Origin: Escherichia phage AV126
Sequence record: OR352956.1
DNA length: 64,000 nt
Direction: 5' to 3' (one strand)
Shown here: positions 1 through 64,000 of the stretch, in pieces
How positions within the stretch are numbered: position 1 is the first letter of the stretch
Layout: each line of letters starts with the position of its first letter
Made by a program: the position numbers and the translations under genes
Notes under the pieces: generated by a model
Told to the model about the DNA's origin: nothing
Seen by the model: the letters and a program-made list of their open reading frames with translations, nothing else
The model's database searches: none

Positions 1-165
1 AGAGGAAACAAAATGAATACATCTAATCGCGCAGAAAAAATTCAATCTTCCAAGATCCGCAAGGCCTGGAACGAGGAAGTGATCCGCAAAGGCGACAAGC
101 GTAATAAAACAAAGCGCGGGAAGAGTGACAAATATAATTGGATGGATTTAGAGGATTAACATAAC

Positions 166-195
166 AAGGGCGCACCAAGCGCCCTTTCTTTTTAC
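166..195 (+). terminator. rho-independent terminator (GGGCGCACCAAGCGCCC hairpin plus T-run)
   Basis: GC hairpin followed by TTTCTTTTT directly upstream of next gene. Confidence 0.6.
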
Positions 196-214
196 ATGTA
201 GAGGATAAACAAAA

Positions 215-400
215 ATGACTTTAAACGAGCTTAAAACAGCGTACAGCGCAACATTAAAAATAGCCGTGCGTTACCGTGACGAATACGGTTTTATTGCGCA
301 GGGCGTGATCCTGGGCTTTTCTGACGATGGTTTGATCTATGTTGATGCACATTATAACAAGGTTAAACCGGAAAACGTTATTAGCATAAAATATCTTTAA
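215..400 (+). CDS. hypothetical protein (61 aa)
   Basis: ORF with GAGGA SD-like motif upstream; flanked by terminator and next promoter. Confidence 0.5.
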   Translation: MTLNELKTAYSATLKIAVRYRDEYGFIAQGVILGFSDDGLIYVDAHYNKVKPENVISIKYL

Positions 401-485
401 AAACGGTTGACACCATAACCGGACCTGTTAAACTGTATTACATCAGGCGGGGAATAGTTCCCCACCATACAAAAAGGTAAATATT

Positions 486-692
486 ATGATCACCGCAAAA
501 CAAGAAAAAATCATTATCGACGTTGCAGCCGTTGCCGCTATCGCTATTATTGGATCTTATTATGATACCCGTTTCCCGTCGGCTATGCATGAGGTCGCCG
601 CCGTTGCATCAGTTGGCGTACTGTTTTACGTTGGTAAACGCTATTTATCACCAATGATTAACAAGCTGACACCGTGGAAAAATAAAGGTTGA
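486..692 (+). CDS. hypothetical small hydrophobic protein (68 aa)
   Basis: ORF preceded by promoter-like TTGACA and leader hairpin; hydrophobic N-terminal half. Confidence 0.5.
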   Translation: MITAKQEKIIIDVAAVAAIAIIGSYYDTRFPSAMHEVAAVASVGVLFYVGKRYLSPMINKLTPWKNKG

Positions 693-763
693 TCCTGTTT
701 TACATTGTGTTATAGTTATCGTGTAGGGCGGCAATGGTGCCGCGCCCCTTTGAGGATGCAATC

Positions 764-1048
764 ATGAGTAAAGCTAACACCGTGCTAATGTTTTCCCTGA
801 TTAATGATCTCGCTTACTTGTCCAACATGACGCAGGAGGGTAACACATTAACGGCAACATTCACCAATAAGCTTGACCGAGTGATCATCGTCTCACTGAA
901 AACAGTTAGTAAAGGCTTTTACTCGTTAGCTTATCATTGTATCACTGACACCGACGAGACAAGCCAGGACTATAGCGCCCCTTTCCCTGAATCAATGGCA
1001 CGGGAGATCATCGCCGCCGTTGTAAATGATGGTTTGTTTACTGCATAA
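764..1048 (+). CDS. hypothetical protein
   Basis: ORF 734..1048 trimmed to internal ATG at 764, which lies after the leader hairpin and a GAGGA motif. Confidence 0.45.
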   Translation: MSKANTVLMFSLINDLAYLSNMTQEGNTLTATFTNKLDRVIIVSLKTVSKGFYSLAYHCITDTDETSQDYSAPFPESMAREIIAAVVNDGLFTA

Positions 1049-1145
1049 ATAATTTAGAAAAAGGCTTGCAATCATTTTGAGATAGTGTATATTTAATTCA
1101 TAGGGCGGCGGGAATAGTTCCCAAAGCAAACGAGAGGATTACACG

Positions 1146-1265
1146 ATGAGCAAGTACACAGTAGAATACACGGTAGAGAATCCGGCAGTATCCGAAGGTA
1201 AAAAGATGACATTTGCCATCAGTATAATCGCTTTCGTTGTCACTATCTTATCAATCATCTTATAA
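1146..1265 (+). CDS. hypothetical small membrane peptide (39 aa)
   Basis: short ORF with GAGAGGA SD-like motif and hydrophobic C-terminus; below the ORF-track size cutoff. Confidence 0.35.
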   Translation: MSKYTVEYTVENPAVSEGKKMTFAISIIAFVVTILSIIL

Positions 1266-1275
1266 GGTACACACC

Positions 1276-1437
1276 ATGAAAATAGCAGACATTATCAAAG
1301 AGATCGCCCTTGCCACTGGTATCGAGATCGAGGAAGTGATCGCGCTCAATCTTACAGAAAACGATTTGCGCAACTATGAAGCGGAAAGCGTGAAAGCAAG
1401 TGGCGCGGTCCTGGCATATAATCCGGCTAACAAATAG
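1276..1437 (+). CDS. hypothetical protein
   Basis: ORF 1237..1437 trimmed to first ATG (the track start is TTG). Confidence 0.4.
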   Translation: MKIADIIKEIALATGIEIEEVIALNLTENDLRNYEAESVKASGAVLAYNPANK

Positions 1438-1438
1438 T

Positions 1439-1466
1439 TTGACAAGCTGAATCAACCTGATAAGAT
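1439..1466 (+). promoter_or_regulatory. sigma70-like promoter (TTGACA - 16 nt - TAAGAT)
   Basis: consensus -35 and near-consensus -10 upstream of leader hairpin and gene 1518. Confidence 0.55.
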
Positions 1467-1517
1467 GTATGACATAGGGGCGACAAGCGCCCCGCCTAAC
1501 AGAAGAGAGAAAAAATC

Positions 1518-1796
1518 ATGACCATCACCAAATTATCTACCGAAGAGATCACCAACATTCTGACTACTAATCTGCAAGATTGGAAGCGTGAAGCCGATTT
1601 GCAAGCGGTTTGCAAGCTGAATGTAGAGTTAACAGAAAGCGACATTGACGCCATTATTAACCCTGATTTCTATGATGCTATTCATGATGATTCTATTATC
1701 CTTGAAACACTATTAGATAATACTTGGATCAATCCCGATTTGGCAGCTTATGACCGTAGCGCCTTTATCACTATCCACAATATCTATAACCGTTAA
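1518..1796 (+). CDS. hypothetical protein (92 aa)
   Basis: ORF with AGAGAGA SD-like motif; own promoter and leader hairpin. Confidence 0.55.
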   Translation: MTITKLSTEEITNILTTNLQDWKREADLQAVCKLNVELTESDIDAIINPDFYDAIHDDSIILETLLDNTWINPDLAAYDRSAFITIHNIYNR

Positions 1797-1918
1797 GGGG
1801 CGTAGCATGAATCCGAGAGATATGCAATCATGGAAAGGGTGCGACGATCTAAGCGCCTTGCGCAATAAGTCAAGCCGTAACCTTAGACGGTTGGAAGCAA
1901 AGAAAAAGAAAAAATAGT

Positions 1919-1946
1919 TTGACAAGTCGGCTTAGTCTGGTAATAT
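1919..1946 (+). promoter_or_regulatory. sigma70-like promoter (TTGACA - 16 nt - TAATAT)
   Basis: consensus -35/-10 followed by GTAGGGCGGCAATGGTGCCGC leader hairpin. Confidence 0.55.
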
Positions 1947-1995
1947 GTATCTTGTAGGGCGGCAATGGTGCCGCTCACAAGAAGAGAGAAAAATC

Positions 1996-2280
1996 ATGGA
2001 AATCACAAAAAGCCTAACTAATTATGCAGCACGTCGCGGATTATGTTTAACCGTTGAAAACTTAGGGAAAGAAGACTTTTTGTGTTTTTGGGAGCTTGAA
2101 AATGATTGCGAGTGGATGTTTTCCTATTCTATCTGCGAAGATCAAAACGGTTGTTTGTTAACCTGGCGCGGTAATATCTATTTACCGGAAGAAATTAAAG
2201 AAGAGTTACCAGGTACAATCATGACAGAGAGACAGCTTAAGGAAGTGATCAATTTTGTAGGGCAAAACATTAAAAAATAA
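1996..2280 (+). CDS. hypothetical protein
   Basis: ORF 1945..2280 trimmed to ATG at 1996 after leader hairpin and SD-like motif. Confidence 0.5.
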   Translation: MEITKSLTNYAARRGLCLTVENLGKEDFLCFWELENDCEWMFSYSICEDQNGCLLTWRGNIYLPEEIKEELPGTIMTERQLKEVINFVGQNIKK

Positions 2281-2281
2281 T

Positions 2282-2310
2282 TTGACAGCACGCAAACAAC
2301 GTAGTAAAGT
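2282..2310 (+). promoter_or_regulatory. sigma70-like promoter (TTGACA - 17 nt - TAAAGT)
   Basis: consensus -35, 17 nt spacer, -10-like hexamer, followed by leader hairpin. Confidence 0.55.
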
Positions 2311-2365
2311 TTACCACATAGGGCGGCGGAATGGTCCACCGCTCACAACAGAAGAGAAACAAATC

Positions 2366-2536
2366 ATGATCCCGACTATGTTTTATGTATCGCGCAAAGG
2401 TCACAATATTTTTTGGTCTGAAGATTTAAATGAAGCCATGACGTTTGCCCGTGATCGTGTTGCTATCGGTGGCGTTAACATCACCGTAACCGATGAAAAT
2501 GGCATTGAATACTATAACGGCGACGATGAAGAGTAA
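2366..2536 (+). CDS. hypothetical protein
   Basis: ORF 2282..2536 trimmed to ATG at 2366 downstream of promoter, hairpin and SD-like motif. Confidence 0.5.
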   Translation: MIPTMFYVSRKGHNIFWSEDLNEAMTFARDRVAIGGVNITVTDENGIEYYNGDDEE

Positions 2537-2602
2537 TTAATAAGGCGGGGAATACTTCCCGCCACGCAGTGAATTTTCCGTTTGGGAAGTAAAAAATAAA
2601 TC

Positions 2603-2630
2603 TTGACGATAATTTGTTATCTGATAGAAT
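2603..2630 (+). promoter_or_regulatory. sigma70-like promoter (TTGACG - 16 nt - TAGAAT)
   Basis: near-consensus hexamers followed by leader hairpin. Confidence 0.5.
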
Positions 2631-2682
2631 GTATTTCGTAGGGCGGGGCAATAAGGCAACGCCCATTAATGAGGGTAGAATC

Positions 2683-2787
2683 ATGTTAGAGAAAATTTTC
2701 ACGGTTGCAGTAGTTGGCCTGGCGTTATCGGTTGGAGTGGTTGCAACTATGGCTAATATGATCCTATCTTCCCACGGTATCGGCTAA
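2683..2787 (+). CDS. hypothetical hydrophobic peptide (34 aa)
   Basis: short ORF with GAGGG SD-like motif directly after promoter and hairpin. Confidence 0.3.
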   Translation: MLEKIFTVAVVGLALSVGVVATMANMILSSHGIG

Positions 2788-2797
2788 GGTGAAACAA

Positions 2798-3013
2798 ATG
2801 ATCACGAATAAGACAGGTAAAACGGAATTTTTACGCGGCTTGCAAGTTGGTAAACCTGAGATCTGGCATTGTACTAAATCCGCGCATAATGAAATGAAAG
2901 ATTTTACCGCTACTTTACAACGTGTTAAAATATCTATCACACAGAAAAAAGCCTTGTTAGTAGTAGAAAACGAGATCCCGCAAACTATTATTATTGTCGA
3001 GCGTACAGCATGA
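2798..3013 (+). CDS. hypothetical protein
   Basis: ORF 2789..3013 (GTG) trimmed to ATG at 2798; AAGGTG SD-like motif. Confidence 0.45.
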   Translation: MITNKTGKTEFLRGLQVGKPEIWHCTKSAHNEMKDFTATLQRVKISITQKKALLVVENEIPQTIIIVERTA

Positions 3014-3396
3014 AAACAGAAATCATTATTGAAATCATCAACGGTTATAAAGAAGCCTTTATTTTTGCTGAATCAGCAAGGGATCATGAAGGTAATTTTA
3101 TTGAAAACTTAGACGATTATGATTTTTCTCCTAGCGCGGACGAACGGATCGCCCAGGATGTAACAGCCTTTATTAATGCTAATCTTGCCGCTATCTCTGA
3201 GGCAATGAGCGACGGCGCAACAGCCAACCAGATCGGGAATGATTTACATTTTACCCGTAACGGTCACGGCGTAGGCTTTTGGGATCGCCCTGAAATATAC
3301 ACCACTAACACGGCGAACCGCCTAACCAATGCAGCTAAGTTTATGCCGAACGTGTCGGCTTACATTGGTGAAGATAATTTGATTTATATTGAATAA
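3010..3396 (+). CDS. hypothetical acidic protein (128 aa)
   Basis: ORF whose ATG overlaps the upstream stop (ATGA coupling). Confidence 0.55.
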   Translation: MKTEIIIEIINGYKEAFIFAESARDHEGNFIENLDDYDFSPSADERIAQDVTAFINANLAAISEAMSDGATANQIGNDLHFTRNGHGVGFWDRPEIYTTNTANRLTNAAKFMPNVSAYIGEDNLIYIE

Positions 3397-3402
3397 AAAG
3401 TA

Positions 3403-3430
3403 TTGACACAGATCGCCAGTGTGCTAATAT
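3403..3430 (+). promoter_or_regulatory. sigma70-like promoter (TTGACA - 16 nt - TAATAT)
   Basis: consensus hexamers followed by leader hairpin GGGCGGCAATGGTGCCGCC. Confidence 0.55.
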
Positions 3431-3477
3431 TTACCACGTAGGGCGGCAATGGTGCCGCCGATAATGAGGAAAGTAAA

Positions 3478-3777
3478 ATGGAAACTATCGCTATTGTTAC
3501 CGTAGAAAAACTGGTTGTTGGTGATGTATTCGCGTTAATGGTGCCTAACAGCAGCAAGCTGGGCGCTTATGAAGTAATGGATCATAAAAATGAATCATTT
3601 GGCGACGGTTGCACAATGGCGGTAAAATCTTTAAAGGATGGAATCATCCGCCAGGCTAACTGGCACAAAGGGAATCAAGTCGGTTTAATATCAGCTAATT
3701 TCTTGCCAGAAGAGCAAACGTTAGACCAACTATCAGGCGGTAAGACGTTAGCCGAACTACTGGAAACAGCGATCTAA
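3478..3777 (+). CDS. hypothetical protein (99 aa)
   Basis: ORF with SD-like motif after promoter and leader hairpin. Confidence 0.55.
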   Translation: METIAIVTVEKLVVGDVFALMVPNSSKLGAYEVMDHKNESFGDGCTMAVKSLKDGIIRQANWHKGNQVGLISANFLPEEQTLDQLSGGKTLAELLETAI

Positions 3778-3821
3778 TCAACAAAGGGGCGGCAACGCCC
3801 CACATCAGAAAGGAAAAGATT

Positions 3822-4058
3822 ATGAGTATTGCAACAGTATTAAACGCCGTTAAAACCGCTGAATCATCCGGCTTGCATGTTGAGCTTATAGATCAACCAG
3901 GTGGCGATCTCCTTGTCCAGGTTTACCCGCCGAAAGTAGGGGATGATTATTATTGGGCTTATTCTGATACGTTCGAACAAGTAGACACGAAAGCGATCAC
4001 GGCTTTTATTTTAAAAGCTATTGAAGAAAATAACTTTCATCATAACATCAATCAATAA
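3822..4058 (+). CDS. hypothetical protein (78 aa)
   Basis: ORF with AGGAAA SD-like motif; preceded by GGGGCGGCAACGCCCC hairpin. Confidence 0.5.
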   Translation: MSIATVLNAVKTAESSGLHVELIDQPGGDLLVQVYPPKVGDDYYWAYSDTFEQVDTKAITAFILKAIEENNFHHNINQ

Positions 4059-4112
4059 ACCATAAGCGGGGCGGTAACGCCCCATTAAACGCAATAGGAA
4101 GAGGATAGACGC

Positions 4113-4403
4113 ATGAAAAAGATGATCGCAGTAGTTGCCCTGGTTGTTGGTATTAACGCGCCTGTACTGGCTAATGAGTTGCCAGAATCCATCACGCTAA
4201 CCGATATCAACGCAATAAACCGGATCGGCGTTAATTATCGCCTATGCCTTGCCGCTAAAACTTTCCAGGACGGCACGACAGAATACCACGGATTCGAGGG
4301 TATCCGCTGCGGTGAGCTTGCACGCGACCTTAAGGAAGATCCAGACCTTGAGGCCATACCGATGACCGTAAACGGTAAAGCTTACGTAAACCGCCAACAA
4401 TGA
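4113..4403 (+). CDS. hypothetical secreted protein (N-terminal signal peptide)
   Basis: MKKMIAVVALVVGINAPVLA hydrophobic leader with Ala-x-Ala-like cleavage context. Confidence 0.5.
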   Translation: MKKMIAVVALVVGINAPVLANELPESITLTDINAINRIGVNYRLCLAAKTFQDGTTEYHGFEGIRCGELARDLKEDPDLEAIPMTVNGKAYVNRQQ

Positions 4404-4534
4404 GAAAGATAATCATCACAATGGGGATCGTAGTAGCAACGCTGGCGCTTATCCCCTTCATGGTTGAACATGTGCTGATCAGTGTTGTCCTTGTAGTCAG
4501 TGACCTATTGGAAACGGTTGGCAACTGGTTTTAA
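4400..4534 (+). CDS. hypothetical small membrane peptide (44 aa)
   Basis: short hydrophobic ORF, ATGA-coupled to the upstream gene. Confidence 0.35.
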   Translation: MRKIIITMGIVVATLALIPFMVEHVLISVVLVVSDLLETVGNWF

Positions 4535-4787
4535 GATAAATAAACAGGGCTTGTTTTTGTCCTGTTTTTTGTTATACTTATTGAACGGGCGGCACTTGGG
4601 AGCAGGTGAAGATAATCACCGGAAGATCCCGCTATATATCGATAGCTAATACCTATCAAACAACAAAACATCAAAGAGATAAACTATCAAATCTTTACAA
4701 TCCTACCTATTGACACCGGATCACGCTTACATTATTATTTATCACGTAGGGCGAGCAATACAGCAAGCCCACAAAGAGGAAAAGAAG

Positions 4788-5156
4788 ATGAGCAAATCAG
4801 CAATTAAAGCAGTTGAAAAAGCGCAAGAAGTGATCGCAACGTCAACCACTGGCGCAAAGGTTAATCTCGTTGGTTATCTGACAGATGAAGCTATCCGTAA
4901 AAATTGGCGTAATGCTGATTTACTGGCTTGCTTATTGATTAATAGTGTCGCTAATGCTTTCCAGTGTGAAACAGCCGAGAGCCTGGAGGAAAACTTGTTT
5001 GATAATATGGATCAAGCCATTGAAACCTATATACAATCAAACCTGGATAGCTGGAACAGTAAGACATGGCCTGACAGCTTACGCGATACAACTGATCAAC
5101 TGATCCGCCTTGCCCTGATGGTTGAACGCGATAACGTTCACAACCGCACAAAGTAA
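4788..5156 (+). CDS. hypothetical protein
   Basis: ORF 4710..5156 trimmed to ATG at 4788 after promoter, hairpin and AGAGGA motif. Confidence 0.5.
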   Translation: MSKSAIKAVEKAQEVIATSTTGAKVNLVGYLTDEAIRKNWRNADLLACLLINSVANAFQCETAESLEENLFDNMDQAIETYIQSNLDSWNSKTWPDSLRDTTDQLIRLALMVERDNVHNRTK

Positions 5157-5296
5157 GATTATACAAGGGGCGCACTAAGCGCCCTTTAACGTAAAGAAAT
5201 GTAAATAATGCGCTATCCCCTATTGACAGGGGATCGGCGTTATATTATATTTAACTCACTGGCAGCAAACAACGAAACGAAACAAAGGACAACACC

Positions 5297-5716
5297 ATGA
5301 ACATTAAATCAAATAATCCAGCTTACTCCTTCGATAACGCTTTTTGTCACGGTAGCGCCGCCAAAGGCTTCGAAATCGATGGTAAATTGGTTATCGTGAA
5401 CGTTGACGGGGAAGAGGTTGCAGTGTATCCGGTAAACGATGTTAAAAGCCGTTTACAATGCCGCATGGATGTTACCGCATATCAGCTTGATCCGGTCCGT
5501 GTAGTTGCCCTGGTATTAGAGGAAGAGATCAAAGCAATGCATCACAGTAATAAGTTTATTGGTGACGCGCAGGATAATATGAACGTTTGCCGCCATAAAG
5601 TTAATGAAGCATTGAAAGAATATGGTTTTAAGGATCTGATGATCAAACGTGATGAAAAATTCCGCTTTCGTAATGACCTGGCAAACCGGATCTACTCAAT
5701 CTATGAAGCGTTATAA
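5297..5716 (+). CDS. hypothetical protein (139 aa)
   Basis: ORF with AAGGA SD-like motif; followed by terminator. Confidence 0.55.
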   Translation: MNIKSNNPAYSFDNAFCHGSAAKGFEIDGKLVIVNVDGEEVAVYPVNDVKSRLQCRMDVTAYQLDPVRVVALVLEEEIKAMHHSNKFIGDAQDNMNVCRHKVNEALKEYGFKDLMIKRDEKFRFRNDLANRIYSIYEAL

Positions 5717-5730
5717 TCGACAACAAAACA

Positions 5731-5759
5731 AGGGGCGCACCAAGCGCCCTTTCTTTTTG
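5731..5759 (+). terminator. rho-independent terminator (same hairpin as at 166-195)
   Basis: GGGGCGCACCAAGCGCCC hairpin plus TTTCTTTTT. Confidence 0.6.
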
Positions 5760-6299
5760 CCTGAACAATGTTGATAGCTTTCGCCTATGAAAAACCGACA
5801 CAGAACAAAACTGAATAAATCGCGGTATCGAGCTAATCAACCATCAAACGAATAACCATACATCCCAGGGCAACAGGCTGTTAGAGAGCTATTTAGAGCG
5901 GTTAAAATCGATCTACAACCAACAACAAACCATCAAAAACACCCTTTTACCTCCTTTCTAGTGCAATGATAACCATTATCATCTACCCATGATTATCTAT
6001 GCAATATAAGCGCATAATTATAATGTTGATAATAGTTCGCAACAACTAACCAACAAACAACATAAAACAATAAGCAAACTAATCATAATCAAAGGAATAA
6101 TAGCAAGATGATTGATAACGACAAACAATCAAACCATGATGAATACTAAGCAAGATAACGATAACACGACAAAACAACCAACTAACGAACAATAACAAAC
6201 GAAACCATTAAAAGATCAACTATTAGCAAAATAGTGTCTATTGCCATAATAGTGACTGAATGAAATCATTACAAAACGAATCATTCCAAGGATCATCAT

Positions 6300-6460
6300 T
6301 AGCACGCTACGCCGGACACGTAGCGAGCTAATAATAAGCCAACTACACCCCAACAATCATAACCATCGGTGACGGTTATTTCTTGTTACTGCGTAGCTTG
6401 CAATAATTGCAAGCGTAATGACGCTTACACTTATTGCGCTGGCTTATTATTAGCATTATA
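6300..6460. repeat. nested inverted-repeat cluster in non-coding region
   Basis: 15-bp inverted repeat GCTAATAATAAGCCA (6327-6341) / TGGCTTATTATTAGC (6440-6454) enclosing palindrome CTTGCAATAATTGCAAG and hairpin CGCTACG-CCGGACA-CGTAGCG. Confidence 0.6.
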
Positions 6461-7275
6461 TGTAATTACCAAGATCATAACATTAGCGCAATAACAATAA
6501 TCATTACAATAATTACATAAGGAAACAATTAGCATAGCAATAATTATGGGGGCAATGGGAGGATGATTATCATCATTCCGATACATTGCACACTATGCAC
6601 ATAATAAGATAAAAAGCAATAATCTTGGGGGCGAAATGTTACCGCCACAGGCGGGAATGTTGAGCATCTTCTCTTAAACGTAAATAAAATCAGAAAATTC
6701 TTGATTTATTTTAGTTTTTATGTTAATAAACGTTTAAATAATAATCATTCTCATATAAATAATAGTCTGCTTGTCATGAGCGGGATTAGTTGACATTGTT
6801 CCGTCATATGATGAAGTTGCCAAGCCATTGATAAATAAGTGTTTGTGTGATTTATAATCAAGTGGCCCACCTTGTCGCTACGTTGGCATGAGCCTTGCAT
6901 AAGTCATTGAATACGAATGATAATTATTCTCATTCGCATGATATTTGGGAATTGTCGCTGCGTGGACCTGACGGCCCGAAAATTCGCGTTAAGCACTTCT
7001 TACGTATGCGCCATGATTTTTGCCATATCATATTGATTCTATTAGATATTCTTGCCATGATTGCCATGAAACAGGGTGTCCCGAAATAATCTCTCCCCGT
7101 AGATATTTTGGGTTACTTTTTATACAAGAGTGGGGTGTCAAAAATAATCGGTATATATGGGATAATTGATAGGAATCCCCTATGATAATTCGATTGTAAT
7201 TCCCTAAGATTGATCGTATGATGTTGGTGATTGATGATTGCCATGAAAGATGGCTAACGATGAGAGGAGATTATC

Positions 7276-7644
7276 ATGCAAGAGAGTAAAAATATTCCGT
7301 TGAGCAGTGCAGCATTGATTCAATTCTACAAAGCATGGATGGCTGATCACTACAGCATGGATCGCACGGAGAATGGACTGTGTTTATGTATTCATCATTT
7401 TGTGCGATCTCATCTTATGAAAGATGTGGAGAATCCCCGATGGTATGCCGACATAATAGATAGCTTGTTGTTTGAGATGCGTGCTCAGTTCAAAGACGCT
7501 GGCATTGATACGTGCGCACCCTTCAACACTGGATATGCGGATTACTTGATTGAAGTGGAAGATAAAATGTGTCACCTGAATCCACTTCGCATTCAGTGGG
7601 TGAAAGATCGCATTGAAGATGCAAATAATGCTTGCATTGAATAA
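7276..7644 (+). CDS. hypothetical protein, paralog family A (copy 1 of 5)
   Basis: GAGAGGAGA SD; shares the GLC...YPF...WVKDR pattern with the ORFs at 10714, 14040, 17338 and 18643. Confidence 0.6.
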   Translation: MQESKNIPLSSAALIQFYKAWMADHYSMDRTENGLCLCIHHFVRSHLMKDVENPRWYADIIDSLLFEMRAQFKDAGIDTCAPFNTGYADYLIEVEDKMCHLNPLRIQWVKDRIEDANNACIE

Positions 7645-7714
7645 AAATGTCTGTATGATGTTTGTATAAGATATGCAATACCGCGCATAACAAACAGCTA
7701 ATGAGGAGATTGGA

Positions 7715-7945
7715 ATGCATAGCATGAAACGCATGAAAATTCGTATTGAGAATGATGGTGGTTATAAAGGATTGGCACATGCAAAATTTCCACTTGTGCT
7801 GGAAGCTACGGTGGAATACAGTGGGCTTGCTCATGTGCGATTCTCGAAGATGATGGAAGTGCAGGAATGGTTTTGGGACGAGATAGATGCACGAGAAGGA
7901 GAAGATTATGTTTTCTTTCCTCACGAATATGAAATTATCTATTAA
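7715..7945 (+). CDS. hypothetical protein, paralog family B (copy 1 of 2)
   Basis: GAGGAG SD; shares EWF...GEDYVFF motif with the ORF at 11424. Confidence 0.55.
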   Translation: MHSMKRMKIRIENDGGYKGLAHAKFPLVLEATVEYSGLAHVRFSKMMEVQEWFWDEIDAREGEDYVFFPHEYEIIY

Positions 7946-7957
7946 GGGTTGTGTGCA

Positions 7958-8197
7958 ATGATCACACCACAACAGAATGAAGCAGCAATGGATCTTCTTG
8001 ATAGTTTGTATTTCGATAATTGGTACTCTGAATGTGAATGGATGAATGTGCAAACTCTGAAAGAGAAGACAAAAGCGTTGATTACAGTAGATCAATTTCT
8101 TGCAGAGACGGAAAGAATGAATTATGATATGGCATCTCGCGCACGACGCGTTTCCATTTTCAATAAAATGTTAGCATTATGGGGAGGTAGAAAATGA
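7958..8197 (+). CDS. hypothetical protein
   Basis: ORF 7949..8197 (TTG) trimmed to ATG at 7958. Confidence 0.45.
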   Translation: MITPQQNEAAMDLLDSLYFDNWYSECEWMNVQTLKEKTKALITVDQFLAETERMNYDMASRARRVSIFNKMLALWGGRK

Positions 8198-8655
8198 GAC
8201 AACCATCTATACTGGAAGCGCATGTGCAGTGTGTTGTAGATTATGTCAAAGAACACTCAAGTTTATTAAATGTAACCTGTGCAGTGCAAAATGATGTAGG
8301 TATTGTCTGTGTGCAACATATCTTATCTGAAACTCGTTATGAAGTGTTTCGTGCCACGTTGTTTGGATGTGATCGGGTGCATGTAAACTTCCTGGACTCC
8401 AATTATCGTTATGCTTTAGAAAATATTGATGACTATCTTCCTTGCTCTCCGACAGGATATGTAATGGTAACAGCAAACGAAGTAACACCGAGCAACAGTG
8501 AACGGGAAGCTTTGTTACGGAAGAAAATACGCCAACTGCAAGTGTTGAATGAAATGCAAGAAGAGATTGAAAAAGAACTAAAAGAAGATTTTGGTATACT
8601 TCCAAAAGACGCTTTGAAATGGTATGATGAACTAGGAGGAGAAAGTTATGAATAA
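8194..8655 (+). CDS. hypothetical protein (153 aa)
   Basis: GGGGAGG SD; ATGA overlap with upstream gene. Confidence 0.55.
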   Translation: MRQPSILEAHVQCVVDYVKEHSSLLNVTCAVQNDVGIVCVQHILSETRYEVFRATLFGCDRVHVNFLDSNYRYALENIDDYLPCSPTGYVMVTANEVTPSNSEREALLRKKIRQLQVLNEMQEEIEKELKEDFGILPKDALKWYDELGGESYE

Positions 8656-8842
8656 AGGAACCACTGTATATTTAGTGACTAAGAACACCCCATGTTGGAA
8701 TCAGTGCACAACGACTCCATATAAAATCTGTGCAACACTGGAACTAGCACAACGTGCAGAAGCAGAAGTTGACGCTATGCATTACAGTTATGGGGAGATC
8801 ATTCCTTTCACTCTGGAACAAGAAGGAGCATACAATGTTTAA
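8648..8842 (+). CDS. hypothetical protein (64 aa)
   Basis: GGAGGAG SD; start overlaps upstream stop. Confidence 0.5.
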   Translation: MNKGTTVYLVTKNTPCWNQCTTTPYKICATLELAQRAEAEVDAMHYSYGEIIPFTLEQEGAYNV

Positions 8843-9293
8843 AGAAGGCCATGTCTACCGTTTCCAGGATGAGGATTATATGCGACTGTATTCTACCTTT
8901 GATAAAGGTATTGCGACTATCATTGGAGAGAATTTTTTCGAGGTGTTGAGCACTGATACGAATGGTAATATCTTGTCAATGGTTGTAATAGGTATGAGAG
9001 ATGGTATTATCACTGCTGGTGATGGGGATCGTTACATAATCAATTCTGCTCATATAGATTATTTTGTTGACGGTGGTGTTCGTGGTGGTCGTGGAAAACC
9101 CCAAGAAGAACCTGTTGATACAACAAAAGAAGAGTGGTATGTTGTAATGACTGATGACACATGTATTTCTGGATTTGAAAGTTATGAAGAAGCTTTGAAA
9201 GAAGCAGCAGAGCATAAAATGGCTAATCCTACAGAAGAGGTTGAAGTTTATAAACGTTTGGTTGTTGCTACCATCGGCGTATCTTTTGTTTAA
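8835..9293 (+). CDS. hypothetical protein
   Basis: ORF 8754..9293 trimmed to ATG at 8835 with AAGGAG SD. Confidence 0.5.
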   Translation: MFKEGHVYRFQDEDYMRLYSTFDKGIATIIGENFFEVLSTDTNGNILSMVVIGMRDGIITAGDGDRYIINSAHIDYFVDGGVRGGRGKPQEEPVDTTKEEWYVVMTDDTCISGFESYEEALKEAAEHKMANPTEEVEVYKRLVVATIGVSFV

Positions 9294-9305
9294 AAGGAGA
9301 ATGTT

Positions 9306-9743
9306 ATGTTTAAAGTTAATGCTGTTTACTGTTTCAAAAGTAAAGCTGCATGTGAAGCTTTCTCTATGATCTCTGATGAAAATTTCAAAATGGCAGCTTT
9401 GATTGAAGGGTCTTGTTTCCGCGTCGAAGATGTTAGTGAATCAGGGTCTGTTTGCTCATTGACTTTATTGGACAGCGGGGATATTATTGAAGCTGGACAG
9501 TATCCGTTCAGAAGTTGGGAGATATTGTTAGCTCGCGGAGAGCGTAACTTTTTTATGTGCGTGTCTGCGGGGGAAGTTGTGAAAGAAACTAAGGATGTTT
9601 CTGTTTACAATTCTGAATTTATAAGTTATAGTGAGTATCAACATCTGGAAGGCATTGTTGGTCACTTGTTATCTCTGATTGACATTGAATGTGACTTGCC
9701 TGAATCATTGAAAGAAGAGTTGAAAGCATTAGATCTGTTATAA
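9306..9743 (+). CDS. hypothetical protein (145 aa)
   Basis: AAGGAGA SD upstream. Confidence 0.55.
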   Translation: MFKVNAVYCFKSKAACEAFSMISDENFKMAALIEGSCFRVEDVSESGSVCSLTLLDSGDIIEAGQYPFRSWEILLARGERNFFMCVSAGEVVKETKDVSVYNSEFISYSEYQHLEGIVGHLLSLIDIECDLPESLKEELKALDLL

Positions 9744-9770
9744 TGTTTCGCACAACGAAAGGAGAATAAG

Positions 9771-10070
9771 ATGAATCTGACCGAACAGTTACGCCGTATT
9801 GCAAAAGAAGCTTCCTTCAACTTCCCTGTTGAAGAAGTGATCGAGACATGTTTTGCTGAAGCACGAGCGGGAAACTCTTCAAGAAATTTCACGCCATCTG
9901 ATTTTGGTCTGGATAACTCCCCTACCCACCCAGGGGAGATCTACAATCAGGTGAAGTGGATGGATGAAGCAGTAGCAATTCTTCGTGAGCGTGGGCTTAT
10001 TGTTTATAAAGAAATGGATCTGAACGGGGCATACGAGTGGATCACTATTGATTGGTCGGAGGTGAAATAA
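9771..10070 (+). CDS. hypothetical protein (99 aa)
   Basis: AAGGAGA SD upstream. Confidence 0.55.
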   Translation: MNLTEQLRRIAKEASFNFPVEEVIETCFAEARAGNSSRNFTPSDFGLDNSPTHPGEIYNQVKWMDEAVAILRERGLIVYKEMDLNGAYEWITIDWSEVK

Positions 10071-10279
10071 TGGTTACTATCACATTGACAGTTACACAAG
10101 AGCAAGCAGAAGAATTACGTGATGCACTGGCATATATGGGACGCGCTTATTATATGCCTCATAAATCTCAAGATGTTTTTGCTACAGCCGTTGAGAAAGC
10201 TTTAAACAAATACCGAGAAACTCATGCCGTTCCTAAAGTATCAGCAGAAGAGTTTGGCACTTGGCACGAAGTTCACTGA
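10070..10279 (+). CDS. hypothetical protein
   Basis: ORF 10052..10279 trimmed to ATG at 10070 (GGAGGTG SD, TAATG overlap). Confidence 0.5.
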   Translation: MVTITLTVTQEQAEELRDALAYMGRAYYMPHKSQDVFATAVEKALNKYRETHAVPKVSAEEFGTWHEVH

Positions 10280-10289
10280 GGAGGTTTCG

Positions 10290-10523
10290 ATGAAAGGTAA
10301 CAAGATGAAAGTTAGTCAAGTGCCGAGCGCATACACTTTGTGGCTTGCGCGAGCGTTACACCAGACGATCAAAAACCCTAAGAAGCCAATGAAGAGCGGG
10401 AAGAAGTTTATGTCTAAGGGCAAAACAACCTTTGGCTTCACTCGTATGTCTGTTAAGATGAAAAGACTGGGATACAAGCCAAACTACGCTCGTTACCCTT
10501 CCGAATACAACTGGTTTGACTAA
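10290..10523 (+). CDS. hypothetical basic protein
   Basis: ORF 10224..10523 trimmed to ATG at 10290 with GAGGAGG SD; Lys/Arg-rich. Confidence 0.5.
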   Translation: MKGNKMKVSQVPSAYTLWLARALHQTIKNPKKPMKSGKKFMSKGKTTFGFTRMSVKMKRLGYKPNYARYPSEYNWFD

Positions 10524-10536
10524 AAGGAGAAAGATT

Positions 10537-10713
10537 ATGGCTACTTTTCAACAATTGAAAGATGTTTCACGTTTAGTAAGAAAAATCCGAGAAGCAGACG
10601 CTGCTGTGCGGAATGCACTAACACCAGCAGAGCGTGAAGATCTTGAAGAGGAGGTGAAAACAGCCGAGAATGCTTTTGCTGCGTATCTTTCAACACTGTA
10701 CACAGGAGGTTAA
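10537..10713 (+). CDS. hypothetical protein
   Basis: ORF 10516..10713 trimmed to ATG at 10537 with AAGGAGA SD. Confidence 0.45.
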   Translation: MATFQQLKDVSRLVRKIREADAAVRNALTPAEREDLEEEVKTAENAFAAYLSTLYTGG

Positions 10714-11028
10714 ATGTCAGAAGAACTTAAAGAATTTTATCAGGCATATCATAACTGGCTGTTAGCTGGTGCTCCAGATAATAATCCTTTCTGGCATGAT
10801 AAAGGGTTATGTAGTTGCCTCTATCTTTGGTCTGGTGGTTATGATGACCTAAATTATGAAATGCAAATGCAATTCCGCGAAGCAGGTTTGTCTGAAGAAT
10901 ACCCGTTTGATGATGGGGATTGGTTTAAATATGATTTTGCACAAAGAAACGGGCTGCTACATTTAAATGCTGCCCGTATAAAATGGGTAAAAGATCATGC
11001 TACACAGGAGGATGTGCAATGCCTATAG
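10714..11028 (+). CDS. hypothetical protein, paralog family A (copy 2 of 5)
   Basis: AGGAGG SD; conserved GLC...YPF...WVKD pattern. Confidence 0.6.
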   Translation: MSEELKEFYQAYHNWLLAGAPDNNPFWHDKGLCSCLYLWSGGYDDLNYEMQMQFREAGLSEEYPFDDGDWFKYDFAQRNGLLHLNAARIKWVKDHATQEDVQCL

Positions 11029-11219
11029 TGTTTGTTTTCTTGGCAATTGTTATGGTTGTTCTTTTCGCCGCATGGCTTTGGGATTTTGACCCAGGAGCCG
11101 CGCAGCAAAGAGCTACAGACTTGAAAGAACAATGTATTGTGCTCAAACATGAACGAAATGCGGAGAAATTTCTTGACCTGGAGTGTGATCGCCTTGTAAG
11201 ATACAAGCAAGATAAATAA
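11019..11219 (+). CDS. hypothetical membrane protein
   Basis: ORF 10983..11219 trimmed to ATG at 11019 (AGGAGGA SD); hydrophobic N-terminal helix. Confidence 0.45.
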   Translation: MPIVFVFLAIVMVVLFAAWLWDFDPGAAQQRATDLKEQCIVLKHERNAEKFLDLECDRLVRYKQDK

Positions 11220-11233
11220 CTTTTAGGTGCAAA

Positions 11234-11422
11234 ATGGTAATTGAGATTAAACTTGAATATGCTGGGGCTGTTGCCTTGATCGCACAAATGCTTGGAGCAA
11301 AGATTGAAGAAGTGTATATCAACGCCTGGAGCGTAGAGATTGATGTTCCTATGGACAACATTGCTAATCGCTTGCTGGTGGCAGAGTGTGAACGCACCAA
11401 CATAATCTACAAAGGAGCATAA
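11234..11422 (+). CDS. hypothetical protein (62 aa)
   Basis: ORF in operon context. Confidence 0.45.
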   Translation: MVIEIKLEYAGAVALIAQMLGAKIEEVYINAWSVEIDVPMDNIANRLLVAECERTNIIYKGA

Positions 11423-11423
11423 T

Positions 11424-11645
11424 ATGAAAATTAGAGTTTGTGATGTATTGGGTTATGTTGGTTTTGAGAATGTTCAGATTCCTTTTGTTGTTGAAGCACA
11501 TCTTGTTAGTGAGGATATGACAACATTCTTTGTTACGATAGAAGAAATGTCCAAAGTTGAGGGATGGGAGTGGTTTGAAGAAGATGTTTGGGAAGGTTGT
11601 GATTACGTATTCTTCTCTGACGAAGTGAATGTTCTTGCGGAGTAG
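11424..11645 (+). CDS. hypothetical protein, paralog family B (copy 2 of 2)
   Basis: AAGGAG SD; EGWEWFEEDVWEGCDYVFF motif matches the ORF at 7715. Confidence 0.55.
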   Translation: MKIRVCDVLGYVGFENVQIPFVVEAHLVSEDMTTFFVTIEEMSKVEGWEWFEEDVWEGCDYVFFSDEVNVLAE

Positions 11646-11647
11646 GT

Positions 11648-11854
11648 ATGTCTTGTTTTACAAAAGCAGTGTCCATATGTAAGAAACAGTATGAAAGTGA
11701 TTACGGAATATTTAATATTCCAGTAGATCATACAGTGTATTGTTCATGTGGTGGCAGAATGAAGAAAACAGTGATTTATGCGGATAATGGAGATGAACTT
11801 GTTCCAGTTATGGTTTGCAAAGCTTGTCATTCTGTTAAAACATTAAAAGCGTAA
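11648..11854 (+). CDS. hypothetical zinc-ribbon-like protein (68 aa)
   Basis: Cys pairs CSCGG ... CKACH. Confidence 0.45.
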   Translation: MSCFTKAVSICKKQYESDYGIFNIPVDHTVYCSCGGRMKKTVIYADNGDELVPVMVCKACHSVKTLKA

Positions 11855-11950
11855 GGAGTCGGGACACCCGACGATTGGAGCTAAAAATTTTGCGTACAAC
11901 CCTTTCCGCCCAACAGGGGGCGCATCGGGTAAACAAAGAGGAGAGTTTAT

Positions 11951-12349
11951 ATGAAAAAGATTATCGTAGGTTTATTGTTACTCATTGCATCTCTTGGAAC
12001 AGCAAATGCATCTCAAGTTTATGAGTGTGTATCAGACGTAGTTGTTAAAAATCTGAAAGGTGAAGTGATTTCTGGCCCTAAGAAAATGGCTTCTGTTGTC
12101 ATTAATAAAGACAACTCCTTTATCCTTAAAAATTCGGGTGGTGCTTTGATGAGCGGTATTCTTCAAAACACAGGAGGAAAGAGTAAAGATGGAAGTTCTA
12201 TGTACGGTTCACAGCAGTTTATTGGCACTACCGAAGTTGTGATGATGCGCACAGAGTATCGAGATACTTTAGCTTGGTTTGCATTTCTAAAAAATGATAA
12301 AACAATAACGAATGTTCTTACTCTAGAAGCTGATTGTACGCAACGATAA
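11951..12349 (+). CDS. hypothetical secreted protein (signal peptide)
   Basis: MKKIIVGLLLLIASLGTANA leader; AGAGGAGAG SD. Confidence 0.55.
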   Translation: MKKIIVGLLLLIASLGTANASQVYECVSDVVVKNLKGEVISGPKKMASVVINKDNSFILKNSGGALMSGILQNTGGKSKDGSSMYGSQQFIGTTEVVMMRTEYRDTLAWFAFLKNDKTITNVLTLEADCTQR

Positions 12350-12358
12350 GGGGGATTT

Positions 12359-12805
12359 ATGACTAAAGTGAGGCATTACGCTGTAAACTGCAACGATGCT
12401 TGGCGTTTGTGTCCTGATGATCCTACAGAAGGGACATTTGTAAGATATGAGGATTATAAAGAGTTATCGGATGCTGTGATCGCATTGTTAACTGATATCC
12501 GTTCACGTTATCCAGGACAAGATTTCACTTGCCCTCACATCAAACTTCTTGCTTGTCTGGTAGAAGGTGAGAAAGAAGTGGAAGATGGCTTCAAGCGTGT
12601 AGAGTATCAAGGTGAAACTTTAGATGTTCCTGAGTTTGTTAATTATATTGCAACAGATTCGAGTGGCGAGCGTTATGGCTACAGCCATAAGCCAGAGATT
12701 CCTGATTGGATTCCCGCTTGGAGATATTCCGTTAGTACCGGAGACTATATCTTCCTTGGTGTAGGTAGTAGTAAGGATTGGCGTTTCTCTTTGACAGAGG
12801 TTTAA
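12359..12805 (+). CDS. hypothetical protein (148 aa)
   Basis: ORF in operon context. Confidence 0.5.
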   Translation: MTKVRHYAVNCNDAWRLCPDDPTEGTFVRYEDYKELSDAVIALLTDIRSRYPGQDFTCPHIKLLACLVEGEKEVEDGFKRVEYQGETLDVPEFVNYIATDSSGERYGYSHKPEIPDWIPAWRYSVSTGDYIFLGVGSSKDWRFSLTEV

Positions 12806-12809
12806 TAAT

Positions 12810-13073
12810 ATGGAAGAAACATTACCAGCAGCATATCGTTTGAATGATGAGCGTATTTGGGAGTGGACCGACGTTTCTTGTTTTTACCCTGAAATAGTTC
12901 AGTATTGGCGAGCGAAAGGGTGTATTGTGGTTATCAACCCTTGTGGACCAGTGGATGAAGATTGCTTGTATCTCGATGGAAAGTGGCACAGTTATTGTCG
13001 CTGGCCTTTTGAGTGGATGTGTAAAGAAGATCTCCCAGAGGGTTGGGAGTATCCAAAAGCAAATAGGAGATAA
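12810..13073 (+). CDS. hypothetical Cys/Trp-rich protein (87 aa)
   Basis: ORF in operon context. Confidence 0.5.
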   Translation: MEETLPAAYRLNDERIWEWTDVSCFYPEIVQYWRAKGCIVVINPCGPVDEDCLYLDGKWHSYCRWPFEWMCKEDLPEGWEYPKANRR

Positions 13074-13074
13074 T

Positions 13075-13437
13075 ATGTCTAAAGATTTTGTTGAAGTGTT
13101 TGTCAAAGATGAAGAAACTGGTTTAGGCACGGGTTTCATTTGTGAAGAAACTTTTAAACGTGAACAAGAAAAAGCTATCCTTATGCGAAACTATGATCAT
13201 GCATTAGAACAATGGAAAAATGCAGAACAAAAATGCAAAAACCTTTATGCAGAAAATAGAAAACTACAAGATCAAATGGAGTTGTTAGCTATCAGTTTAC
13301 GATCTCTCATTTTGGCTGTAGAAGACGGTTTTAAAAATCCAGATGGTTTTCCTGTGAGCGATATTGAACATGATTTGTATCTTGCTCGTGGTGCTTACTT
13401 TTATGTTAAACAGAAGTCTGTAGAAGGAGAGAAGTGA
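13075..13437 (+). CDS. hypothetical protein
   Basis: ORF 12925..13437 trimmed to ATG at 13075 with AGGAGA SD. Confidence 0.5.
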   Translation: MSKDFVEVFVKDEETGLGTGFICEETFKREQEKAILMRNYDHALEQWKNAEQKCKNLYAENRKLQDQMELLAISLRSLILAVEDGFKNPDGFPVSDIEHDLYLARGAYFYVKQKSVEGEK

Positions 13438-13634
13438 TGGAAGAAAAACTGGAACGTATTATCGAGTTAGCCATGTCTATTGGCTACGACGATTGTTTTC
13501 TCCAAACTATTGGAGAAACACAGAACGATTACGACTCTTGGGTGAAAGAGTTGGAAGAACTCAAAACTTCCTTGATTGCTGACTTTGCTGAAGCAGAGGA
13601 TAGAGCGGATCGTTACAACTATCTGTGTCGATAA
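13434..13634 (+). CDS. hypothetical protein (66 aa)
   Basis: ATGA-coupled to upstream gene. Confidence 0.5.
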   Translation: MMEEKLERIIELAMSIGYDDCFLQTIGETQNDYDSWVKELEELKTSLIADFAEAEDRADRYNYLCR

Positions 13635-13695
13635 ACCTTGACATTTCTTTTATGTATGGTATACATACATTATCAACACAGATAAGGAGAGAAAA

Positions 13696-14040
13696 ATGAT
13701 TAAACTTTTATGTGCAGAGTCTTCTGTCGAGTTCCTTAAAGAGGGTAAGCAGTATCTAGCTTCCCAAGTTATAGATAATCCAGGTTTGTTTTATATTACA
13801 GACGAAGAAGGGGATACCCTGTGTATCTCTTTGATTATGGATTGTGGTCGGTTTCATGTAATTGAGGATGACACTATTCGTCTCTTTGAGGTTTCCTACA
13901 CAAAAGACAATGGTCCTGTCCGTAAATATCAAATTCCCGCAAAATCCGCCTTTAACGCATGTGTACGATTAGGTCAAATCTACGGGGACGATAAAGATTG
14001 TCGTGAAGACGTGTTTATCAATGTGATCGAGGTAAAATAA
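13696..14040 (+). CDS. hypothetical protein (114 aa)
   Basis: AAGGAGAG SD; TTGACA promoter-like motif upstream at 13638. Confidence 0.55.
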   Translation: MIKLLCAESSVEFLKEGKQYLASQVIDNPGLFYITDEEGDTLCISLIMDCGRFHVIEDDTIRLFEVSYTKDNGPVRKYQIPAKSAFNACVRLGQIYGDDKDCREDVFINVIEVK

Positions 14041-14366
14041 TGAAAACAAGTAAAGATTTGATGGAGTTTTATAAAATTTATCTAGCATGGATTGATGTTG
14101 GTGCTCCTGATGGTAAACCTTTTCGGCGGGATTGTGGTTTGTGTGCCAACTTGTTCGATTATGTGCACAGAGGTAATTACAACCCCATTATAACAACCTT
14201 ATCAGATGAAATGCACGCACAGTTTTACCATAAAAGGTTGAATCAAGGACTCCCTTTCAATGAGAACTACGATGCATATGTCTTAGAGTCAGATGCAGAT
14301 GCCTGTCACCTGAACGTGGACAGAATTAATTGGGTAAGAGATCGTATTGCAGAGGAGGATGAATAA
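14040..14366 (+). CDS. hypothetical protein, paralog family A (copy 3 of 5)
   Basis: conserved GLC...LPF...H.N.DRI.WV.DR pattern. Confidence 0.6.
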   Translation: MKTSKDLMEFYKIYLAWIDVGAPDGKPFRRDCGLCANLFDYVHRGNYNPIITTLSDEMHAQFYHKRLNQGLPFNENYDAYVLESDADACHLNVDRINWVRDRIAEEDE

Positions 14367-14593
14367 TGTCGGATTATAACTGGTATGAACTTGAAGCTGT
14401 TTGTCAGTTTTATGATTCAATAGTTCTGCGTGATCCAATCTGTCAAGAATTGAGTCGCCGTGCAAGTGCATTGGCAATCCGTGTTAAAATAAATGGTTGG
14501 AACCCAGACTTGGAAAAAGAGTTGGAATTTCTCTTAGAAACAACACGTGTCTTCCACAAAGTGTTCCCTGAATGGTTCGAGATGGAAGAATGA
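14366..14593 (+). CDS. hypothetical protein (75 aa)
   Basis: GGAGGA SD; coupled start. Confidence 0.5.
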   Translation: MSDYNWYELEAVCQFYDSIVLRDPICQELSRRASALAIRVKINGWNPDLEKELEFLLETTRVFHKVFPEWFEMEE

Positions 14594-14811
14594 TCATGTG
14601 GATTGTACGTCTTAAATATGATGGCCCTGATCCTTGGGTGCATAACGTTTGCGGTTGTGATTCCGAACAAGCAGCACATAAAGCAGGAAGAGCAGTAAGT
14701 GCCTTCTATAATGACAAACCTCTTTGTTTAGAAATGGCAGGTGTGGTTTGTATGAGTATGTTCGAATACTACTCTTATGAAATCAAAGAACACCAAGGGG
14801 AATGGAAATAA
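14590..14811 (+). CDS. hypothetical protein
   Basis: ORF 14572..14811; start placed at ATG 14590, but 14572 is also possible. Confidence 0.4.
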   Translation: MIMWIVRLKYDGPDPWVHNVCGCDSEQAAHKAGRAVSAFYNDKPLCLEMAGVVCMSMFEYYSYEIKEHQGEWK

Positions 14812-14815
14812 ATCG

Positions 14816-14844
14816 TTGACAGAAGGATCTGTCTTTGTCATAAT
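14816..14844 (+). promoter_or_regulatory. sigma70-like promoter (TTGACA - 17 nt - CATAAT)
   Basis: consensus -35 with 17 nt spacer upstream of gene 14874. Confidence 0.55.
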
Positions 14845-14873
14845 CATCTCATCGAAACAAAGAGGAGAAAATC

Positions 14874-15287
14874 ATGAAAAAGTTTATTTGCACCCGTTCC
14901 ACTAACAGTGATATCCTTGTAGGTAAGGTTATCAAAGGAGAACTCTTCCATGCAAATGGTAAGAAATATATCCTGCTGAAAGATTCTTTCAACGGGGAAT
15001 ATCCGCGCTGCACTTTCTTCAATTACAACACTCCATTTGCTTTAGAAGGAGATGCTTGGGAATGGGCTGAACTCAATCCTTGTTGTGAGGAAGAAGAATC
15101 TATGTTCTTAGGTTTAAACGTTTACCGTGTAGATTACACCATGTGCGGAGCGGAACATTCTGTTCGCGTAGAAGCCGAATCCAAACTACAAGCACCTTTC
15201 AAGGCGGGGTTGACTTTGGGTCATTGTTTGGCAAACATTGAAGATGTTGTGATCCAAAGAGTTGTTTTAGAGAAAGAGGCTATTTGA
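14874..15287 (+). CDS. hypothetical protein (137 aa)
   Basis: AGAGGAGA SD; own promoter. Confidence 0.55.
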   Translation: MKKFICTRSTNSDILVGKVIKGELFHANGKKYILLKDSFNGEYPRCTFFNYNTPFALEGDAWEWAELNPCCEEEESMFLGLNVYRVDYTMCGAEHSVRVEAESKLQAPFKAGLTLGHCLANIEDVVIQRVVLEKEAI

Positions 15288-15340
15288 TAGAAGACGGTGC
15301 AATATTTAAAATATAAAAATTAACCACAAAGGAGATAGAT

Positions 15341-15640
15341 ATGCAAGTTGAAGACCTGATCAACATTCTGAATAAAGCCAAAGAGAAAGGGGCTATTAAG
15401 GACTGGAAACGTGAAACAAGTGAAGACCTATCTCACTGTTGCCGAGAATTTTACATCGAAGGTATTGCTGACGATCATTATATTATCGAATGGTATATCA
15501 ACTTAATGACTCTTAAGCACGGTTCGTTTGAGGTTTGGTTTGATGACATTGATGTAAATGGTTTTCATCCTGGCTATAAAATTGCTATGCAGTTATCTTA
15601 TCGTAGAGAAGTTGTAGCACATTTGGGTTTACATAACTAA
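15341..15640 (+). CDS. hypothetical protein (99 aa)
   Basis: AAGGAGA SD. Confidence 0.55.
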   Translation: MQVEDLINILNKAKEKGAIKDWKRETSEDLSHCCREFYIEGIADDHYIIEWYINLMTLKHGSFEVWFDDIDVNGFHPGYKIAMQLSYRREVVAHLGLHN

Positions 15641-15650
15641 GGAGAAAAGA

Positions 15651-15974
15651 ATGCAAGCAGTTGTTAACGAAGCTATTATGAACTTATCCTTCTTGTTAGC
15701 TGGTTTAGGAGGTGTTCTCATAGGTTTGGCTCTTATCTGGTGTATTCGTCGATTAATCGGGTACCGACAAAAAGGTGTTTCATGTTTTGTATCTTACAAT
15801 TTTACAACTGCTTACAGCAATGAGGTTGGATCTGGTAATGCTCAAGCATTTTTACCAACATATCCTCCTACAGTAGAAGATATTCGAAACTTGGAAGTAG
15901 AACTTATGGGACTAGGTGATAACTATACATCTCTAGTTATTCAAAATATTTTTCGACTAAAACAGGAGGCGTGA
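15651..15974 (+). CDS. hypothetical membrane protein (107 aa)
   Basis: AAGGAGA SD; N-terminal transmembrane segment. Confidence 0.5.
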   Translation: MQAVVNEAIMNLSFLLAGLGGVLIGLALIWCIRRLIGYRQKGVSCFVSYNFTTAYSNEVGSGNAQAFLPTYPPTVEDIRNLEVELMGLGDNYTSLVIQNIFRLKQEA

Positions 15975-16187
15975 ATGAAGGTACATTACCCTCATCCCTT
16001 TGATCCTAAAAACAAAGCCGTAATTCTTCGTCAGTGGCAACGGGTTTGCCGTACTAAATGTCCAATCAATAGCCCACACAATGTAGACAAGGACTATCTT
16101 GGGACATTTATTGAATACACTTACATAGACAAAAACAAGCGTAAACAACATGTCGAGGAATACTGCTTAAGAGTAGAATGGCTGTAA
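15975..16187 (+). CDS. hypothetical protein (70 aa)
   Basis: AGGAGG SD. Confidence 0.5.
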   Translation: MKVHYPHPFDPKNKAVILRQWQRVCRTKCPINSPHNVDKDYLGTFIEYTYIDKNKRKQHVEEYCLRVEWL

Positions 16188-16199
16188 ATAATAAATACC

Positions 16200-16228
16200 T
16201 TGACAAGTGTTTATTCGTTTTGTAAAGT
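16200..16228 (+). promoter_or_regulatory. sigma70-like promoter (TTGACA - 17 nt - TAAAGT) upstream of the recombinase gene
   Basis: consensus -35, 17 nt spacer; partial palindrome AATAAATAC / GTGTTTATT flanks the -35. Confidence 0.5.
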
Positions 16229-16257
16229 GAGAATACAGCAATGGTTTAGGAGTGGTT

Positions 16258-16929
16258 ATGAAAAAGTTTGTTGTTTACAGTCGTCTTTCTAAACAGAAAA
16301 AAGGTGAGGCACAATATGGTATGGAGAGCCAAGAGAATGATATCCGTTACTTCTTAGACTCTGTGCCTGATGCGGAAGTTATTGGTCAATTTTCTGAATA
16401 CTATTCGGGTAAGGGTGATTGGAAGCAACGTAAGGAACTGGTTAAAGCGGTTGAAATGTGTAAAGCTACCGGAGCAACTTTATTGGTAGCTAAAGTTGAC
16501 CGCTTGGGTCGTAACAACGCCTCCGTAGCAACTCTTCTAGAAATGATCGATGTTAAGATAGCCATCATGCCAGACGCAGATAAAATGGTTATACAGCTTC
16601 TGTCTGTTCTGGCTGAACAAGAAGTTAGAGGTATTGCTGATCGTATTAAAAAGGGTCTTGCTGTAGCAAAAAGCAAAGGTGTTTTATTAGGCAGTGCTAA
16701 TCCTAAAACTGCCGCTGCACGTAGAAAAGGAAAAATGGAATACAACTCTGTTAAAGCAGACGCTTTTGCAGAGACATTCCGTGAACGCTTGGAGATCCTT
16801 AGAGATTTAAATACACCTTACAAAACTATTGCTGAAAAATTCAATAGTAAGAAAATAGCAACAGCACGTGGTGGTAAATGGGATGCTAAAACTGTTTCTC
16901 GTTTGTGTGCCAGACTGAACATTAAATAG
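16258..16929 (+). CDS. serine recombinase (resolvase/invertase family)
   Basis: N-terminal catalytic YSRLS serine motif, LLVAKVDRLGRN resolvase signature, C-terminal HTH-like tail; AGGAGTGG SD. Confidence 0.7.
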   Translation: MKKFVVYSRLSKQKKGEAQYGMESQENDIRYFLDSVPDAEVIGQFSEYYSGKGDWKQRKELVKAVEMCKATGATLLVAKVDRLGRNNASVATLLEMIDVKIAIMPDADKMVIQLLSVLAEQEVRGIADRIKKGLAVAKSKGVLLGSANPKTAAARRKGKMEYNSVKADAFAETFRERLEILRDLNTPYKTIAEKFNSKKIATARGGKWDAKTVSRLCARLNIK

Positions 16930-16937
16930 GAGAGGAT

Positions 16938-17360
16938 ATGAAACAAGAAAATGAATCTGTAGATCACTTAATCATGCTGTCAGCCCTTTTTGCCGGATGG
17001 AACGTATTTTTTGAAAATTTGTTCAATTCTGCTACAGATGGTTCCGATTTTATGCGCCAGTTTAAACGACGAACTGTTGAGGACTATGCTTTCTATTCAG
17101 GTCGGATTGAAAAAGGTTACGAAGATACAAATACAACACTCACCATTAAAGTTTTAGATGTGATGTTTAGTGTTATAGATGCTATCGACGAAAGTCTTCC
17201 GATCCTAGACAATTGTAATACGAAAGCCTATGTTTACAAAATAGCTCGTGCTTATGTGTCTGCAAACAGTTGTCTTCTTTCCGCCCAGATTGCCGTGAAC
17301 AATCTTGCCAACTTGTTCGATGAAGGAGAAACTTTTTATGACAATCGATTTGAAGTGTAA
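16938..17360 (+). CDS. hypothetical protein (140 aa)
   Basis: AGGAGAGGA SD. Confidence 0.5.
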   Translation: MKQENESVDHLIMLSALFAGWNVFFENLFNSATDGSDFMRQFKRRTVEDYAFYSGRIEKGYEDTNTTLTIKVLDVMFSVIDAIDESLPILDNCNTKAYVYKIARAYVSANSCLLSAQIAVNNLANLFDEGETFYDNRFEV

Positions 17361-17703
17361 GAGGATTCTTTTAGATTTCTATAATAATTGGTTAGAACAC
17401 CTCCGTCTCTTTCCAAGAGAAAGTGGTTACGCTGATGTTGGCTTATGCCGAGGTCTACGTATGTATATAAGTGATGAATTTCGGGCCGAGCATTCTTTAG
17501 CATATTCTGTTTATGGTATGCAATTAGCCAGTTTTGAAAACGCTGGCTTAGATACAACTTTCCCATTTAACACAGCAAAATCTTTTGAGCAAGAGTGTAA
17601 GGAAAAACGTTGCATGTTTAATGAAAAACGTGTACAGTGGGTTAAGGATCGAGTTAAACAACTGGAACAAGAGTTGGATTTCTTCTATGATGAGGCAGAA
17701 TAA
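17338..17703 (+). CDS. hypothetical protein, paralog family A (copy 4 of 5)
   Basis: ORF 17305..17703 trimmed to ATG at 17338 (GAAGGAGA SD); conserved GLC...FPF...WVKDR pattern. Confidence 0.55.
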   Translation: MTIDLKCKRILLDFYNNWLEHLRLFPRESGYADVGLCRGLRMYISDEFRAEHSLAYSVYGMQLASFENAGLDTTFPFNTAKSFEQECKEKRCMFNEKRVQWVKDRVKQLEQELDFFYDEAE

Positions 17704-17975
17704 TGGATAGACAAACCTTAAAAACAATGGCAGATGCCACTAATTCCCCGTACTTTGAAAAAGTAAGTAAATTGGTAGCTCAAGCCGCAGAGGAAGGATA
17801 TTATAACATAAACATCCACAACCCAAGTCTTATACTAGAAATGCCAAGTGATAAGAAGATACAAGAGAGTATCTGTGAAGGTATTGTTAGTTACTGGCGC
17901 GAGCGTGGGTGTGGTGCAAACATGGCTTTAGACAGTGCAAACATTGTAAGATATATAAATATTTCTTGGGGGTGA
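17703..17975 (+). CDS. hypothetical protein (90 aa)
   Basis: coupled start. Confidence 0.5.
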   Translation: MDRQTLKTMADATNSPYFEKVSKLVAQAAEEGYYNINIHNPSLILEMPSDKKIQESICEGIVSYWRERGCGANMALDSANIVRYINISWG

Positions 17976-17979
17976 TTTT

Positions 17980-18591
17980 ATGATTCAATGCACTCATATC
18001 CAAATTACTTGGAGAGATGAACTTTACCATTTGGGACAATTTACTGTAGGGGAAACATACCCTATCATTAAACATAATCCTAACATCGCAAACTTTGACA
18101 GGATGGTTCTTGTTGAGGACGATCTAGGTCAAACTTATTCTTTAGATCTAAAATATCCGTTTTCTTACGGCTACGATTGGATCGTTACTTTTGAAGACGT
18201 GGAGGAAAATAAAACAATGAACGAAAAAAATTCTTGGTATTATCGTTGTGAACTGCCACCAGTAGGTGAAAAGGTTATCTTTGTCCCTGATTTGGAAAGA
18301 TATTCTTGGGACAGTTCTTATTCTGTTCCTAAAGAAGGCACCGAAGTTGAAGTTATTGCACATCGCACAACTTCGCATGGTAACGATGTAGCAGTTGTTT
18401 TCTGGGATGATGAAGGCGCTGCTTGTGCAGGTGGCTTTGTTGCAGGTAATTTTGAACCCCTGCCAGATCCTTTGAAGGAGGCAATTTTAGGCGTAGCTTC
18501 TTTTGGACTCTCTTACACATCTGCACAAGAGATCGTAGAAGGTATTTTAAACGGTACCGTTCCAAACGAAATTTTTAAACAGATTAAATAA
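17980..18591 (+). CDS. hypothetical protein (203 aa)
   Basis: GGGGGTGA SD. Confidence 0.55.
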   Translation: MIQCTHIQITWRDELYHLGQFTVGETYPIIKHNPNIANFDRMVLVEDDLGQTYSLDLKYPFSYGYDWIVTFEDVEENKTMNEKNSWYYRCELPPVGEKVIFVPDLERYSWDSSYSVPKEGTEVEVIAHRTTSHGNDVAVVFWDDEGAACAGGFVAGNFEPLPDPLKEAILGVASFGLSYTSAQEIVEGILNGTVPNEIFKQIK

Positions 18592-18597
18592 TAGTTG

Positions 18598-18625
18598 CAC
18601 CCCGTTCTGCGGGGTGTTATTGTAT
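18598..18625 (+). terminator. putative intrinsic terminator (CACCCCG-TTCT-GCGGGGTG hairpin)
   Basis: GC hairpin followed by T-rich tract. Confidence 0.45.
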
Positions 18626-18642
18626 ATGTAAAGGAGGCGCTA

Positions 18643-18981
18643 ATGTATTACACTGAAGACTACATATTGTATAACTTTTTTAAAGGTTGGTTGAAATGGG
18701 CGGAACAAGCTCCTGTCGGAGATTGTGTTTTTCCTTGGGATTCTCGTCAAGGCTTGTGTCGTTGTTTGGAAGATTGGCTTATAACCACAAACTACAATTC
18801 AGAAACTAAGAAATCTACATCAAACAGATTAAAAATGTTATTTGAAGAAGATGGTTTAGATCCAATTTATCCTTTCGGTGCTGAAAGCTTCCACAATGGT
18901 CTTTTTCTTGGCACTCAACATTATGACAAAGATCGCGTAGATTGGGTAAAAGAAAAGGTAGCACAGTATGAATGGGGCTAA
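18643..18981 (+). CDS. hypothetical protein, paralog family A (copy 5 of 5)
   Basis: ORF 18595..18981 trimmed to ATG at 18643 (AAGGAGG SD); conserved GLC...YPF...WVKEK pattern. Confidence 0.55.
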   Translation: MYYTEDYILYNFFKGWLKWAEQAPVGDCVFPWDSRQGLCRCLEDWLITTNYNSETKKSTSNRLKMLFEEDGLDPIYPFGAESFHNGLFLGTQHYDKDRVDWVKEKVAQYEWG

Positions 18982-19171
18982 GACTTATCATCGTTGGTTA
19001 GAAAGTTATATTAAGAAATGTGAACTTGGTGTTCCAGGTTATACTTACGACACGGACGAGATTCTTGATGAGATGGAAGTTTGGTTTAAAGAGCCTCGTG
19101 AACTATTGTCAAATATTCTAATGGCTTGGGATGGTACAGCACAAAGCATCGGAGGAGGTAGAAATGAGTAA
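18968..19171 (+). CDS. hypothetical protein (67 aa)
   Basis: ORF in operon context. Confidence 0.45.
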   Translation: MNGAKTYHRWLESYIKKCELGVPGYTYDTDEILDEMEVWFKEPRELLSNILMAWDGTAQSIGGGRNE

Positions 19172-19315
19172 GAAATTGTTTAATATTCGTGAGAACCGTG
19201 ATGGATCGTTCTCTGTAGTTAATGAGTTTAACGTTTCGGTTGGGACTTTTATTACTAAACGTCAAGCAGAACAAGTAAGAGATACTTTAAACAAGTAAGT
19301 TTTTAAGGGGGACTT

Positions 19316-19735
19316 ATGTTAGGTAAGATCAAAGCTTTTTTCAAACGTATTATTGAAGGAAGTCCAACAGAAGGTGCATTAGGAAGATCTCTAACAGGAG
19401 AACCACTTTCCATAATTTCTATCAGTCGGTATGGTGGATATTCAATTCGACAAACACCTTTAGGTATAGAAGGTAGTATGCTTTCTTGGACAATATCTCA
19501 AGTTGGTGATAACAGACTTGCAGCTATAGCGTTACTTCGTGGGGAGTATGACCACTGTTTATCAGCATCTTGTAAAAAGCACCTCATAGAGCACATTAGA
19601 GACAGAGTAGAAAGAGAAGGCGGATACTTCTTCGAAACTAAGAGAAACGAACAAGGAACTCTTGACTTCACTAAGGTTTACTGGGACAATCATACTCGTC
19701 AAACTGTTGAACAACTTCTGGAGGAAAGATGTTAA
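19316..19735 (+). CDS. hypothetical protein (139 aa)
   Basis: AAGGGGGA SD. Confidence 0.55.
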   Translation: MLGKIKAFFKRIIEGSPTEGALGRSLTGEPLSIISISRYGGYSIRQTPLGIEGSMLSWTISQVGDNRLAAIALLRGEYDHCLSASCKKHLIEHIRDRVEREGGYFFETKRNEQGTLDFTKVYWDNHTRQTVEQLLEERC

Positions 19736-19938
19736 AAGCTTTTGCTATATACTCTACTGTAGGATTCTTTTATTGGATTATAGTTATTGTCGGATGTTGG
19801 TTAGGTTCTTGTGTTGTGATGGGAGAATGGTTAACATACAATGTATTCGAATGGGATGTAGTTTGTAGATCATTACTTGTTATATGGACTGCTATTGTTT
19901 GTTGGATAACTGTTAGTCTAACATTAGATCTATATTGA
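19729..19938 (+). CDS. hypothetical membrane protein (69 aa, two predicted TM helices)
   Basis: hydrophobic, Trp/Cys-rich sequence. Confidence 0.45.
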   Translation: MLKAFAIYSTVGFFYWIIVIVGCWLGSCVVMGEWLTYNVFEWDVVCRSLLVIWTAIVCWITVSLTLDLY

Positions 19939-20231
19939 TTAATAGATGGTAGATAGATGATCATAGTTTATCTACCTTCACTTACGTTTCATACCTCACT
20001 ATCGTGAGTAACATGAAACATTATTATATAGAAATCTACTACTCGCTATCGCTCGTAAACATATGTTTAGGGTACCATACTTTTTTGAAAAAGTCAATGG
20101 TGACTCACCTATCAATTATCTGTTTAAGATAAGTCTTACCTATCAATCTAACTCTTAACTAGTATTGCACCTATAGTAAGACTATTCCTATAGTTATTAA
20201 CCCTCTTCTTCTGTAGAATGTAATTAGATCC

Positions 20232-20261
20232 TTGACAAACTCACAAAACTTGTGTTACATT
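20232..20261 (+). promoter_or_regulatory. sigma70-like promoter (TTGACA - 17 nt - TTACAT)
   Basis: consensus -35 upstream of gene 20299 after a ~360 bp intergenic gap. Confidence 0.5.
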
Positions 20262-20298
20262 GTGTCTCACAGGTGAATAATACCGAACAGGAGGAAGA

Positions 20299-20514
20299 AT
20301 GAGTTCCAATTTTCTATACAAAGCAAAAGATTCACGAGATGGAGAGAACCATTGGTGGTTGATCACAGAAGATGGTGTTATCATCCTACCGTGGGACGGA
20401 GAGACGAAAGTTCAAATATTAGAGAAAGTAAAAGGTGTTAGTTTTAATGTTAGTCATGATATAACAACTTTCAAAGCTTTTGCTATGAATCCTAATCTTG
20501 TTGCTGAATGGTAA
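20299..20514 (+). CDS. hypothetical protein, tandem paralog 1
   Basis: GGAGGAAGA SD; C-terminus NLVAEW matches the next gene. Confidence 0.55.
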   Translation: MSSNFLYKAKDSRDGENHWWLITEDGVIILPWDGETKVQILEKVKGVSFNVSHDITTFKAFAMNPNLVAEW

Positions 20515-20527
20515 TCCAGGAGAAAAT

Positions 20528-20746
20528 ATGACTAAAATGTATGCAGCCGTTGATAAGCTGGATGGGTCTGATTCTGTTTTTATTTTGAATAAAATGGGTG
20601 TCTTAGTTTATGCCCGAACTTCTCAAAACATAGAACACCAAGTGGAAGCAGCACAAATTTTAGAGCAAATAACCCCTCCATACCTATACTCAAATGTTGA
20701 GCGTTTTAACGATGCACTTGGTTTGACGTTAATAGCGGAATGGTAG
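20528..20746 (+). CDS. hypothetical protein, tandem paralog 2
   Basis: ORF 20498..20746 trimmed to ATG at 20528 (AGGAGAA SD); C-terminus LTLIAEW. Confidence 0.5.
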   Translation: MTKMYAAVDKLDGSDSVFILNKMGVLVYARTSQNIEHQVEAAQILEQITPPYLYSNVERFNDALGLTLIAEW

Positions 20747-20748
20747 TA

Positions 20749-20946
20749 ATGGCGAAAATGTTGGAAATTGATAATGTCGTAACAATCACTACGTCCATAC
20801 CTTGTCCTCCTATGCCTTGCCCCTATTGTGGTGGTGCAGGATATGTTATGGCGGACGTAGGTCAAATTTACGAGTGCAACCCGTGCAAAACCACAGGTTA
20901 TATCCAAATAGAATCAGAGGAGAAACACTATGAGCCAAAACGCTAA
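20749..20946 (+). CDS. zinc-finger mini-protein (DnaJ-type CxxCxGxG motif)
   Basis: CPYCGGAGY and CNPCKTTGY repeats. Confidence 0.5.
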   Translation: MAKMLEIDNVVTITTSIPCPPMPCPYCGGAGYVMADVGQIYECNPCKTTGYIQIESEEKHYEPKR

Positions 20947-21379
20947 AGAAAAAGAAGTAATCACGGTAATCCGTCAGATGGAAGGTGCCGAAAACAATGC
21001 TTTTGTTACTAAGATTCTTCTTAATATCTTTGAAGATGTTATTTTAAACAACCCTGGTCATAAAGATTATCAGTATGATGTTATGATGGGTGCTTTGCTT
21101 GAGATTAACAAAAACACTTTTGCTGAATATGAGCAACACATGCTTTTACCAGAGGAAGATCAGGATTATTTGTTATCTGGTGCTTTAAGTGCACAAGAAA
21201 ATTTCTACCACGTTCTTAATATGGCTTATGCAGATGAACTTGCTGTTTCCCTTGAAGAGCGTATTCAAATGGTTCGTGATGTGATGAATGAACAAATCCA
21301 AGAAGTTGAAGACTTGGTAGCAGAACCTTTAGCAGAAATTCGTGCAGCTATTGAAAAACAAAAAGGAACTCAATCATGA
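20930..21379 (+). CDS. hypothetical acidic protein (149 aa)
   Basis: ORF in operon context. Confidence 0.55.
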   Translation: MSQNAKEKEVITVIRQMEGAENNAFVTKILLNIFEDVILNNPGHKDYQYDVMMGALLEINKNTFAEYEQHMLLPEEDQDYLLSGALSAQENFYHVLNMAYADELAVSLEERIQMVRDVMNEQIQEVEDLVAEPLAEIRAAIEKQKGTQS

Positions 21380-21539
21380 TGCAAGTAGGTGATGTGGTTT
21401 GCCTTAAAGGTGCAAACAAACAAATGACAGTAATAGAAAGTTATGGTGAATCTTGTAAAGTAACTTGGTTCGATGAAAACGGGGAATTGCAACACGCCAT
21501 ATTCGATCAAAAAGCTTTGAGGAAGGTTGAAGAAAAAGA

Positions 21540-21803
21540 ATGAGCCATCCGTCAATATTTTTCTGTTTTGTAGATCTTGAAAACGAGTCTTTAATCGTTG
21601 ATAGTGAGGGTTACTTCACTTATTGGGAATCCGAGCACGAAACTATAAGTGTAGTGAAAGAAATTATGCAAACCAATCCAAGCCTACCAGCGCATAAGTA
21701 CGGTATTGCAAAAGTGTTTGTTACTAAAACAGAGTACACAAAAGAGCGAAGCACTTTGTACCATAATATTGAAGTGATTCACTATTTCAAAGATGTTATT
21801 TAG
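21540..21803 (+). CDS. hypothetical protein (87 aa)
   Basis: ORF in operon context. Confidence 0.5.
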   Translation: MSHPSIFFCFVDLENESLIVDSEGYFTYWESEHETISVVKEIMQTNPSLPAHKYGIAKVFVTKTEYTKERSTLYHNIEVIHYFKDVI

Positions 21804-21811
21804 GAGGTTAT

Positions 21812-22420
21812 ATGGAAGAGAAGATTTGGGATGGTAAAGATCCTTTAGAAGTTGGACACGTAGCGCGTGTCAAAAAATCTACTACAGGTCCTGGTTTTTC
21901 TGGTTTGTATCATATACCAGAAGAAGGTCAGCACGTTACAATTTTGGCTCGTGACAAACAAAACGGAGCAACGCCTGTGTGGATTGTTCGTTGGTATGAC
22001 AAAGATCTTAACATTTGCTTGTCACCTATTATGGCTCATTTGCTGGAAGCCCCTTGCTCTGAAGAAGCTCTAATTTTTGTTTCGGCTTTTCAGAAAGCCA
22101 CAGGTTTAACATTAGATGCAAAAGATGTGCAAAAAGCATTTGACATTATTCAGGAAGACAACGATACTACATCTAACGACGAACTGGTTGAAGTTACAAT
22201 CTTATCTTCAGCAGATATCCGAGAGATTGATAATTGTGATTTTCCAATCACATTTAAAATGTCGCAGAAAGACATGCAGTCATCTGGAAGTTGTTTTGGT
22301 ATACCTCGTTGGTTTTTTGATTCTATCAAAAATTCTACTACAGAGGGATCAGACTATGATCAAGATGACGTGCTTTGGTTCTTAAAAAACCGAGAGATTG
22401 TTCTCTCACCACTTAAATAA
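21812..22420 (+). CDS. hypothetical protein (202 aa)
   Basis: GGAGG SD. Confidence 0.55.
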   Translation: MEEKIWDGKDPLEVGHVARVKKSTTGPGFSGLYHIPEEGQHVTILARDKQNGATPVWIVRWYDKDLNICLSPIMAHLLEAPCSEEALIFVSAFQKATGLTLDAKDVQKAFDIIQEDNDTTSNDELVEVTILSSADIREIDNCDFPITFKMSQKDMQSSGSCFGIPRWFFDSIKNSTTEGSDYDQDDVLWFLKNREIVLSPLK

Positions 22421-22583
22421 GGAGAAATAATGGTTTCATTTATCGTAGGTGTAGTTGTAGGCTATCTTATTAACAAATATCAAGACGTTATCACGGCAAA
22501 AGTAAAAGACATTTTAGACTCATCTAAATAATCTATCAAAGCTGCATCTTCAATAGGTGCAGCCTTTTAAAAGGAGATATGGC

Positions 22584-22757
22584 ATGACTAAACGCACTGA
22601 TTTTAAATGTATGCATTGTGGGAAATCTTTTGGGGATCATCAAGCTCGCACATTCAACTGTCCACGTAAAGGTCGCGGAAATTTTAAAGGTTTTAATCCC
22701 GCACATGTTTATTCTCCAGATTACGATAAGCCAGAAGAAGAAAAATTTGTTATTTAA
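22584..22757 (+). CDS. hypothetical zinc-ribbon protein
   Basis: ORF 22557..22757 trimmed to ATG at 22584 (AAGGAGA SD); CMHCGK ... FNCPRKG motifs. Confidence 0.45.
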   Translation: MTKRTDFKCMHCGKSFGDHQARTFNCPRKGRGNFKGFNPAHVYSPDYDKPEEEKFVI

Positions 22758-22769
22758 TAAGGAGGTCAT

Positions 22770-23051
22770 ATGGAACTCGTTCAAGAATTGTATAATGCTT
22801 TAGGAGCAAAAGGAAAGGATTGGCCCGAACATGCGCTTATCGCTATAAGAGACTCCGATGGTGAGATTAAGTTCTCTAGTGTAAGTAAAGAACACATCGT
22901 AGAAAATGAGTTTGGTATTTACATGCGTGGAACTTATTGCTTATTCAACACCAGAATGGTAGAAGCCCCTGTTATTGAGTGTGGAACAAAAGATTGCCCC
23001 ACAATCGTAACAAAATCTGAATATGAGAAGTTTTTCTACGCTAAAGCTTGA
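22770..23051 (+). CDS. hypothetical protein (93 aa)
   Basis: AAGGAGG SD. Confidence 0.55.
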   Translation: MELVQELYNALGAKGKDWPEHALIAIRDSDGEIKFSSVSKEHIVENEFGIYMRGTYCLFNTRMVEAPVIECGTKDCPTIVTKSEYEKFFYAKA

Positions 23052-23094
23052 CACAGAAACAATACTATAGGATAGTGATTCTATCGTAGCAATA

Positions 23095-23118
23095 GAACCC
23101 GCTTCGGCGGGTTTTTTC
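23095..23118 (+). terminator. rho-independent terminator (AACCCGCTTCGGCGGGTT plus T-run)
   Basis: GC hairpin with TTCG loop followed by TTTTTT. Confidence 0.65.
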
Positions 23119-23142
23119 ATATCTGTAGCAATAGGAGGTCGT

Positions 23143-23373
23143 GTGTTAAATAAAATCGAAGAAGGTTGTATGGCATTTTTGGTAGATAACCCGTTTCCGT
23201 TTATGGTTAAGATCCATGTAGGAGAGTATTTAGGTAATGACGAATGGGATTGTAGTATCAATAGCGAAATGCACTACTACCAACCAACAATACTTAAGAC
23301 GGATCAAATGGCGCGTATCACAGTAGAGGATGAATTGATCATTGAGTTATACGAGAGAGCACTGCACAAGTAA
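23143..23373 (+). CDS. hypothetical protein (76 aa)
   Basis: AGGAGG SD; possible GTG start. Confidence 0.4.
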   Translation: MLNKIEEGCMAFLVDNPFPFMVKIHVGEYLGNDEWDCSINSEMHYYQPTILKTDQMARITVEDELIIELYERALHK

Positions 23374-23413
23374 GCTAGAACCCACCTAAATCGAACAGAG
23401 ACGCTCTAAAATA

Positions 23414-23448
23414 GAAAAGGCACCCACTTGGGTGCCTTTGTTTTATTC
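23414..23448. terminator. bidirectional terminator at the convergence of plus and minus gene blocks
   Basis: AAAGGCACCCACTTGGGTGCCTTT hairpin with T-tracts on both strands. Confidence 0.6.
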
Positions 23449-23715
23449 TTCGTTAGATTGCGTTTCAGATGCGTTAAATTCGGTTTCAGTACAACTTGCT
23501 AGGTAACTTATATTTTGCATCACTACAACTACAGGTGTTTGAAGTTTATCTTCTAGCCCCGCAGCCACTTGAGCCAAGGCATTATCAATATTTGATTTCC
23601 TAACACCTGTTCCATGTCCTGTTGCCAAGTAAAGATTACCTTCCCCTTTTTGTGTAGCATTAGCAAAGTAGTAAACGTAATGTGCAAGGTAGTAATCACG
23701 GATTTCTTCAGTCAT
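23443..23715 (-). CDS. hypothetical protein (90 aa)
   Basis: ORF at end of minus-strand block. Confidence 0.45.
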   Translation of the reverse strand: MTEEIRDYYLAHYVYYFANATQKGEGNLYLATGHGTGVRKSNIDNALAQVAAGLEDKLQTPVVVVMQNISYLASCTETEFNASETQSNEE

Positions 23716-23758
23716 TTTATTCTCCTGATAAGAAAGGGGCCGAAGCCCCTTGAGTGGT

Positions 23759-24559
23759 TTATTTGTTTAAATGGTCTTCAACCATTTTGATAAAGCCTTC
23801 ATCACTGAAGACTGTTCCTGCTTTCTCTCGGTAGACAAGCACTCCACGTTCTTCGTAGAGAGTTTGTTCTACAAAATTCAAACCTGGGTTAACTACTACC
23901 ATCTTAACCCCAATATTCAGGGCAGGGAAGAGTTCCCAGTTGAAGTTGATTACTTGGTTAGAGCAGCCTACAACGATAACCATATCTTGTGATGTTAGTT
24001 GATCCAGTTTGTGATACATGTCTGTGTAGAGTGGTGCATTCTCACCAAAAAACACCACATTAGGCTTCACATATTTGTAATCGTCTACATCAATAGCTGC
24101 GTAACCCACATCTTTGATAATTTTGTTATCAACAACAACTTCTGGCAAGAAGCCATGAACGTGCAATATTTCTTCTCTATCGATTCCAGCGCGTTCTAAT
24201 AGATCGTCAACGTTAGTAGTAATGTTAATAATCCTTTCTGCACCGTATTTTTCGAACCATTCTCCAATCTGAAGATGTGCTGGATTCGGGTCAACTTTCT
24301 CTAATTCCACGCGACGTTTATTGTAGAAGTCGTGAGTTTTACGGTAGAGGTTATATCCTTCCACATCTAAGCCACCCATAGCATCAGGAATACCCTGTTC
24401 TTGCTGATAACCGTCACGGAAGTTGAAAATGTCACAGACTTCTGTTAAATCGTATTCATCCCATAATGCCTTTCCAGAATCTGTTTCTGTGCGAAATGTT
24501 TGGATTCCGCTGTCAGCACTTAGTCCCGCACCACTAATAAAATATACACGTCTTGGCAT
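23759..24559 (-). CDS. Sir2-like NAD-binding protein (no zinc-ribbon cysteines)
   Basis: GAGLSADSGI Rossmann motif, sirtuin-like NITTNVDDLLERAG, HG and VVFFGE motifs; no CxxC pairs. Confidence 0.55.
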   Translation of the reverse strand: MPRRVYFISGAGLSADSGIQTFRTETDSGKALWDEYDLTEVCDIFNFRDGYQQEQGIPDAMGGLDVEGYNLYRKTHDFYNKRRVELEKVDPNPAHLQIGEWFEKYGAERIINITTNVDDLLERAGIDREEILHVHGFLPEVVVDNKIIKDVGYAAIDVDDYKYVKPNVVFFGENAPLYTDMYHKLDQLTSQDMVIVVGCSNQVINFNWELFPALNIGVKMVVVNPGLNFVEQTLYEERGVLVYREKAGTVFSDEGFIKMVEDHLNK

Positions 24560-25032
24560 TATTCGTCCTCCTCAAATGGATCATAAGAATCATATTCGTA
24601 AGTATCATCTTCTGAAAATTCTACTTCGAAATAAATATCAAACTCTGCAAACAGACGTAGGATGTTAGACATGCTATAATAATTATCGTAGGCAGATTCA
24701 GCTTCATAGTAAACATAAAGCAAATGGTTAGCCTTATCATCTTCCAAATATTTCCCGTCTGCATACGCATAGTCTGCATATGCTTTACCTGCATCTTCTA
24801 CAAGAGAACGATCAAGCAGAGTAGGAAATGGTTTCTCTTTTTCTTTTAGTTTGCTCACCAACCAATGTGCAATATCATTCCATTCTGCATCCATACCACT
24901 AAAGCAACTTGCTTCTTCTCCAAAAGAAGCTTCTCCTAAATCGCCACTAATACGAACAACATTAGATGAATTATAGCCACACGTTTCACAATCAGAGTAA
25001 CTATTATGCACATTGACATTTACTTGAAACAT
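24559..25032 (-). CDS. hypothetical acidic protein (157 aa)
   Basis: start overlaps upstream stop. Confidence 0.5.
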   Translation of the reverse strand: MFQVNVNVHNSYSDCETCGYNSSNVVRISGDLGEASFGEEASCFSGMDAEWNDIAHWLVSKLKEKEKPFPTLLDRSLVEDAGKAYADYAYADGKYLEDDKANHLLYVYYEAESAYDNYYSMSNILRLFAEFDIYFEVEFSEDDTYEYDSYDPFEEDE

Positions 25033-25090
25033 ATTCCCTCCTATAAAAGAAAAGCCCCCTGAAACAGGAGGCTTTGTTCAGATGTTGGCA

Positions 25091-25744
25091 CTATACCAGA
25101 CTTTGTAGGTATTTGTCAAGGGCTTCTTGATCACCTTGGCAAACATAGCAACGGAAGTCTTGAGCCGAAGGTTGTTTATTTTCATCCCAATCCCAATAAA
25201 CGTTACCTTTATAACGTGAACCAGGGAACTCAAAAGAGGCTGTATGTGTAATGTACCCTGGGCCACCAGTGAAATCACAGAATGAAAATTGAGGGTATGC
25301 CGCCTTTACTGCCTCAATAAACCAAGCTTTACGATCTAAGGCTTCATTGATGCTATATGCATGTCTCTCCATTTCTTCCCAAGTTTTCCAGACGCTTCTC
25401 TCATCAGGAGAGAAGACAAGCCATTCTGGAAGGTAGAGAGTGTCATAGTAATCATCATATTCGATCTCGGATGCGCACGAAGCTGACTCCTCCAACTTTG
25501 AGTAGTCAAAAGCGGAATATACCCACCAACCATCTTCCAGCAAGGCTTTGATAGGGACAAAACCTTTATCTGCATATTGATCAAATTGTTTGACACGGTG
25601 GCTTGTGCAGTCTTCAAACTCACATTCTAAACGATATGCACCTTTTCGACGAGCCTCAAGACCGTGTGTACTGAAAATAACAACACTTCCTTCACCATCA
25701 TTACGATCTACTTGATAAGCAACTACTGGTTTTGAATTTGACAT
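25091..25744 (-). CDS. hypothetical protein (217 aa)
   Basis: coupled to the MTase-like gene. Confidence 0.5.
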   Translation of the reverse strand: MSNSKPVVAYQVDRNDGEGSVVIFSTHGLEARRKGAYRLECEFEDCTSHRVKQFDQYADKGFVPIKALLEDGWWVYSAFDYSKLEESASCASEIEYDDYYDTLYLPEWLVFSPDERSVWKTWEEMERHAYSINEALDRKAWFIEAVKAAYPQFSFCDFTGGPGYITHTASFEFPGSRYKGNVYWDWDENKQPSAQDFRCYVCQGDQEALDKYLQSLV

Positions 25745-26427
25745 TATTTCTCCTTATCTAGAAGATTGTTAGACAAAAACACTGCACGAGCAAAACCACG
25801 TGCGGTTAGTGATCTAAGTTGTTTTGTTTTTGCACTGGCTCCGCCTAAGCTTTTCCAACCCCAGAAGCAGCCTATATGATCTACTGGTTTCTTCACTGGT
25901 TGAACAAAACCATTGCCGTGCCAAATACAAGTTTTCTTTGTATACCCATCACGGGTAGGCATTTTAGGATGAAAGCTTCCTTCCTCTTCAAACAAATACC
26001 CACCATACTCATAAGGATCAAAGTAAAAATCGGGTTTACGCCATAAGGTTGAAAGTTTACCTACTGGGTTTTCAATCATCCAAGGAACATTATATTTGTT
26101 ACCCAAAGCTTCCACTACACGAATATTAGCTAAAGCTTCGTCTAATTCCTCTGTGCTGCGTTCGTGTTTGCTACCACTACCTGCTAACATAGTGCAAGGT
26201 GGAAATCCAAAAATAATATCGGGTTTAGGTATTCCATGATCTTCAGGGTTGAATGTAGAATCTATCCAAGCATTCACATAGGTTATGTTTGGGTGTTCCA
26301 TCCTAACCTCGTATTTACCGTGGTCCCCTTCATCAGCGTTTACACAAAAACACTTGTGACCTGCTTCGGCATAACGTAACACCATGATCCCAGATCCGTC
26401 AAACATAGACAAAACTGTTTTACTCAT
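25744..26427 (-). CDS. DNA cytosine-5 methyltransferase-like protein (divergent, short)
   Basis: motif I-like FDGSGI, motif IV-like GFPPCT (PCQ position), motif VI-like ENPVG; start trimmed to ATG at 26427 with GGAGGG SD. Confidence 0.5.
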   Translation of the reverse strand: MSKTVLSMFDGSGIMVLRYAEAGHKCFCVNADEGDHGKYEVRMEHPNITYVNAWIDSTFNPEDHGIPKPDIIFGFPPCTMLAGSGSKHERSTEELDEALANIRVVEALGNKYNVPWMIENPVGKLSTLWRKPDFYFDPYEYGGYLFEEEGSFHPKMPTRDGYTKKTCIWHGNGFVQPVKKPVDHIGCFWGWKSLGGASAKTKQLRSLTARGFARAVFLSNNLLDKEK

Positions 26428-26833
26428 TACCCCTCCATTCAAGACAAGCCATAACTTTACGCCAATCACTTTCTGTAAGAAAAATCTCGTTTGCTTTCTT
26501 CCACAAATCTAGATCGTGAAGGGTTGGAATACGATATGTTAGTTCACAGAATCTATGTTCTTCTTCTGTAATATAACCAAAATGCAAAGCCACATCGTGA
26601 AACCAACACCAACCATGCATCTCTCGAACAACATGATCATGTTGAGACATTGTTTTATGACGTAAACCTAACCAACAAGGAACAGATACTTTAGTAGTCT
26701 TTAATCTGTGATCAACAGTATTAGAGTATTCAATAATAGCTATCAATTTCAATCGTGCTTTTTCTAAATCCTCATGCGGCACTTTGAAATAACTTTCTGA
26801 AAGATATCCACACATATTAATAACCTCCTTCAA
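26420..26833 (-). CDS. hypothetical protein (137 aa)
   Basis: coupled within operon. Confidence 0.5.
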   Translation of the reverse strand: MKEVINMCGYLSESYFKVPHEDLEKARLKLIAIIEYSNTVDHRLKTTKVSVPCWLGLRHKTMSQHDHVVREMHGWCWFHDVALHFGYITEEEHRFCELTYRIPTLHDLDLWKKANEIFLTESDWRKVMACLEWRGNE

Positions 26834-27758
26834 AAGGCTTAACTACATGTTGATTAGCTTTAAAACGTTCAACATAGTCGTTTTCACCCATGTTTTCATA
26901 TAGCTTAGTAACAACATAAAAGTTCTCCCAAGCATATTCCCTAAACCAACCACTAGTGATAGATGTGCAAACTTTAGATAAAGCCATCATAAAACTTTGC
27001 TTAGGGGTTGGACCTCCGATCTCTTCACCGAAAGGAATTTGTGAACGTTCCAAAGCCAAAACACACGCTTCTTCATAAACACCTAACAGGCGCACATGTT
27101 TTGGTTGAGCAAAAAACTTTTCTTTGCTGGTCATAACTTCACTTCCATCTTTCATATAAGATTTATATGCTGGAGCATCCATTACTGCGATTGCTTCATG
27201 AATAGAGTCATGATCATAAACATACGGAACCTCATCACCTTTAAAGAAGTCTTTACTTCTCACGTTTAAGTTTGGATGAGAGTAAGTATATGTTTCTTTC
27301 TCACGCAACTCATAAATACTCTTAAGATTTTCTGGGATCTTTGCGCCTAGTGATCGCATGAAATGAATATCTTTCATAGTTTTAAAGAAGTAAGGACTAT
27401 CCTTTTTAAAACGATGACTCATTTTAAGAAGGTAGAGCACATCTAAAGGAGCAACAACGTGTCCAGCGTAAGTTCGACGAATATCATCACAGTCTTCACA
27501 ATAACTAATCAAAGCTTCTGTGCTATTTCCTTGAGAAGCAATATCGTATTCCAAATGTGCACCCGCTATCATTTTGACATGGCCCTTGTTCCCTTTACGC
27601 TCTACAAGTTCAACAAACTCATCTTGAGAGAACATTTTTGATAATTCTTCCCACTCTTGTTCTGTACAGAGATAATCTAAATCTACACAAGGGCGATACA
27701 AGTCTTTTCCCATGTCCATAGCATGAATTTGTAATGCACGGCTACCAATTAACACCAT
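26817..27758 (-). CDS. hypothetical protein, possible Pol-beta-fold nucleotidyltransferase
   Basis: N-terminal IGSRAL ... DLDYL resembles the GS-x(n)-DxD nucleotidyltransferase signature; AGAGGAGAA SD. Confidence 0.35.
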   Translation of the reverse strand: MVLIGSRALQIHAMDMGKDLYRPCVDLDYLCTEQEWEELSKMFSQDEFVELVERKGNKGHVKMIAGAHLEYDIASQGNSTEALISYCEDCDDIRRTYAGHVVAPLDVLYLLKMSHRFKKDSPYFFKTMKDIHFMRSLGAKIPENLKSIYELREKETYTYSHPNLNVRSKDFFKGDEVPYVYDHDSIHEAIAVMDAPAYKSYMKDGSEVMTSKEKFFAQPKHVRLLGVYEEACVLALERSQIPFGEEIGGPTPKQSFMMALSKVCTSITSGWFREYAWENFYVVTKLYENMGENDYVERFKANQHVVKPFEGGY

Positions 27759-27788
27759 AATATTTCTCCTCTATTGGTTGATAGGTTA

Positions 27789-27817
27789 AGTTTATCAAGC
27801 TTCCAGATTTCTGTCAA
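27789..27817 (-). promoter_or_regulatory. sigma70-like promoter (TTGACA - 17 nt - TAAACT) for the 27758..25091 operon
   Basis: on minus strand: terminator hairpin, then TTGACAGAAATCTGGAAGCTTGATAAACT, then SD and ATG. Confidence 0.55.
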
Positions 27818-27848
27818 TAAAAAACCCGCCGAAGCGGGTTATTATTTA

Positions 27849-28121
27849 CTAACACATTGAGGAAGAAGAGATCCAAACACCTCTTGTGGTTAAACCATTT
27901 TCATCCAACTCTACACCATAATCTTCACAAATGAAATCAATATAGTGATCTGCGGCTGGCGTTCCTGTAGGGTAATAAGTTTCTCCGTTGCCGTAGTCAC
28001 CTATCCAAGCTTGTTCCTGAAACTGTTCACAAAGTTCTTCGATTTCCTTACGAAACTTTCTTTGTGCTTGTTCCATCTCTTTAACTTTCTTTTTTATCAG
28101 CAGTTCGCCTTCAGACTCCAC
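27849..28121 (-). CDS. small acidic protein, C-terminal W-x-SSS-x-C family (copy 1)
   Basis: ends GVWISSSSMC. Confidence 0.5.
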   Translation of the reverse strand: MESEGELLIKKKVKEMEQAQRKFRKEIEELCEQFQEQAWIGDYGNGETYYPTGTPAADHYIDFICEDYGVELDENGLTTRGVWISSSSMC

Positions 28122-28130
28122 AATCTCTCC

Positions 28131-28391
28131 TTAACAGCTACTACTGTGCCAAACGCCTTGAGAATTAACGACGAAACCATCATCACCTTCACCATAACAA
28201 GAAGAGGATTGCCAATCTTCAAAACAGATTGCGTTATCTTCTAAACTAAGACCAAAACCAGCATCTTCAGCTTCTTTTGTAAGTTCGTCCACTAAAGCCA
28301 TAATAGCTTGGGCTTTTTCAGTTAATTCTTCAACATTACGATCACTCATTAGTATTTCTCCTCCGGTTGGAAAACTGAACGACAAGCCCAC
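28131..28391 (-). CDS. small acidic protein, C-terminal W-x-SSS-C family (copy 2)
   Basis: ends QGVWHSSSC. Confidence 0.5.
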   Translation of the reverse strand: MGLSFSFPTGGEILMSDRNVEELTEKAQAIMALVDELTKEAEDAGFGLSLEDNAICFEDWQSSSCYGEGDDGFVVNSQGVWHSSSC

Positions 28392-28663
28392 ATACTAGCT
28401 TCTTTTAAATGTTTAATAGCACAACGGATTTGATCAATACGCTCGTATGCAACATCTAATTCTTTTTCTGTGCCGTCAAAAGACCCATGATATGCTTCAC
28501 AATACTCTTCCTCTAAAGCTTTGAAGATTAAACCTAAACGCTCTTCTGCATCTTTAATAGCGTTAACCTTGCCAATCTTATCGTCGGTATGCGCCTTATA
28601 ACCTTTGATATCTTCGATTCCCACTTTACCTCCTATTAACAACTTAAAGAAGATGGATGCCAA
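28349..28663 (-). CDS. hypothetical protein (start uncertain)
   Basis: ORF overlaps neighbour by 43 nt. Confidence 0.4.
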   Translation of the reverse strand: MASIFFKLLIGGKVGIEDIKGYKAHTDDKIGKVNAIKDAEERLGLIFKALEEEYCEAYHGSFDGTEKELDVAYERIDQIRCAIKHLKEASMWACRSVFQPEEKY

Positions 28664-28833
28664 TTTGTCCCAGTATTCTCATTTTCATCTTCTGGATCAT
28701 AATAACCACCCATCCCATATTCAGGGGAGAAATGGAAACCTTCTCCAGTCTCGTCTGCTAACTGCTCTGCTTCCGCTAAAGCATCATAAGCTGCTTTTAC
28801 GGCTTCTTCTACTGTTTTAAACTTGGTCGTCAT
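28636..28833 (-). CDS. small acidic protein, C-terminal W-x-SS-x-C family (copy 3)
   Basis: ends TNWHPSSLSC. Confidence 0.5.
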   Translation of the reverse strand: MTTKFKTVEEAVKAAYDALAEAEQLADETGEGFHFSPEYGMGGYYDPEDENENTGTNWHPSSLSC

Positions 28834-29107
28834 AAAATTTCTCCTCTCCTAAAGACATGGTGACATGAAATGCACGATATGTAAATTCGTTGTCCGTTGT
28901 ATTTGAATAAAACTCAAATTGAACAACACCGTCTTGAGAAGACAAATACATGCCAATTTGAACTGTACCTTCTGGTACTAGGTAAGCATACTCTGGGCGT
29001 AGTGTTACATTGTAAAAATAAAGTTCACCAACACCCATTTCATCCCAAGCTTCCCAAGCGGTAACGAAGTTACTTTCAAAACTTGTTACTGATCCGAACT
29101 CTGCCAT
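28817..29107 (-). CDS. hypothetical protein (96 aa)
   Basis: ORF in operon. Confidence 0.5.
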   Translation of the reverse strand: MAEFGSVTSFESNFVTAWEAWDEMGVGELYFYNVTLRPEYAYLVPEGTVQIGMYLSSQDGVVQFEFYSNTTDNEFTYRAFHVTMSLGEEKFYDDQV

Positions 29108-29598
29108 AAAACCTCCTCAATTTTGTAGTTTGACTCCATCTCCAACACATTTCCACGAACGTCTCTCCGAAGAAAGGCATAAGCTTTATTAGGTATTGTA
29201 GACTCATATTTAACCATATCTGGCACAGCAAAAGATACTACTACTCCTTCTGGGCTTCTGTCAAGAGCCTTATTAATATTTCTAAGGATATCGTTAGCCA
29301 AGATTTCTGCCAATTCTCCAAGAACAGTTTCGGTTATATCTTTATACCCCATTAAATATTTGTTAATATCTTTCATCTCTGCATTGTTCAGAGTATAGTC
29401 TAAAGGATAGAAATTCAAAGCGGAGTCACTTTTATGTGTCCACATGAAATGTACCCGATCCGAGCAGAATCGTAACCCTCTACGAAGAATGTCTTCTACA
29501 ACAGGGAGAATTTCTTTTGTCACATCATTAACCATGTTGTAATCTAAGATTTCTGCCAAGTTTGTTCTTTGTTCACCACGTTTACGTTTAGGAATCAC
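29086..29598 (-). CDS. hypothetical protein (170 aa)
   Basis: ORF in operon. Confidence 0.5.
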   Translation of the reverse strand: MIPKRKRGEQRTNLAEILDYNMVNDVTKEILPVVEDILRRGLRFCSDRVHFMWTHKSDSALNFYPLDYTLNNAEMKDINKYLMGYKDITETVLGELAEILANDILRNINKALDRSPEGVVVSFAVPDMVKYESTIPNKAYAFLRRDVRGNVLEMESNYKIEEVLWQSSDQ

Positions 29599-30169
29599 TT
29601 GTTATTGCCCTCATTACCAAAGGTCGTAGAAAATCATAAATCTCTTGTTTTGTTTTCCCACGAATGTTTAAACAAGGAACATTATTTGCTTTAGCTATCT
29701 TCCAAGCCGTAGCTGTTCCGCCTTTTGCATCTCCGTGTTTATCAGTATCGGCACAAGCCAACAAGAAACATGATGGAGCAGGATTCTCCAAATCTTTACC
29801 TAACACCTGATGCACATTACGTTGGTGCAATTTTCTAGCGCCCTGCTTAAGCTTTTCATAAGCTGGGTGAACATCTTTGATCCATTGCACAGAGATAGCA
29901 TAGTTCATTGTATCTGGTTTTGCAAGAACAATAACATCACCTGGAATCTGATTACCTTTGAAATTTTCCCAAGGTACATAAATCTCCTTGTTAGTAGGAT
30001 TTTCAGACTCTTGGACACCTGTTTCAAAAGCAGAATCACTACCCTCTGCCTTCCCAGACCTTAATTTAAACCCAAGGTTTGAAAGCCATTTCCCTATGCC
30101 TACCATCAAAGCCCACTCTTCTTCAGATATGTCTCTACTTCCAACTCCCGTATAGAACAGTTCTGCCAT
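29588..30169 (-). CDS. DprA/SLOG-like Rossmann-fold protein (tentative)
   Basis: GVGSRD and SGKAEGSDSAFETG motifs resemble the DprA/Smf nucleotide-binding core; start trimmed to internal ATG. Confidence 0.35.
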   Translation of the reverse strand: MAELFYTGVGSRDISEEEWALMVGIGKWLSNLGFKLRSGKAEGSDSAFETGVQESENPTNKEIYVPWENFKGNQIPGDVIVLAKPDTMNYAISVQWIKDVHPAYEKLKQGARKLHQRNVHQVLGKDLENPAPSCFLLACADTDKHGDAKGGTATAWKIAKANNVPCLNIRGKTKQEIYDFLRPLVMRAITSDS

Positions 30170-30176
30170 AATCACC

Positions 30177-30485
30177 TCAACAAGTAATTTCAAAAGGTGT
30201 ATAGGGTTCCGTATTTCTCATGATCCAAGGACTGCTAGGATTGCTCGGATCATAAGGACCAAAAGGTTTTATGGTAGGTTGTGTCTCTTTCTTCTGAATC
30301 TCTTCAAAAATACGACGAAGTTCAGAATATTCTTGATCCACCATAAGATTCGGTGCATCTGATTCTACAGCTTGCAGGTTATCTTCCTTAAAAATAATCT
30401 CTCGAACAAGATTAACATCTTCTGTTTCTAAGATAACTTCTTTACGGATATTACCTACACTTTGAATAATTGTAATCTTATACAT
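30177..30485 (-). CDS. hypothetical protein (102 aa)
   Basis: ORF in operon. Confidence 0.5.
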   Translation of the reverse strand: MYKITIIQSVGNIRKEVILETEDVNLVREIIFKEDNLQAVESDAPNLMVDQEYSELRRIFEEIQKKETQPTIKPFGPYDPSNPSSPWIMRNTEPYTPFEITC

Positions 30486-31228
30486 TAATCCTCCTCAAGA
30501 GTTGAATAAAATTGAAGACCACCGTCCATATCGAAATAAGCAAATGTTAAGTTATTATTGAACACAGATCCAGTATCCATATAAACACGATTCGCATTGA
30601 TAATAGGTGTTTTTACATAAGAGTGTCCATGAAACACATAGTCCACACCCATCACAACAGGAAGTTTCATTCCCTCTTTAGCACAGTCCACCATATCTCT
30701 GTCCCACATAAGTGCTTCAGCAAAACGGTTTTCCTGTGTTTTTGTCATCTTCAAAGTGTATTCTGGAATATCTGTTACAGGGAGATATTCCAAAGAAGAT
30801 GGATACCCACCATGAATAAACGCAAGTTTCATGCCTCTGTAGTTAACAATGAGAACAACAGGTAAATCTTCTGTCATCATTGCTAAGGCTGTAGCTCCTT
30901 CTTCACCACATTCTTCAAGGACTGTATATCCTCCATTTTGATACCAACACTCGAAGTAGCTACGATCTCCTTCCAGCATACCTTTAATCATCATGTCTTC
31001 ATGATTTCCACGAATAGCATAGCGGTTGTGTTTACGAGTAAATTCTAAAACACAACGAAAGTTTTGCTTTCCACGGTCAGTAAGATCTCCTAAAGATACA
31101 ACTACATCTGTATCTCGGATACCTAACTTTGCCTTTCCTTTTTCATACAAATTATAACAACCGTGTAGATCTCCAATTATAAAAAGATCTTGATCGCTTT
31201 TAACAGTAATTTCTCTATGTATGATCAC
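30485..31228 (-). CDS. serine/threonine protein phosphatase (PPP/calcineurin-like family)
   Basis: GDLHG, GDLTDRG and GNHE metallophosphatase motifs in canonical order. Confidence 0.75.
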   Translation of the reverse strand: MIIHREITVKSDQDLFIIGDLHGCYNLYEKGKAKLGIRDTDVVVSLGDLTDRGKQNFRCVLEFTRKHNRYAIRGNHEDMMIKGMLEGDRSYFECWYQNGGYTVLEECGEEGATALAMMTEDLPVVLIVNYRGMKLAFIHGGYPSSLEYLPVTDIPEYTLKMTKTQENRFAEALMWDRDMVDCAKEGMKLPVVMGVDYVFHGHSYVKTPIINANRVYMDTGSVFNNNLTFAYFDMDGGLQFYSTLEED

Positions 31229-31554
31229 TTATCCTCCTCAAAATCTAAGAAAATAAAAATATTCACCTTTCCTTCAATCTCTTGTTCTAAAACAAGATCG
31301 GCAAATTCTGCATAAGCTTTCTCTTCAACTTTTTCAATATGCTCTGCGGCATCTTTAAAAGGTGTATCCCCATCCACCTTTACTAATAAGAAAAGAGATC
31401 GCATTTCGACGCTTTTACTGTTACGAGGAAGGAAATCTACAGCTTCAACAATTCTCCAACCCAAATAGCCAGGAGTTTTATGAATCTCCCCTAAATGCTT
31501 TTCTAAGATTTTACGACCCTCGTCGATAAGGGCTTGTTCTGTAGTAATTTCCAT
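31225..31554 (-). CDS. hypothetical protein (109 aa)
   Basis: coupled ORF. Confidence 0.5.
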   Translation of the reverse strand: MEITTEQALIDEGRKILEKHLGEIHKTPGYLGWRIVEAVDFLPRNSKSVEMRSLFLLVKVDGDTPFKDAAEHIEKVEEKAYAEFADLVLEQEIEGKVNIFIFLDFEEDK

Positions 31555-31564
31555 TCCTTCCTCC

Positions 31565-32155
31565 TCAAATTATTAACGAAACCGCATGACTAAATTTTGG
31601 TTCAGATATAACCTCTGCTACAGTCACATATGTATCGTGCAGCCAAAAAGATTCTACTCTACAAACACAAATACCGTTGATAATGAAATCTACACAGGCT
31701 TTATTATTTTCGCACACTTGTTGACTATAAACAACCCCTAAAGAGTCATAAAGTGATCTAACTGTTGCTACCATTTCATCTGTTTCATCTTCGTGCGAAA
31801 CAAAGAAAACGAATACAGACAAGTTGTTAGCGAAAGTACTGCTATTCTCTACTTCAACCGACTTACAAGGTAAAAAGGAGTAATATTTACCGTTAGGTAT
31901 CAATTTCGCCTCAACCTGGTTAAGTATGCTTTGAGATGGTTTTGTTACATAAAAAAGATTTTCTGTTGGGTTTTCAACATTACTCCTTACTATGCAACGA
32001 GTGGGGTTCGAAGGATCAAAAACATGATCAAAATCGACACACACAGGTAGGTTAACAACTTTAAACTTTTTGCTAAGAATGCTTACTGCTGTAAAAATCA
32101 AACCAGCATTTATTTTGCCAGTGAAAGTTGAACGCATAACTACTCCTCGGATCAT
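31565..32155 (-). CDS. hypothetical protein (196 aa)
   Basis: ORF in operon. Confidence 0.5.
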   Translation of the reverse strand: MIRGVVMRSTFTGKINAGLIFTAVSILSKKFKVVNLPVCVDFDHVFDPSNPTRCIVRSNVENPTENLFYVTKPSQSILNQVEAKLIPNGKYYSFLPCKSVEVENSSTFANNLSVFVFFVSHEDETDEMVATVRSLYDSLGVVYSQQVCENNKACVDFIINGICVCRVESFWLHDTYVTVAEVISEPKFSHAVSLII

Positions 32156-32346
32156 TCTACCAAAGAGAATTCCGCCTCTTCCAGGTAGATTACAGACCTT
32201 GTTGCATGATATTTAACGCTCCAGAAATTACCTTCGCGCCGTAAAAGTATCTCATTCACATCAAGATTGCTTAGAAAAACCATATAACTTAAAGCTTGTT
32301 GACGCGTTGAGAATTGTTTCTCTAAAAGTTCTTCTCCGCTCTGCAT
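32152..32346 (-). CDS. hypothetical protein (64 aa)
   Basis: coupled ORF. Confidence 0.45.
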   Translation of the reverse strand: MQSGEELLEKQFSTRQQALSYMVFLSNLDVNEILLRREGNFWSVKYHATRSVIYLEEAEFSLVE

Positions 32347-32392
32347 AATCCCTCCTTAAAAATACTCCCTCCGAGAAGGGAGTATAAGTATA

Positions 32393-32596
32393 TCACGTAG
32401 TTGTTATGTTGCCTTCTTGGATACTAGAATCCACTTCTGCAAACATATCTTCTGCACTGTAATTATTTCCAGTCCAGCGTGATAAAAGGATAGCACCAAT
32501 CTCTTTTGCATGAGATTCAGACTCCGCATAAACGTTAGTCCCAGTGTCACCTTTCTTCTTTTCATGTGCATAAATGCAGTAATAATTGTAAGCCAT
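32393..32596 (-). CDS. hypothetical protein (67 aa)
   Basis: ORF in operon. Confidence 0.45.
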   Translation of the reverse strand: MAYNYYCIYAHEKKKGDTGTNVYAESESHAKEIGAILLSRWTGNNYSAEDMFAEVDSSIQEGNITTT

Positions 32597-32832
32597 TAGT
32601 CTTCCCAGTCATTGTCCTCGGTAGAGTGAACCAAAGCTCGCACGATACCACCGTAATCTACTGCCTGATTTGCAGCATGTTCGGCATAAACTTCAATGGC
32701 TTTTTTGAAGAAAAGAGCAGTAGCTGCTTCAATATTATCCATTTCGCCGTCTACATCAGTAGAAAGTGAAAGGTTGAGGCTTTCATCTACTTCATCAAAA
32801 TCAATAGCCACTGTCATAATTAGTTTACCCAT
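32596..32832 (-). CDS. hypothetical acidic protein (78 aa)
   Basis: coupled ORF. Confidence 0.45.
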   Translation of the reverse strand: MGKLIMTVAIDFDEVDESLNLSLSTDVDGEMDNIEAATALFFKKAIEVYAEHAANQAVDYGGIVRALVHSTEDNDWED

Positions 32833-32844
32833 AGTTCACACTCC

Positions 32845-33354
32845 TTAAACAAAATAAAATGGTTGAGAGAGGCCCAAACGATTCTTTGGGTCGTATACAT
32901 ACCAAGCGTATGCTGTCTTATCTGTTCCACCTGCAACAAACGAAGGCCGTTCTGAAAGAACTATAAGGTTTGTCGGTGGATTCTTTTGATGGAACTCTCG
33001 TCGTTTCTTTGACTCCAAGAAGCCCAACCGAAGAAGATAAATACAAACATCCGCCTCTTTTAAGCTCTTTTCCAAGAACTCCATTGCTAACTTAAATGGA
33101 GGGTTTGTGATTATAATGTCGGGACGATTTTCCCACTCGTGACTAAAATAATCCTTACCTTCTTCAAGTTCACAATATTCTGAACCTTCAGGAAAATGGC
33201 GATAAATCGCTTCAGCTTCACCTCTGCAAGGTTCTGCAAAAACCCAACCTTCTTCCTTTAGATTTTTGAAATCTATAACACTAAACAAACTGTTGATTGC
33301 TTTTTGCGGTGTCGGATAATAATCGCTCGTTGGGCGATCATAATCTAATGCCAT
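32845..33354 (-). CDS. DNA N6-adenine methyltransferase (small phage Dam-like)
   Basis: YYPTP motif and IIITNPPF (DPPY-type) catalytic motif. Confidence 0.6.
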   Translation of the reverse strand: MALDYDRPTSDYYPTPQKAINSLFSVIDFKNLKEEGWVFAEPCRGEAEAIYRHFPEGSEYCELEEGKDYFSHEWENRPDIIITNPPFKLAMEFLEKSLKEADVCIYLLRLGFLESKKRREFHQKNPPTNLIVLSERPSFVAGGTDKTAYAWYVYDPKNRLGLSQPFYFV

Positions 33355-33772
33355 CTAAAATCTCCTCTTTTGTAATATTATCCAACTCTTTAAAGGATGA
33401 AATCTCGTTTAATAATCCTATTTGATCAGCCTCTAGAGGATAAGTGTTTTTATCTGTTTTTCTAGACAGAATATCTTCAACAAACTTATCAATAGCCAAA
33501 GAAGAATCATAAAATTTTAAAAGTTGGTAATCCATAGGAGATATTTTGTCATCTCTTAGAAATATTTCTAACATGTTTTCAGGAGTATCGTGGTTTAGTT
33601 TATGTTCACCAAAAATATTAACTTCGTAAACATCTTTGCCAAACCAACGTTTTTTCTTTTCAACAGTATAGGTTTTTGCCACCAGACCATCTAAACAGTT
33701 TCTTGCCCTCTTACATGTTTGACGGTAAGAGTGGATAGCGCCTTCAACAAACTTAGCAGGAACTTGTAACAT
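33338..33772 (-). CDS. hypothetical protein (144 aa)
   Basis: ORF in operon. Confidence 0.5.
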   Translation of the reverse strand: MLQVPAKFVEGAIHSYRQTCKRARNCLDGLVAKTYTVEKKKRWFGKDVYEVNIFGEHKLNHDTPENMLEIFLRDDKISPMDYQLLKFYDSSLAIDKFVEDILSRKTDKNTYPLEADQIGLLNEISSFKELDNITKEEILDGIRL

Positions 33773-33817
33773 TATTAATCTCCTATGTTTAAGAAATGCC
33801 CCCGAAGGGGCAGTTTG

Positions 33818-34510
33818 TTAAATAGCGGTTCCTTCGAAATCCGCCACATTTACGAGATTAATATTTTCAGATTTAGAAGTCAAGTTGTTTTCTGCAACAG
33901 ATTTTTCTTCAGTATCCGCCTCGTTACCTGCCACGTTACGAGGTTCTTCTTCACCGTAGGGATTACCGAATTTCAAAAGATTGATCAATTCTTCTTTGGA
34001 GAAGTTTTCTAAATCATCGTCTGTTAATTCAATAATCTCATCTTGTTCTTCAACAAATGTTTCACCACCAGAAAAAGCATCTCGCTTTTTAGCTACTTCC
34101 ATAGCCTGTTCTGGTGTTGCCCCTGCATCAAGAGCAGCTAAAGCAAAGTCTGACCCGCTTCCTACCGCATAATATTCTTCATCAATCGGATATGCACGTG
34201 TTGGGTTGTTACCTTCGTGCAGGAAAATACGTCCGTCAGGATGAACAACAAGTGCAATAAACTCTTCATCTTCTTTATCTGGATCAGAGTGAATCATCAA
34301 ACCAGGGACAGCATCACGTGCTGCTTCGCACTGTAGGTTTTGTTCAAACCATTGAAAGAAAGAAAGCACGGAGGTCAGACGACCAGCACCACCTACAAGG
34401 TAATCTCCAATTTTTCGGACCTTTTTGAAATTAATAGAATCTACACGTCCGCCAAAAGTTACCTTACCATCACTCAAAATCTTATTCTTGGTTGCAATAA
34501 TTGTCGTCAC
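33818..34510 (-). CDS. HslV-like N-terminal-threonine peptidase with acidic C-terminal extension
   Basis: MTTIIATKN start (Thr directly after Met), GGAG and AVGSGSDFALAAL blocks align with HslV; about 50 extra acidic residues at the C-terminus. Confidence 0.6.
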   Translation of the reverse strand: MTTIIATKNKILSDGKVTFGGRVDSINFKKVRKIGDYLVGGAGRLTSVLSFFQWFEQNLQCEAARDAVPGLMIHSDPDKEDEEFIALVVHPDGRIFLHEGNNPTRAYPIDEEYYAVGSGSDFALAALDAGATPEQAMEVAKKRDAFSGGETFVEEQDEIIELTDDDLENFSKEELINLLKFGNPYGEEEPRNVAGNEADTEEKSVAENNLTSKSENINLVNVADFEGTAI

Positions 34511-35013
34511 TATTCTTCCTCCTCTGTTAATGTTTTAAGAACCGCTTTCCCGCCATTCACATATTTGCAGATGTATTCTATCGCACGTAGTGTCTCTTTG
34601 TCAACAAAAATTTGATCAGACGTTGCGAGCGGGTTATTAAGAAGATCACTGCAATCACGAACAAGCAGTGCTTTCTTATTAAACAAATTACTTAAGAACA
34701 GTAACTTCGCCTCTTCTTCTGTTATGTGCAGAAGGCTAGGATCGGAGCCAGCTATTCCTATTATACAATCAAACAAGCTTTCTTTACTATCAGAAAGTTC
34801 TTGAAAATGGTTTAAAAGCCAATCTTCTCCTAGACACCAACATTTAAACATTTCCAGTTTATCTCGGAGGGTCATATTCTCTAAAGTAAGAGCAATCTCT
34901 TTTTCAATATGGTTTACACAAATTTGACGAAATTCGTTAGGTTTTACGAGTCCCGTTTGATAGCACTCATCTATACCGCTTCTTCCGATAGCTATTGTTG
35001 CTACACCCATCAA
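34510..35013 (-). CDS. hypothetical protein (167 aa)
   Basis: coupled ORF. Confidence 0.5.
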   Translation of the reverse strand: MMGVATIAIGRSGIDECYQTGLVKPNEFRQICVNHIEKEIALTLENMTLRDKLEMFKCWCLGEDWLLNHFQELSDSKESLFDCIIGIAGSDPSLLHITEEEAKLLFLSNLFNKKALLVRDCSDLLNNPLATSDQIFVDKETLRAIEYICKYVNGGKAVLKTLTEEEE

Positions 35014-35045
35014 TCCTCCTTATAAATGGCTTCCCTGCCACGTTA

Positions 35046-35804
35046 TTAAATAAACACTTCAGTAATCAGTTTAGACAAACGTCCACGTTTATTATCGTCC
35101 GTTGTCAGTTCAACATATCCAATAAAATCTACAATTGGCTCACGAACACCTTCTTCATTTTCTGGATATAAAAGTTCCAAAATTTGATGCAGACCATTGC
35201 TACGTTTTTTAATTGCATATGTCTGGCGAACATCACCTAATACAATAACATGCGTATTAATACCTGCACGTTCAATAAGAAGTTTAAGTGTTTCTGTTGA
35301 CATAAGTTGTGCTTCGTCAATAATGACAATTGTATTATCCAGGGTAGCTCCCAACAAATAGTTAGGAATATTCAATTCGATCTTACCTGATCCAATATCG
35401 TTTTCCAATTTGTTGGCTGTCATGAATTGCTGGAAAATACGTTTTGTAGATTCATAGTGTGCTGCTAGTTTATCTGTTTTATCCCCAGACAAGAAACCAA
35501 TCTGGTCATCTCCGACTTCAGTAGGGTTTTTGATAAAAAGTAGTTTACGGAAGTCTCCTGAACGAAGCATCTGCAAAGCTTTCCATAAAGCAACAGAGGT
35601 TTTACCAGTCCCTGCCGGAGCATTTACAACAGTCAGATCATTCCAAATCATGCTTTGAACAATCTTATTTTGGTCCCCTTCAGGCATAAATTCATCTAAA
35701 CGGTAATCGTCATTACCTACCGCTTTTGCTGCATAACGGCTTTCAATCTTTGCTGAATTAGCCAGTTTCTGCCGTTGTGTTTTAGCTGCGGTTTTATTTC
35801 CCAT
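35046..35804 (-). CDS. phoH: PhoH-like ATPase
   Basis: Walker A GTGKTSVAL and Walker B IIDEAQ; start trimmed to ATG at 35804 with AAGGAG SD. Confidence 0.8.
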   Translation of the reverse strand: MGNKTAAKTQRQKLANSAKIESRYAAKAVGNDDYRLDEFMPEGDQNKIVQSMIWNDLTVVNAPAGTGKTSVALWKALQMLRSGDFRKLLFIKNPTEVGDDQIGFLSGDKTDKLAAHYESTKRIFQQFMTANKLENDIGSGKIELNIPNYLLGATLDNTIVIIDEAQLMSTETLKLLIERAGINTHVIVLGDVRQTYAIKKRSNGLHQILELLYPENEEGVREPIVDFIGYVELTTDDNKRGRLSKLITEVFI

Positions 35805-35841
35805 AGTAGCACTCCTTTTAGAAGGGGCCGAAGCCCCTTTA

Positions 35842-36342
35842 TTAGTTGTAAGCATCTAAAGTTCCAGAAGTCAGAACTTTAATTACTCGTTCAGCACGGT
35901 TTGGCGTCTGGCTATACCATCGGCTTTTACGCATGTTTTTACCTGCTTGAGTATAATATGCATTGCTGATTAAAGTCAAGCTATTTTGAAACCCTTCAGC
36001 ACCTTTTAACCCCAACTGGAAAACCATGTTGATTATTCCCAATTTACGAGTATCACTCACCTTATCATAGATTGGTGATAAGATAGCACTGTTTTTTATG
36101 TCTCTCTTCACTTTTGCAACATCGTCAGCAAAGATTTGACGGGCTTCTTTTTCTGTGATAACTCCATTGGTCTTACGACCAAGGAGATTATCTAAGATTT
36201 GAATAGCCTTTGCTTTATCTTTTATTTTAGTCAGAAGGTGTCCTATGCCGACTGTCCAATAACCAAGATGGTCTTGATAAACAGTAAGCTTCAGTCCTTC
36301 ATCGACTCGTAGCATATCAAACTCATCTACTACTTTAGCCAT
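35842..36342 (-). CDS. T4-type lysozyme (glycoside hydrolase family 24 endolysin)
   Basis: near-collinear match to the T4 lysozyme sequence, including EGLKLTVYQD, YWTVGIGHLL and WYSQTPNRAERVI. Confidence 0.9.
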   Translation of the reverse strand: MAKVVDEFDMLRVDEGLKLTVYQDHLGYWTVGIGHLLTKIKDKAKAIQILDNLLGRKTNGVITEKEARQIFADDVAKVKRDIKNSAILSPIYDKVSDTRKLGIINMVFQLGLKGAEGFQNSLTLISNAYYTQAGKNMRKSRWYSQTPNRAERVIKVLTSGTLDAYN

Positions 36343-36504
36343 TTACTTCCTATTCGTCGTCTCCTACTCCGTGATCCAACTCGTTAAACAATAGATGTTC
36401 TGGAGAAGTTTCACGTTTTGGTTTCGTTTTCTTTATGTTGGACTTCAGCTCATTTGCCAAAGCACGAGAAAAGATCTTACGTTTCTGTTTACTTTTCATA
36501 ATTG

Positions 36505-36765
36505 TTACTCCGCAATTTGAGCCATGAGATCACGCAGTTCGGTAAAACCGCCTACGTATGTTACCTCCCCGTTCACTTCAGACAGAATTTGTGGAAATGT
36601 GCGTGGAGGAACTCCGGTAAGATCAACAACTGTTTTAGTCATTGATTCTAAATCGTAGTCTTGGTCAAGACTTAAATATTCAAACTGTTTATTGCGCATG
36701 GTTAATAGTTGTTTTGACATTTCACAAAATTGACAGTTAGGTTTACCAAAAATTACAAATTCCAT
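36505..36765 (-). CDS. glutaredoxin/NrdH-like redoxin
   Basis: CQFC active-site motif in an 86 aa thioredoxin-fold-sized protein next to RNR genes. Confidence 0.7.
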   Translation of the reverse strand: MEFVIFGKPNCQFCEMSKQLLTMRNKQFEYLSLDQDYDLESMTKTVVDLTGVPPRTFPQILSEVNGEVTYVGGFTELRDLMAQIAE

Positions 36766-37607
36766 TACCTCTCCTTATTAAGTAATACTGCTAAAGACTG
36801 TTCAATACCTTTATTTAAATCTGATTTTGTAAGATAGTGACTGGTTACTAGTTGTGACTTCACCGGACGTGCTGCTGGAGCATTATAGGTTGAAGCTGAT
36901 ACCGCCGATATCTTAACAGGTTCTGGCATCTGTGTCAAGATCTTTTCCGCAAACTCCGCCCAAGAAATAAGATGGCTTCCTGCAAAATGGTAAGTCTTAA
37001 CAGATCTTGACCAACCTGTTTTTAATACTTCAAAAATAGCTTCTGCTAAATCTGGGGCATATGTTGGACAAGAGAACTGATCAGCAACAATAATAAAATC
37101 ACGTTGTCCATCATTATAGCGAGACAACATGGTTTTTAGAAAGTTATTTCCAAATTCGCTATATACCGAGGCTGTTCGAATAATATATGCATTTGGGTTA
37201 ACTCCTCGCACCATTTTTTCACCAAGTTCTTTCGTATACCCATAATTGTTTATTGGGTTAGGTGTAGTATCTTCAAAAATAGGATGAGAATAATTAAAAA
37301 TATAGTCTGTAGAAATATGCACAAAATCAATTTTAAGTTTGCTGCACACTGCCGCAATATTTGCAGGTCCATACGCATTAACAGCCAAAGCAGTAGCAAA
37401 TTCATGTTCTGCTTTATCTACCGCCGTATAAGCGGCGCAATTAATAACACCATCTACATAATCTTCAACAATAGCGTTTCGCACAGCTTCAAAATTTGTA
37501 ATATCTACACGTTCTTTAGGATAAATTAAAGATACATTTGCAGGGGCAACTTTACGTAAAGCTTGTCCCAGTTGTCCATTACCACCCAATACCAAATATG
37601 TTAGCAT
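36765..37607 (-). CDS. rmlD: dTDP-4-dehydrorhamnose reductase
   Basis: N-terminal LVLGGNGQLGQAL Rossmann motif; size and position within rml cluster. Confidence 0.8.
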   Translation of the reverse strand: MLTYLVLGGNGQLGQALRKVAPANVSLIYPKERVDITNFEAVRNAIVEDYVDGVINCAAYTAVDKAEHEFATALAVNAYGPANIAAVCSKLKIDFVHISTDYIFNYSHPIFEDTTPNPINNYGYTKELGEKMVRGVNPNAYIIRTASVYSEFGNNFLKTMLSRYNDGQRDFIIVADQFSCPTYAPDLAEAIFEVLKTGWSRSVKTYHFAGSHLISWAEFAEKILTQMPEPVKISAVSASTYNAPAARPVKSQLVTSHYLTKSDLNKGIEQSLAVLLNKER

Positions 37608-38167
37608 ACACCCTCGCTACGTAACTGTTGAAAAGATTTAGCCATTGCATCTTTTGTTGATAGGATAGGTTTAAAACCTTCATCAAAAATCATATCGAAG
37701 CCCCAATCGATCCCTATATCAGGATCATCCCAACGTAAACTTTGTTCACTAGAAGAGTCGTATGGAGTTGTGCATTTGTATTCAAAGATAGCATCCATAC
37801 TCAAAACTATAAAACCATGTGCCAAACCAGGTGGAAGCCAAAACTGCGTATGGTGTCGTGCACGAAGAACAACACCGTCCCAAGCACCGTAAGTAGGACT
37901 ATCTTTACGTAAGTCTACAGCGAAATCCAATACTTCACCACTTACACAACGAACAAGCTTACCTTGCGGATTATTTGTTTGAAAGTGCATTCCTCGCAAA
38001 ACACCGAAGTTTGATTTAGACATGTTATCTTGAACGAAAGTTTGTCTACCAATAATATCTTCGTATTTTTGTTCATTATATGTTTCTAAAAAGAAACCAC
38101 GGTCATCTTTATAAACGTCTGGTTTGATAATTACCGCACCTTCAATTTTTGTCTTTTCTACTTTCAT
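37601..38167 (-). CDS. rmlC: dTDP-4-dehydrorhamnose 3,5-epimerase
   Basis: cupin-fold epimerase signature (DDRGFF..E, RGMHFQ); start trimmed to ATG at 38167, ATGA-coupled to rmlA. Confidence 0.8.
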
Positions 38168-39042
38168 TTTCTCTCCGCTAATTTGAGTAGGTATTGCCCG
38201 TACTCTGTTTTCTTCAGTGAGTTTCCATGATATACCAAAGTCTCTAAAGAAATCCACCCTTTTTTGAAAGCAATTTCTTCCAGGCACGCAATCTTCAACC
38301 CTTGACGGTTCTCAATAGTCTGCACGAATTGACCAGCTTCCATCAGACTGGCGTGTGTTCCTGTGTCAAGCCAAGTAAATCCTCGTCCGAGAACTTCCAC
38401 TTGTAACTTCCTGTCTTCGAGGTAGCTGCGATTGATATCTGTGATCTCCAGTTCTCCCCGCGCGGAAGGGGTTACTTCTAATGCACGTTCAACAACAGAG
38501 TTATCATAGAAATACAAACCTGTGACAGCATAATCTGATTTAGGATTTTCAGGTTTCTCTTCAATAGAAATAGCTTGACGATTACTCCCAAATTCAACCA
38601 CACCGAATCGTTCAGGATCTTTCACCAAATACCCGAAGATACAAGCTCCGCCACAAACATCTACCATCTCACTGGCGTTAATCAGTAGTTTACCAAAGCT
38701 TTGTCCGAAGAATAGGTTGTCACCTAAAATAAGAGCAACAGAGTCTTCTCCGATAAAATCTTTACCGATGATGAAAGCGTCCGCAAGACCTCGTGGCTCG
38801 GATTGGATTGCGTAAGTGAGTTTTATCCCAAACATAGACCCATCTCCGAGAAGATACTCAAAGTCTTCCTGATCGCCTGGTGTGGTGATGATTAAGATAT
38901 CCTTAATGTCAGCCAACATCAATACCGATAAAGGGTAGTAGATCATGGGTTTGTCATACACAGGGAGCAATTGCTTGCTCACACTGCGTGTTACCGGATG
39001 AAGGCGGGTTCCACTTCCTCCCGCCAAAATAATACCTTTCAT
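38164..39042 (-). CDS. rmlA: glucose-1-phosphate thymidylyltransferase
   Basis: [14 protein letters not shown] nucleotidyltransferase motif; start trimmed to ATG at 39042 with AAGGAGGG SD. Confidence 0.85.
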
Positions 39043-39050
39043 AGCCCTCC

Positions 39051-40043
39051 TTAAATCTTCCCACTCCACCATTGAGGGTTGTTTAAGTACCATTCAATCG
39101 TTGAGTAGAGATCTTGTTCAAATGTAGAGTTTGCACTCCAACCCAGTTCAGACTCTATTTTAGAAGGATTGATTTCATAACGCAAGTCATGTCCTTTACG
39201 ATCTTCAACAAAAGTTATCAAGTTGGAAGAAGGGTAGGTTCCTGCTTCTGGATGTACAGCATCCATGTAGTCACAAACCATATAGATGATCTCCATATTG
39301 GTTTTGGGATTACGTGTTCCAACATTATACGTTTGACCTGGTTCTCCACCTGTTGCCACTTGAAGAATAGCTCGCGCATGATCCTCAACAAAAAGCCAGT
39401 CTCGCACCTGATCGCCTTTACCATACACCGGAATCTCTTTATTCGTCAAGATACTTGTGATGATTTTTGGGATCAGCTTTTCTGGATGTTGATAAGGTCC
39501 AAAGTTATTGGAGCAGTTGGTTATCACAACAGGTAAACCGTAGGTACGGTACCAAGCTTTCACAAGATGGTCAGATGCTGCCTTAGACGCACTGTACGGG
39601 CTTGAAGGGGCATAAGCTGTCTCTTCGGTAAAGGGAACGCCAGAGTCTGCCATATCGCCGTACACTTCGTCTGTGGAGACGTGTACGAACATCTTCAGTT
39701 TATTTTTTGGGAGGAGCCTTGCAGCTTCCAATAAATTGTATGTGCCAATAATATTGGAGTCGATGAAAACTCGTGGATTCTTGATAGAATTATCCACATG
39801 ACTCTCTGCCGCTAAGTGAATGATGAAATCGGGATTGCACTCTACTACTAAACTTTTGACCTGGGTTTCGTTTGCCAAATCTGTTATGCTTAGTTTAACG
39901 TGAGTGATATCGCCTACATTCTCAATATCTGCTGCATAGCCCATCTTATCAACGACAAAAACTTCGTTATTGGGATCTTGACAAAGAGAGCGCACCACGG
40001 CACTCCCAATAAAACCAAGACCACCTGTTACCAGATAGCGCAT
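39051..40043 (-). CDS. rmlB: dTDP-glucose 4,6-dehydratase
   Basis: [13 protein letters not shown] Rossmann motif, YSASKAASD catalytic YxxxK context. Confidence 0.85.
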
Positions 40044-40052
40044 CAGTTCTCC

Positions 40053-40379
40053 TTACCAGACATGTTGAGAAATAATAGTTTCCGTTTTAATGTTATATTT
40101 TTCAAGTAGCTTTGCATAGGCTTCTTTTGCATTCTCATTCAATTGCTCAAGATCTACAGCTATGCTTCCTTCTCCGCCTTCTAAATCAAGGCCATATATG
40201 CAATAAGACTCATCCGCATCGTAGAAAGGAGAGATGCGGCTTAAGTCAAGACCTTCTTGTAAGAACCAGTTAAAATCTCCGTCAAATTCTTCTTCAATTC
40301 TAGGATCTTCTCCTACAGCCTCTTCCCACTTATTAAAAGGTGCACCCTGTAACATACGCCATTCGATATCAATACCCAT
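40053..40379 (-). CDS. hypothetical acidic protein (108 aa)
   Basis: ORF in operon. Confidence 0.5.
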   Translation of the reverse strand: MGIDIEWRMLQGAPFNKWEEAVGEDPRIEEEFDGDFNWFLQEGLDLSRISPFYDADESYCIYGLDLEGGEGSIAVDLEQLNENAKEAYAKLLEKYNIKTETIISQHVW

Positions 40380-40522
40380 TTTTCATCTCCTCCTCTTCTT
40401 GAGCAGCTTTAATAATTGCTTCATAAATATCGTAAGCAATGCCTCCACAACATCTAGCTTCGAAAGCTATTGCTTCTGCAATGTGATCTGTTAATTCTCG
40501 TGGAATGCGAACATACTCTTTT

Positions 40523-40675
40523 TCACTCTCCATCTTCTACCTCCAACCCTTCTTTTTCAAAGACTACTACTCGTCCCTCACCATGACAATTCAGGCAAGG
40601 AAATGTTACCATAATTTCCACTTCCATCTGTCCCGTCCCACCGCACACAGGACAAAAAATAAGTTTTTCAGCCAC
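40523..40675 (-). CDS. hypothetical zinc-ribbon mini-protein (50 aa, GTG start)
   Basis: CPVCGG ... CLNCHG; AGGAGGA SD; below the ORF-track cutoff. Confidence 0.35.
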   Translation of the reverse strand: MAEKLIFCPVCGGTGQMEVEIMVTFPCLNCHGEGRVVVFEKEGLEVEDGE

Positions 40676-40884
40676 TATTCCTCCTTAATTATTTCAAATT
40701 TGGCAACACCATTTACAATAATATGACCACAAGACATAACTCCTAGCCAAGGATCGCCGTTTTTCTTCAGGCGTTTACCGAATACATCACAAAAACCATT
40801 CTTCATTTCAGAGGCTTCATAAGAAGCCCCTTTATCAAAAACGTCTTTGAATGTGTCGATTATACCAACACATTTCAAAATCAT
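40675..40884 (-). CDS. hypothetical protein (69 aa)
   Basis: coupled to nrdB. Confidence 0.45.
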   Translation of the reverse strand: MILKCVGIIDTFKDVFDKGASYEASEMKNGFCDVFGKRLKKNGDPWLGVMSCGHIIVNGVAKFEIIKEE

Positions 40885-41969
40885 TCGAAGTCAAGCTCCT
40901 CATCATCAGAGAGATCTTTGTTAGCTGAATTCAATTTGTAATTAGTTAACTGAATCTCTTGGGCTGCTGACTGAATCAAATCAGGATTCAACCATTTTTC
41001 CATCCAAGCTAAAGGACTGTGTTTAGGTGCTTTAAACTTGGCTTTCATTTTCAATCGACGATAAATAGGAGCAGCATTGAAATAAACCCACTGTTTAGAC
41101 AATTCGGCGTTAAGACCTACAATAAAACGACCTTCACTAAACAGGTAGTCACACCACTGTTCCTCTTGTTCAACAACAGTGTCGAGGATCAAAGTCAACT
41201 CTTCAATATTGTCTTCGTAAATTTTACGCCAAATTGGGTCATGCATCAATGCATCAATTACAGCATAATCCATCTTAACATGCAAGATTTCATCTAGCAT
41301 AATTTTCTGGATCAGTTTACAAGCTCCAACAAACAGTTGTTGTTCTGCCATAGCAAAAGTAGCAGAGAAGGAAGATATAAACTGGATACCTTCTAACCCA
41401 ATCAGGGCTACCATCCCTTTAAGAATCAGCAATCGAAGTTCATCGTTAGCTTCAATCAATCCTAGAGCATACTTATGACCAGCTTCTTCCAACTGACCCA
41501 TGATATCAGCAATGATACCCATACGATTGAAAATTTTATCATTAACCATAATCTGATTGATGACTTCAATTGGATCTGGAGTACATTGACGGATTATTTC
41601 AGAATACGTTAACGCATGGAGAACTTCCATTTCACTCTGCTTCATCATCATAGCACAGGCTTCATTGTTACTCAAGAATGGAGAGAACAAAGTGATGATT
41701 GATTTTGCAAGAGAATCATTTTCCCATTGGAACGATAAGTTTTTAATCATAACATCATAGTTGTTTTTAGAACAAGCTACGAAATCTTTACGTGTCTGAT
41801 CTAGATTAACTTCGTTTTCATCCCAATCTTGTGCTTTTTGAAGTTTGTAGAGTTTGTGCATTTCTGGATAAGTTACGTTAACAGAATCAAAGATCCCTAA
41901 TTGCTCCCCCAAAAATACTGGATATTTTCCTGTTTTGTAAACTTCATTGTGTAAATTAATTGCTGCCAT
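40881..41969 (-). CDS. nrdB: ribonucleotide reductase small subunit (class Ia beta)
   Basis: di-iron ligand motifs EGIQFISSF and DEILH; size ~360 aa. Confidence 0.85.
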   Translation of the reverse strand: MAAINLHNEVYKTGKYPVFLGEQLGIFDSVNVTYPEMHKLYKLQKAQDWDENEVNLDQTRKDFVACSKNNYDVMIKNLSFQWENDSLAKSIITLFSPFLSNNEACAMMMKQSEMEVLHALTYSEIIRQCTPDPIEVINQIMVNDKIFNRMGIIADIMGQLEEAGHKYALGLIEANDELRLLILKGMVALIGLEGIQFISSFSATFAMAEQQLFVGACKLIQKIMLDEILHVKMDYAVIDALMHDPIWRKIYEDNIEELTLILDTVVEQEEQWCDYLFSEGRFIVGLNAELSKQWVYFNAAPIYRRLKMKAKFKAPKHSPLAWMEKWLNPDLIQSAAQEIQLTNYKLNSANKDLSDDEELDFE

Positions 41970-42012
41970 TTAAAATTCTCCTCAATAAAAGGGGGCCGAA
42001 GCCCCTTTATAT

Positions 42013-42669
42013 TTAGCCTCGAAATACTGTTTTTGTTTCCGCCAGGTGCCAATAGAAATCAGCTTTGTTTACAAGAGTGTTGTACACCTCTGGATAAAAA
42101 TGTTCTTCCTCTTTGTAACGATCTGCTGTTTCCCTGATTGACTTAGCTTTATCCTTTAGCCAAGCGAAGTGTGCCTCTTCCTCTGTAGAGAAGTAGCCTA
42201 AATGCTTTCCTTTACTCCCAGAAGCTTTGGCATAAATCTTACCATCTTTCCTAACATGTGCTCCTAGTAAGTATTTTCTTTCATACCTCTTAGCATAACT
42301 TAAGAGTGTATTTATATAAGGAGGAACAAACCTACAATATTCAGGACAATAAACAGTATTTCCTTCAAGAACAAGATCTTTATCTAAAACAAAGCCTTCC
42401 ACATTGTGTTCTTGATACTAGTTATCAAAGTTTGAAAAGGTGAACCAAGCATCACACACAGTAACATCTTTATAACCTGGTCTAATGTTTTCCATACGAT
42501 ATGCACGATTAAACATGCCTTTCCAAGCTGCATAGGAAGGGTCTATGAATGTATTAACCCTTTTCCCATTGATAACACCACCTTCCCACAATCTACGTTC
42601 AACATCCACAATCAAGGGGATTTCTCCCCTCTCTGTGAGAACGGTAACTTTACGTTTACCCTTCTTCAT
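42013..42669 (-). pseudogene. homing-endonuclease-like gene (AP2-domain type) interrupted by an in-frame TAG
   Basis: ORFs 42418..42669 and 42013..42402 are in the same frame, separated by an amber codon at 42418-42420; C-terminal part has an AP2-like HLGYFSTEEEAHFAW motif. Confidence 0.45.
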
Positions 42670-42680
42670 CTGTTCTCCTA

Positions 42681-44924
42681 CTACATTTTACAGGCACTAC
42701 ACCCTTCGTCTTCAGAATCTTCTTGTGCTAAAGAATCTGCTGATTTTGTTCTACTGTTAAGGTAATACAATGACTTACCACCCAGTCTAGCAAAATTCAG
42801 AATAAACTGCATCTCAGCTTTCACTGATAAACGTCCACCTACCAATTTAGAATAATCTAGCCAAGAATCACAAGAAATTCCTTGGTCCGTAAACTTGGTA
42901 AAGATACCATACATTTCTGCAAGATCTTTAGCCGGAGTGTCCCAGGCAGACTGGTAGAACATTTTCAGTTTTTCATAATCTGGAACAATAAATAATACGC
43001 TACCTTTCTGACTTTGTTTATACATAATAGTATCACGAACAGGGTACAGAGAGTTAGTAGTATTGCTTACCAAACTGCTGGACTCATTAGGTGCAATAGC
43101 AGCCAAGACACTGTTACGGATACCACCTTGTTCAATGATTTCAGCACGTAAGCCTTCCCAGTCCATTTTAAGATCAAAATTACCGATACTATCTACTGTT
43201 TTAGCATAAGTGTCAATTGGTAGCCAACCTTGAGGCCATTTGGTCTTATCGATCCATTCTGCATTACCTTTTTCCTTAGCCAGACGCAGAGAGGCTTTTG
43301 CCAACCAAAAGTAATGACGTTCTGCAAGTTCATGCATTAATTTTTTAGCATAAGCATCTGAATAATTTACAAAATTACTTGCCAAATAATGCGCTAAGTT
43401 TGTAATACCTACACCAATAGATCTACGTGCTTTAGCAGTTATTTCGTTATGTTTAAATGGATAATCCATTGTTTCAATAACGTTGTCAATTGTCAATACA
43501 GTGTAGTATGCAACATCCTCATATTCTTCAGGTAAGACACGACCAGCGACAATAGAAGATAAGAAGCATAAAGCCAATTCTTGATCTTCTGTATTCTCAC
43601 CAGTAAAGAGATCCGGCATACTGTGGAAAGCTTTAGTTGGTAAGAAGATCTCTTGACACAGGTTTGATTGATACACCGTATCCAGGAAAGGTGTATGGTT
43701 GTTAACGTTGTCAGCAAAGAACATGTAAATACGTCCTGTTTCTGCACGTTGAACAATAATCTCTGTCAGAAGATCACGAGCCTTAACAAATTTTTTCTTA
43801 ATGCGACGACGGCTTACTTTGTCATAAACTGCATCAAACTCTTCTTCACTTTTATACAAGGCTTCATAAAGTTCAGGAGCATCATCACAACTAACTAACA
43901 TCCAGTCTTCGTTTTTTGCTGCTCGACGCAAGAACGAACGGTTAACAACAATAGAATAATCTAGTTTGTCTACTCGTTTATCTATAGGTGTTGTTGGATT
44001 CTTCAGTCGAATCAGATCGTCGAAGTCTGGTTCAAGTATGGTAAAGGTAACTGTAGCACTACCTCCACGGCTTGCTTGCTTCGAAGCTCCAACACTATCT
44101 TCCATCCATTTCAGATATGGAAGAAGACCACCATGAATAATACGATTATTCTTAACACCTTGACCTGTGGCACGAGTTTGAAGATTAACACCAATACCTG
44201 CGTTATTCAACGTATACTCATGAGCTAAGTAATTAGCAATGGCTAAAGACTCTGCCGTATCGTCTGCACGGAACAAACAACAAGACGCACTTCCTTTGAT
44301 TGGAGTTCGTAGAGTTGTCAGATACGGCGATGGCAGATTAATCTTGAGATCGCTAACATAAGTATAAAGTTTTTTAATATCTTCTATACGGCGTTCTTTT
44401 GGTTGGATCTCCATAACCTTCATTGCGATACCAATGAAAAGAAACTGTGGAGACTCATGCACCACATCGTTTACTGCATCTCGAATAAGATATTTATCTA
44501 CCATCTGACGTAAAACAGAATAACCATAAGTTAGATTTTTATTATGCTTTACAATCTTACCGATTTCTTTGATCTCTTCATCAGTATAATCCATTTTAGC
44601 CCAATGTCCACGTTCTACCATATCATGATAAAAGGTATTCAGTGAAGGGATACTGTGGTATCCCCCATGAGCCTGTTTGTAAATCATACCCAGAAGAAGT
44701 CTTCCTGCCATATCACTGTAAGCTTGTGTTTTCTTGTCAATACACGCTGCAATCATTGCTTTATGCAGATCACGTGTAGACACACCGTCATAACACCGCT
44801 TCACAGCTTCTAATTCAATTTCAGACCAGTTTAGTTTACCTGCTGCAAATTCAGACCACTTGCGAAGTTTTTCTGGATTAAACTCCTCTGTCTTACCATT
44901 AGATTTAGTTACAAAACGAATCAA
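42681..44924 (-). CDS. nrdA: ribonucleotide reductase large subunit (class Ia alpha)
   Basis: N-terminal ATP-cone, ~750 aa, adjacent to nrdB. Confidence 0.9.
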   Translation of the reverse strand: MIRFVTKSNGKTEEFNPEKLRKWSEFAAGKLNWSEIELEAVKRCYDGVSTRDLHKAMIAACIDKKTQAYSDMAGRLLLGMIYKQAHGGYHSIPSLNTFYHDMVERGHWAKMDYTDEEIKEIGKIVKHNKNLTYGYSVLRQMVDKYLIRDAVNDVVHESPQFLFIGIAMKVMEIQPKERRIEDIKKLYTYVSDLKINLPSPYLTTLRTPIKGSASCCLFRADDTAESLAIANYLAHEYTLNNAGIGVNLQTRATGQGVKNNRIIHGGLLPYLKWMEDSVGASKQASRGGSATVTFTILEPDFDDLIRLKNPTTPIDKRVDKLDYSIVVNRSFLRRAAKNEDWMLVSCDDAPELYEALYKSEEEFDAVYDKVSRRRIKKKFVKARDLLTEIIVQRAETGRIYMFFADNVNNHTPFLDTVYQSNLCQEIFLPTKAFHSMPDLFTGENTEDQELALCFLSSIVAGRVLPEEYEDVAYYTVLTIDNVIETMDYPFKHNEITAKARRSIGVGITNLAHYLASNFVNYSDAYAKKLMHELAERHYFWLAKASLRLAKEKGNAEWIDKTKWPQGWLPIDTYAKTVDSIGNFDLKMDWEGLRAEIIEQGGIRNSVLAAIAPNESSSLVSNTTNSLYPVRDTIMYKQSQKGSVLFIVPDYEKLKMFYQSAWDTPAKDLAEMYGIFTKFTDQGISCDSWLDYSKLVGGRLSVKAEMQFILNFARLGGKSLYYLNSRTKSADSLAQEDSEDEGCSACKM

Positions 44925-44940
44925 CTTCTCCTCCCTATTA

Positions 44941-45195
44941 TTAATGCATATTCAAAACATCTACATCATAACCGAACTTCATTTCATTAAAAAGTCCATT
45001 AGCATATAGAAAACCTTCAAAATGAGTTATGTCATCAAACCCTTTTGCTTTTGCTCGACGGTCTGCTTCTTGTCTTTTAGGAGATAAACGTTTTGAAGTG
45101 TCTAGAATTACAGTTACATTACAACCAACAGTTTCATCAAAATAGACTTCGATTTCACAGCCTTCATATTTATTATCAGTCATTGTCCCTCTCAT
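44941..45195 (-). CDS. hypothetical protein (84 aa)
   Basis: ORF in operon. Confidence 0.45.
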   Translation of the reverse strand: MRGTMTDNKYEGCEIEVYFDETVGCNVTVILDTSKRLSPKRQEADRRAKAKGFDDITHFEGFLYANGLFNEMKFGYDVDVLNMH

Positions 45196-45635
45196 TGATT
45201 AGTATCATCTGCTTTCGCAGGATCATAAGAGTTACCGAAATCATCCATCTTAATATGTGACGCACCCCAACCTGTAAATTCTTCATCACCAAAATGAAAA
45301 ATATCATTTTCTTGATAGATTCGTTTAAAACCACAATTAGGTGAAACAGGGAAAGTGAAAAGCGTTGTATTTGCAAACACTACTCGCTTATCGTTATTGC
45401 TTCGGATATTCACATTACGCTCAACAGAATAGTGTGAATCTTCAGCCATACCCAGCATTACAAGCGACGCTCTAATAACAGCATTTTGTTTCTCGTGTGG
45501 GATATTGCCATTGTGTTTATTTGATTCTAGTTTCCAGATAGGGGTAGACATTACAGTAGACATGCTTACGGTAGCCCAAGTTGTAGTATTTACTAATGAC
45601 ATATTTTCTCCTTCATTTTGAATGGGAGGACTCAC
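45192..45635 (-). CDS. hypothetical protein (start uncertain)
   Basis: coupled ORF. Confidence 0.45.
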   Translation of the reverse strand: MSPPIQNEGENMSLVNTTTWATVSMSTVMSTPIWKLESNKHNGNIPHEKQNAVIRASLVMLGMAEDSHYSVERNVNIRSNNDKRVVFANTTLFTFPVSPNCGFKRIYQENDIFHFGDEEFTGWGASHIKMDDFGNSYDPAKADDTNQ

Positions 45636-45700
45636 CTCCTCCCAGTATTGTGCTATATTATACTAAAACTAATACTAAAGTCAATAGCTATTTAAACAGA

Positions 45701-46693
45701 TCACCATTTAGTATGATTTGTTAAAAGTTGACGATGTTGAATCCAGCCTTTGAAATTTCCAGACCACAAACAACATTTACGATCCATATGTGTAATACCT
45801 TCTTCCCAAGTAGTAGGGAATGGGGGCATATTAACACCACCTTTTTGTTGTTTTAATCCTGACAAATCCATTTCTTTCATTGGAGTTGCTTGATGTTCAA
45901 ACGGAGAAGCATGGACTTTACGTCCAGTCAGCAAACGCCCGTAGATATCCAAAGCTTTATCTTTGGTTGCATTTAAACGACGATAGCTAACCTGTGCACA
46001 ACACGAAGCTGAAATAGCTTTGGCTTCTTCCAAAGTAAGCACAACGACTTCTCCAGATTCATCTTGAACGTAGTATCCACCAAAAACAAAATGATCGTCA
46101 CCTTCTGTGCCAATAGTATCATAGAAATGGTCTACATAAGGTGTGTGCCATTGCCCTGGTTTCAGCACTTCTGGTGTAGATCCTTCATACTCTTTGTGCA
46201 TCTCTTTAGCCAAAGCTTCGATAGTAGGATCGGCTTCTTTGTCATCACGTAGCCACCAGAAATTTTCATATTCTGTTGCTGTCAGAACTGTTTTAATTCG
46301 TTGGAAAGGTTCCAGAAGACGGTTTGCAACTTGTTTGTGGTACCCTGCCAAAGAGAATTCTTCTGCAAAACGTGCTGCACTAAGCGCGGCAAGATCCCAC
46401 CACTCTTGAGCAGTATAACCTGCATCAATAAGAGCGTCATGATCAACACCTTTATCCTGCATACCAGGTTGGTTAGCCCCAAAACGATAAGGACGAGCAG
46501 GTTGATTTCGCACCATTTCAATCAGTGTTTTAACAGGTATAGCACGGCTAGAAGCAGCATTACGACTGAACATGCGGTGAGTCATCAATTCTGAATGAAT
46601 AATACGTGGATATTCTAGTTCAAAAGTTACAATCTCTTTTCCGTCTTCAGTGATGGAATGCGCAATAATACTAGCCGAAATCTGTTTTGTCAT
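45701..46693 (-). CDS. thyX: flavin-dependent thymidylate synthase
   Basis: ThyX signature RHRxxSxxxxSxR present as THRMFSRNAASSRA. Confidence 0.85.
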   Translation of the reverse strand: MTKQISASIIAHSITEDGKEIVTFELEYPRIIHSELMTHRMFSRNAASSRAIPVKTLIEMVRNQPARPYRFGANQPGMQDKGVDHDALIDAGYTAQEWWDLAALSAARFAEEFSLAGYHKQVANRLLEPFQRIKTVLTATEYENFWWLRDDKEADPTIEALAKEMHKEYEGSTPEVLKPGQWHTPYVDHFYDTIGTEGDDHFVFGGYYVQDESGEVVVLTLEEAKAISASCCAQVSYRRLNATKDKALDIYGRLLTGRKVHASPFEHQATPMKEMDLSGLKQQKGGVNMPPFPTTWEEGITHMDRKCCLWSGNFKGWIQHRQLLTNHTKW

Positions 46694-46702
46694 TTTTTCT
46701 CC

Positions 46703-47311
46703 TTAGTTTTTAAAATTGTTCAAAGTGTTAAAAACGTCCAAACATGTTAGCCACTGATCTTCTAAACCTGTGATCACAACATTTGGTTTTTTCTTTAGTT
46801 CTTCTAGATGGTTATCTTTATAAGGTGTATTAAAATATATTTTAACCACTTCATCTGGAAAATATAGTAGGTTATCAGCCCTGTCATCTATTGCTATATC
46901 ACAAGGCAATAAATATTTTTCTTTTGTAGCAAAAAAGCCGTTACCAGATCCTTTGCTAAAATCAATCGTATCTAATGTTCTTAAAACATGTTTATGTTTA
47001 GAACTTAAGTGACCACCTTTTGTAACACTTGCGATCAAAAGATTACTACCTTTTCTTGAAACATATTTTAAGAAATCCGGCATACCTGTAACAAAACCCA
47101 TTGTATCATAGAGATGAGGATTATCCAGAAATCCGTAAGGATCTATATTGAACTCCTCCCTGAAACCAGGGAAGTAGTTGGTAAGATCGTAGTCTGCATT
47201 TTTTGTGAATGTGTCTATCTTAACACCAAGTCCACTAATCTTATTCAACCATTCTAACCAAGCAACATCTAATGGAGCCACAACTAAATCCCAATCACAT
47301 ACTATCTGCAT
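46703..47311 (-). CDS. HAD-superfamily hydrolase, possible 5'-deoxyribonucleotidase
   Basis: N-terminal CDWDLVV (DxDxV HAD motif I). Confidence 0.4.
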   Translation of the reverse strand: MQIVCDWDLVVAPLDVAWLEWLNKISGLGVKIDTFTKNADYDLTNYFPGFREEFNIDPYGFLDNPHLYDTMGFVTGMPDFLKYVSRKGSNLLIASVTKGGHLSSKHKHVLRTLDTIDFSKGSGNGFFATKEKYLLPCDIAIDDRADNLLYFPDEVVKIYFNTPYKDNHLEELKKKPNVVITGLEDQWLTCLDVFNTLNNFKN

Positions 47312-47347
47312 AAAACCTCCTCTCTCTTTTAGTATAGTTATCTTATA

Positions 47348-47923
47348 CTAACTTTCAATTTCCTGCAATAGGATTTTGACTATTTGTTTACGGCGTTTTG
47401 CTACTGTGCTTTCAGGTTCTATTTTACGCTTCTTCAGCCATGCTTTATCTTTCTTAGCTCTGCACAAAGCTATCGCTTCTTTTTCAGCTTTCGCTTCTTC
47501 AAAAGATATACCTTGTTTATCTGCATAAGCAAGAATAGAGTTGCACAATTTACAAACCATGCGCAAATCTTCTTCTTTCACATAGATTAAACGGAAAACA
47601 AAAAGAGGAATATCATCAAAACATTGAAGTTGTTTTGCTGCGTGAATATGATCCACTTGGAAGTCTTTCATTCCTCCTCTATGTCCACATATTTCGCACT
47701 CACAATTCCAAACTTGTTTTGGTTTTCCAGTTTTCTTGTCTATCATTACATTGCCGTCTTTATCTACGCGATCAACTTTAAAACGCCTTGCATTGATAAC
47801 CTTAATTTTATTAGGGTGTCTCATCCATGCTTTTCTAAAGCATCCCCTAAGATAAGTATAAAATTCAGCTTGTGTTTTCCAGGGTGTTCCTTCACCCCAC
47901 ATTATTTTTGGTTCACCTGCCAA
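47348..47923 (-). CDS. HNH endonuclease
   Basis: CECEICGH ... DFQVDHIH ... CKLCN HNH motif. Confidence 0.65.
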   Translation of the reverse strand: MAGEPKIMWGEGTPWKTQAEFYTYLRGCFRKAWMRHPNKIKVINARRFKVDRVDKDGNVMIDKKTGKPKQVWNCECEICGHRGGMKDFQVDHIHAAKQLQCFDDIPLFVFRLIYVKEEDLRMVCKLCNSILAYADKQGISFEEAKAEKEAIALCRAKKDKAWLKKRKIEPESTVAKRRKQIVKILLQEIES

Positions 47924-48146
47924 TATTGCTCACCTTTTTAGCTGTATATTCCCCTGGTGGGATATTATGTTTAAAAAACAAAAGGCGGTCTAACCCCGCC
48001 TTGCACATTGTTTCTGGAATAGTCAAAGTTAGTAAAAGTTTATCACCTTTGCGGTTGAATATTTTATAAACTTCTCCTGCTCCATATTGTTTAGTATTAC
48101 TCGCCACTAATACGTTCCTTAAGTTGTTTAATAGCTTCGATTGCAT
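47913..48146 (-). CDS. hypothetical protein (77 aa)
   Basis: ORF in operon. Confidence 0.45.
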   Translation of the reverse strand: MQSKLLNNLRNVLVASNTKQYGAGEVYKIFNRKGDKLLLTLTIPETMCKAGLDRLLFFKHNIPPGEYTAKKVSNIGR

Positions 48147-48492
48147 CTACATAAGAAGAGTTATACATGTGTTTCAGTGCCACTCGGATTAAAGGATCTT
48201 TTGTGAAGAAATCAATAAGAAGCATAGCTTGATCATGTTTAGCTGCACTAGTCATAGATGGATAATTTTCACGAACCATATACGTGTTATTTTGCATAAG
48301 GGTTCTTTCTAGTTCAATACAATGAATAGCTTTATCTAGGTTAATCTGACGTTCACCTTTAATACGTGTTGCATATTTTGCCAATTTGCAAAAACAAGGT
48401 GTGCCACCAACCAAATAAGCTAGTTCAATAGGTTGCATTGCCATTTTTGTGTAGTGATCACCGTCAACCTGATTATCAAAAGCATTAGACAT
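48097..48492 (-). CDS. hypothetical protein (131 aa)
   Basis: ORF in operon. Confidence 0.45.
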   Translation of the reverse strand: MSNAFDNQVDGDHYTKMAMQPIELAYLVGGTPCFCKLAKYATRIKGERQINLDKAIHCIELERTLMQNNTYMVRENYPSMTSAAKHDQAMLLIDFFTKDPLIRVALKHMYNSSYVDAIEAIKQLKERISGE

Positions 48493-48748
48493 AATTTTCC
48501 TCCTGAATTCCTACTGCGCCTTCTTCTGGGTAGTCTGTATAATAAGCTACCCTACCTTGATAGATAACATCACCATCATTATTGTAGATTGCTGTATCTT
48601 CTTGAATTGTTATTTCAACATCAAGTAAATCTGGGTCTTTCTCGATGGTATAGTTCAAACCTAACATTTCAAACAGTTCGAAAATTTCGTTACCTGTTAA
48701 TGTAATGCTCATATTTCCTCCTTTTATTGTGGTTAGCAGAGTATACAC
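48485..48748 (-). CDS. hypothetical protein (87 aa)
   Basis: coupled ORF. Confidence 0.45.
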   Translation of the reverse strand: MYTLLTTIKGGNMSITLTGNEIFELFEMLGLNYTIEKDPDLLDVEITIQEDTAIYNNDGDVIYQGRVAYYTDYPEEGAVGIQEENYV

Positions 48749-48798
48749 TAATATAAAATTTTTGTCAATAAAAAAGGGAGCAATAAGCTCCCTGATTA

Positions 48799-49758
48799 TT
48801 AGATTCCAATGATAGTTGCTGCTCGTTTATCCTTGGATCTGGTGTTTGCTCTACTACGTGACAAACCGCCGCAAGATTCACAACGAATGATATCGAAAGA
48901 ACTTACCGCAGTGTGGTATTGTTTACCAGTAACAACGTGAACGTGATCACTGCCACAACGAGAACAACGGACCTTCTCATCTGGATAATAAGCGGATAAG
49001 TTAGGATGTTGTGGAATCCACGGAAGGATTTTCATATACAAATCACGGAGTGAAACAACATCACCATCATTGTAAATCTGCATACGTTCAAAAGCATCAC
49101 GATCACCTTCACAACATGCTTTCCATAAAGGGAAACCCTCGTTATCCAGTTTTTCACTTTCTGTTTCGAAATATGCTCCCATTTCTTTAAGGGAGTTGGA
49201 AGGAAGTGCAAATTGTTTCTTAGCCGCCTTCAATGTATCAACAACTACATAGTTAGAAGGAGGAGCCATATCGTGATATGCAAAGCGTTGGTTAATGTAT
49301 GCACGGTCAAACTTATATCCGTTGTGTGCCACAACTACATCTGCCTCATTTAGAAGGTTCCAAAGATCTTGGCAAAGCTCCCAATCATCTGTATGATCAA
49401 TGTCAAAAAGAGGATAAGAAGACAAGTTCTTACCTTCCACTTCACCAGTATACAGGTCAGCAGAAGAGTAAGATAACAAATAACCCCTACGAATTACTTG
49501 ATCTGGAGAAATGAAGGCTTTGAATCGACGGAAAGTATATGCAATCTCTGGTGCAGTTTCAACATCAATAATTTTAATAACTGGTTGTTTCTTTTTAACT
49601 GGCTCTTGTTTACTTGCTCCGAATCGTGCAAGGAAATCGTTCACTGTGCTTTTTCTTGTTGGACTACCTAAAACAATTGCTGCAATATTGCGAGAAGACA
49701 TACCCTCTGCACTCATACTAAGGATATCTGCTTTCTGCTCTTCTGTTAATCTGCTCAC
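48799..49758 (-). CDS. DnaQ-like (DEDD) 3'-5' exonuclease with N-terminal HTH region
   Basis: IKIIDVETAPE (Exo I DxE) and VVAHNGYKFDRAY (Exo II) motifs; two C-terminal CxxC pairs. Confidence 0.5.
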   Translation of the reverse strand: MSRLTEEQKADILSMSAEGMSSRNIAAIVLGSPTRKSTVNDFLARFGASKQEPVKKKQPVIKIIDVETAPEIAYTFRRFKAFISPDQVIRRGYLLSYSSADLYTGEVEGKNLSSYPLFDIDHTDDWELCQDLWNLLNEADVVVAHNGYKFDRAYINQRFAYHDMAPPSNYVVVDTLKAAKKQFALPSNSLKEMGAYFETESEKLDNEGFPLWKACCEGDRDAFERMQIYNDGDVVSLRDLYMKILPWIPQHPNLSAYYPDEKVRCSRCGSDHVHVVTGKQYHTAVSSFDIIRCESCGGLSRSRANTRSKDKRAATIIGI

Positions 49759-50873
49759 TCTTCCTCCTGTTGTGAGATGTATGACTGAAGCATACTCTCA
49801 AATGTTGTATCGTCGTTATCCCAGCGTTTCATGTATACCAACTGGAAAATTGTTTCTATCCATTCATCTGTTGTCATATGGACTTCTTCTCCATCCCAAG
49901 AAGTAAAATTAACACCATCTGGGAACCATGAGTAGTAAGTATCTTTAACTGTTTGGAAAAGCTCTGCTTGAGTTTTACAAGCTGAAAGAAGATTAAAACA
50001 AGTAATATCTCCAAACTTAATATCAAAATCTTGATAAGGTCGGATACTATCTGTTTTATCTCCCATTAGCATCTGATATGCTAACCAGTAACTGCCCCAA
50101 CCTTTAACTTCTTTCTTTTTACCTTTATCTACGACCCATATGTCGCCAATAGATTCATCAATAAGAATTATATCTGGGTTTTTAAAGACTCCATCTTCTT
50201 TGTAGAAATTAAAAAGGATACTAGGAGTATGTAAACTATCTTTATCTATAGACACTACGATATAAGAAAATTTACCCGTCCTTTTATAATCTTTATAACC
50301 CTGGAAACCATATTTCTCCAACTCATCGTCAGCCTCTATTACAGTAACAACATCACCATTGTGGAACTCCACAAGATAATCTTTGGTTTCTGAAAGCTGA
50401 AGTGGTTTGATATCTAACCGTTCAGATTTATATTCTACGGGCATTTTGAAGGCGTGTCTGAAAGTTTTTCCTACGCCAATAACTCCGCAATATTTTTCTA
50501 AACGTAGATGTTTTAGAATGCCTAAGACTTTTGTTTTAGCTGCTTGGAAGGTGTGTCCGATATCTTCTGGTGGGTATTGCTTATCAATGATTTCGAACTC
50601 TTCCTTTGTGAAGGGACGTTTGTTTTTGGAGGCTCTTTCTGCATTTGTATCTCCTAGCCAACCTCCAATTTTAGTCTTACTTTTACCCCAAAACTCTGTC
50701 TTATTTTTAAATTCCTTTTGAGCACCTGAAGGGATGTGCTTCGCAATGATTGTTCTTTTCTCTAATGCAGACGCTGCTTGGAAAGCGATCTGATCATAAT
50801 CAATTGCAGCTATTGTTTCTTCGTTGACATATAAATGAAGATCTTCAGGTTTAATTAAAATATAACCGCTAAT
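49755..50873 (-). CDS. T4 RNase H-like 5'-3' exonuclease / flap endonuclease (non-canonical start)
   Basis: blocks IAAIDYDQIAF, EYKSER, VIEADDEL, YIVVSIDKD and MGDKTDSI align in order with T4 RNase H; reading frame is open back to 50885 with no in-frame ATG/GTG/TTG upstream of 50444; start placed at ATT after a GGGGGA motif. Confidence 0.55.
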   Translation of the reverse strand: MSGYILIKPEDLHLYVNEETIAAIDYDQIAFQAASALEKRTIIAKHIPSGAQKEFKNKTEFWGKSKTKIGGWLGDTNAERASKNKRPFTKEEFEIIDKQYPPEDIGHTFQAAKTKVLGILKHLRLEKYCGVIGVGKTFRHAFKMPVEYKSERLDIKPLQLSETKDYLVEFHNGDVVTVIEADDELEKYGFQGYKDYKRTGKFSYIVVSIDKDSLHTPSILFNFYKEDGVFKNPDIILIDESIGDIWVVDKGKKKEVKGWGSYWLAYQMLMGDKTDSIRPYQDFDIKFGDITCFNLLSACKTQAELFQTVKDTYYSWFPDGVNFTSWDGEEVHMTTDEWIETIFQLVYMKRWDNDDTTFESMLQSYISQQEEE

Positions 50874-50885
50874 ATTTCCCCCTAG

Positions 50886-51095
50886 TTATTCATCGTCATC
50901 CTCTGTTGAGAATGTTTTAGTATACGGACATTGACGACTTTTCGGGATTGCTATAACTTCATCTTGGTTAGCGTTAGAATAGTAGCAATATTTTGTGTTG
51001 CCATTAACTTCAGAATCAGACAAGATTAAAGTAATTTGACCTGCTGCTACTGTGAAACTAAAAGCTAAAAGAACGACTGTCAGAATCTTTTTCAT
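50886..51095 (-). CDS. small secreted protein (signal peptide, two Cys)
   Basis: MKKILTVVLLAFSFTVAAGQ leader; acidic C-terminus. Confidence 0.5.
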   Translation of the reverse strand: MKKILTVVLLAFSFTVAAGQITLILSDSEVNGNTKYCYYSNANQDEVIAIPKSRQCPYTKTFSTEDDDE

Positions 51096-51167
51096 AACGC
51101 CTCCTAAAAAGCCTACCTCATTAAGTAGGTAGGCATAATATCATAACTAATCCCGCAAGTCAAGAAT

Positions 51168-52046
51168 TTATTTAAGGATTGTTGCTTTGGTTAAATCTTC
51201 CATCAGACCTCGAATCTCATTGAAGCACAGAAGGACTGAAGCTTCAATACTACCTTCTTCGTCTGCAAAATATTTCGGAAAACGTAGTTTAGAAAGCTTA
51301 AACTCTTTATCCACTACAAAATCTACAACACCATCGTATTCAAGACCGATTGCAACCACATCTTTACCATCTTCTTTTAGTTCGACAGCTTTAGATTCGT
51401 ATAGAGATTCTTTACTCCAAACAACAACGCCCTCGCTATCCTCCATTTTAATATAATTTCCGAGAGTAATACGATCTGCTTCGTGATTCTCCAGCAATTC
51501 ACCAAAACCTTTTACAATAGCTTCTTCGTGCACACTAAAACCTACCGAAGGGAAAGTCCCAAGAACGGAACGGAGGAAAGAAGTAATCTCTTCTGCAACC
51601 TTTTTACTTCCATTAAGAACATAAAGAAGATTCGTAGTTTTATCCAAGACAACATAGTTAAAGAAATCTTCAGGTTCTGTTTCAGGCAATAGTGCAAATT
51701 CAATATCTTCCTTCATTGCTTTGACTACTTCTTTATCGACATAAAACTCTTTACCTTCGCTCTCCATGTCCTGACGCATTTCTTCTAGACGTTCATTCAA
51801 AATACGTTTAACTTTCTTTTTATCTACCTTCTTCACAGATTGACCTACATTAAGCAGTTCAAGATCTGAAAACTCTTTTACAAATTTAGAGTCATCTTCG
51901 AAACGAACAAGACCGATAGTGTGTGACTGGGAGCCTTCTGCTGTTACAAATTCCAGAGGAATATCTGTAATGCTGTTAATGGATGCTACAGAAGCATTGT
52001 CACCAACAACCATAGGCAGAGCGAATTTAAAAGATTTTACAAACAT
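51168..52046 (-). CDS. rdgC: RdgC-like recombination-associated protein
   Basis: N-terminal MFVKSFKF and internal FLRSVLGTFPSVGFS resemble RdgC; ~290 aa. Confidence 0.5.
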   Translation of the reverse strand: MFVKSFKFALPMVVGDNASVASINSITDIPLEFVTAEGSQSHTIGLVRFEDDSKFVKEFSDLELLNVGQSVKKVDKKKVKRILNERLEEMRQDMESEGKEFYVDKEVVKAMKEDIEFALLPETEPEDFFNYVVLDKTTNLLYVLNGSKKVAEEITSFLRSVLGTFPSVGFSVHEEAIVKGFGELLENHEADRITLGNYIKMEDSEGVVVWSKESLYESKAVELKEDGKDVVAIGLEYDGVVDFVVDKEFKLSKLRFPKYFADEEGSIEASVLLCFNEIRGLMEDLTKATILK

Positions 52047-52102
52047 GTTTCCTCCTATTTAATACATCTCACATTACCGCCCGTAAAGGGCGGCTTACAA
52101 CA

Positions 52103-52828
52103 TTACTTGTTAATAATACCTGCAATGTTAGGTTTAATGAAACCTGACCACTTCATGATCTTACCTTTATCATCAAAGAACACATACACTTTCTGTTTTT
52201 CATTATAAACAGCATGAACACCAGTGTATGCCCCTTCTGGACGATTGGCATTTCGTTCTTCAATTGCAGCGCATTCTTGTGCAATGGCTGAATCAATATC
52301 TGAAGTTTTCCAAGTTTTCAGCAACTGTTGTTTAGTTGGATACTTGGAATCATTACTTTTCAATACCTCTTTAATAACTTTCTTTTCTGGATATTTTGAA
52401 CGGATTAGAGTGTCACGAGACATACGCATAATACCAGCAGCCATTAGCGCCATTTGAACTGGCTCTGTAAATGTTTGTTCCAAAGCATCAAAATCAGTAT
52501 ACACAGTTGGAGTAAAAACATCGCCTACAGCATAGTCCAAGAAATTCATCGTATGTTCTTCACCAAAGAACATGTAAGTCAGATAACTGGATACTACAAA
52601 AATATCCGCTGCTGCATCCAAGAGTTCTACATGATCGTTTACTTTCGCGGCTGTTTCATACTCTTTAAGCTCTTCACGAACGAACCCGATTTGGGACATA
52701 AATAACTCTTGAGTGAATTCAGGTTGTTCACCACCTCGTGCTTTGGCATTCCAATCAATTACGTGCTTTGCTGCATTTTTGAAAAATTCAGTATCGAATT
52801 TAATATCTTTAAAAAAATTCTCGATCAT
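52103..52828 (-). CDS. hypothetical protein, possible MazG-like NTP pyrophosphohydrolase
   Basis: EELKEYE ... ELLDAAADI resembles the MazG ExxE...E..D motif. Confidence 0.35.
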   Translation of the reverse strand: MIENFFKDIKFDTEFFKNAAKHVIDWNAKARGGEQPEFTQELFMSQIGFVREELKEYETAAKVNDHVELLDAAADIFVVSSYLTYMFFGEEHTMNFLDYAVGDVFTPTVYTDFDALEQTFTEPVQMALMAAGIMRMSRDTLIRSKYPEKKVIKEVLKSNDSKYPTKQQLLKTWKTSDIDSAIAQECAAIEERNANRPEGAYTGVHAVYNEKQKVYVFFDDKGKIMKWSGFIKPNIAGIINK

Positions 52829-52837
52829 TATAACTCC

Positions 52838-53098
52838 TTATTTAAAATAGCTTTCTAGAAAGTTGCTAATATTTACTACAGTCTCACCCATGTAAATTCC
52901 TGCGAAACCGAAAACAAGCATACGTGGAATATTGAAATACCATTTATCCGCCGGAAAAGATGCCAGAATTACAATAGCAATTGCTATCAACATCATAAGA
53001 ATTGTTGCTAAAATTATCATAAAAATGCCTCCAGGTATTTTGCACAATAATAAGCTAAGAAACAAGAAACTACCGCATACCCAACTCCAGACATACAT
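52838..53098 (-). CDS. hypothetical membrane protein (86 aa)
   Basis: two to three predicted TM helices. Confidence 0.45.
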   Translation of the reverse strand: MYVWSWVCGSFLFLSLLLCKIPGGIFMIILATILMMLIAIAIVILASFPADKWYFNIPRMLVFGFAGIYMGETVVNISNFLESYFK

Positions 53099-53211
53099 GA
53101 ATCAATCGCAACACATATGGTTCTTTTCTTTGAATTCTTAGGAAAGTTTTCCGAAGCATTCATACAATAAAAAGAAAGCACACTGAAAACGATTAAAATG
53201 GCTAAGAACAT
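53017..53211 (-). CDS. hypothetical membrane protein (64 aa, overlaps neighbour out of frame)
   Basis: hydrophobic ORF; 80 nt overlap makes one of the two starts doubtful. Confidence 0.35.
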   Translation of the reverse strand: MFLAILIVFSVLSFYCMNASENFPKNSKKRTICVAIDSCMSGVGYAVVSCFLAYYCAKYLEAFL

Positions 53212-53220
53212 TTTTCCTCC

Positions 53221-54348
53221 TTACTCTGCTGGTTCCCAAGTGCCTGGGATCATTTCTCGAATACGAACACCAACAGGTTTTGTTGGAATACCTTCATCTG
53301 AAAATTCTTCATACTCTATTTCAACGAACTGATTAATCAAGGTAGAAGCATTCTCTGCTTTACGATAATTGATAGTCTCATGAGCATCTTTACGCATTAA
53401 GAATTCGACTACTTTACCATTTTCCATCTCACCTGTCAACACTCCATCGCCATTTTTATCGCTTTTTGAATTTGTTACTTTAACTTCAAGGGTATGGCGA
53501 GGCTTACGTTTAATAACATCATAAGAACGTTTATCAAATTCGTAAACTCCGTGAGCATTACGATATACTACACCTTCAGCTTTCTCAAGTAAAGCTTTTT
53601 CATAGAAAGCATTAAACTGTTCTTGGTTTTCAATATACTCTGTATGAACTACACAAATAAGCTCGTCAAGACCATAATCTTCAACTACGGCCTTAAGAGC
53701 AGCAAGAGCATCAACACGTTTTTCAAACGGTAGACCTGGAACTGGAATATCGTATACGTAATAATTCAGCAAAGGTGTATTTGCATTATGCTTCTTCCAA
53801 GCACTGTTAATTTGTTGCAGACTAAGGACGCCTAACCCAGCAAACACTTCACCATCAAGAGGATGACCAACAACTTCACTAATAAAGTTTGGAATACCTT
53901 TCCAATGAGGTGGCAGGTTATACACTTCCCCAGCTTTTGATAAACACTCCCCTTTCATGTTAATCATAGAACGTAACCCGTTCAGTTTGTATTGTGCATA
54001 ACCAGGGAACACAACCTTTTCAGGATAATCTTTATAATCCTGGCATTTCATTGGTGTGGAAGGAACATGGTTTTCAGCTTCTTCTTTTGTTTTATAATAG
54101 CCATTCTTTAACTGTTTTGTCCATTTGGCAAAAGCTTCAAGTTCAGCTTGTTCTTCCGGTGTTGTTTCATTGGAACGACCAATGTTTTTTGCTTCTGCTG
54201 TATAAGATTTTTCTGTGATTTTTCCACCTACCCTTCCATGAGCTACAGTAACAACTGCACCATCTGTATACACTGTCCACTGTTTAAGTTTTCCTTTTGA
54301 ATCTTTACCATACAGCGTTTGATTTGTTTGTTGCATTAGTCCTCCCAT
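53221..54348 (-). CDS. ATP-dependent DNA ligase-like nucleotidyltransferase
   Basis: motif I KLNGLR (Asn at the usual Asp position), motif III HPLDGEVF, motif IV EGVVYR, motif V DVIKRKP in canonical order. Confidence 0.6.
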   Translation of the reverse strand: MGGLMQQTNQTLYGKDSKGKLKQWTVYTDGAVVTVAHGRVGGKITEKSYTAEAKNIGRSNETTPEEQAELEAFAKWTKQLKNGYYKTKEEAENHVPSTPMKCQDYKDYPEKVVFPGYAQYKLNGLRSMINMKGECLSKAGEVYNLPPHWKGIPNFISEVVGHPLDGEVFAGLGVLSLQQINSAWKKHNANTPLLNYYVYDIPVPGLPFEKRVDALAALKAVVEDYGLDELICVVHTEYIENQEQFNAFYEKALLEKAEGVVYRNAHGVYEFDKRSYDVIKRKPRHTLEVKVTNSKSDKNGDGVLTGEMENGKVVEFLMRKDAHETINYRKAENASTLINQFVEIEYEEFSDEGIPTKPVGVRIREMIPGTWEPAE

Positions 54349-54557
54349 TTAAAAACTGAAATTTTCAATCTGTTACACACTTCATCCAAATCCGCGTCGA
54401 GTAACGTTGTAGATGTTGCCAACATATAATCAATGCTTGTGAAACCTTGCCCTTTGGCATAGTCAAGCATATCTTCATACATATCTTCAAGATCACCGTC
54501 ATCAAAAGTAGCTAGAAAATCCTCGTCCCCGCTACGAACATAAAATGCAGTACTCAT
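54336..54557 (-). CDS. hypothetical acidic protein (73 aa)
   Basis: coupled ORF. Confidence 0.45.
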   Translation of the reverse strand: MSTAFYVRSGDEDFLATFDDGDLEDMYEDMLDYAKGQGFTSIDYMLATSTTLLDADLDEVCNRLKISVFKWED

Positions 54558-54745
54558 TCATCTTCATCCCAAGATTCAAAAGCACAACAATCATCGGTTT
54601 CTATAATACCAACACGTCCGCAGGTATTGCAAGTGATTTTATCCCCGTAGAATAAATAATTTTTATCACCCTCTGTGTTTACAGTTATGTCATTACTACC
54701 ACAAGGGCAAGTCAGCCAACCAACAACAACGATATCTTTTTTCAT
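54554..54745 (-). CDS. zinc-ribbon mini-protein (63 aa)
   Basis: CPCG ... CNTCG Cys pairs. Confidence 0.5.
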   Translation of the reverse strand: MKKDIVVVGWLTCPCGSNDITVNTEGDKNYLFYGDKITCNTCGRVGIIETDDCCAFESWDEDE

Positions 54746-54754
54746 AATCCCTCC

Positions 54755-55081
54755 TTAAGCGTTCAGTTCGTTGTTGAGTTCGTAAATCTCTTCTTGAAGA
54801 GCATCAATCTCTTCCTCCAAACGGGAGATCTCTTCTTTTAGATATACCATTTCGGATTCTTTCTCTTCTAATTCATTTTCAAATTTTACTTTATTAGCCT
54901 CATTTTCATAATGCAGTTCAGCGTAATCATCACGCATTTGTTCAATAAGATGAATCAGAGACAAGATATAATTGTCTCCCGTTTCATCACGCCACTCTTC
55001 ACCGTGACGGAGAACGGTAATTCGTCCAGTGTCTTCATCTAAAATTGTCTCATATTTACGATCATCTATATAAATCTGCAT
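54755..55081 (-). CDS. hypothetical coiled-coil protein (108 aa)
   Basis: Glu/Leu heptad-rich C-terminus. Confidence 0.5.
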   Translation of the reverse strand: MQIYIDDRKYETILDEDTGRITVLRHGEEWRDETGDNYILSLIHLIEQMRDDYAELHYENEANKVKFENELEEKESEMVYLKEEISRLEEEIDALQEEIYELNNELNA

Positions 55082-55089
55082 TGTTCCTC

Positions 55090-55635
55090 CTATAAAATAA
55101 TTTTATGATGGTCTACAGTGATAACTTCTCGTTTTTCCATCATTTCGATAATTTCATCAAAATGCAGGATCTTACCGTGTGCATCCCAACCCACATCTAA
55201 CATTTTACCATAAGCTTCATCAGGGAAAGATCCGTGGGAATGCCCGTGTAGCATGATTGATCCACGACCTTGTTTATTCCAGGAGGCCATAGGGTAATGA
55301 CTTAAGACGAAGAACAGCTTCTGATATTTCACTTCGTCATAATACACCACTTCACCATACTCTGCAAGCACTTCTCGGTGTTTGCTGTAGTCATGGTTCC
55401 CAACACAGTAGGTGATATCTCCTTGGAGACGGGAAGCAATTTTACGGGTATCTTCTTCAGTTCCGAAACAGAAGTCGCCCAAATGCCACATCTTAACACC
55501 AGGAGTAGTAGCACATTTGTTCCATGCTTCGATCAAGGCTTCTGTCATGTGGTCCATATCTTCCCACGGACGATATTCAGGAGCAAACTCTCGAATACGT
55601 TTATGCATAAAATGCAAATCGCTTGTAATAAACAT
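55090..55635 (-). CDS. metallophosphoesterase
   Basis: SDLHF, GDF, GNHD and GHSH calcineurin-like motifs. Confidence 0.6.
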   Translation of the reverse strand: MFITSDLHFMHKRIREFAPEYRPWEDMDHMTEALIEAWNKCATTPGVKMWHLGDFCFGTEEDTRKIASRLQGDITYCVGNHDYSKHREVLAEYGEVVYYDEVKYQKLFFVLSHYPMASWNKQGRGSIMLHGHSHGSFPDEAYGKMLDVGWDAHGKILHFDEIIEMMEKREVITVDHHKIIL

Positions 55636-55991
55636 TAGTATAATCCCTCGCTAAATAATTCATGGTCGTGACCATTACGCTCATGGTCGATCTGGTCAGC
55701 ATTTTCCGCGATGATGTAAGCATCCGCACGACTCCACCAATTGTAATACTGATCGATAAAGCCTTGATTGTTTGGAAGACAATGCACTTTATCAAGAACA
55801 CCTGCTTCTTTCAACACGTTTAACTGTGCATATAGTACAGGATTTGCATGTCGAACACAAGGAATAATTAACTCTTCACCATTATTCAAAATATACTTAT
55901 TTGCAGCACAGACGATAACACGTTGCGCATAATGACCCTCACCCATCCAGGTAAGAGGTTGGTAACAAATATTGTTTTCAATACTACTCAT
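55635..55991 (-). CDS. hypothetical protein (118 aa)
   Basis: coupled ORF. Confidence 0.5.
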   Translation of the reverse strand: MSSIENNICYQPLTWMGEGHYAQRVIVCAANKYILNNGEELIIPCVRHANPVLYAQLNVLKEAGVLDKVHCLPNNQGFIDQYYNWWSRADAYIIAENADQIDHERNGHDHELFSEGLY

Positions 55992-56150
55992 TGTTTCCTA
56001 ATCCTCCTCTCTTAAGTTATCCTCGAAAAAACTAGTGTCTGGAAGTAAAAGATCATTACTTGTGTCGGGCCAATCCTCTTCTTCTCGGTAGATAAAGTAA
56101 CCTTCGTCCTCTTCTTGTTCCGACCAAACCGAATGATGCATGTTCTCTCC

Positions 56151-56495
56151 TTAGTAGTGCACACGAATCATTTTAATACCATAACGCAGCATGGATTCTT
56201 TTGCAAGCATGAATTTATCCCCAGCGGCGGGATTAGAAGTATGCACGAAAATGGTGGGTGAACCAAAGCAAGGTTTACCAAACGCCAGAAGTTCTTCCAG
56301 GTACAGGAAAACATCATACCCATCTTGGTCTGACTCCATACCTAAATCATTGTCAAAAGACCACTCGGTTACTCTTCGATACAGTTTAGCAGGATCGTTG
56401 AGAAAGGCCATAGCTTCTTGTGACGTTTTAAACCAAATCGCATCCTCCTGTCCATAGTCGGCTGGGTTCCGCATATCATCTATCCAAACTTTCAT
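56151..56495 (-). CDS. hypothetical protein (114 aa)
   Basis: ORF in operon. Confidence 0.5.
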   Translation of the reverse strand: MKVWIDDMRNPADYGQEDAIWFKTSQEAMAFLNDPAKLYRRVTEWSFDNDLGMESDQDGYDVFLYLEELLAFGKPCFGSPTIFVHTSNPAAGDKFMLAKESMLRYGIKMIRVHY

Positions 56496-56505
56496 ATAAC
56501 CTCCT

Positions 56506-56976
56506 TTAAGCTGGCATGATTAAAAAAGAACTTTCCACTTCAAAATGCCAATCATCAACAAGCCCTGATTCCCAATCCTTCTCTTCATGGAAAGAGCAAA
56601 TCCAACGGTACATACCTGGCGGTGTATTCTCAACATCTTCTGGCAACCCATAATCCAAAGCTGTCTTACCGTTCTCTGTAAAACCAGGATGGAGATTAGG
56701 AGCCTTCAGTACAGAAACCATACCTCCAACATCCACAGCTACGATCCACTCTGTCATGTATGGGCTGTCATATTGAGGCTCATCAGAACCTACCTCAACA
56801 GCCTCTGTGCGTAAGATGATAATAGCCTGCTCTGTGATTGGGGCTTTGACAATATAACCGTGGTCCTCAAAAAGATCGATAACCTCGAACTCATCGCCGT
56901 TTTCGACACCATAACTCTTATTCAAAGAGATAAACTTCGGGTTATCATCGTAAGCTTTAGTTACTTTAATTCTCAT
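56506..56976 (-). CDS. hypothetical protein (156 aa)
   Basis: ORF in operon. Confidence 0.5.
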   Translation of the reverse strand: MRIKVTKAYDDNPKFISLNKSYGVENGDEFEVIDLFEDHGYIVKAPITEQAIIILRTEAVEVGSDEPQYDSPYMTEWIVAVDVGGMVSVLKAPNLHPGFTENGKTALDYGLPEDVENTPPGMYRWICSFHEEKDWESGLVDDWHFEVESSFLIMPA

Positions 56977-57197
56977 TTTTCCTCCTTCACTTTAACCTCA
57001 AATTCTACAGGATTACCCTCAATGTAAAAACACTGATACTCTGCCTTATCATCATCATCACGAGGCCAAGTTACCAAGGAGTTATAGCAATCTTCTGGTG
57101 CTTTGAAGATGGTTTTAGTCTCCACAGTAACATTCCCATTAAGTGTTGCCAATACCACCCACCCAGCTACATGGATCATAGTGCCTCCACTTTCCAC
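56973..57197 (-). CDS. hypothetical protein (74 aa)
   Basis: coupled ORF. Confidence 0.45.
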   Translation of the reverse strand: MESGGTMIHVAGWVVLATLNGNVTVETKTIFKAPEDCYNSLVTWPRDDDDKAEYQCFYIEGNPVEFEVKVKEEK

Positions 57198-57358
57198 GTT
57201 TTACCATTATCAACCAAGGTTTTTGCTACAGCATACTCCTTCCCATTAATAATGAAATAATAAACTATAAAAGATTTTCCGATTGTTACTGTCTTAGTAA
57301 CCTCTACACGTTTAACACCTTGCATGTATTTCGCCTTACCGGAATAAAGTAAAATCAT
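57176..57358 (-). CDS. hypothetical protein (60 aa)
   Basis: ORF in operon. Confidence 0.4.
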   Translation of the reverse strand: MILLYSGKAKYMQGVKRVEVTKTVTIGKSFIVYYFIINGKEYAVAKTLVDNGKTWKVEAL

Positions 57359-57636
57359 TTTGCATTCCTCTTATTGTTGATAACATCCATAGTAGTATAT
57401 GGTTTATTAGTGCCATGATACTCCAGAATCATTGGAGAGCCTTCTTGCACTACTTCAAAAATACCATAAACAGAACTTTCAGCAAATACCATTTGCTTCG
57501 TGCCTTCATCGTTTACAACGAGAGAAAACTTCTTGCCTGTCCCGTTGAGGATCTCGTATTTCTTGCCAGCAGTGAATAATCCAGAGTACCACTCATTATC
57601 TGTTGCTTTTACACACTTCAGGAAAGTCTTGATCAT
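57355..57636 (-). CDS. hypothetical protein (93 aa)
   Basis: coupled ORF. Confidence 0.45.
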   Translation of the reverse strand: MIKTFLKCVKATDNEWYSGLFTAGKKYEILNGTGKKFSLVVNDEGTKQMVFAESSVYGIFEVVQEGSPMILEYHGTNKPYTTMDVINNKRNAK

Positions 57637-57986
57637 TTCTTTTTGCTCCTCTTTTTAGATTTCTCATACAAACCTAACACAGCCGCTTCTTTTGCACAAG
57701 TAGGAACTGAAGTCATTCCTCTTCTTTTTGCTTCTGGTAGTTGCAAAGTCCATATTCCCCACCAATAAATTTGGTCTGCCGTGAGTGGTTCAGCCATTGG
57801 ATCTGCCTCCTGCTCCTCAAGACGTTGCAACGCTTCTTCAATCTTCTCGATTGGTGTGTCAAAGACGAATGCCTCCGTATCAAATTTATCTTTCTTAGGA
57901 ACTGATTTAGCTACTTTGAGAACCTCGTTTTTCGGTTTCTTAGTAACGTTCTTTGGCTTTGATAACTTCTTCGGTGTTTTCGCCAC
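57633..57986 (-). CDS. hypothetical basic protein (Lys-rich termini)
   Basis: KKPK-rich N- and C-termini suggest nucleic-acid binding. Confidence 0.45.
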   Translation of the reverse strand: MAKTPKKLSKPKNVTKKPKNEVLKVAKSVPKKDKFDTEAFVFDTPIEKIEEALQRLEEQEADPMAEPLTADQIYWWGIWTLQLPEAKRRGMTSVPTCAKEAAVLGLYEKSKKRSKKK

Positions 57987-58179
57987 TTACTACCTCCATA
58001 CGATCTAAAAAGTCATTCACAAATCTCCAGTAACGTTGACCTGTTCTAAGATCTTCATAGATAACCACAGGATCAAACACTTTAGATATTCCGGCAGGTT
58101 TTGGAAATTCCACTACTGTATATAAACCACCTTTTGCTACACAAGAATAGGTTACGCCTGTAATTGGATAGTTGCTCAT
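57940..58179 (-). CDS. hypothetical protein (79 aa)
   Basis: ORF in operon. Confidence 0.4.
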   Translation of the reverse strand: MSNYPITGVTYSCVAKGGLYTVVEFPKPAGISKVFDPVVIYEDLRTGQRYWRFVNDFLDRMEVVSGENTEEVIKAKERY

Positions 58180-58370
58180 TTCTTTACGTACTCCATGATT
58201 GGGGTATGGTCGCCAGTAAGCGTAACACGGCTGTAGGACACATCTTGTGTCTTCAATGTATCAATCCACTCTAAGAAGTGTTCTTTCGCTTCTGTGTAGT
58301 TCTGTGTGCCTTTAACAACGTGTATACCATCTAGGGTTACACGAAATACCATTTGAATAACGTCTTTCAT
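58176..58370 (-). CDS. hypothetical protein (64 aa)
   Basis: coupled ORF. Confidence 0.4.
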   Translation of the reverse strand: MKDVIQMVFRVTLDGIHVVKGTQNYTEAKEHFLEWIDTLKTQDVSYSRVTLTGDHTPIMEYVKK

Positions 58371-58466
58371 TTCTTACCTCCTTTGTTGTCAAAGTAGCTT
58401 ACCAGAACATCGTGAACCACACACATGGCAAAAATCAGAACAATTGTTGCCAGGATTGGGTTCTCA

Positions 58467-58790
58467 CTAATTAGTGCTATCATCTTTAACCACCTCCAAT
58501 TGCCTTTCGAGTTTGACTCTGTTTGAGAACTGATAATGACACAACTTACATTGCATGTCAACAATCTGATCGTGATTTAACCCTACAATTTTAACTTCCT
58601 TTGCACCATCCCACTCCAAATACTCAAAGCCATCCAAATGATTACTCTTGTCCAACAGGAATGCTATCTGCTGCCATTCAATCTGAATATCATTTAAATG
58701 ATATGCTGCACAGAAGATATCCTCATAGTAAAAGACGATCATTGTCATTGCTTCGTCTAGTACAACTACCTCTTGTCTTGTAAATCTCAC
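58467..58790 (-). CDS. hypothetical protein (107 aa, GTG start), first gene of the minus-strand block
   Basis: AGGAGG SD upstream of GTG. Confidence 0.45.
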   Translation of the reverse strand: MRFTRQEVVVLDEAMTMIVFYYEDIFCAAYHLNDIQIEWQQIAFLLDKSNHLDGFEYLEWDGAKEVKIVGLNHDQIVDMQCKLCHYQFSNRVKLERQLEVVKDDSTN

Positions 58791-59039
58791 TCTAGCCTCC
58801 TAAACGCGTCTCTGACGCACTTTTTATATATAAGATGATAAATCACCTTACCTAGTAAGTAAACTTGCTCTACGAGCCTCTTATGAAGCTTGTGTTATAG
58901 GCTATACTATTGCTACCTGTTTAAGCAAGGTTTTGCACACAGAAAATAATTTTTAATAAAACTCTTGACTTTTGTGTTCGAAGTATGCTACCCTAGAAAT
59001 CTATTAACGAGCGCAGCGAGTTAAGGTTTTAGGTTGTTG

Positions 59040-59230
59040 ATGTAGTACTCTGTACTCAAGTACTGTACTCCGTACTAGATTAATAATTATTAAATATTAA
59101 TAATAAATAATTATTAGATCTAACGAACAGGTACAGTGTATCAGAACTGGTACGTACAGATCAACTTCTATCAATTAAAAATAAAATAATAAATTATTAT
59201 AAATAATACTTGATCTATAGATCAGTATGA
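59040..59230. repeat. GTACT-repeat and palindrome cluster in divergent intergenic region (candidate origin or control region)
   Basis: five GTACT units within 59044-59078; perfect palindromes TTAATAATTATTAA (59080-59093) and TGATCTATAGATCA (59211-59224). Confidence 0.55.
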
Positions 59231-59270
59231 AGTACAGTACGTAACATCTTAACAAGAATGGAGGTGTACA

Positions 59271-59456
59271 ATGATTAGTGAGAATCCGTGCAAATGGCAT
59301 CATGTGCCTATTAAAGATTGTATGTCTTGTAATCCACGTTCTATTTATAACATTGCATCTTATGATGATGACAATGTGTTAGACGATGATGAAGGCTGGG
59401 AGGATTTAGATTGGACTGATTATGAAACCAAAAAGGATAAAATTATTCCTAGTTGA
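59271..59456 (+). CDS. hypothetical acidic protein (61 aa)
   Basis: GGAGGTG SD. Confidence 0.45.
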   Translation: MISENPCKWHHVPIKDCMSCNPRSIYNIASYDDDNVLDDDEGWEDLDWTDYETKKDKIIPS

Positions 59457-59493
59457 CTTAAGATATCCTTCGTGCTAAACTAGAAGTGAGGAG

Positions 59494-59745
59494 ATGCCGA
59501 TCACTCCCCATTTGGGGTTCGAAGGATATATGCAAAATAGTTTTTATTTTAGGTGCCGTGCTTGTAATAGGCATTTGACAAACCACTCCAGACGTGATAA
59601 AAATGGAGTCATCAAGGAATCAGACCTCTGTTCTATTTGCACAGGTTTGGCTTTTGATGATAGTCCCGAAAGGGTTTATCAGCATCAATGTATAACAGAC
59701 GTTCTCGTGTCAAACTTGGTAGAGGACGAACAACTAACAGATTAG
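59494..59745 (+). CDS. hypothetical zinc-ribbon protein (83 aa)
   Basis: CRACNRH ... CSICTG Cys pairs. Confidence 0.45.
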   Translation: MPITPHLGFEGYMQNSFYFRCRACNRHLTNHSRRDKNGVIKESDLCSICTGLAFDDSPERVYQHQCITDVLVSNLVEDEQLTD

Positions 59746-59753
59746 GAGGAACA

Positions 59754-60002
59754 ATGTCTCTATTAGAAAAACACGTGTTTGAAGATGGTAACGGCAATGC
59801 AGTTTTTCTTTTCCATCCAGAAAAATACACATCTGAAAACAATGGTACAACTTCTATTGTAATCACTAAAGATGTTAAAGTTATTGATTTCTTGGCTCTG
59901 ATGCGAGAGATGGATCTTGAAATTAATACTTTTAACGCAGAAGCTTTGGTTGTTGCTCTTCTGGAAAAGAAAGATAGTGAAGAAGTAGCAGAATATGCTT
60001 AA
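59754..60002 (+). CDS. hypothetical protein
   Basis: ORF 59688..60002 trimmed to ATG at 59754 with AGGAGGA SD. Confidence 0.45.
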   Translation: MSLLEKHVFEDGNGNAVFLFHPEKYTSENNGTTSIVITKDVKVIDFLALMREMDLEINTFNAEALVVALLEKKDSEEVAEYA

Positions 60003-60248
60003 ATAACTATTGACAAACGTATCCTTCATATGTTAGGATACGTTCATCAAGTGTGGTAACAGGGTCGTTGACTTTTGTTAAGAGGGGCTTGCACTGCGGT
60101 AGTGTTAGAGACTACTTCTTCAGAGGTTAGCTACCAAAGAGGAAAAGGAATAGTCTCGGCTCAAGAACTTTTACGCTGAAAGTTGGGCTTGGTCTTAGAG
60201 AATGTAGCGGTTCTCTACAATCGTCAGCGTCTCTGTTACCACATTTAT

Positions 60249-60323
60249 GGCCCTGTAGCTCAATGGGAGAGCTGTCGGCTCATAACCGATAGGTAGCTGG
60301 ATCGAAACCAGCCAGGGCCACCA
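60249..60323 (+). tRNA. tRNA with CAT anticodon (Met or lysidine-Ile2 type)
   Basis: cloverleaf folded by eye: acceptor GGCCCTG/CAGGGCC, anticodon loop CTCATAA, T-arm GCTGG-ATCGAAA-CCAGC, CCA encoded. Confidence 0.7.
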
Positions 60324-60325
60324 AC

Positions 60326-60400
60326 GTCTTTATGGTGTAATGGATAGCACAGGAGTCTTCTAAACTCTTAGTCAAGGTTCGATTCCTTGTAAAGACACCA
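60326..60400 (+). tRNA. tRNA-Arg (TCT)
   Basis: acceptor GTCTTTA/TAAAGAC, anticodon loop CTTCTAA, T-loop TTCGATT, CCA encoded. Confidence 0.7.
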
Positions 60401-60645
60401 GAACATTTTAACATGAATTAGCTCAAGTGATTTGAACCCACTACTGATCATGGTGGCAGAGAATGAGGCAAGTATGTCAGACATTATAAACAAAGGCCAC
60501 GGTTATATTAGAAGACATAAATGCTCGAAGAGCACCGTTCGTGGAGAACGGGGGTTGGTGGAGTCACCATTCATGGTAAAATGTTTTAAAAAACTATTGA
60601 CAACAAACATTATTTTATGTTAGATTATAAGTATGGAAGGGCAAA

Positions 60646-60727
60646 TCGACGTGGCGACGAAAACGGTCTTGAAAACCGCCGAGCTTGAAAGAGCCTTGGG
60701 AGTTCGACTCTCCCTCCTTCAGCCAGA
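60646..60727 (+). tRNA. tRNA-like element, possibly degenerate tRNA-Ser (TGA)
   Basis: canonical T-arm GGGAG-TTCGACT-CTCCC and candidate anticodon loop CTTGAAA, but imperfect acceptor and D arms; promoter-like TTGACA at 60597. Confidence 0.3.
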
Positions 60728-60729
60728 TT

Positions 60730-60815
60730 AGGTAGATTGGTGAAATGGTAGCCACGACAGTTTGCTAAACTGTAGTCGGAAACGGCGTGTAGGTTCGAGT
60801 CCTACATCTACCGCC
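60730..60815 (+). tRNA. tRNA-Ser (GCT)
   Basis: acceptor GGTAGAT/ATCTACC, anticodon loop TTGCTAA, long variable arm, G discriminator, CCA encoded. Confidence 0.7.
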
Positions 60816-60946
60816 AAGTTCTTTTTAATGTAGCTTACTTTAGCAGAGTAAATCTTCGGCAAGTGGCGGTAACCACTTTACCGATAACTCATAGTTAGTG
60901 GTGCGAACACTGGCTATTTTAAAAAGAATTTAAATATTAGTATTTA

Positions 60947-61034
60947 GGTGAGTTAATTCCGTAGGGGTAGCGGGGCAGACTGTAAATCTGTTATCATTGC
61001 GATTCGGGTGGTTCGACTCCATCACTCACCACCA
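60947..61034 (+). tRNA. tRNA-Tyr (GTA)
   Basis: acceptor GGTGAGT/ACTCACC, anticodon loop CTGTAAA, long variable arm, T-loop TTCGACT. Confidence 0.7.
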
Positions 61035-61040
61035 AATTAA

Positions 61041-61126
61041 GATGAGTTGGCTGAATGGTTTAAGCGGCGGACTGTTAATCCGTGTTCGAAAGAACAATAT
61101 AGGTTCGAATCCTATACTCATCGCCA
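61041..61126 (+). tRNA. type-II (long variable arm) tRNA with GTT (Asn) anticodon
   Basis: perfect acceptor GATGAGT/ACTCATC, Ser-like D arm, anticodon arm GCGGA-CTGTTAA-TCCGT, variable hairpin GTTC-GAAA-GAAC, T-arm ATAGG-TTCGAAT-CCTAT, G discriminator. Confidence 0.55.
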
Positions 61127-61133
61127 GAATTAT

Positions 61134-61211
61134 GGACTTGTAGAGTTAAGGTAAACCCCCCAGTCGCCAATAGGCTTCTGGAATTGCAGGTATCGAATCC
61201 TGCCGAGTCCC
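61134..61211 (+). ncRNA. tRNA-like element, unresolved
   Basis: 7-bp acceptor-like pairing GGACTTG/CGAGTCC and T-arm-like GCAGG...CCTGC but no canonical anticodon arm found by eye. Confidence 0.25.
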
Positions 61212-61217
61212 AGCATT

Positions 61218-61292
61218 GCTCCTATAGTATAATGGCTATTACAACGGTTTTGTAATCCGTGGATCTCTGTTCGATTCAGTGTGGGAGCACCA
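61218..61292 (+). tRNA. tRNA-Thr (TGT)
   Basis: acceptor GCTCCTA/TGGGAGC, anticodon loop TTTGTAA (one mismatch in anticodon stem), CCA encoded. Confidence 0.55.
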
Positions 61293-61565
61293 ACACAACA
61301 TTAAGAGCACTGTGATTGATCGTCGTATCCTGTGCACAAGGTCTGCTCGAAAGACAGTGTTCTTAGTATTGTGTTGATCACAAAAAGAGTCACCCGAAAC
61401 TTGACCGGAGTAGGGTTGGATGGGGAAAAATGAGAAGCGGCTCTCCCATTGACAGCAACGAAGAATAATATTTGACTTTGGTTTTGTATTATTTTAAGTT
61501 AGCTTACCGAACGTAGGGCTAGTCACCCAACGGGATACTCGTCACTGTCCCAATCAATAAAAGTC

Positions 61566-61595
61566 TTGACAACAAATAGTAAAATGTAGTATAGT
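61566..61595 (+). promoter_or_regulatory. sigma70-like promoter (TTGACA - 18 nt - TATAGT) driving the downstream tRNA group
   Basis: consensus -35 and near-consensus -10 about 11 nt upstream of tRNA-Gly. Confidence 0.6.
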
Positions 61596-61606
61596 AAATA
61601 TATAGG

Positions 61607-61680
61607 GCGTTCTTGGTGTAGCGGTAGCATTCCGTCCTTCCAAGTCGGCGGCACGAGTTCGATCCTCGTAGAACGCTCCA
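61607..61680 (+). tRNA. tRNA-Gly (TCC)
   Basis: acceptor GCGTTCT/AGAACGC, anticodon loop CTTCCAA, U discriminator, CCA encoded. Confidence 0.65.
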
Positions 61681-61778
61681 AATTATTTAATAAAGGGTTG
61701 CCAGAAAACTTTCTCTTTTACTCATGGTTTTCTCCTTCTCTCACACTTCTTCTGGTTGCCCTTCATTAAATGATTTAT

Positions 61779-61854
61779 TGGTTTGTAGTGTAGTCCGGTA
61801 GCACACGACACTTTGACTGTCGTAGGTTTGGTTCAAATCCAGACAGACCAGCCA
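61779..61854 (+). tRNA. tRNA-Gln (TTG)
   Basis: acceptor TGGTTTG/CAGACCA with U1-A72, anticodon stem CGACA/TGTCG, loop CTTTGAC, G discriminator. Confidence 0.7.
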
Positions 61855-61859
61855 TATAA

Positions 61860-61936
61860 CGGAATTTAGCTCAGTTTGGTAGAGCATACGCTTTGGGAGC
61901 GTAGGGTCGCAGGTTCGAATCCTGCAATTCCGACCA
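61860..61936 (+). tRNA. tRNA-Pro (TGG)
   Basis: acceptor CGGAATT/AATTCCG, D arm GCTC-AGTTTGGTA-GAGC, anticodon loop TTTGGGA, T-loop TTCGAAT. Confidence 0.75.
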
Positions 61937-61942
61937 ATTTAA

Positions 61943-62016
61943 TGTTTCGTAGTTCAATGGTAGAACCCACGACTGATAATCGTGAGACACAAGTTCGATT
62001 CTTGTCGAAACAACCA
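61943..62016 (+). tRNA. tRNA-Ile (GAT)
   Basis: acceptor TGTTTCG/CGAAACA, anticodon stem CACGA/TCGTG, loop CTGATAA, T-loop TTCGATT. Confidence 0.75.
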
Positions 62017-62018
62017 GT

Positions 62019-62091
62019 TTCCCGTTAGACTTACAGGATAAGAGTTCCACAGCTTATTGTGATGCTGGTTCGAATCCAGCACGGGATACCC
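62019..62091 (+). ncRNA. tRNA-like element, anticodon unresolved
   Basis: canonical T-arm GCTGG-TTCGAAT-CCAGC and acceptor-like TTCCCGT/ACGGGAT, but D and anticodon arms could not be folded by eye. Confidence 0.3.
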
Positions 62092-62094
62092 AAT

Positions 62095-62174
62095 AGCGGG
62101 ATAGAGGAGTCTGGTCGTCCTCGCCAGTTTCATATGCTGGAGATCATCGGTTCGAATCCGATTCCCGCCTCCAA
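62095..62174 (+). tRNA. tRNA-Met (CAT), 1:72 mismatch
   Basis: acceptor AGCGGGA/TCCCGCC with unpaired A1/C72, anticodon stem CCAGT/GCTGG, loop TTCATAT, T-loop TTCGAAT. Confidence 0.6.
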
Positions 62175-62288
62175 ATATCGCTTGCCAGCGGTATCTTTGA
62201 AGACCTTGCCTGGTTCCTTCTAAGATGGAGGGGTGCGACTCCTTAACGCACAATTATAATAAAGCATTTCAACTTAACAGTATTTATT

Positions 62289-62313
62289 AGCCTCCTTATT
62301 GGAGGCTTTTTGC
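62289..62313 (+). terminator. rho-independent terminator closing the tRNA cluster
   Basis: AGCCTCC-TTAT-TGGAGGCT hairpin plus TTTTTG. Confidence 0.65.
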
Positions 62314-62330
62314 TATCTATTGAATAAAAC

Positions 62331-62360
62331 TTGACTTATTATTTTTTATATGTTAAGATA
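62331..62360 (+). promoter_or_regulatory. sigma70-like promoter (TTGACT - 18 nt - TAAGAT)
   Basis: -35/-10-like hexamers upstream of gene 62381. Confidence 0.5.
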
Positions 62361-62380
62361 AAGTTTAGGAGGATTTTATT

Positions 62381-62677
62381 ATGCCTAAACTAAAACGTGG
62401 TCGTGGAAGACCAACAGCCGAAATGCAACAGATTTACGCAATGGATGCGGCGCAAGCAAGTGTAAAAGAATTATTTGCAGAGCATTATTTAGAAGCTATG
62501 CGGTATATTGTTGAACTTGTTAATGATAAGGATGCAGCAAAACCTCTCCGCTTCCAAGCAGCTAAAGCTATTAAAGAGCAAGTAGAAGAATGGTTAGAAG
62601 AACATTATGAAGCTATGGAAGAAGAAACTCCTGCCGTGCAGAATACAGATGACGTTCCTAAAAAGATCGTAATCTAA
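62381..62677 (+). CDS. hypothetical DNA-binding protein (AT-hook-like KRGRGRP)
   Basis: AGGAGGA SD; N-terminal KLKRGRGRPT motif; acidic C-terminal half. Confidence 0.5.
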   Translation: MPKLKRGRGRPTAEMQQIYAMDAAQASVKELFAEHYLEAMRYIVELVNDKDAAKPLRFQAAKAIKEQVEEWLEEHYEAMEEETPAVQNTDDVPKKIVI

Positions 62678-62724
62678 TCCCTCTCCTCTCTTGGGGCTTT
62701 GCCCCTCCTCCTTGTTATTTTTAA

Positions 62725-62757
62725 CACCCCTCTCCGAAAGGTTAGGGGCTTTTTTAT
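62725..62757 (+). terminator. putative intrinsic terminator
   Basis: CCCCTCTCCGAAAGGTTAGGGG hairpin followed by CTTTTTTATTTT. Confidence 0.5.
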
Positions 62758-62816
62758 TTTAATGCTTGCAATTGTATATCCTTTTGTGATAAGATCAGAT
62801 ATGAGGAGGATAAAAT

Positions 62817-62987
62817 ATGCGCAATTTTGTAGTTAAAAATGATTTTAACCGTTCTTCTTATCATAAAGATAAAAAGAATGATTACACACGGGCTTGGAAC
62901 TTGGAGGAAGAACTTTATGATGACAGAGAAGACGTGGGAAGAGATCCTAGCGGAGGCTCAACCAATGGAAGTGAAGAAGATAGTTAA
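62817..62987 (+). CDS. hypothetical small protein (56 aa)
   Basis: strong GAGGAGGA SD 7 nt upstream of ATG; overlaps track ORF 62839..63054 in another frame. Confidence 0.35.
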   Translation: MRNFVVKNDFNRSSYHKDKKNDYTRAWNLEEELYDDREDVGRDPSGGSTNGSEEDS

Positions 62988-63037
62988 TAATGCCCCTTCT
63001 CTTCCTAAAATAAAATTTTATGAGGAAGCAGAAGATA

Positions 63038-63430
63038 ATGAATCTAAAGACTAAAACTGTATTAGGTTTTGTTTTAATTGTTGTTCTTATTCTTACCGGA
63101 ATGTTTGCTTATAACAAGATACGTGAGTCTGGCTACAAAGATGGTGTTGCCTATCAAACGCAATTATATCAAGCAGCCCAAGCAAAAGCAAAACAGGATT
63201 TTGATGTTCTTCAAAAAAGAGCCGATGAAGAAAGAGCATTATTAAATACCCAAATAAACAACTTGTCTAAAAACAATGCACAATTAAAAGCAGATTTAGA
63301 GAAGAAGAAACAAACGATCAATGAGGATACAACGAATTATGCAAAAACTAATTCTGGCAGTATGTCTTGCTTTGCCCCTAATGATGACGGGTTGTTCATC
63401 ATCAACAAAAGTTTCCCCAGTTCTTATTGA
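63038..63430 (+). CDS. inner-membrane spanin (i-spanin, Rz-like)
   Basis: N-terminal TM helix VLGFVLIVVLILTGMF followed by coiled-coil-like Gln/Lys-rich domain; overlaps the o-spanin-like gene. Confidence 0.55.
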   Translation: MNLKTKTVLGFVLIVVLILTGMFAYNKIRESGYKDGVAYQTQLYQAAQAKAKQDFDVLQKRADEERALLNTQINNLSKNNAQLKADLEKKKQTINEDTTNYAKTNSGSMSCFAPNDDGLFIINKSFPSSY

Positions 63431-63665
63431 TGAGTGTAAGGCTGTAGCCATAGAAAAGGTTAAAGGTCCAGATTCAGACTTGATGGATAAAGTATCGACA
63501 CCTGTGCCATACACTAAAAATCAAATTGCAAAAGGGGTCAGTAGATCTGAAGTTGTTAACAATCAAACTCAAAACAACGCTCTTTGGGAGCAAGATAGAC
63601 GAAAGGTTTTAGGTTTACAAACATATATTAAAACACTGCAAGAAAAAGGTATTATTGCTGAATAA
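63339..63665 (+). CDS. outer-membrane lipoprotein spanin (o-spanin, Rz1-like)
   Basis: signal peptide with lipobox-like LMMTGC; starts inside the i-spanin gene in a different frame. Confidence 0.55.
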   Translation: MQKLILAVCLALPLMMTGCSSSTKVSPVLIDECKAVAIEKVKGPDSDLMDKVSTPVPYTKNQIAKGVSRSEVVNNQTQNNALWEQDRRKVLGLQTYIKTLQEKGIIAE

Positions 63666-63674
63666 GGAGGGAAT

Positions 63675-64000
63675 GTGGCAAAGAAAAAGGCAGCAGGTAG
63701 TTTAGCTGGAGTAGATATTGAAGTAAAGGCTCAACCAGGTAAACAGACTCTTGCAATGGATTTAATGCCAGAAGTTATGATTTATGGTGGTGCCGCTGGG
63801 TGTGTTTCTGCCGAAACAGAATATCTTACAAAAGATGGTTGGAGACAGATTAGTGAATATTCAGGAGAGGATATTTACCAATACAACCCTAAGAATAAGC
63901 GTTTAGAATTGGTAACACCTTATTTTGTAGAATACGATTTAAATGGAGATAACCTATACAGAATAACAAATGGTGTAGGATTGTTCCAAGAACTTAGTAT
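63675..64000 (+). CDS. P-loop protein, 5' fragment, with intein-like block after GGAAG (truncated by window end)
   Basis: AAGGAGGG SD then GTG; MIYGGAAG immediately followed by CVSAETEYLTKDGW, which resembles an intein N-terminal splice block. Confidence 0.4.
   Translation, partial: MAKKKAAGSLAGVDIEVKAQPGKQTLAMDLMPEVMIYGGAAGCVSAETEYLTKDGWRQISEYSGEDIYQYNPKNKRLELVTPYFVEYDLNGDNLYRITNGVGLFQELS

Follow-up and report, generated by a model that had tools for sequence, protein, structure and literature searches.

The stretch of DNA analysed here, 64,000 nucleotides of Escherichia phage AV126 (sequence record OR352956.1; referred to as the window), belongs to a Phapecoctavirus (phAPEC8-like, Stephanstirmvirinae), and its minus strand encodes a predicted pathway to dTDP-L-rhamnose that is complete and has intact catalytic residues, as confirmed by family profiles and by comparison with solved structures. 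With a probability of about 0.5, these genes would constitute a working, phage-owned pathway feeding glycosyltransferases of the phage, with a virion protein as the most plausible acceptor.

The cluster as such is an already known hallmark of the phAPEC8/phi92 group of phages, since it has been annotated from phAPEC8 onwards (record JX561091, genes 00100-00103), now in most of the approximately 130 Phapecoctavirus and Justusliebigvirus records, and has been remarked on as peculiar in publications of 2020, 2021 and 2024. In particular, Olsen et al. 2020 (PMC7552041) proposed the rhamnosylation of hydroxymethylated nucleotides, and Maffei et al. 2021 (PMC8594841) noted a 'putative dTDP glycosylation machinery'. 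A full dTDP-rhamnose route in a phage, considered unusual in the sequence-only reading, is thus neither new nor rare, and the cluster itself is ordinary within its phage group. What is added here is its subfamily-wide position, the rmlC-rmlD core, the glycosyltransferases outside the window and a case against bulk rhamnosylation of DNA.

Identity of the four enzymes

The four consecutive minus-strand genes (Table 1) were correctly named in the sequence-only reading as rmlB, rmlA, rmlC and rmlD. In an NCBIfam profile search, with membership defined by the curated equivalog cut-off, all four proteins scored above it: RmlB with 429.4 bits against TIGR01181 (cut-off 365.1; residues 2-327 corresponding to profile positions 1-319 of 321), RmlA with 469.1 bits against TIGR01207 (cut-off 360.65), RmlC with 222.2 bits against TIGR01221 (cut-off 155.75) and, by a narrow margin, RmlD with 237.6 bits against TIGR01214 (cut-off 224.05). 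The Pfam assignments and the alignments to solved structures are concordant. RmlB aligns from end to end with the RmlB structure 1g1a of S. enterica (E 7e-111) and retains the NAD-binding GGxGFIG (GxxGxxG), the catalytic Thr-Asp-Glu (TDE) and YxxxK (YSASKA), while RmlA shares GGSGTRLxPxT, LGDN, EEKP and WLDTGT with 4ho0, its closest solved structure (E 3e-126). In RmlC the catalytic His, Lys, Tyr and Asp positions of 1dzr (E 6e-55) are retained in LRGMHFQ, QGKLVRC, FEYKCT and STKDA, and RmlD, which aligns with 3sc6 at an E value of 2e-44, has kept GxxGxxG, STDY (ISTDYIF) and YxxxK (YGYTKELGE) when compared with this structure and with 1vl0.

Table 1. Features of the nrd-rml block in the window
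Feature	Position	Strand	Remarks
rmlD	36765..37607	minus	dTDP-4-dehydrorhamnose reductase, 280 aa
rmlC	37601..38167	minus	dTDP-4-dehydrorhamnose 3,5-epimerase, 188 aa
rmlA	38164..39042	minus	glucose-1-phosphate thymidylyltransferase, 292 aa
rmlB	39051..40043	minus	dTDP-glucose 4,6-dehydratase, 330 aa
Glutaredoxin-like gene (grx)	36505..36765	minus	Pfam Glutaredoxin, 38.1 bits (gathering score 22.9)
Four small ORFs	40053..40884	minus	108, 54, 50 and 69 aa; between nrdB and rmlB
nrdB	40881-41969	minus	class Ia RNR subunit per phAPEC8 annotation
nrdA	42681-44924	minus	class Ia RNR subunit per phAPEC8 annotation
Sigma-70-like promoter	45657..45684	minus	best match upstream of nrd-rml block; consensus match only
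Terminator-like hairpin	33797..33812	minus	downstream of block; consensus match only

Organisation of the operon

Of the span originally assigned to the pathway (36505-40043), only positions 36765-40043 hold rml genes, the remainder up to 36765 being the glutaredoxin-like gene, which is coupled to rmlD yet lies outside the sugar pathway and whose product stays below every NCBIfam cut-off. The start of rmlA is the ATG at 39042, with AAGGAGG 8 nt upstream, and that of rmlC is the ATG at 38167, preceded by GGAGAG, both in agreement with the phAPEC8 annotation; the starts of the longest open reading frames, 39093 for rmlA and a GTG at 38287 for rmlC, were rejected as lying too far upstream. Translational coupling and the position between glutaredoxin and nrdB-nrdA, as proposed from the sequence, are both evident from the junctions and the flanking genes: rmlB and rmlA are separated by an 8-nt gap containing a Shine-Dalgarno sequence, the rmlA stop and the rmlC start overlap in ATGA, rmlC and rmlD in ATGCTAA, and rmlD and grx in TAATG.

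Upstream of rmlB, four small ORFs keep their position in relatives and are probably co-transcribed with the rml genes; a family search with them gave no match except a weak zinc-ribbon for 40523-40675. The nrd genes, themselves separated by two small ORFs, form the upstream part of this leftward block. The promoter candidate in front of it matches the consensus at 11 of 12 positions (TTGACT, a 16-nt spacer and TATAAT), and no match of comparable strength was found directly upstream of rmlB; the hairpin at the other end has a 6-bp stem, with 5 G-C pairs, that leads into a T-run. Genes for deoxynucleotide supply surround the operon, namely nrdAB, a ThyX gene (PF02511), an NT5C-like nucleotidase gene and grx. 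The G + C content is 38% in rmlD and rmlC, 41-43% in rmlA and rmlB and 36-39% in the neighbouring genes.

Phage ownership and the rmlC-rmlD core

The rml segment is found at the same position in 64 independently sequenced phage records, with a DNA identity of 98-99% and in any case of at least 95%, and at 52-83% protein identity also in other genera, the order nrdA-nrdB-(rmlB-rmlA)-rmlC-rmlD-grx-lysozyme-phoH being common to Phapecoctavirus, Justusliebigvirus, PsgM04F and Klebsiella phages. A locus resembling the rml query is present at least once in each of 5426 complete E. coli genomes, and the best DNA match amongst them has 64% identity over 45% of the query. The earlier suggestion that the genes are phage cargo and not host contamination is borne out by these comparisons. 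The Rml proteins are 54-70% identical to those of EmilieFrey, similar to the values for neighbouring genes, and the relatives of RmlD fall into proteins encoded on contigs near 150 kb in length, with 51-99% identity, and cellular RmlD, with 45% or less; judged by these identities, RmlD belongs to a phage-specific clade. Selective constraint and gene order were observed directly, as were gene identity and catalytic residues: dN/dS lies between 0.02 and 0.21 across all four genes (0.06-0.12 for rmlB and 0.02-0.03 for rmlC), indicating purifying selection, and the genes may have been inherited vertically from an ancestor of the Stephanstirmvirinae.

A single precise deletion of rmlBA, at a GGAGA microhomology between the two Shine-Dalgarno sites, is present in 22 Phapecoctavirus records; ESCO37 has been reported to be without rmlB and rmlA (PMC10269720). 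The Klebsiella KP13-26 clade likewise has rmlCD only, rmlC and rmlD remain constrained in the lineage without rmlBA, and purifying selection also acts on rmlA, which about two thirds of Phapecoctavirus and all Justusliebigvirus have kept. As read from gene content, rmlC and rmlD are therefore the core, always-kept pair, and rmlB and rmlA would be dispensable since the 4-keto intermediate is available in any enterobacterial host, where it is made for enterobacterial common antigen or for O-antigen.

Glycosyltransferases outside the window

A Pfam domain search detected no glycosyltransferase in the window, as the sequence-only reading had stated. Beyond the window, all close relatives carry four tandem glycosyltransferase genes (GT4, GT3 and two GT-B paralogues) adjoining a primase/helicase gene, and their products share 55-61% identity between E. 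coli and Klebsiella phages. GT4-GT3-GT-B forms a cassette that occurs in many phages and was seen in approximately 28 loci; its carriers range from small temperate Pseudomonas, Enterobacter and Serratia prophages to virulent coliphages of 150 kb, and no fewer than three major capsid families are represented among them. Relatives of the GT-B family were found on at least 577 stretches of viral contigs. In large myophages the cassette lies beside primase/helicase, DNA methyltransferase and DNA polymerase genes, and its place among replication genes there would fit a DNA role. In temperate relatives it is found in the late genes, between lysis genes and terminase/head genes, and no conserved acceptor gene was found beside it among the cassette loci. 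The folds are generic and uninformative on donor and acceptor, that of GT-B resembling PglA, PimA, WaaG and WbnH.

While existence and distribution of the cassette are thus observed, we infer both the link from donor to transferases and the nature of the acceptor. In three phage loci that are unrelated to each other (L009, L011 and L029), the cassette encloses a gene for an RmlB-like 4,6-dehydratase with 30% identity to the phage RmlB, which ties the cassette to 6-deoxy-hexose synthesis. Of the viral loci retained for the GT-B family (78 in total), GT3 or GT4 adjoins GT-B in 22; an RmlB-like gene lies within 10 kb in one of these (L029), and rmlA, rmlC and rmlD are absent near all 22. Several observations run counter to the link: in this phage type the rml operon lies approximately 50 kb from the cassette, the joint occurrence of the two, as seen in the Stephanstirmvirinae, largely reflects one phylogenetic event, and GT-B homologues are encoded by Klebsiella phage FBKp34, which, judged from the Klebsiella record count only, appears to be without rmlCD. 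No Vequintavirus record was evident amongst the matches listed for either rml or the cassette.

Possible fates of dTDP-L-rhamnose

In the proposed route, the rml genes would be co-expressed with the nucleotide-metabolism genes of the phage, RmlA would join dTTP and glucose-1-phosphate, RmlB would yield dTDP-4-keto-6-deoxy-glucose, and RmlC and RmlD would convert this intermediate to dTDP-L-rhamnose. Most likely, the latter would serve as donor for at least one of the four transferases, which might assemble a short glycan containing rhamnose in the cytoplasm; its acceptor would probably be something other than bulk DNA, most plausibly a phage (virion) protein. The more specific proposal that dTDP-L-rhamnose feeds the GT4-GT3-GT-B cassette as a self-contained unit, attaching a short deoxyhexose-containing glycan to a component of the phage, be it a virion protein or, with lower likelihood, its DNA, is put forward tentatively, and a specific protein acceptor is awkward because of the varied capsid families and the lack of a conserved acceptor gene beside the cassette.

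Alternatively, the target might be the host envelope. RmlC and RmlD draw on an intermediate from which the Fuc4NAc residue of the E. coli common antigen is also derived; either this competition, diverting dTDP-4-keto-6-deoxy-glucose, or the extra dTDP-L-rhamnose could alter lipid-linked glycans, O-antigen, common antigen or LPS by way of host rhamnosyltransferases or phage transferases, and could thereby exclude superinfecting phages or keep progeny off cell debris. The retention of rmlCD alone in two lineages and the likeness of the GT-B fold to enzymes of lipid-linked sugars are in line with this idea, as is the recognition of surface glycans, infectivity being lower on a wecB mutant (PMC8594841). 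However, the primary receptor of the sister genus has later been assigned to the NGR glycan and not to common antigen (bioRxiv 10.1101/2024.09.12.612763), and rmlA and rmlB would enlarge rather than drain the pool of common-antigen precursor. In addition, searches of the window and of the remaining genome of a relative revealed no flippase and no gene of the GtrA/B/C or Wzx/Wzy type, TerC being the sole membrane protein detected, and the cassette of temperate relatives resides in a late lytic operon and not in a lysogenic-conversion position. Since the transferases are conserved across E. coli and Klebsiella phages while host O-antigens vary greatly, a serotype-specific target is unlikely, and remodelling of the envelope as a whole is considered unlikely as well.

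A role without any glycan product is conceivable, too. dTDP-L-rhamnose is an established feedback inhibitor of RmlA-type thymidylyltransferases, and its accumulation might block the drain of host dTTP into dTDP-sugars and so spare dTTP for phage DNA synthesis. The coupling of the operon to genes of deoxynucleotide supply would be in accordance with such metabolic control, and rmlCD would suffice to turn the host intermediate into the inhibitor, matching the lineages that have only these two genes. Yet the phage RmlA itself uses up dTTP and is nevertheless under selection in the majority of these phages, and the conserved cluster of four transferases is left unexplained, which makes this explanation rather improbable.

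By analogy with the glucosyl-hydroxymethylcytosine of T-even phages, dTDP-L-rhamnose might also be transferred to a modified base and block host nucleases, as proposed by Olsen et al. 2020 (PMC7552041). The position of the operon amid nucleotide-metabolism genes and of the cassette beside genes of DNA replication and methylation would fit, and given the unrelated capsids of cassette-bearing phages DNA is the sole acceptor common to all of them. Furthermore, GT3 weakly resembles both PF20691, the family of TET-associated glycosyltransferases (E 0.0012, short of the gathering score), and a PHROG annotated as beta-glucosyl-HMC alpha-glucosyltransferase; no specific similarity to T4 DNA glycosyltransferases was found in the phage transferases. 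However, neither a ThyA-type hydroxymethylase nor TET/JBP domains were found in window ORFs of at least 100 aa, nor base-hydroxylating domains (dCMP/dUMP hydroxymethylase, 5-hydroxy-dCMP synthase or TET/JBP) in the 27 poorly annotated CDS scanned within the replication module of the relative vB_Ec-G1, ThyX alone being found, and the small temperate phages that carry the cassette in their late genes have no nucleotide-modifying gene nearby. Phages of the phi92 type, the sister genus of Phapecoctavirus, have moreover been reported to be 'exceptionally susceptible' to restriction-modification systems (PMC8594841). Because no base-hydroxylating enzyme was found in the sequences scanned and relatives are reportedly this sensitive to restriction, bulk rhamnosylation of DNA is unlikely, and we consider hypermodification of DNA in general to be improbable.

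Finally, that the segment is an artefact, i.e. host DNA or a chimeric assembly within the phage contig, has a negligible probability: the G + C content of rmlA and rmlB slightly above that of the flanks would accord with it, but it is refuted by the phage records, the other genera and the E. coli genomes compared above, and by translational coupling to phage genes on both flanks.

If the tentative reading of dTDP-L-rhamnose feeding a self-contained cassette is true, rhamnosylation by a tailed coliphage would thereby be described for the first time, and the route might be a general one by which phages acquire a sugar coat. Phapecoctavirus and Justusliebigvirus have a broad host range and are widely proposed for therapy and biocontrol; a product that decorates virions might alter their recognition by antibodies, their binding to mucus and their clearance from the body, and a mark on DNA or on the host envelope would be relevant to superinfection and to the evasion of host defences. 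Natural variants with four genes or with rmlCD only, such as ESCO5 and ESCO37, make the role directly testable.

Comparison with known systems

With respect to phAPEC8 and other Phapecoctavirus, there is no substantive difference: genes, order and position are the same, the window DNA is 98-99% identical, and the window represents another four-gene member of a group in which about one third of the matching records carry the rmlBA deletion. In the phi92-like Justusliebigvirus, order and context are again the same, the four Rml proteins being 54-70% identical to those of the window; in phi92 itself, gp064 and gp065 correspond to RmlD and RmlC.

The bacterial rml loci (rfb of E. coli and Salmonella, rml of P. 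aeruginosa) have the same four families and catalytic residues, and presumably the same chemistry. However, the gene order is B-A-C-D here and B-D-A-C in enterobacteria, including the E. coli matches, and instead of adjoining O-antigen genes there is a phage nucleotide-metabolism block. A concatenated RmlB-RmlA query is only 57% identical to a Salmonella locus, and the closest solved RmlD structures, 3sc6 and 1vl0, come from other bacteria and are not of the enterobacterial type 1kbz. Seroconversion by GtrABC requires parts that are all missing from the window and the relative's genome, namely the GtrA flippase, the GtrB bactoprenol transferase and a GtrC-type membrane transferase. Synechococcus, Prochlorococcus and uncultured phages have partial sets of related enzymes (SDR dehydratases/epimerases, RmlC-like proteins), but these sugar genes are single or paired, with 30-45% identity, and do not form a co-linear four-gene dTDP-rhamnose operon.

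T-even phages use a host sugar nucleotide as donor and require a base hydroxymethylase or hydroxylase. T-even glucosylation and Mosigvirus arabinosylation likewise concern virulent myophages with sugar genes amid DNA metabolism and transferases near replication genes, and this resemblance led to the published hypothesis of DNA rhamnosylation (PMC7552041). In contrast to T-even phages, which resist restriction, phi92-like phages are highly sensitive, and the base-modifying enzyme was not found in the sequences scanned here.

Virus-encoded synthesis of sugar nucleotides combined with cytoplasmic glycosyltransferases is also known from Mimivirus (UDP-L-rhamnose), from chlorovirus capsid glycosylation and from mycobacteriophage virion glycosylation. 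The acceptors in these systems are virion proteins, the donors are UDP- or GDP-linked, and rhamnose is among the sugars of the giant viruses. In comparison, the system proposed here would have a dTDP-linked donor, and its transferases lie away from the structural genes: the Stephanstirmvirinae cassette adjoins replication genes.

Identity and organisation of the rml genes

The region comprises a run of four minus-strand genes and, after them, a gene for a glutaredoxin-like protein, and the sequence-only reading of the four as rmlB, rmlA, rmlC and rmlD is supported by profile searches, in which each product exceeds its NCBIfam equivalog cut-off (see table), as well as by concordant Pfam matches and alignments to solved enzymes. 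In these alignments the TDE and YxxxK motifs of RmlB (to 1g1a), the GGSGTRLxPxT motif and the sugar and metal ligands of RmlA (4ho0), the His, Lys, Tyr and Asp residues of RmlC (1dzr), and STDY and YxxxK of RmlD (3sc6, 1vl0) are all intact. The corrected starts of rmlA (39042) and rmlC (38167) are both preceded by a strong Shine-Dalgarno sequence and are the same in the annotation of phAPEC8. Coupling between the genes is tight: rmlB and rmlA are separated by an 8-nt gap holding AAGGAGG, and the subsequent junctions overlap as ATGA, ATGCTAA and TAATG. No strong promoter-like site was found immediately upstream of rmlB, and the best such site of the block lies upstream of nrdA (45684-45657); therefore, the rml genes are likely co-transcribed with nrdAB.

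Features of the rml region and of the remaining window
Feature	Position	Strand	Evidence
rmlB	39051-40043	-	429.4 bits (cut-off 365.1)
rmlA	38164-39042	-	469.1 bits (cut-off 360.65)
rmlC	37601-38167	-	222.2 bits (cut-off 155.75)
rmlD	36765-37607	-	237.6 bits (cut-off 224.05)
grx	36505-36765	-	
Serine recombinase	16252-16929	+	Resolvase N-terminal domain, E 1e-16; phage regarded as strictly virulent
Sir2-family protein	23759-24559	-	PF02146, E 9e-19; Sir2-like in phAPEC8 annotation
Methyltransferase-like	25744-26469	-	No Pfam match; FDGSG and FGFPPC by eye, reminiscent of C5-cytosine methyltransferases
DUF7277 + DUF7275 protein, 313 aa	26817-27758	-	E 2e-13 and 1.6e-74
Acb2/Tad1 hairpin-domain protein, 104 aa	28349-28663	-	PF24729, E 1.2e-14; fold of sponges for cyclic-nucleotide immune signals
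Methyltransferase-like	32845-33354	-	No Pfam match; NPPF by eye; EmilieFrey and PsgM04F homologues annotated N6-adenine/DNA methyltransferase
HslV/proteasome-like	33818-34510	-	Weak Proteasome match, E 2.8e-4; HslV-family peptidase/proteasome component in relatives
Zinc-ribbon-like protein, 50 aa	40523-40675	-	Two CxxC pairs; weak DnaJ_CXXCXGXG and DUF5351 matches
Two ORFs between nrdA and nrdB, 129 and 83 aa	42013-42402, 42418-42669	-	No Pfam match
Unusually long ThyX, 330 aa	45701-46693	-	Thy1 match to residues 22-174 only, E 3.8e-7
NT5C-like deoxyribonucleotidase, after ThyX	46703-47311	-	Sub-threshold, E 8e-4
cREC_REC protein (cyclic-phosphate processing receiver domain)	56151-56495	-	PF20274, E 1.3e-15
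Ten tRNA genes	60249-62173	+	Met, Arg, Ser, Asn, Thr, Gly, Gln, Pro, Ile, second Met

With respect to the remaining window, the zinc-ribbon-like ORF belongs to a conserved group of four small ORFs that separates nrdB from rmlB. The gap between nrdA and nrdB, which holds one 408-nt ORF in phAPEC8 and none in Mt1B1_P17, is a variable spot in the RNR operon and possibly a mobile-element remnant. Of note, four records that carry the labels of Campylobacter, Acinetobacter, Pseudomonas and Klebsiella phages (MG065650, OP562383, OR584014 and MH252123) are near-identical to genomes of Escherichia coli Phapecoctavirus or Justusliebigvirus phages, which leaves the host labels open to doubt unless these phages have a very wide host range.

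Origin and conservation of the cluster

The rml segment is 98-99% identical to 64 Phapecoctavirus (phAPEC8-like, Stephanstirmvirinae) phage records, in most of which the four genes are already annotated under these names. Using the four concatenated Rml proteins as tblastn query, co-linear clusters were found in PsgM04F and phiWec181 (about 81-83% identity), in the phi92-like sister genus Justusliebigvirus (about 62%) and in Klebsiella phage 05F01 (52%), and these relatives share the gene order nrdA, nrdB, small ORFs, rml, grx, small ORF, lysozyme, phoH. Compared with the relative EmilieFrey, the Rml proteins are 54-70% identical, which is comparable to the neighbouring Grx, HslV-like and PhoH proteins at 56%, 64% and 76%, respectively. 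The kin of RmlD form a phage-only group (identity 51-99%, contigs near 150 kb in length), with cellular enzymes, mostly from Bacteroidota, reaching at most 45%. In 5426 complete E. coli genomes no match to the cluster exceeds 64% DNA identity or 45% coverage, and dN/dS ratios of 0.02-0.21 across all four genes indicate purifying selection.

The conserved position, the phage-only RmlD group, the lack of a close E. coli match and the purifying selection thus mark the cluster, as judged from sequence comparison, as an old, vertically inherited and probably functional phage gene set, in keeping with the sequence-only reading, to which the genes looked like phage cargo. Host contamination or a chimeric assembly is ruled out by the 64 near-identical phage records, the co-linear clusters in relatives and the distance to E. 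coli. PsgM04F (locus L006, 4001-7276) has a mosaic operon, in which RmlB and RmlA are 95% and 98% identical to those of the window as against only 64% and 66% for RmlC and RmlD, which points to recombination between phage lineages within the operon.

Retention of rmlC and rmlD

The loss of rmlA and rmlB in phage ESCO37 was noted in a 2023 study (PMC10269720). In Mt1B1_P17, which also lacks rmlB-rmlA, the deletion junction falls exactly within a GGAGA microhomology that the rmlB and rmlC ribosome-binding sites have in common, which leaves the proper start region of rmlC preserved. The identical junction is present in 22 records (including ESCO37, anhysbys, nepoznato, ZCKP1, SF1-1 and WPEC1, 2, 4 and 6), while 41 matching records are without it, and in the deleted lineage rmlC and rmlD are still full-length and constrained. 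In a separate clade of Klebsiella phages (KP13-26, KP2025, FKP3, phi1_175008) the match is likewise confined to rmlC-rmlD, and the annotated locus of KP13-26 confirms the absence of rmlB and rmlA.

Each of the 5426 E. coli genomes has one or more loci resembling the rml query, and dTDP-4-keto-6-deoxy-glucose is known to be produced through rffG and rffH in the common-antigen cluster. Since rmlC and rmlD are kept where rmlBA is lost and the host makes the intermediate, we infer that the phage requires dTDP-L-rhamnose, the end product, and that rmlA and rmlB merely free it from host supply.

Glycosyltransferases and their mobile cassette

In line with the sequence-only reading, a Pfam scan of all ORFs of at least 100 aa, run as concatenated pseudo-proteins, found no glycosyltransferase in the window; matches to Serglycin and proline-rich families were artefacts of the linkers. 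The rest of the genome, where that reading had proposed to look for such enzymes, was read from the relative vB_Ec-G1 (98.7% identical), in which four tandem genes annotated as glycosyltransferases (87,984-91,128) adjoin genes for a primase/helicase, a DNA methyltransferase and DNA polymerase I. Two of the products, GT4 (187 aa) and GT3 (227 aa), are small, of GT-A type and carry DxD motifs; the other two are GT-B paralogues, each about 315 aa long. The four-gene block occurs in TSP7_1, the best match of the window, and in some 128 records belonging to precisely those clades that carry rml; no Vequintavirus record was evident in the match list. Sequence searches of GT3, GT4 and GT-B against solved structures gave nothing useful, and fold searches with models of GT3 and GT-B recovered clear GT-A and GT-B folds, but these are generic and give no donor or acceptor specificity.

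Just past these genes, vB_Ec-G1 (locus L003, 6451-16531) carries a complete 'Ter' stress-response set comprising TerD, a vWA-TerF-like protein, TelA, an SprT-like protein, TerC, Macro and a ComF-like phosphoribosyltransferase, as well as a sub-threshold HAD hydrolase match. Sets of this kind have been predicted to produce a metabolite resembling a nucleoside.

At least 577 stretches of viral contigs hold a confirmed relative of GT-B. Among 28 loci with GT3 and/or GT4 beside GT-B (present in 28, 25 and 17 of the loci for GT-B, GT3 and GT4, respectively), the three transferases alone are common, and no conserved acceptor gene adjoins them. Where temperate prophages (of Pseudomonas silvicola, Enterobacter huaxiensis and Serratia) or related contigs carry the cassette, it is flanked by lysis genes on one side and HNH/terminase genes on the other and therefore belongs to the late operon; in large myophages it adjoins primase and DNA polymerase A genes. 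A single capsid family is ruled out for the cassette-bearing phages, which have capsids of the lambda-E type (PF03864), of PF09950 and of the HK97 type (PF05065).

Contrary to expectation, rml genes were not found beside the cassette in other viral contigs, where only an RmlB-like dehydratase was seen, in one of 78 kept loci and in loci L009 and L011. This 4,6-dehydratase lies inside the cassette at three unrelated loci (L009, L011 and L029), scores 171-180 bits on TIGR01181 (below cut-off) and shares 30% identity with the phage RmlB; it is the sole gene-neighbourhood evidence that ties the cassette to 6-deoxy-hexose chemistry. In Burkholderia dolosa (L012, 3025-8440) and Trinickia symbiotica (L015, 2742-9026), chromosomal GT-B homologues adjoin an intimin/invasin-type inverse autotransporter and a gene of about 560 aa, the one tested having no Pfam match. 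This arrangement may represent an adhesin-glycosylation module, and the adhesin gives a weak hint of protein glycosylation.

Use of the sugar

At a probability of roughly one half, our preferred reading is that one or more of the four transferases draw on dTDP-L-rhamnose from the rml operon and would assemble, in the cytoplasm, a short glycan whose acceptor is probably something other than bulk DNA; both the link between donor and transferase and the acceptor are inferences.

Remodelling of the host envelope seems rather unlikely. One form of it, the diversion of common-antigen precursors as receptor masking, is weakened by a newer BASEL preprint that names the NGR glycan as primary receptor for the sister genus. 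Rhamnosylation of phage DNA we consider quite improbable. The replication context of the cassette in myophages and a sub-threshold TAGT match of GT3 speak for it, and, because of the three different capsid families, DNA is the sole acceptor common to the cassette-bearing phages. However, neither a hydroxymethylase nor a TET/JBP-type enzyme was found by Pfam in the window ORFs of at least 100 aa and in 27 poorly annotated CDS of the vB_Ec-G1 replication module, the ThyX of the phage is ordinary, relatives are sensitive to restriction (PMC8594841, PMC10844046), and the cassette also occurs in small temperate phages without nucleotide-modification genes nearby. A purely metabolic role, in which feedback inhibition of host RmlA/RffH would spare dTTP, appears similarly improbable.

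Relation to previous work

The rml cluster of this phage group is already known. Olsen et al. (2020) remarked on it as peculiar and put forward that hydroxymethylated nucleotides might be rhamnosylated (PMC7552041). Maffei et al. (2021) described these phages as 'exceptionally susceptible' to restriction-modification despite 'a putative dTDP glycosylation machinery' (PMC8594841), and a 2024 study repeated the idea of a 'rhamnose modification' and pointed out the restriction sensitivity (PMC10844046). In the literature searched, other than the phi92 and phAPEC8 genome papers, no experimental test of function, such as for rhamnosylated DNA or glycosylated virions of these phages, was found. The acceptor of the sugar is a real and testable question, on which the natural four-gene and rmlCD-only variants, together with the mobile three-transferase cassette, provide handles.

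Follow-up and report, generated by a model that had tools for sequence, protein, structure and literature searches.

Escherichia phage AV126, a Phapecoctavirus recovered from wastewater with E. coli ESBL80 as host (PMC10844046), has a genome of 149,254 bp (OR352956) that carries between its ribonucleotide reductase genes an endonuclease-like gene whose reading frame is interrupted by an amber codon. Such a stop could mark a gene in decay, a flaw in the deposited sequence, a gene split into two working pieces or a codon that the phage reads through, and we have asked which of these explanations best accounts for the 64,000 nucleotides of AV126 DNA analysed here (the window). Direct translation of the minus strand from 42669 to 42013 gives one frame of 218 codons with a single interruption, the TAG at 42420..42418. 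The frame begins with ATG at 42669 and runs through 83 sense codons to the TAG, which is followed by codons for Y-Q-E-H-N, by the GTG at 42402 with which the second piece begins in the ORF list (15 nt, or five codons, past the TAG) and finally by the TAA at 42015..42013. This agrees with the first-pass annotation, which had described two in-frame ORFs parted by a TAG and five sense codons, although the joined product is 218 rather than about 217 residues long. The two pieces are identical to separate AV126 proteins that are both named 'hypothetical protein', the 83-residue 5′ piece to WPK38306.1 and the 129-residue ORF of the 3′ part to WPK38305.1. In 14 relatives the same interval is an uninterrupted frame of 633-660 nt (annotated as a single CDS in 12, with no CDS annotated in two), and because these genomes keep it as a single open frame we are dealing with one interrupted gene and not with two chance ORFs. 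The ORF list and the annotations of relatives also bear out its placement between nrdB and nrdA, with all three genes on the minus strand and the interrupted gene in the middle. A promoter scan found no minus-strand sigma-70-like site between nrdA and the interrupted gene, which is therefore presumably co-transcribed with nrdA. The coordinates of these and other features are collected in Table 1.

Table 1. Features of the nrdA-nrdB gap and of the tRNA cluster. Positions are those of the window, except where a record of a relative (L006, L009, L020, L021) is named.
Feature	Position	Strand	Basis
nrdA, class Ia ribonucleotide reductase large subunit	42681..44924	-	ORF list, annotations of relatives
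Shine-Dalgarno AGGAG, 5 nt upstream of ATG 42669	42675..42679	-	sequence; RBS annotated at the equivalent place in phi92
5′ part of interrupted gene, codons 1-83 and amber TAG (42420..42418)	42418..42669	-	sequence, ORF list, translation
Mutated base, A (TAG) here, G (TGG, Trp84) in 14 relatives	42419	-	alignment
3′ part of interrupted gene, codons 85-218 and TAA	42013..42417	-	ORF list, translation, model, alignments
D96-K97-D98...N120 core motif, encoded in 3′ part	about 42304..42390	-	
AP2-like domain, encoded in 3′ part	about 42112..42273	-	
GC hairpin (GGGGCTTCGGCCCC) and T-run, terminator-like, immediately upstream of nrdB RBS	41983..42005	-	alignment; 'terminator' in phage Schickermooser
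nrdB, ribonucleotide reductase small subunit, downstream neighbour	40881..41969	-	ORF list, annotations of relatives
ORF of about 112 aa in the gap (MSTLIVLPGVTPIYRPGF...), relatives only	L006 1230-1568, L009 1233-1571, L020 1669-2076, L021 1909-2247		
ZCKP1 remnant, RBS and nt 1-40 joined to nt ~538-657, roughly 500 bp deleted	L021 1700-1909		
tRNA cluster: Met, Arg, Ser(GCT), Tyr(GTA), Asn, Thr, Gly, Gln(TTG), Pro, Ile, Met and three degenerate elements	60249..62173	+	
Ser(TGA)-like degenerate long-arm element, loop CUUGAAA	60634-60725 (Rfam match 60636..60720)		Rfam tRNA-Sec model 32.7 bits, sub-threshold
tRNA-Tyr(GTA), loop CUGUAAA	60947-61034 (Rfam match 60947..61031)		missed by default ARAGORN; Rfam 39 bits; annotated in AV125
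Leu(CAA)-like degenerate element, C at position 33	61134..61211		permissive ARAGORN
Degenerate element, 8-nt anticodon loop 'tcca'	62012..62090		permissive ARAGORN

Comparison with relatives traces the stop to a single base. The region matches coliphages of the genera Phapecoctavirus and Justusliebigvirus (subfamily Stephanstirmvirinae) at up to 99% identity, and codon 84 is TGG (Trp) in all 14 gene-carrying relatives and TAG in AV126 alone. In the closest of them, iGC_PHA_EC001, the 657-nt gene differs from ours at one position, a G to A change at gene position 251 (42419), and this is the sole difference between the two phages across the 992 nt from 41803 to 42794. Eight mismatches are clustered just beyond this block, at 42795..42837 within nrdA, and mark a recombination edge. 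Because the block is near-identical while the surrounding ~16 kb diverges by ~1.8%, we conclude that it was shared very recently and that the nonsense change is the only event since. The residue lost is a highly constrained one. Trp84 belongs to the 20 invariant columns in an alignment of 16 homologues, and it is among only ten positions (R55, Y66, W75, F81, W84, D96, K97, D98, C112 and N120) that are invariant in 100 homologues of 27-86% identity.

We therefore consider it very likely that the locus holds a very recent and private TGG to TAG nonsense mutation in a mobile endonuclease-like cassette, which is to say the ordinary decay of a selfish gene with no recoding. On this account, a transition at 42419 would have turned the codon for an invariant tryptophan into an amber codon in one genome, and ribosomes that start from the AGGAG and ATG 42669 would stop after 83 residues. 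The expected 83-residue product would lack both the beta-beta-alpha-metal-like core (D96-K97-D98...N120) and the AP2-type DNA-binding domain, and for this reason the amber allele is predicted to be null; the 3′ part is now untranslated unless there is reinitiation at GTG 42402. The event would be very recent, because the surrounding 992 nt are otherwise unchanged relative to the intact allele, and it would fit the cycle of a selfish endonuclease gene from invasion through degeneration to loss. The earlier suggestion of a decaying homing endonuclease is thereby upheld as regards a recent pseudogene one base removed from an intact allele, while its identity as a nuclease stays putative.

The only serious rival to a recent pseudogene is a base-call error or a polymorphism within the stock. 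The phage would then really carry TGG, or a mixture of TGG and TAG, and the A at 42419 in the deposited consensus would be an artefact or one of two alleles. The TAG allele has been found in exactly one assembly, as a single-base difference inside an otherwise identical 992-nt block. Exact-pattern scans of three public contig collections (viral, metagenome and genome) matched neither allele and are hence silent on the occurrence of TAG elsewhere and uninformative on allele frequency; the same is true of a codon-degenerate scan of the viral contigs, which gave no match, and an exact look-up of the 83-residue product in assembled contigs gave none either. Several considerations nevertheless make this rival improbable. 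The change from G to A is the commonest real type of mutation, the site is free of homopolymers and repeats, and no other gene of the 64 kb is damaged in a similar way, as might be expected of a poor assembly. Furthermore, the genome was obtained by Illumina MiSeq 2x250 sequencing and de novo assembly (PMC10844046), with which substitution errors in the consensus are rare.

We attach very little probability to a split gene, in which the 83-residue N-terminal piece and a 129-residue C-terminal piece reinitiated at GTG 42402 would both be made and would function together or separately, the latter for example as a putative AP2 DNA-binding protein. Termination-reinitiation is conceivable with a GTG five codons past the stop, the C-terminal ORF keeps the D-K-D...N motif and the entire AP2-like domain, and both pieces are annotated as proteins in GenBank. 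However, no Shine-Dalgarno sequence lies ahead of the GTG (ATCAAGAACACAAT), and termination at codon 84 falls within a helix of the core (residues 78-88) that is modelled with confidence in the predicted structure. The split would part five invariant residues (R55, Y66, W75, F81 and W84) from the rest of the protein, so that a product from GTG 42402 would miss all five. The arrangement is absent from all 14 relatives, and a single substitution since the intact allele means that the pieces have not had time to adapt to being separate.

The remaining explanation, that UAG is decoded to give a full-length product, whether by an amber suppressor of the phage or the host, by near-cognate readthrough or after reassignment of the codon, is effectively excluded. 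The first-pass annotation had rightly pointed to a large tRNA set with elements that it could not resolve, and had on that ground kept a suppressor in play. Default ARAGORN finds 10 tRNAs in the window and Rfam adds the tRNA-Tyr, giving a total of 11 that equals the number reported for the whole AV126 genome (PMC10844046); three degenerate elements lie in the same cluster. None of these 11 tRNAs and three elements in the 64-kb window has a CTA, TTA or TCA anticodon, even at permissive thresholds, and the possibility of a suppressor was not borne out by either program. A CTA-anticodon reading of the odd tRNA-like elements was considered and rejected, since the loops carry GUA, UGA, CAA and, in the 8-nt case, 'ucca'. 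For the part of the genome outside the window we used the complete genome of phage AV125, which is ~98% identical, as a proxy: its tRNAs are confined to the corresponding cluster, and there is no tRNA with a stop-reading anticodon in the full AV125 genome. The three degenerate elements are 98-100% conserved in AV125 and may be pseudo-tRNAs, the 'tcca' element possibly with a quadruplet-type loop. The tRNA-Tyr(GTA), for its part, is one anticodon change (GTA to CTA) from an amber suppressor and is wild type here.

The use of stop codons in the window tells the same story. In a census of in-frame stops, 169 ORFs taken from the collinear part of AV125 by a greedy longest-ORF procedure were mapped to the window, and 159 HSPs passed the identity filter. 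By this AV125-based count, no real gene of the 64 kb other than the endonuclease-like one contains an internal in-frame stop; the remaining matches are antisense or unannotated ORFs, or C-terminal stops moved by one to four codons. The hint of readthrough in the earlier annotation thus found no companion elsewhere in the window, and TAG terminates 22 of its 161 ORFs. With no suppressor tRNA, no other in-frame stops and ordinary termination at TAG, the codon is an ordinary stop that is neither reassigned, phage-suppressed nor a conserved recoding site. The stop occurs in none of the 14 relatives, which excludes a conserved site of programmed readthrough, and any residue inserted by a suppressor would replace a tryptophan that is present in 100 of 100 family members. 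The base at +4 after the TAG is a U, a strong termination context in E. coli. It is true that the phage-encoded tRNA-Gln(UUG) and tRNA-Tyr(GUA) are near-cognate to UAG, so that trace readthrough is possible in principle. A leaky amber allele, from which a host suppressor or one of these two tRNAs would give traces of full-length protein with residue 84 substituted, is just as hard to credit; were it true, a selfish nuclease that is otherwise costly would be attenuated by the stop or made conditional on the host. In stop-codon-recoded phages, such as crAss-like and Lak phages, TAG or TGA is reassigned with the help of suppressor tRNAs. The likeness of AV126 to these phages, an in-frame TAG together with a tRNA cluster, is superficial, because unlike them the window has no suppressor tRNA and no other in-frame TAGs, and TAG terminates normally.

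The nature of the protein encoded by the intact gene was analysed using the repaired, stop-free sequence. Pfam returned no significant match (HNH and HNH_3 gave none at E≤1) and NCBIfam holds no model for the family. PHROGs, on the other hand, places the protein in phrog_953 (E = 6.6e-57) as an 'HNH endonuclease', a name that is used for PHROG 953 and 374 and also for RefSeq relatives. A profile search of a library of 1.84 billion proteins recovered 38,098 cluster representatives at E≤0.001, and the family is thus a very widespread one. Its core has neither a Pfam nor an NCBIfam model, and longer members have in addition a DUF723, treble-clef or CapR zinc-finger domain at the N-terminus. The AlphaFold model is confident (pLDDT 87.6), and its core shows the beta-hairpin and alpha-helix by which the beta-beta-alpha-metal superfamily is defined; we liken it to that of the restriction endonuclease PacI (PDB 3m7k). 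The intact protein is thus predicted to consist of a PacI-like beta-beta-alpha-metal core followed by an AP2 DNA-binding domain. The AP2-like fold comprises strands 137-139, 145-148 and 156-160 and helix 163-186 of the model. Pfam AP2 (PF00847) does not match the window protein itself, but at E≤0.01 it matches 33 of 100 family members, with a best E of 1.1e-9 (38.8 bits against a cutoff of 33.3 bits). The top four matches in a profile search of the PDB are AP2/ERF domains, each of them weak (E 0.06-0.13). Foldseek with the whole model against the PDB gave nothing significant, with AtERF96 appearing weakly (E 0.19), and a single-sequence search against PDB sequences gave chance matches only. 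These matches are individually weak yet concordant, and the C-terminal part of the protein is AP2-like.

The putative active site departs from that of canonical HNH enzymes. Where HNH nucleases have their general-base histidine, at the end of the first strand, all 100 members have Lys97 as part of an invariant D96-K97-D98; N120 is also invariant, lies in a helix and occupies a candidate metal-ligand position. A match to HNH_3 occurs in one of the 100 members (P0050), as a separate N-terminal domain. The earlier description of an AP2-domain-type endonuclease therefore stands for the AP2 half, through the AP2-like fold and the AP2 matches in the family, while the nuclease half meets with no HNH model match and a lysine in place of the histidine. 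The 'endonuclease' label is supported by the fold and by genomic behaviour and not by canonical motifs, and we regard the intact protein as a putative site-specific nuclease. That it might instead be purely DNA-binding remains a rival, for which the missing Pfam and NCBIfam HNH matches and the invariant lysine would both speak, as would the related CapR and AP2 proteins known as CasPRs, which are pure DNA-binding repressors (bioRxiv 10.64898/2026.02.23.707548). Given a core without a curated model and a lysine at the catalytic histidine site, the family could represent either a catalytic variant, so far uncharacterised, among the beta-beta-alpha-metal nucleases or a DNA binder without catalytic activity. 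The choice between nuclease and DNA binder leaves the conclusion about the stop codon unaffected.

The genomic behaviour referred to above is that of a mobile cassette. The insert is present in about 20 phage records, and in about 50 others nrdA and nrdB are directly adjacent. Measured against the insert-free phage anhysbys, its edges lie between the nrdA stop and the conserved hairpin before nrdB; the hairpin and its T-run are kept with or without the insert and mark the right edge of the cassette, and in insert-free phages the 3′ end of nrdA with the adjoining intergenic sequence includes ...GATTCTGATGGTGGTTGTGAAGCTTGCAAGATGTGATGAAACTAGGGGC.... At the other edge, similarity breaks ~30 nt before the nrdA stop (42681..~42711; BLAST break at query position 89), and the C-terminus of NrdA reads EDEGCSACKM in insert-carrying and DGGCEACKM in insert-free phages. 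Because this break lies inside nrdA, the cassette carries its own last ten nrdA codons. The gene of the Justusliebigvirus phages VEcB and PD114 shares 96.7% identity with ours between flanks that are only 79-84% identical to the window, whereas in the Phapecoctavirus phages ESCO5, EF1-1 and MirsaeidiM_Esher1 the gene is about 81% identical between flanks of 92-99%, with 96-99% for the flanks of ESCO5 and EF1-1. The history of the cassette is thus decoupled from that of its flanks, and both this, with tracts of co-conversion such as the near-identical 992-nt block with its sharp edge in nrdA, and presence or absence at one site among relatives are features of a homing gene.

The gap also receives other cargo. 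A 339-nt ORF lies beside the endonuclease-like gene in vB_Ec-G1 and ESCO5, alone in phAPEC8, and in Klebsiella phage ZCKP1 next to an internally deleted remnant of the endonuclease-like gene, which retains the cassette-type nrdA 3′ end. The product of this gap ORF (about 112 residues) is conserved in some relatives, whether or not they carry the endonuclease-like gene, and is absent from the window. The nrdA-nrdB gap of the Stephanstirmvirinae is accordingly a multi-cargo insertion hotspot, and its several states are what one would expect of a free-standing homing endonuclease gene caught at different points of its life cycle. A second and distant member of the endonuclease-like family, named 'hypothetical protein', is found in AV125 (L017 19580-20242, corresponding to ~52 kb of the window; profile E = 2.8e-14); the profile search found no counterpart of it in the window, another presence/absence polymorphism.

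Other features were noted in the window. On the minus strand at 47348-47923 there is an intact 191-residue protein with a canonical Cys-box/HNH motif (CECEICGH...VDHIHA...CKLCN), which is annotated as 'HNH endonuclease' in iGC_PHA_EC001 and is unrelated to the family of the interrupted gene. Genes for glucose-1-phosphate thymidylyltransferase and dTDP-glucose 4,6-dehydratase (~38176-40048) are shared with AV125 and have no aligned counterpart in iGC_PHA_EC001, a difference of content in the dTDP-rhamnose cluster. A patch at 45500-46000, at the boundary of ORF 45192-45635 and the thymidylate synthase gene, has 53 mismatches in 500 nt relative to iGC_PHA_EC001 against a background of about 1.8% and resembles another mosaic exchange block.

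The closest parallel to the cassette is mobE of phage T4, a promoterless free-standing HNH homing endonuclease gene in the corresponding nrdA-nrdB gap, and the nrd region has been called a hotspot of endonuclease insertion (Wilson & Edgell 2009, PMC2790892). Both occupy the same niche, have no promoter of their own and rely on upstream transcription, and both are patchily present among close relatives with altered flanking sequence. They differ in belonging to the T-even and Stephanstirmvirinae lineages, respectively, with no detectable sequence relationship between them. Moreover, the HNH motif of MobE is canonical and its nicking activity has been demonstrated, whereas the cassette protein, known from its sequence and a model, has D-K-D in place of the His motif and an AP2 domain. 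The terminator lies inside mobE in T4, in contrast to the cassette hairpin, which is downstream and is also found in insert-free genomes.

The invasion, degeneration and loss of homing endonuclease genes are said to form a cycle in the model of Goddard and Burt. As with I-TevIII of T4, a defunct homing endonuclease gene (PMC2790892), and other decaying genes of this kind, the AV126 gene has been inactivated by mutation while intact alleles circulate in relatives, and a deletion remnant (ZCKP1) and empty sites coexist in the lineage. In contrast to those examples, the AV126 gene was inactivated by one very recent nonsense mutation and has not decayed further.

Homing endonucleases that combine HNH and AP2 domains have been described in phages, cyanobacteria and ciliates (cited in bioRxiv 10.64898/2026.02.23.707548), and the window protein resembles them in its predicted order of a small beta-beta-alpha core and then an AP2 domain. 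It differs from them in that its core is unmatched by Pfam HNH or HNH_3 and has a lysine for the general-base histidine. The CasPRs, by comparison, are phage DNA-binding repressors of cas genes that come from acr loci of Bacillota prophages and act without cleavage (bioRxiv 10.64898/2026.02.23.707548). Like them, our family is phage-encoded, contains AP2 and is very widespread, and some of its members have CapR, DUF723 or treble-clef matches; when compared by description, the window protein is unlike them in having no CapR match.

The public annotation of AV126 lists the two halves of the gene as separate hypothetical proteins, and the practical value of our analysis lies in annotation: a single entry, marked as a pseudogene, should replace the two ORFs; no recoding of stop codons is to be inferred for Phapecoctavirus phages. 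The biological weight of the finding is small, since this is one more selfish endonuclease-like gene at its first step of decay. Of modest value is the recognition that the nrdA-nrdB gap of the Stephanstirmvirinae is an insertion hotspot which parallels the mobE site of T4. Likewise, a very widespread protein family whose core has no curated model, and which departs from the canonical HNH active site, merits biochemistry.

What the first reader, a model, noticed from the sequence alone, without database searches (positions are those of the whole stretch)
49755..50885. RNase H/flap-endonuclease gene with no canonical start codon, in frame with the upstream secreted-protein gene
The conserved N-terminal blocks of a T4 RNase H-like nuclease (IAAIDYDQIAF, EYKSER) lie upstream of the first ATG (50444) of the track ORF. 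The frame is open from 50885 and contains no ATG, GTG or TTG before 50444. It starts immediately after the TAA of the 69 aa signal-peptide gene, in the same frame, and a GGGGGA motif precedes an ATT codon at 50871-50873. This points to initiation at ATT/ATA, or less plausibly to stop-codon readthrough.
Basis: seen in the sequence. Interest (0 to 1): 0.5.

Follow-up and report, generated by a model that had tools for sequence, protein, structure and literature searches.

The report
Phage nuclease gene starting at ATT
A phage flap-endonuclease-type 5'-3' exonuclease gene begins at a weak ATT codon rather than ATG/GTG/TTG, its relatives keep a weak start at the same site, and most database records therefore list a truncated protein.

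Summary
On the minus strand the frame is open from 50885 to 49755. It has no ATG, GTG or TTG before 50444, yet the 143 codons upstream of that ATG are homologous coding sequence under purifying selection. The window is a phAPEC8-like Phapecoctavirus.

Comparative evidence places the start at ATT 50873-50871, 4 nt after GGGGG. That SD-to-start spacing is the commonest in this window. In 35 distinct relatives (49-100% identity) the same site holds ATT, ATC, ATA or CTG, and never a canonical start. Four lineages have an in-frame TAA directly before it. Codon 2 stays Ser through AGY/TCN switches.

Readthrough or fusion with the upstream secreted-protein gene is rejected, because the frame relation and even the upstream gene vary between relatives.

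One GenBank record (ESCO13) already annotates the ATT start. The others sampled are truncated. This is a new member of a known kind (infC/pcnB-type starts). Translation from the ATT has not been shown experimentally.

The parts
49755..50873 (-). Full-length 5'-3' exonuclease / flap-endonuclease-family CDS: 372 codons plus TGA, starting at ATT.
50871..50873 (-). Proposed start codon ATT (near-cognate; inferred to be read as fMet).
   Evidence: The homologous codon is ATT, ATC, ATA or CTG in every Stephanstirmvirinae-like relative. An in-frame TAA lies directly before it in L017, L030, L032 and L034. Amino-acid conservation begins here, and codon 2 is Ser encoded by AGY or TCN. ESCO13 annotates this start.
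50878..50882 (-). Shine-Dalgarno element GGGGG (GGAGG in most relatives), 4 nt before the ATT.
   Evidence: GG[AG]GG lies 4-5 nt upstream of the start in all loci. GGAGG-N4-start is the commonest geometry in this window, 20 of 38 cases.
50445..50870 (-). N-terminal codons 2-143, left unannotated in most database records.
   Evidence: pN 0.16-0.35 against pS 0.70-0.87 versus relatives, similar to the C-terminal part. Contains invariant D25 and near-invariant D27 and predicted strands 16-25, 39-46, 93-100 and 127-137.
50442..50444 (-). Internal ATG (Met144), wrongly used as the start in most annotations.
   Evidence: Annotated start. No Shine-Dalgarno element upstream of it. The position is Leu in several of the more divergent relatives. 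It lies inside the region that matches PF02739 in relatives.
50886..51095 (-). Upstream 69-aa signal-peptide gene (PHROG 4641). Its TAA ends 12 nt before the ATT.
   Evidence: phi92 gp086 carries a sig_peptide annotation. An upstream ORF ends 1-18 nt before the start in nearly all relatives.
48799..49758 (-). Downstream 3'-5' exonuclease-like gene. Its GTG start overlaps the nuclease TGA stop (GTGA).
   Evidence: Relatives' products hit PF13482 RNase_H_2.

Best explanation
The region encodes one intact 372-residue 5'-3' exonuclease of the flap-endonuclease (FEN) fold. Its translation starts at the near-cognate codon ATT (50873-50871, minus strand), placed 4 nt after a strong Shine-Dalgarno element. 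Shown: the frame, the homology, the fold, the purifying selection on the N-terminal part, and the position and conservation of the start site. Inferred: the ATT is read by initiator tRNA as fMet. Because AUU, AUC, AUA and CUG initiate at roughly 1-2% of AUG in E. coli and are discriminated against by IF3, the gene is probably expressed at a low and/or IF3-sensitive level, as infC is. Initiation may be helped by ribosomes terminating on the upstream ORF 12 nt away. The lack of any canonical start at this site across the whole subfamily suggests that the weak start is kept by selection, for example to limit a potentially harmful nuclease.
For: 1. Homology and coding. 899 of 950 phage tblastn hits cover at least 80% of the 376 residues. 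The N-terminal 143 codons show pN 0.16-0.35 against a saturated pS of 0.70-0.87, like the C-terminal part.

3. Bracketing of the start. Four lineages have an in-frame TAA immediately before the ATC. Codon -1 is not conserved. Codon 2 is Ser through AGC/AGT/TCT/TCA, and codons 3-8 differ mostly by synonymous changes.

4. Start codon and geometry. Among 35 distinct relatives the site holds ATT 16, ATC 12, ATA 5 and CTG 2. Within the 49-100% identity clade none has ATG, GTG or TTG, and there are at least 10 switches among the four codons. All have GG[AG]GG 4-5 nt upstream, which is this phage's commonest geometry. Outgroups carry TTG, GTG or ATG at the same place.

5. Match with experiment. These four codons are exactly the near-cognate class that initiates at 1-2% of AUG in E. 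coli (bioRxiv 10.1101/063800). infC uses AUU or AUC and is autoregulated by IF3 (PMC5499595).

6. Independent annotation. ESCO13 (KX552041.2) lists the 372-aa CDS from this ATT.
Against: No protein-level or ribosome-profiling evidence was available, so initiation at the ATT is inferred from comparative genomics only.

Near-cognate codons are inefficient, so an enzyme needed for replication might seem under-supplied. infC shows that AUU genes can still be well expressed.

The argument for selection against ATG is suggestive only. It rests on about 10 observed switches with no phylogenetically rigorous test.

An upstream ORF ending close by is common in packed phage genomes, so translational coupling is not specifically supported.

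The window protein itself has no Pfam hit, and relatives hit PF02739 only below the gathering score.
Confidence: 0.85

Rival explanations
1. Stop-codon readthrough, or a translational fusion with the upstream 69-aa signal-peptide gene, supplies the N-terminus.
For: In the window and in the KP13-26-like lineage the two ORFs are in frame, separated by a single stop. One database protein (P0005, 444 aa) looks like such a fusion.
Against: The frame relation is 0, 1 or 2 in different relatives. BI-EHEC differs from the window by a 2-nt insertion upstream of the ATT. Some relatives have a methyltransferase, an HNH gene or an extra 34-aa ORF upstream instead. Four lineages carry a second in-frame TAA directly before the start. 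P0005 is an artefact: its DNA has TAG, which the gene caller read as Q. A cleavable signal peptide on a replication nuclease makes no biological sense.
Confidence: 0.02
2. The real product is the annotated 229-aa ORF from ATG 50444, and the upstream 143 codons are a decaying remnant or non-coding.
For: This is what gene callers and almost all GenBank and RefSeq records give.
Against: The upstream part is under purifying selection, stays open in all relatives and is homologous across about 900 phages. It holds invariant D25 and four predicted N-terminal strands (residues 16-25, 39-46, 93-100, 127-137). Met144 has no Shine-Dalgarno element, is Leu in several more divergent relatives, and lies in the middle of the PF02739-matching region. 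Callers pick different internal starts in different genera. The phi92 annotators noted 'No RBS identified; weak Prodigal statistics' for theirs.
Confidence: 0.03
3. Initiation occurs at another non-canonical codon nearby, such as the ATT codons at positions 5 or 7, or a codon upstream of the proposed ATT.
For: Several ATT/ATA codons lie within the first 8 codons. phiWec181, L036 and L045 have two adjacent near-cognate codons.
Against: The downstream ATT codons sit 16 and 22 nt from the Shine-Dalgarno element, far outside the 4-9 nt range seen in this genome. Ser2 is kept through AGY/TCN switches, so codon 2 is translated. Upstream codons are not conserved and are a stop in four lineages.
Confidence: 0.05
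4. Assembly or sequencing error hides a canonical start, or programmed frameshifting brings ribosomes in from the upstream ORF.
For: A G5 homopolymer sits just upstream. BI-EHEC shows G7 there.
Against: The same start region is found in 64 independently sequenced phages, and the near-cognate state holds in about 30 divergent lineages from many laboratories and metagenomes. There is no conserved slippery site, no conserved frame offset and no conserved upstream gene. Most relatives have GGAGG rather than a homopolymer.
Confidence: 0.01

Closest known systems
E. coli infC (IF3) and pcnB: chromosomal genes that start at AUU
   Same: A near-cognate AUU or AUC start that is phylogenetically conserved behind a functional Shine-Dalgarno element. 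The codon class is discriminated against by IF3.
   Different: This is a phage nuclease gene, not a host translation or RNA-metabolism gene. The site drifts among all four near-cognates, including AUA and CUG. No feedback loop is evident, and IF3 dependence is untested.
Streptomyces sigR: GTC start repressed by IF3 (PMC5472188, seen)
   Same: A non-canonical start used as a regulatory device that makes translation sensitive to IF3.
   Different: Different codon, organism and gene function. For sigR the regulation was shown experimentally; here it is only a hypothesis.
T5 D15 flap endonuclease, T4 RNase H, E. coli ExoIX and the Pol I 5' nuclease domain (FEN / PIN-like 5' nucleases)
   Different: 372 residues against about 250-300, with insertions. 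Sequence identity is only 12-20%. There is no Pfam hit above the gathering score. Activity has not been tested.
Orthologous exonuclease of Vequintavirinae (rV5-like) and other phages, PHROG 107
   Same: Same protein family with a homologous N-terminus (M-G/S-Y-P...), and a GGAGG element at the N4 spacing in those read (KNP2, 2L372X, nimi, Erwinia).
   Different: Those use canonical starts: TTG in nimi, Erwinia pEp_SNUABM_01, Aeromonas 2L372X and KNP2; GTG in GAP31 and ICP1; ATG in others. They are therefore annotated at full length.

Membership tests
FEN / 5'-3' exonuclease superfamily (T5 D15, T4 RNase H, ExoIX, Pol I 5' nuclease) | PIN-like alpha/beta nuclease fold | tested here: met
FEN / 5'-3' exonuclease superfamily | Conserved metal-binding carboxylates: the Asp after strand 1, ExDD, DxD and GDxxD | tested here: met
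   D25, E180, D182, D183, D210, D212, D272 and D275 are invariant in 35 diverse homologues. The EADD, DKD and GDxxD motifs align with those of the Taq 5' nuclease (E 0.19). The equivalence of D25 to T5 D26 or T4 D19 is inferred from its position at the end of predicted strand 16-25; it was not aligned residue by residue.
FEN / 5'-3' exonuclease superfamily | Match to Pfam 5_3_exonuc_N (PF02739) above the gathering score | tested here: not met
   The window protein has no hit at E <= 1. Relatives score 24-28 bits against a cut-off of 34.3, with E about 1e-6. This is a divergent branch, so membership rests on fold and motifs.
FEN / 5'-3' exonuclease superfamily | 5' flap or 5'-3' exonuclease activity | not testable with these tools
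   Needs biochemistry.
Genes with a near-cognate (non-AUG/GUG/UUG) start, infC/pcnB type | Conserved coding sequence extends upstream of every canonical start codon | tested here: met
   143 conserved codons under purifying selection lie before the first ATG.
Genes with a near-cognate start, infC/pcnB type | Near-cognate codon at normal spacing from a Shine-Dalgarno element, conserved in orthologues | tested here: met
   GG[AG]GG-N4/5-(ATT/ATC/ATA/CTG) in all 35 distinct relatives. N4 is the commonest spacing in this window.
Genes with a near-cognate start, infC/pcnB type | N-terminal fMet/Met of the protein mapped to that codon | not testable with these tools
   No proteomic or ribosome-profiling data were available.
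Genes with a near-cognate start, infC/pcnB type | IF3-dependent repression of initiation | not testable with these tools
   Inferred only from what is known about AUU, AUC, AUA and CUG.
Programmed stop-codon readthrough or frameshift fusion | Conserved frame relation and conserved upstream partner ORF | tested here: not met
   The frame offset is 0, 1 or 2, and the upstream gene varies. An extra in-frame TAA is present in four lineages.

The most novel reading that the evidence does not exclude
The weak start is an actively maintained regulatory device. Across a whole phage subfamily the replication/repair nuclease is kept on an IF3-discriminated near-cognate codon (AUU, AUC, AUA or CUG) behind a perfect Shine-Dalgarno element. 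Its synthesis would then track the host's initiation-fidelity state (the IF3-to-ribosome ratio, ppGpp, temperature) or depend on re-initiation after the upstream ORF. That would make it a phage counterpart of infC-type control. The CTG-to-ATH switches, whose only initiation-competent one-step intermediate is ATG, hint that ATG has been visited and rejected.
Probability: 0.3. Interest if true: 0.65.

Novelty: new member of a known kind. Interest (0 to 1): 0.45.

Why it matters
Practical value. Most of the 64 Phapecoctavirus records matched here, and every Justusliebigvirus record inspected, list a truncated nuclease of 229 or 345 residues. The same holds for metagenomic relatives. The truncated forms lack the first catalytic Asp, and the 229-residue form also lacks about half of the fold. 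This propagates into protein databases and into function prediction for phages that are being developed for therapy. The correct CDS in the window is 50873-49755.

Biological value. According to the literature read here, only infC and pcnB are confirmed non-canonical starts in E. coli. A coliphage gene family that has kept a near-cognate start through divergence down to 49% identity, cycling through exactly the four codons that initiate measurably in E. coli, is a clean natural system. It could be used to test whether weak or IF3-sensitive initiation is selected, and whether phages exploit the host's initiation fidelity.

Tried and rejected
- Single-sequence searches of the window protein gave nothing useful: Pfam and PDB. 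The fold was established only after building an alignment.
- The 35-sequence alignment was too divergent for a collection scan. A narrower alignment was used instead.
- The apparent natural fusion protein P0005 (444 aa) turned out to be a gene-caller artefact: TAG read as Gln.
- dN/dS could not be computed, because synonymous sites are saturated in most pairs. Raw pN and pS are reported instead.
- I looked for other near-cognate-start genes in the window. Every other 'SD + N4-5 + ATT/ATA/CTG' match has a canonical start within nine in-frame codons, and the candidate at 56151-56438 lies inside a normal ATG gene.
- RNA folding around the start shows no unusual structure (z = 0.18), so a structural element was not pursued.
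- The apparent 119-nt gap in L046/L047 seemed to argue against translational coupling. It in fact holds a 34-aa ORF that ends 15 nt before the ATT.
- Literature searches found no paper that discusses this start codon.

Full report
**What is in the sequence**

On the minus strand, the 69-aa signal-peptide gene (51095-50886) ends with TAA at 50888-50886. The same frame then stays open for 376 codons, down to TGA at 49757-49755. The first ATG, GTG or TTG in that frame is the ATG at 50444-50442. The sequence after the TAA reads CTA GGG GGA AAT ATT AGC GGT TAT ATT TTA. So a GGGGG run (50882-50878) is followed by four bases and then by ATT (50873-50871).

EYKSER lies just downstream of the ATG (MPVEYKSER), not upstream of it.

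A stretch of 147 codons with no canonical start is the extreme of the window. It is the longest among 106 open frames of at least 100 codons.

**What the window is, and how others annotate the locus**

The window is a phAPEC8-like Phapecoctavirus of the subfamily Stephanstirmvirinae. Sixty-four phage genomes match this locus at 95-99% identity.

Almost all of these records annotate only the 229-aa ORF from the ATG and leave about 440 nt unannotated. In the sister genus Justusliebigvirus an internal GTG is used, which gives 345 aa. The phi92 annotators wrote 'No RBS identified; weak Prodigal statistics' for that start. In metagenome-derived proteins, gene callers choose many different internal codons as the start.

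One record is different. ESCO13 (KX552041.2 / NC_047770.1) annotates a 372-aa 'putative exonuclease' that starts exactly at this ATT, with an RBS feature. The genome announcement for that phage does not mention it.

**The upstream 143 codons are real coding sequence**

- tblastn with the full open frame finds 950 phage records, and 899 of them cover at least 80% of the query.
- Against relatives of 50-83% identity, the N-terminal 143 codons show pN of 0.16-0.35 while pS is saturated at 0.70-0.87. The C-terminal part behaves the same way.
- An alignment-based AlphaFold2 model of the 372-residue protein is very confident, with pLDDT 95.3 and pTM 0.88.
- D25, E180/D182/D183, D210/D212 and D272/D275 are invariant across 35 diverse homologues. 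The last three motifs align with those of the Taq 5' nuclease.
- Relatives hit Pfam PF02739 below the gathering score, over residues of about 85-200.

Met144 therefore lies in the middle of the nuclease domain. A 229-residue product would lack D25 and the four predicted N-terminal strands (residues 16-25, 39-46, 93-100, 127-137).

**Where translation starts**

I collected the locus from GenBank phages, IMG/VR, metagenomes and public assemblies, and read the region between the upstream in-frame stop and the conserved block.

In every relative from 49% to 100% protein identity there is a GGAGG or GGGGG element, followed 4 nt (in some lineages 5 nt) later by a near-cognate codon. Among 35 distinct proteins the counts are ATT 16, ATC 12, ATA 5 and CTG 2. 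None has ATG, GTG or TTG at this site. The remaining two proteins in that set are outgroups that use TTG.

Three observations bracket the start at this codon:

1. In four lineages (L017, L030, L032, L034) an in-frame TAA lies directly before the ATC, so the start cannot be further upstream.
2. The codon before the site is not conserved. It encodes N, I, V, R, K, S, F or L, or is a stop.
3. The codon after the site is Ser, encoded by AGC, AGT, TCT or TCA. That switch requires selection on the amino acid. Codons 3-8 differ mostly by synonymous changes.

GGAGG-N4-start is also the commonest arrangement for canonical starts in this window, accounting for 20 of 38 cases.

More distant families have a canonical codon at the homologous position:

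- TTG in nimi, Erwinia pEp_SNUABM_01, Aeromonas 2L372X and KNP2.
- GTG in GAP31 and ICP1.
- ATG in other relatives.

Their N-termini align with the one proposed here: (M)GYP... and (M)SYPY... against (M)SGYIL....

**Rejected alternatives**

Readthrough or fusion with the upstream gene fails as an explanation.

- The frame offset between the two genes is 0, 1 or 2 in different relatives.
- The upstream gene is sometimes a methyltransferase, an HNH gene or an additional 34-aa ORF.
- A 444-aa 'fusion' protein in the database is an artefact of a gene caller that read TAG as Gln. Its DNA has TAG.

Sequencing error is excluded by the number of independent genomes. No other gene in the window shows the same pattern. 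The RNA around the start is not unusually structured.

**Mechanism**

The start site and its conservation are shown. Decoding of the ATT by initiator tRNA is inferred.

The four codons seen at this site are exactly the class reported to initiate at 1-2% of AUG in E. coli. Only infC and pcnB are listed there as confirmed natural non-canonical starts in that species (bioRxiv 10.1101/063800). infC uses AUU or AUC throughout bacteria, and IF3 represses it through that codon (PMC5499595).

By analogy, the phage nuclease is probably made at a low or IF3-sensitive rate, with a near-perfect Shine-Dalgarno element as compensation. An upstream ORF ends 1-18 nt before the start in nearly all relatives, so termination-coupled initiation may contribute. 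That arrangement is common in phages, however, and is not specific evidence.

The codon switched at least 10 times among the four near-cognates without ever landing on a canonical start, even though synonymous sites are saturated. This suggests selection against a strong start. It is suggestive only, not a formal test.

**Novelty and score**

Near-cognate starts are a known phenomenon, and one database record already annotates this one. It is therefore a new member of a known kind.

Two things appear to be unreported in the literature searched. One is the conservation of the weak start across the whole clade, cycling through all four near-cognate codons. The other is the systematic mis-annotation in most related genomes sampled.

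Interest is moderate at 0.45. The finding gives a solid annotation correction and a good natural test case for regulation through the start codon. It does not describe a new mechanism.

Noticed in passing
window 51105-51163 (minus strand): A good sigma-70-like promoter (TTGACT, 17-nt spacer with TG, TATTAT; 10 of 12 matches) is followed directly by a GC-rich hairpin plus a T-run. Other records annotate that hairpin as the terminator after the rdgC-like gene. The AGGAGG-ATG of the 69-aa signal-peptide gene comes next. Transcripts from this promoter would begin at or in the terminator hairpin.
   Followed up: partly
window 49755-49758 (minus strand): The nuclease stop TGA overlaps the GTG start of the downstream 3'-5' exonuclease-like gene (GTGA). 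Relatives' products of that gene hit PF13482. This is a typical translational-coupling junction.
   Followed up: no
L025 1700-1720 (Logan SRR30397360 contig); protein P0005: A 444-aa database protein that fuses the signal-peptide gene to the nuclease is a gene-caller artefact. The DNA has TAG, and the caller evidently used a code in which TAG means Gln. Such false fusions may be common in that protein collection.
   Followed up: yes
L051 versus L052, about 700-800: Two contigs encode the same exonuclease body (identical from MIDYDQ onward) but have different 5' ends. The start codons differ (CTG against ATT), as do the first roughly 25 codons and the upstream neighbours (an HNH endonuclease against small ORFs). 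There appears to be a mosaic or recombination junction right at the gene start.
   Followed up: partly
L046 596-702 (also L047): In one lineage an extra 34-aa ORF with a hydrophobic, transmembrane-like segment (GTG to TAA) sits between the signal-peptide gene and the nuclease. It ends 15 nt before the ATT, so the 'upstream ORF ends close by' arrangement is preserved.
   Followed up: partly
L006 (BI-EHEC OL505078.1) about 712-730: A 2-nt GG insertion in the G-run upstream of the ATT (G7 instead of G5). It shifts the nuclease frame relative to the upstream gene but leaves the ATT intact. It could also be a homopolymer sequencing error.
   Followed up: no
phage records MG065650.1, OP562383.1, MH252123.1 and MG0656xx: Records named Campylobacter, Acinetobacter, Klebsiella or Serratia phage are about 99% identical at this locus to E. 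coli Phapecoctavirus or Justusliebigvirus. The host labels may be wrong or reflect contamination.
   Followed up: no
L060 458 (phi92 FR775895.2, gp085): The phi92 annotators flagged their internal GTG start with 'No RBS identified; weak Prodigal statistics'. This was an early sign that the called start is wrong. That start removes the first 28 residues, including the invariant Asp.
   Followed up: yes
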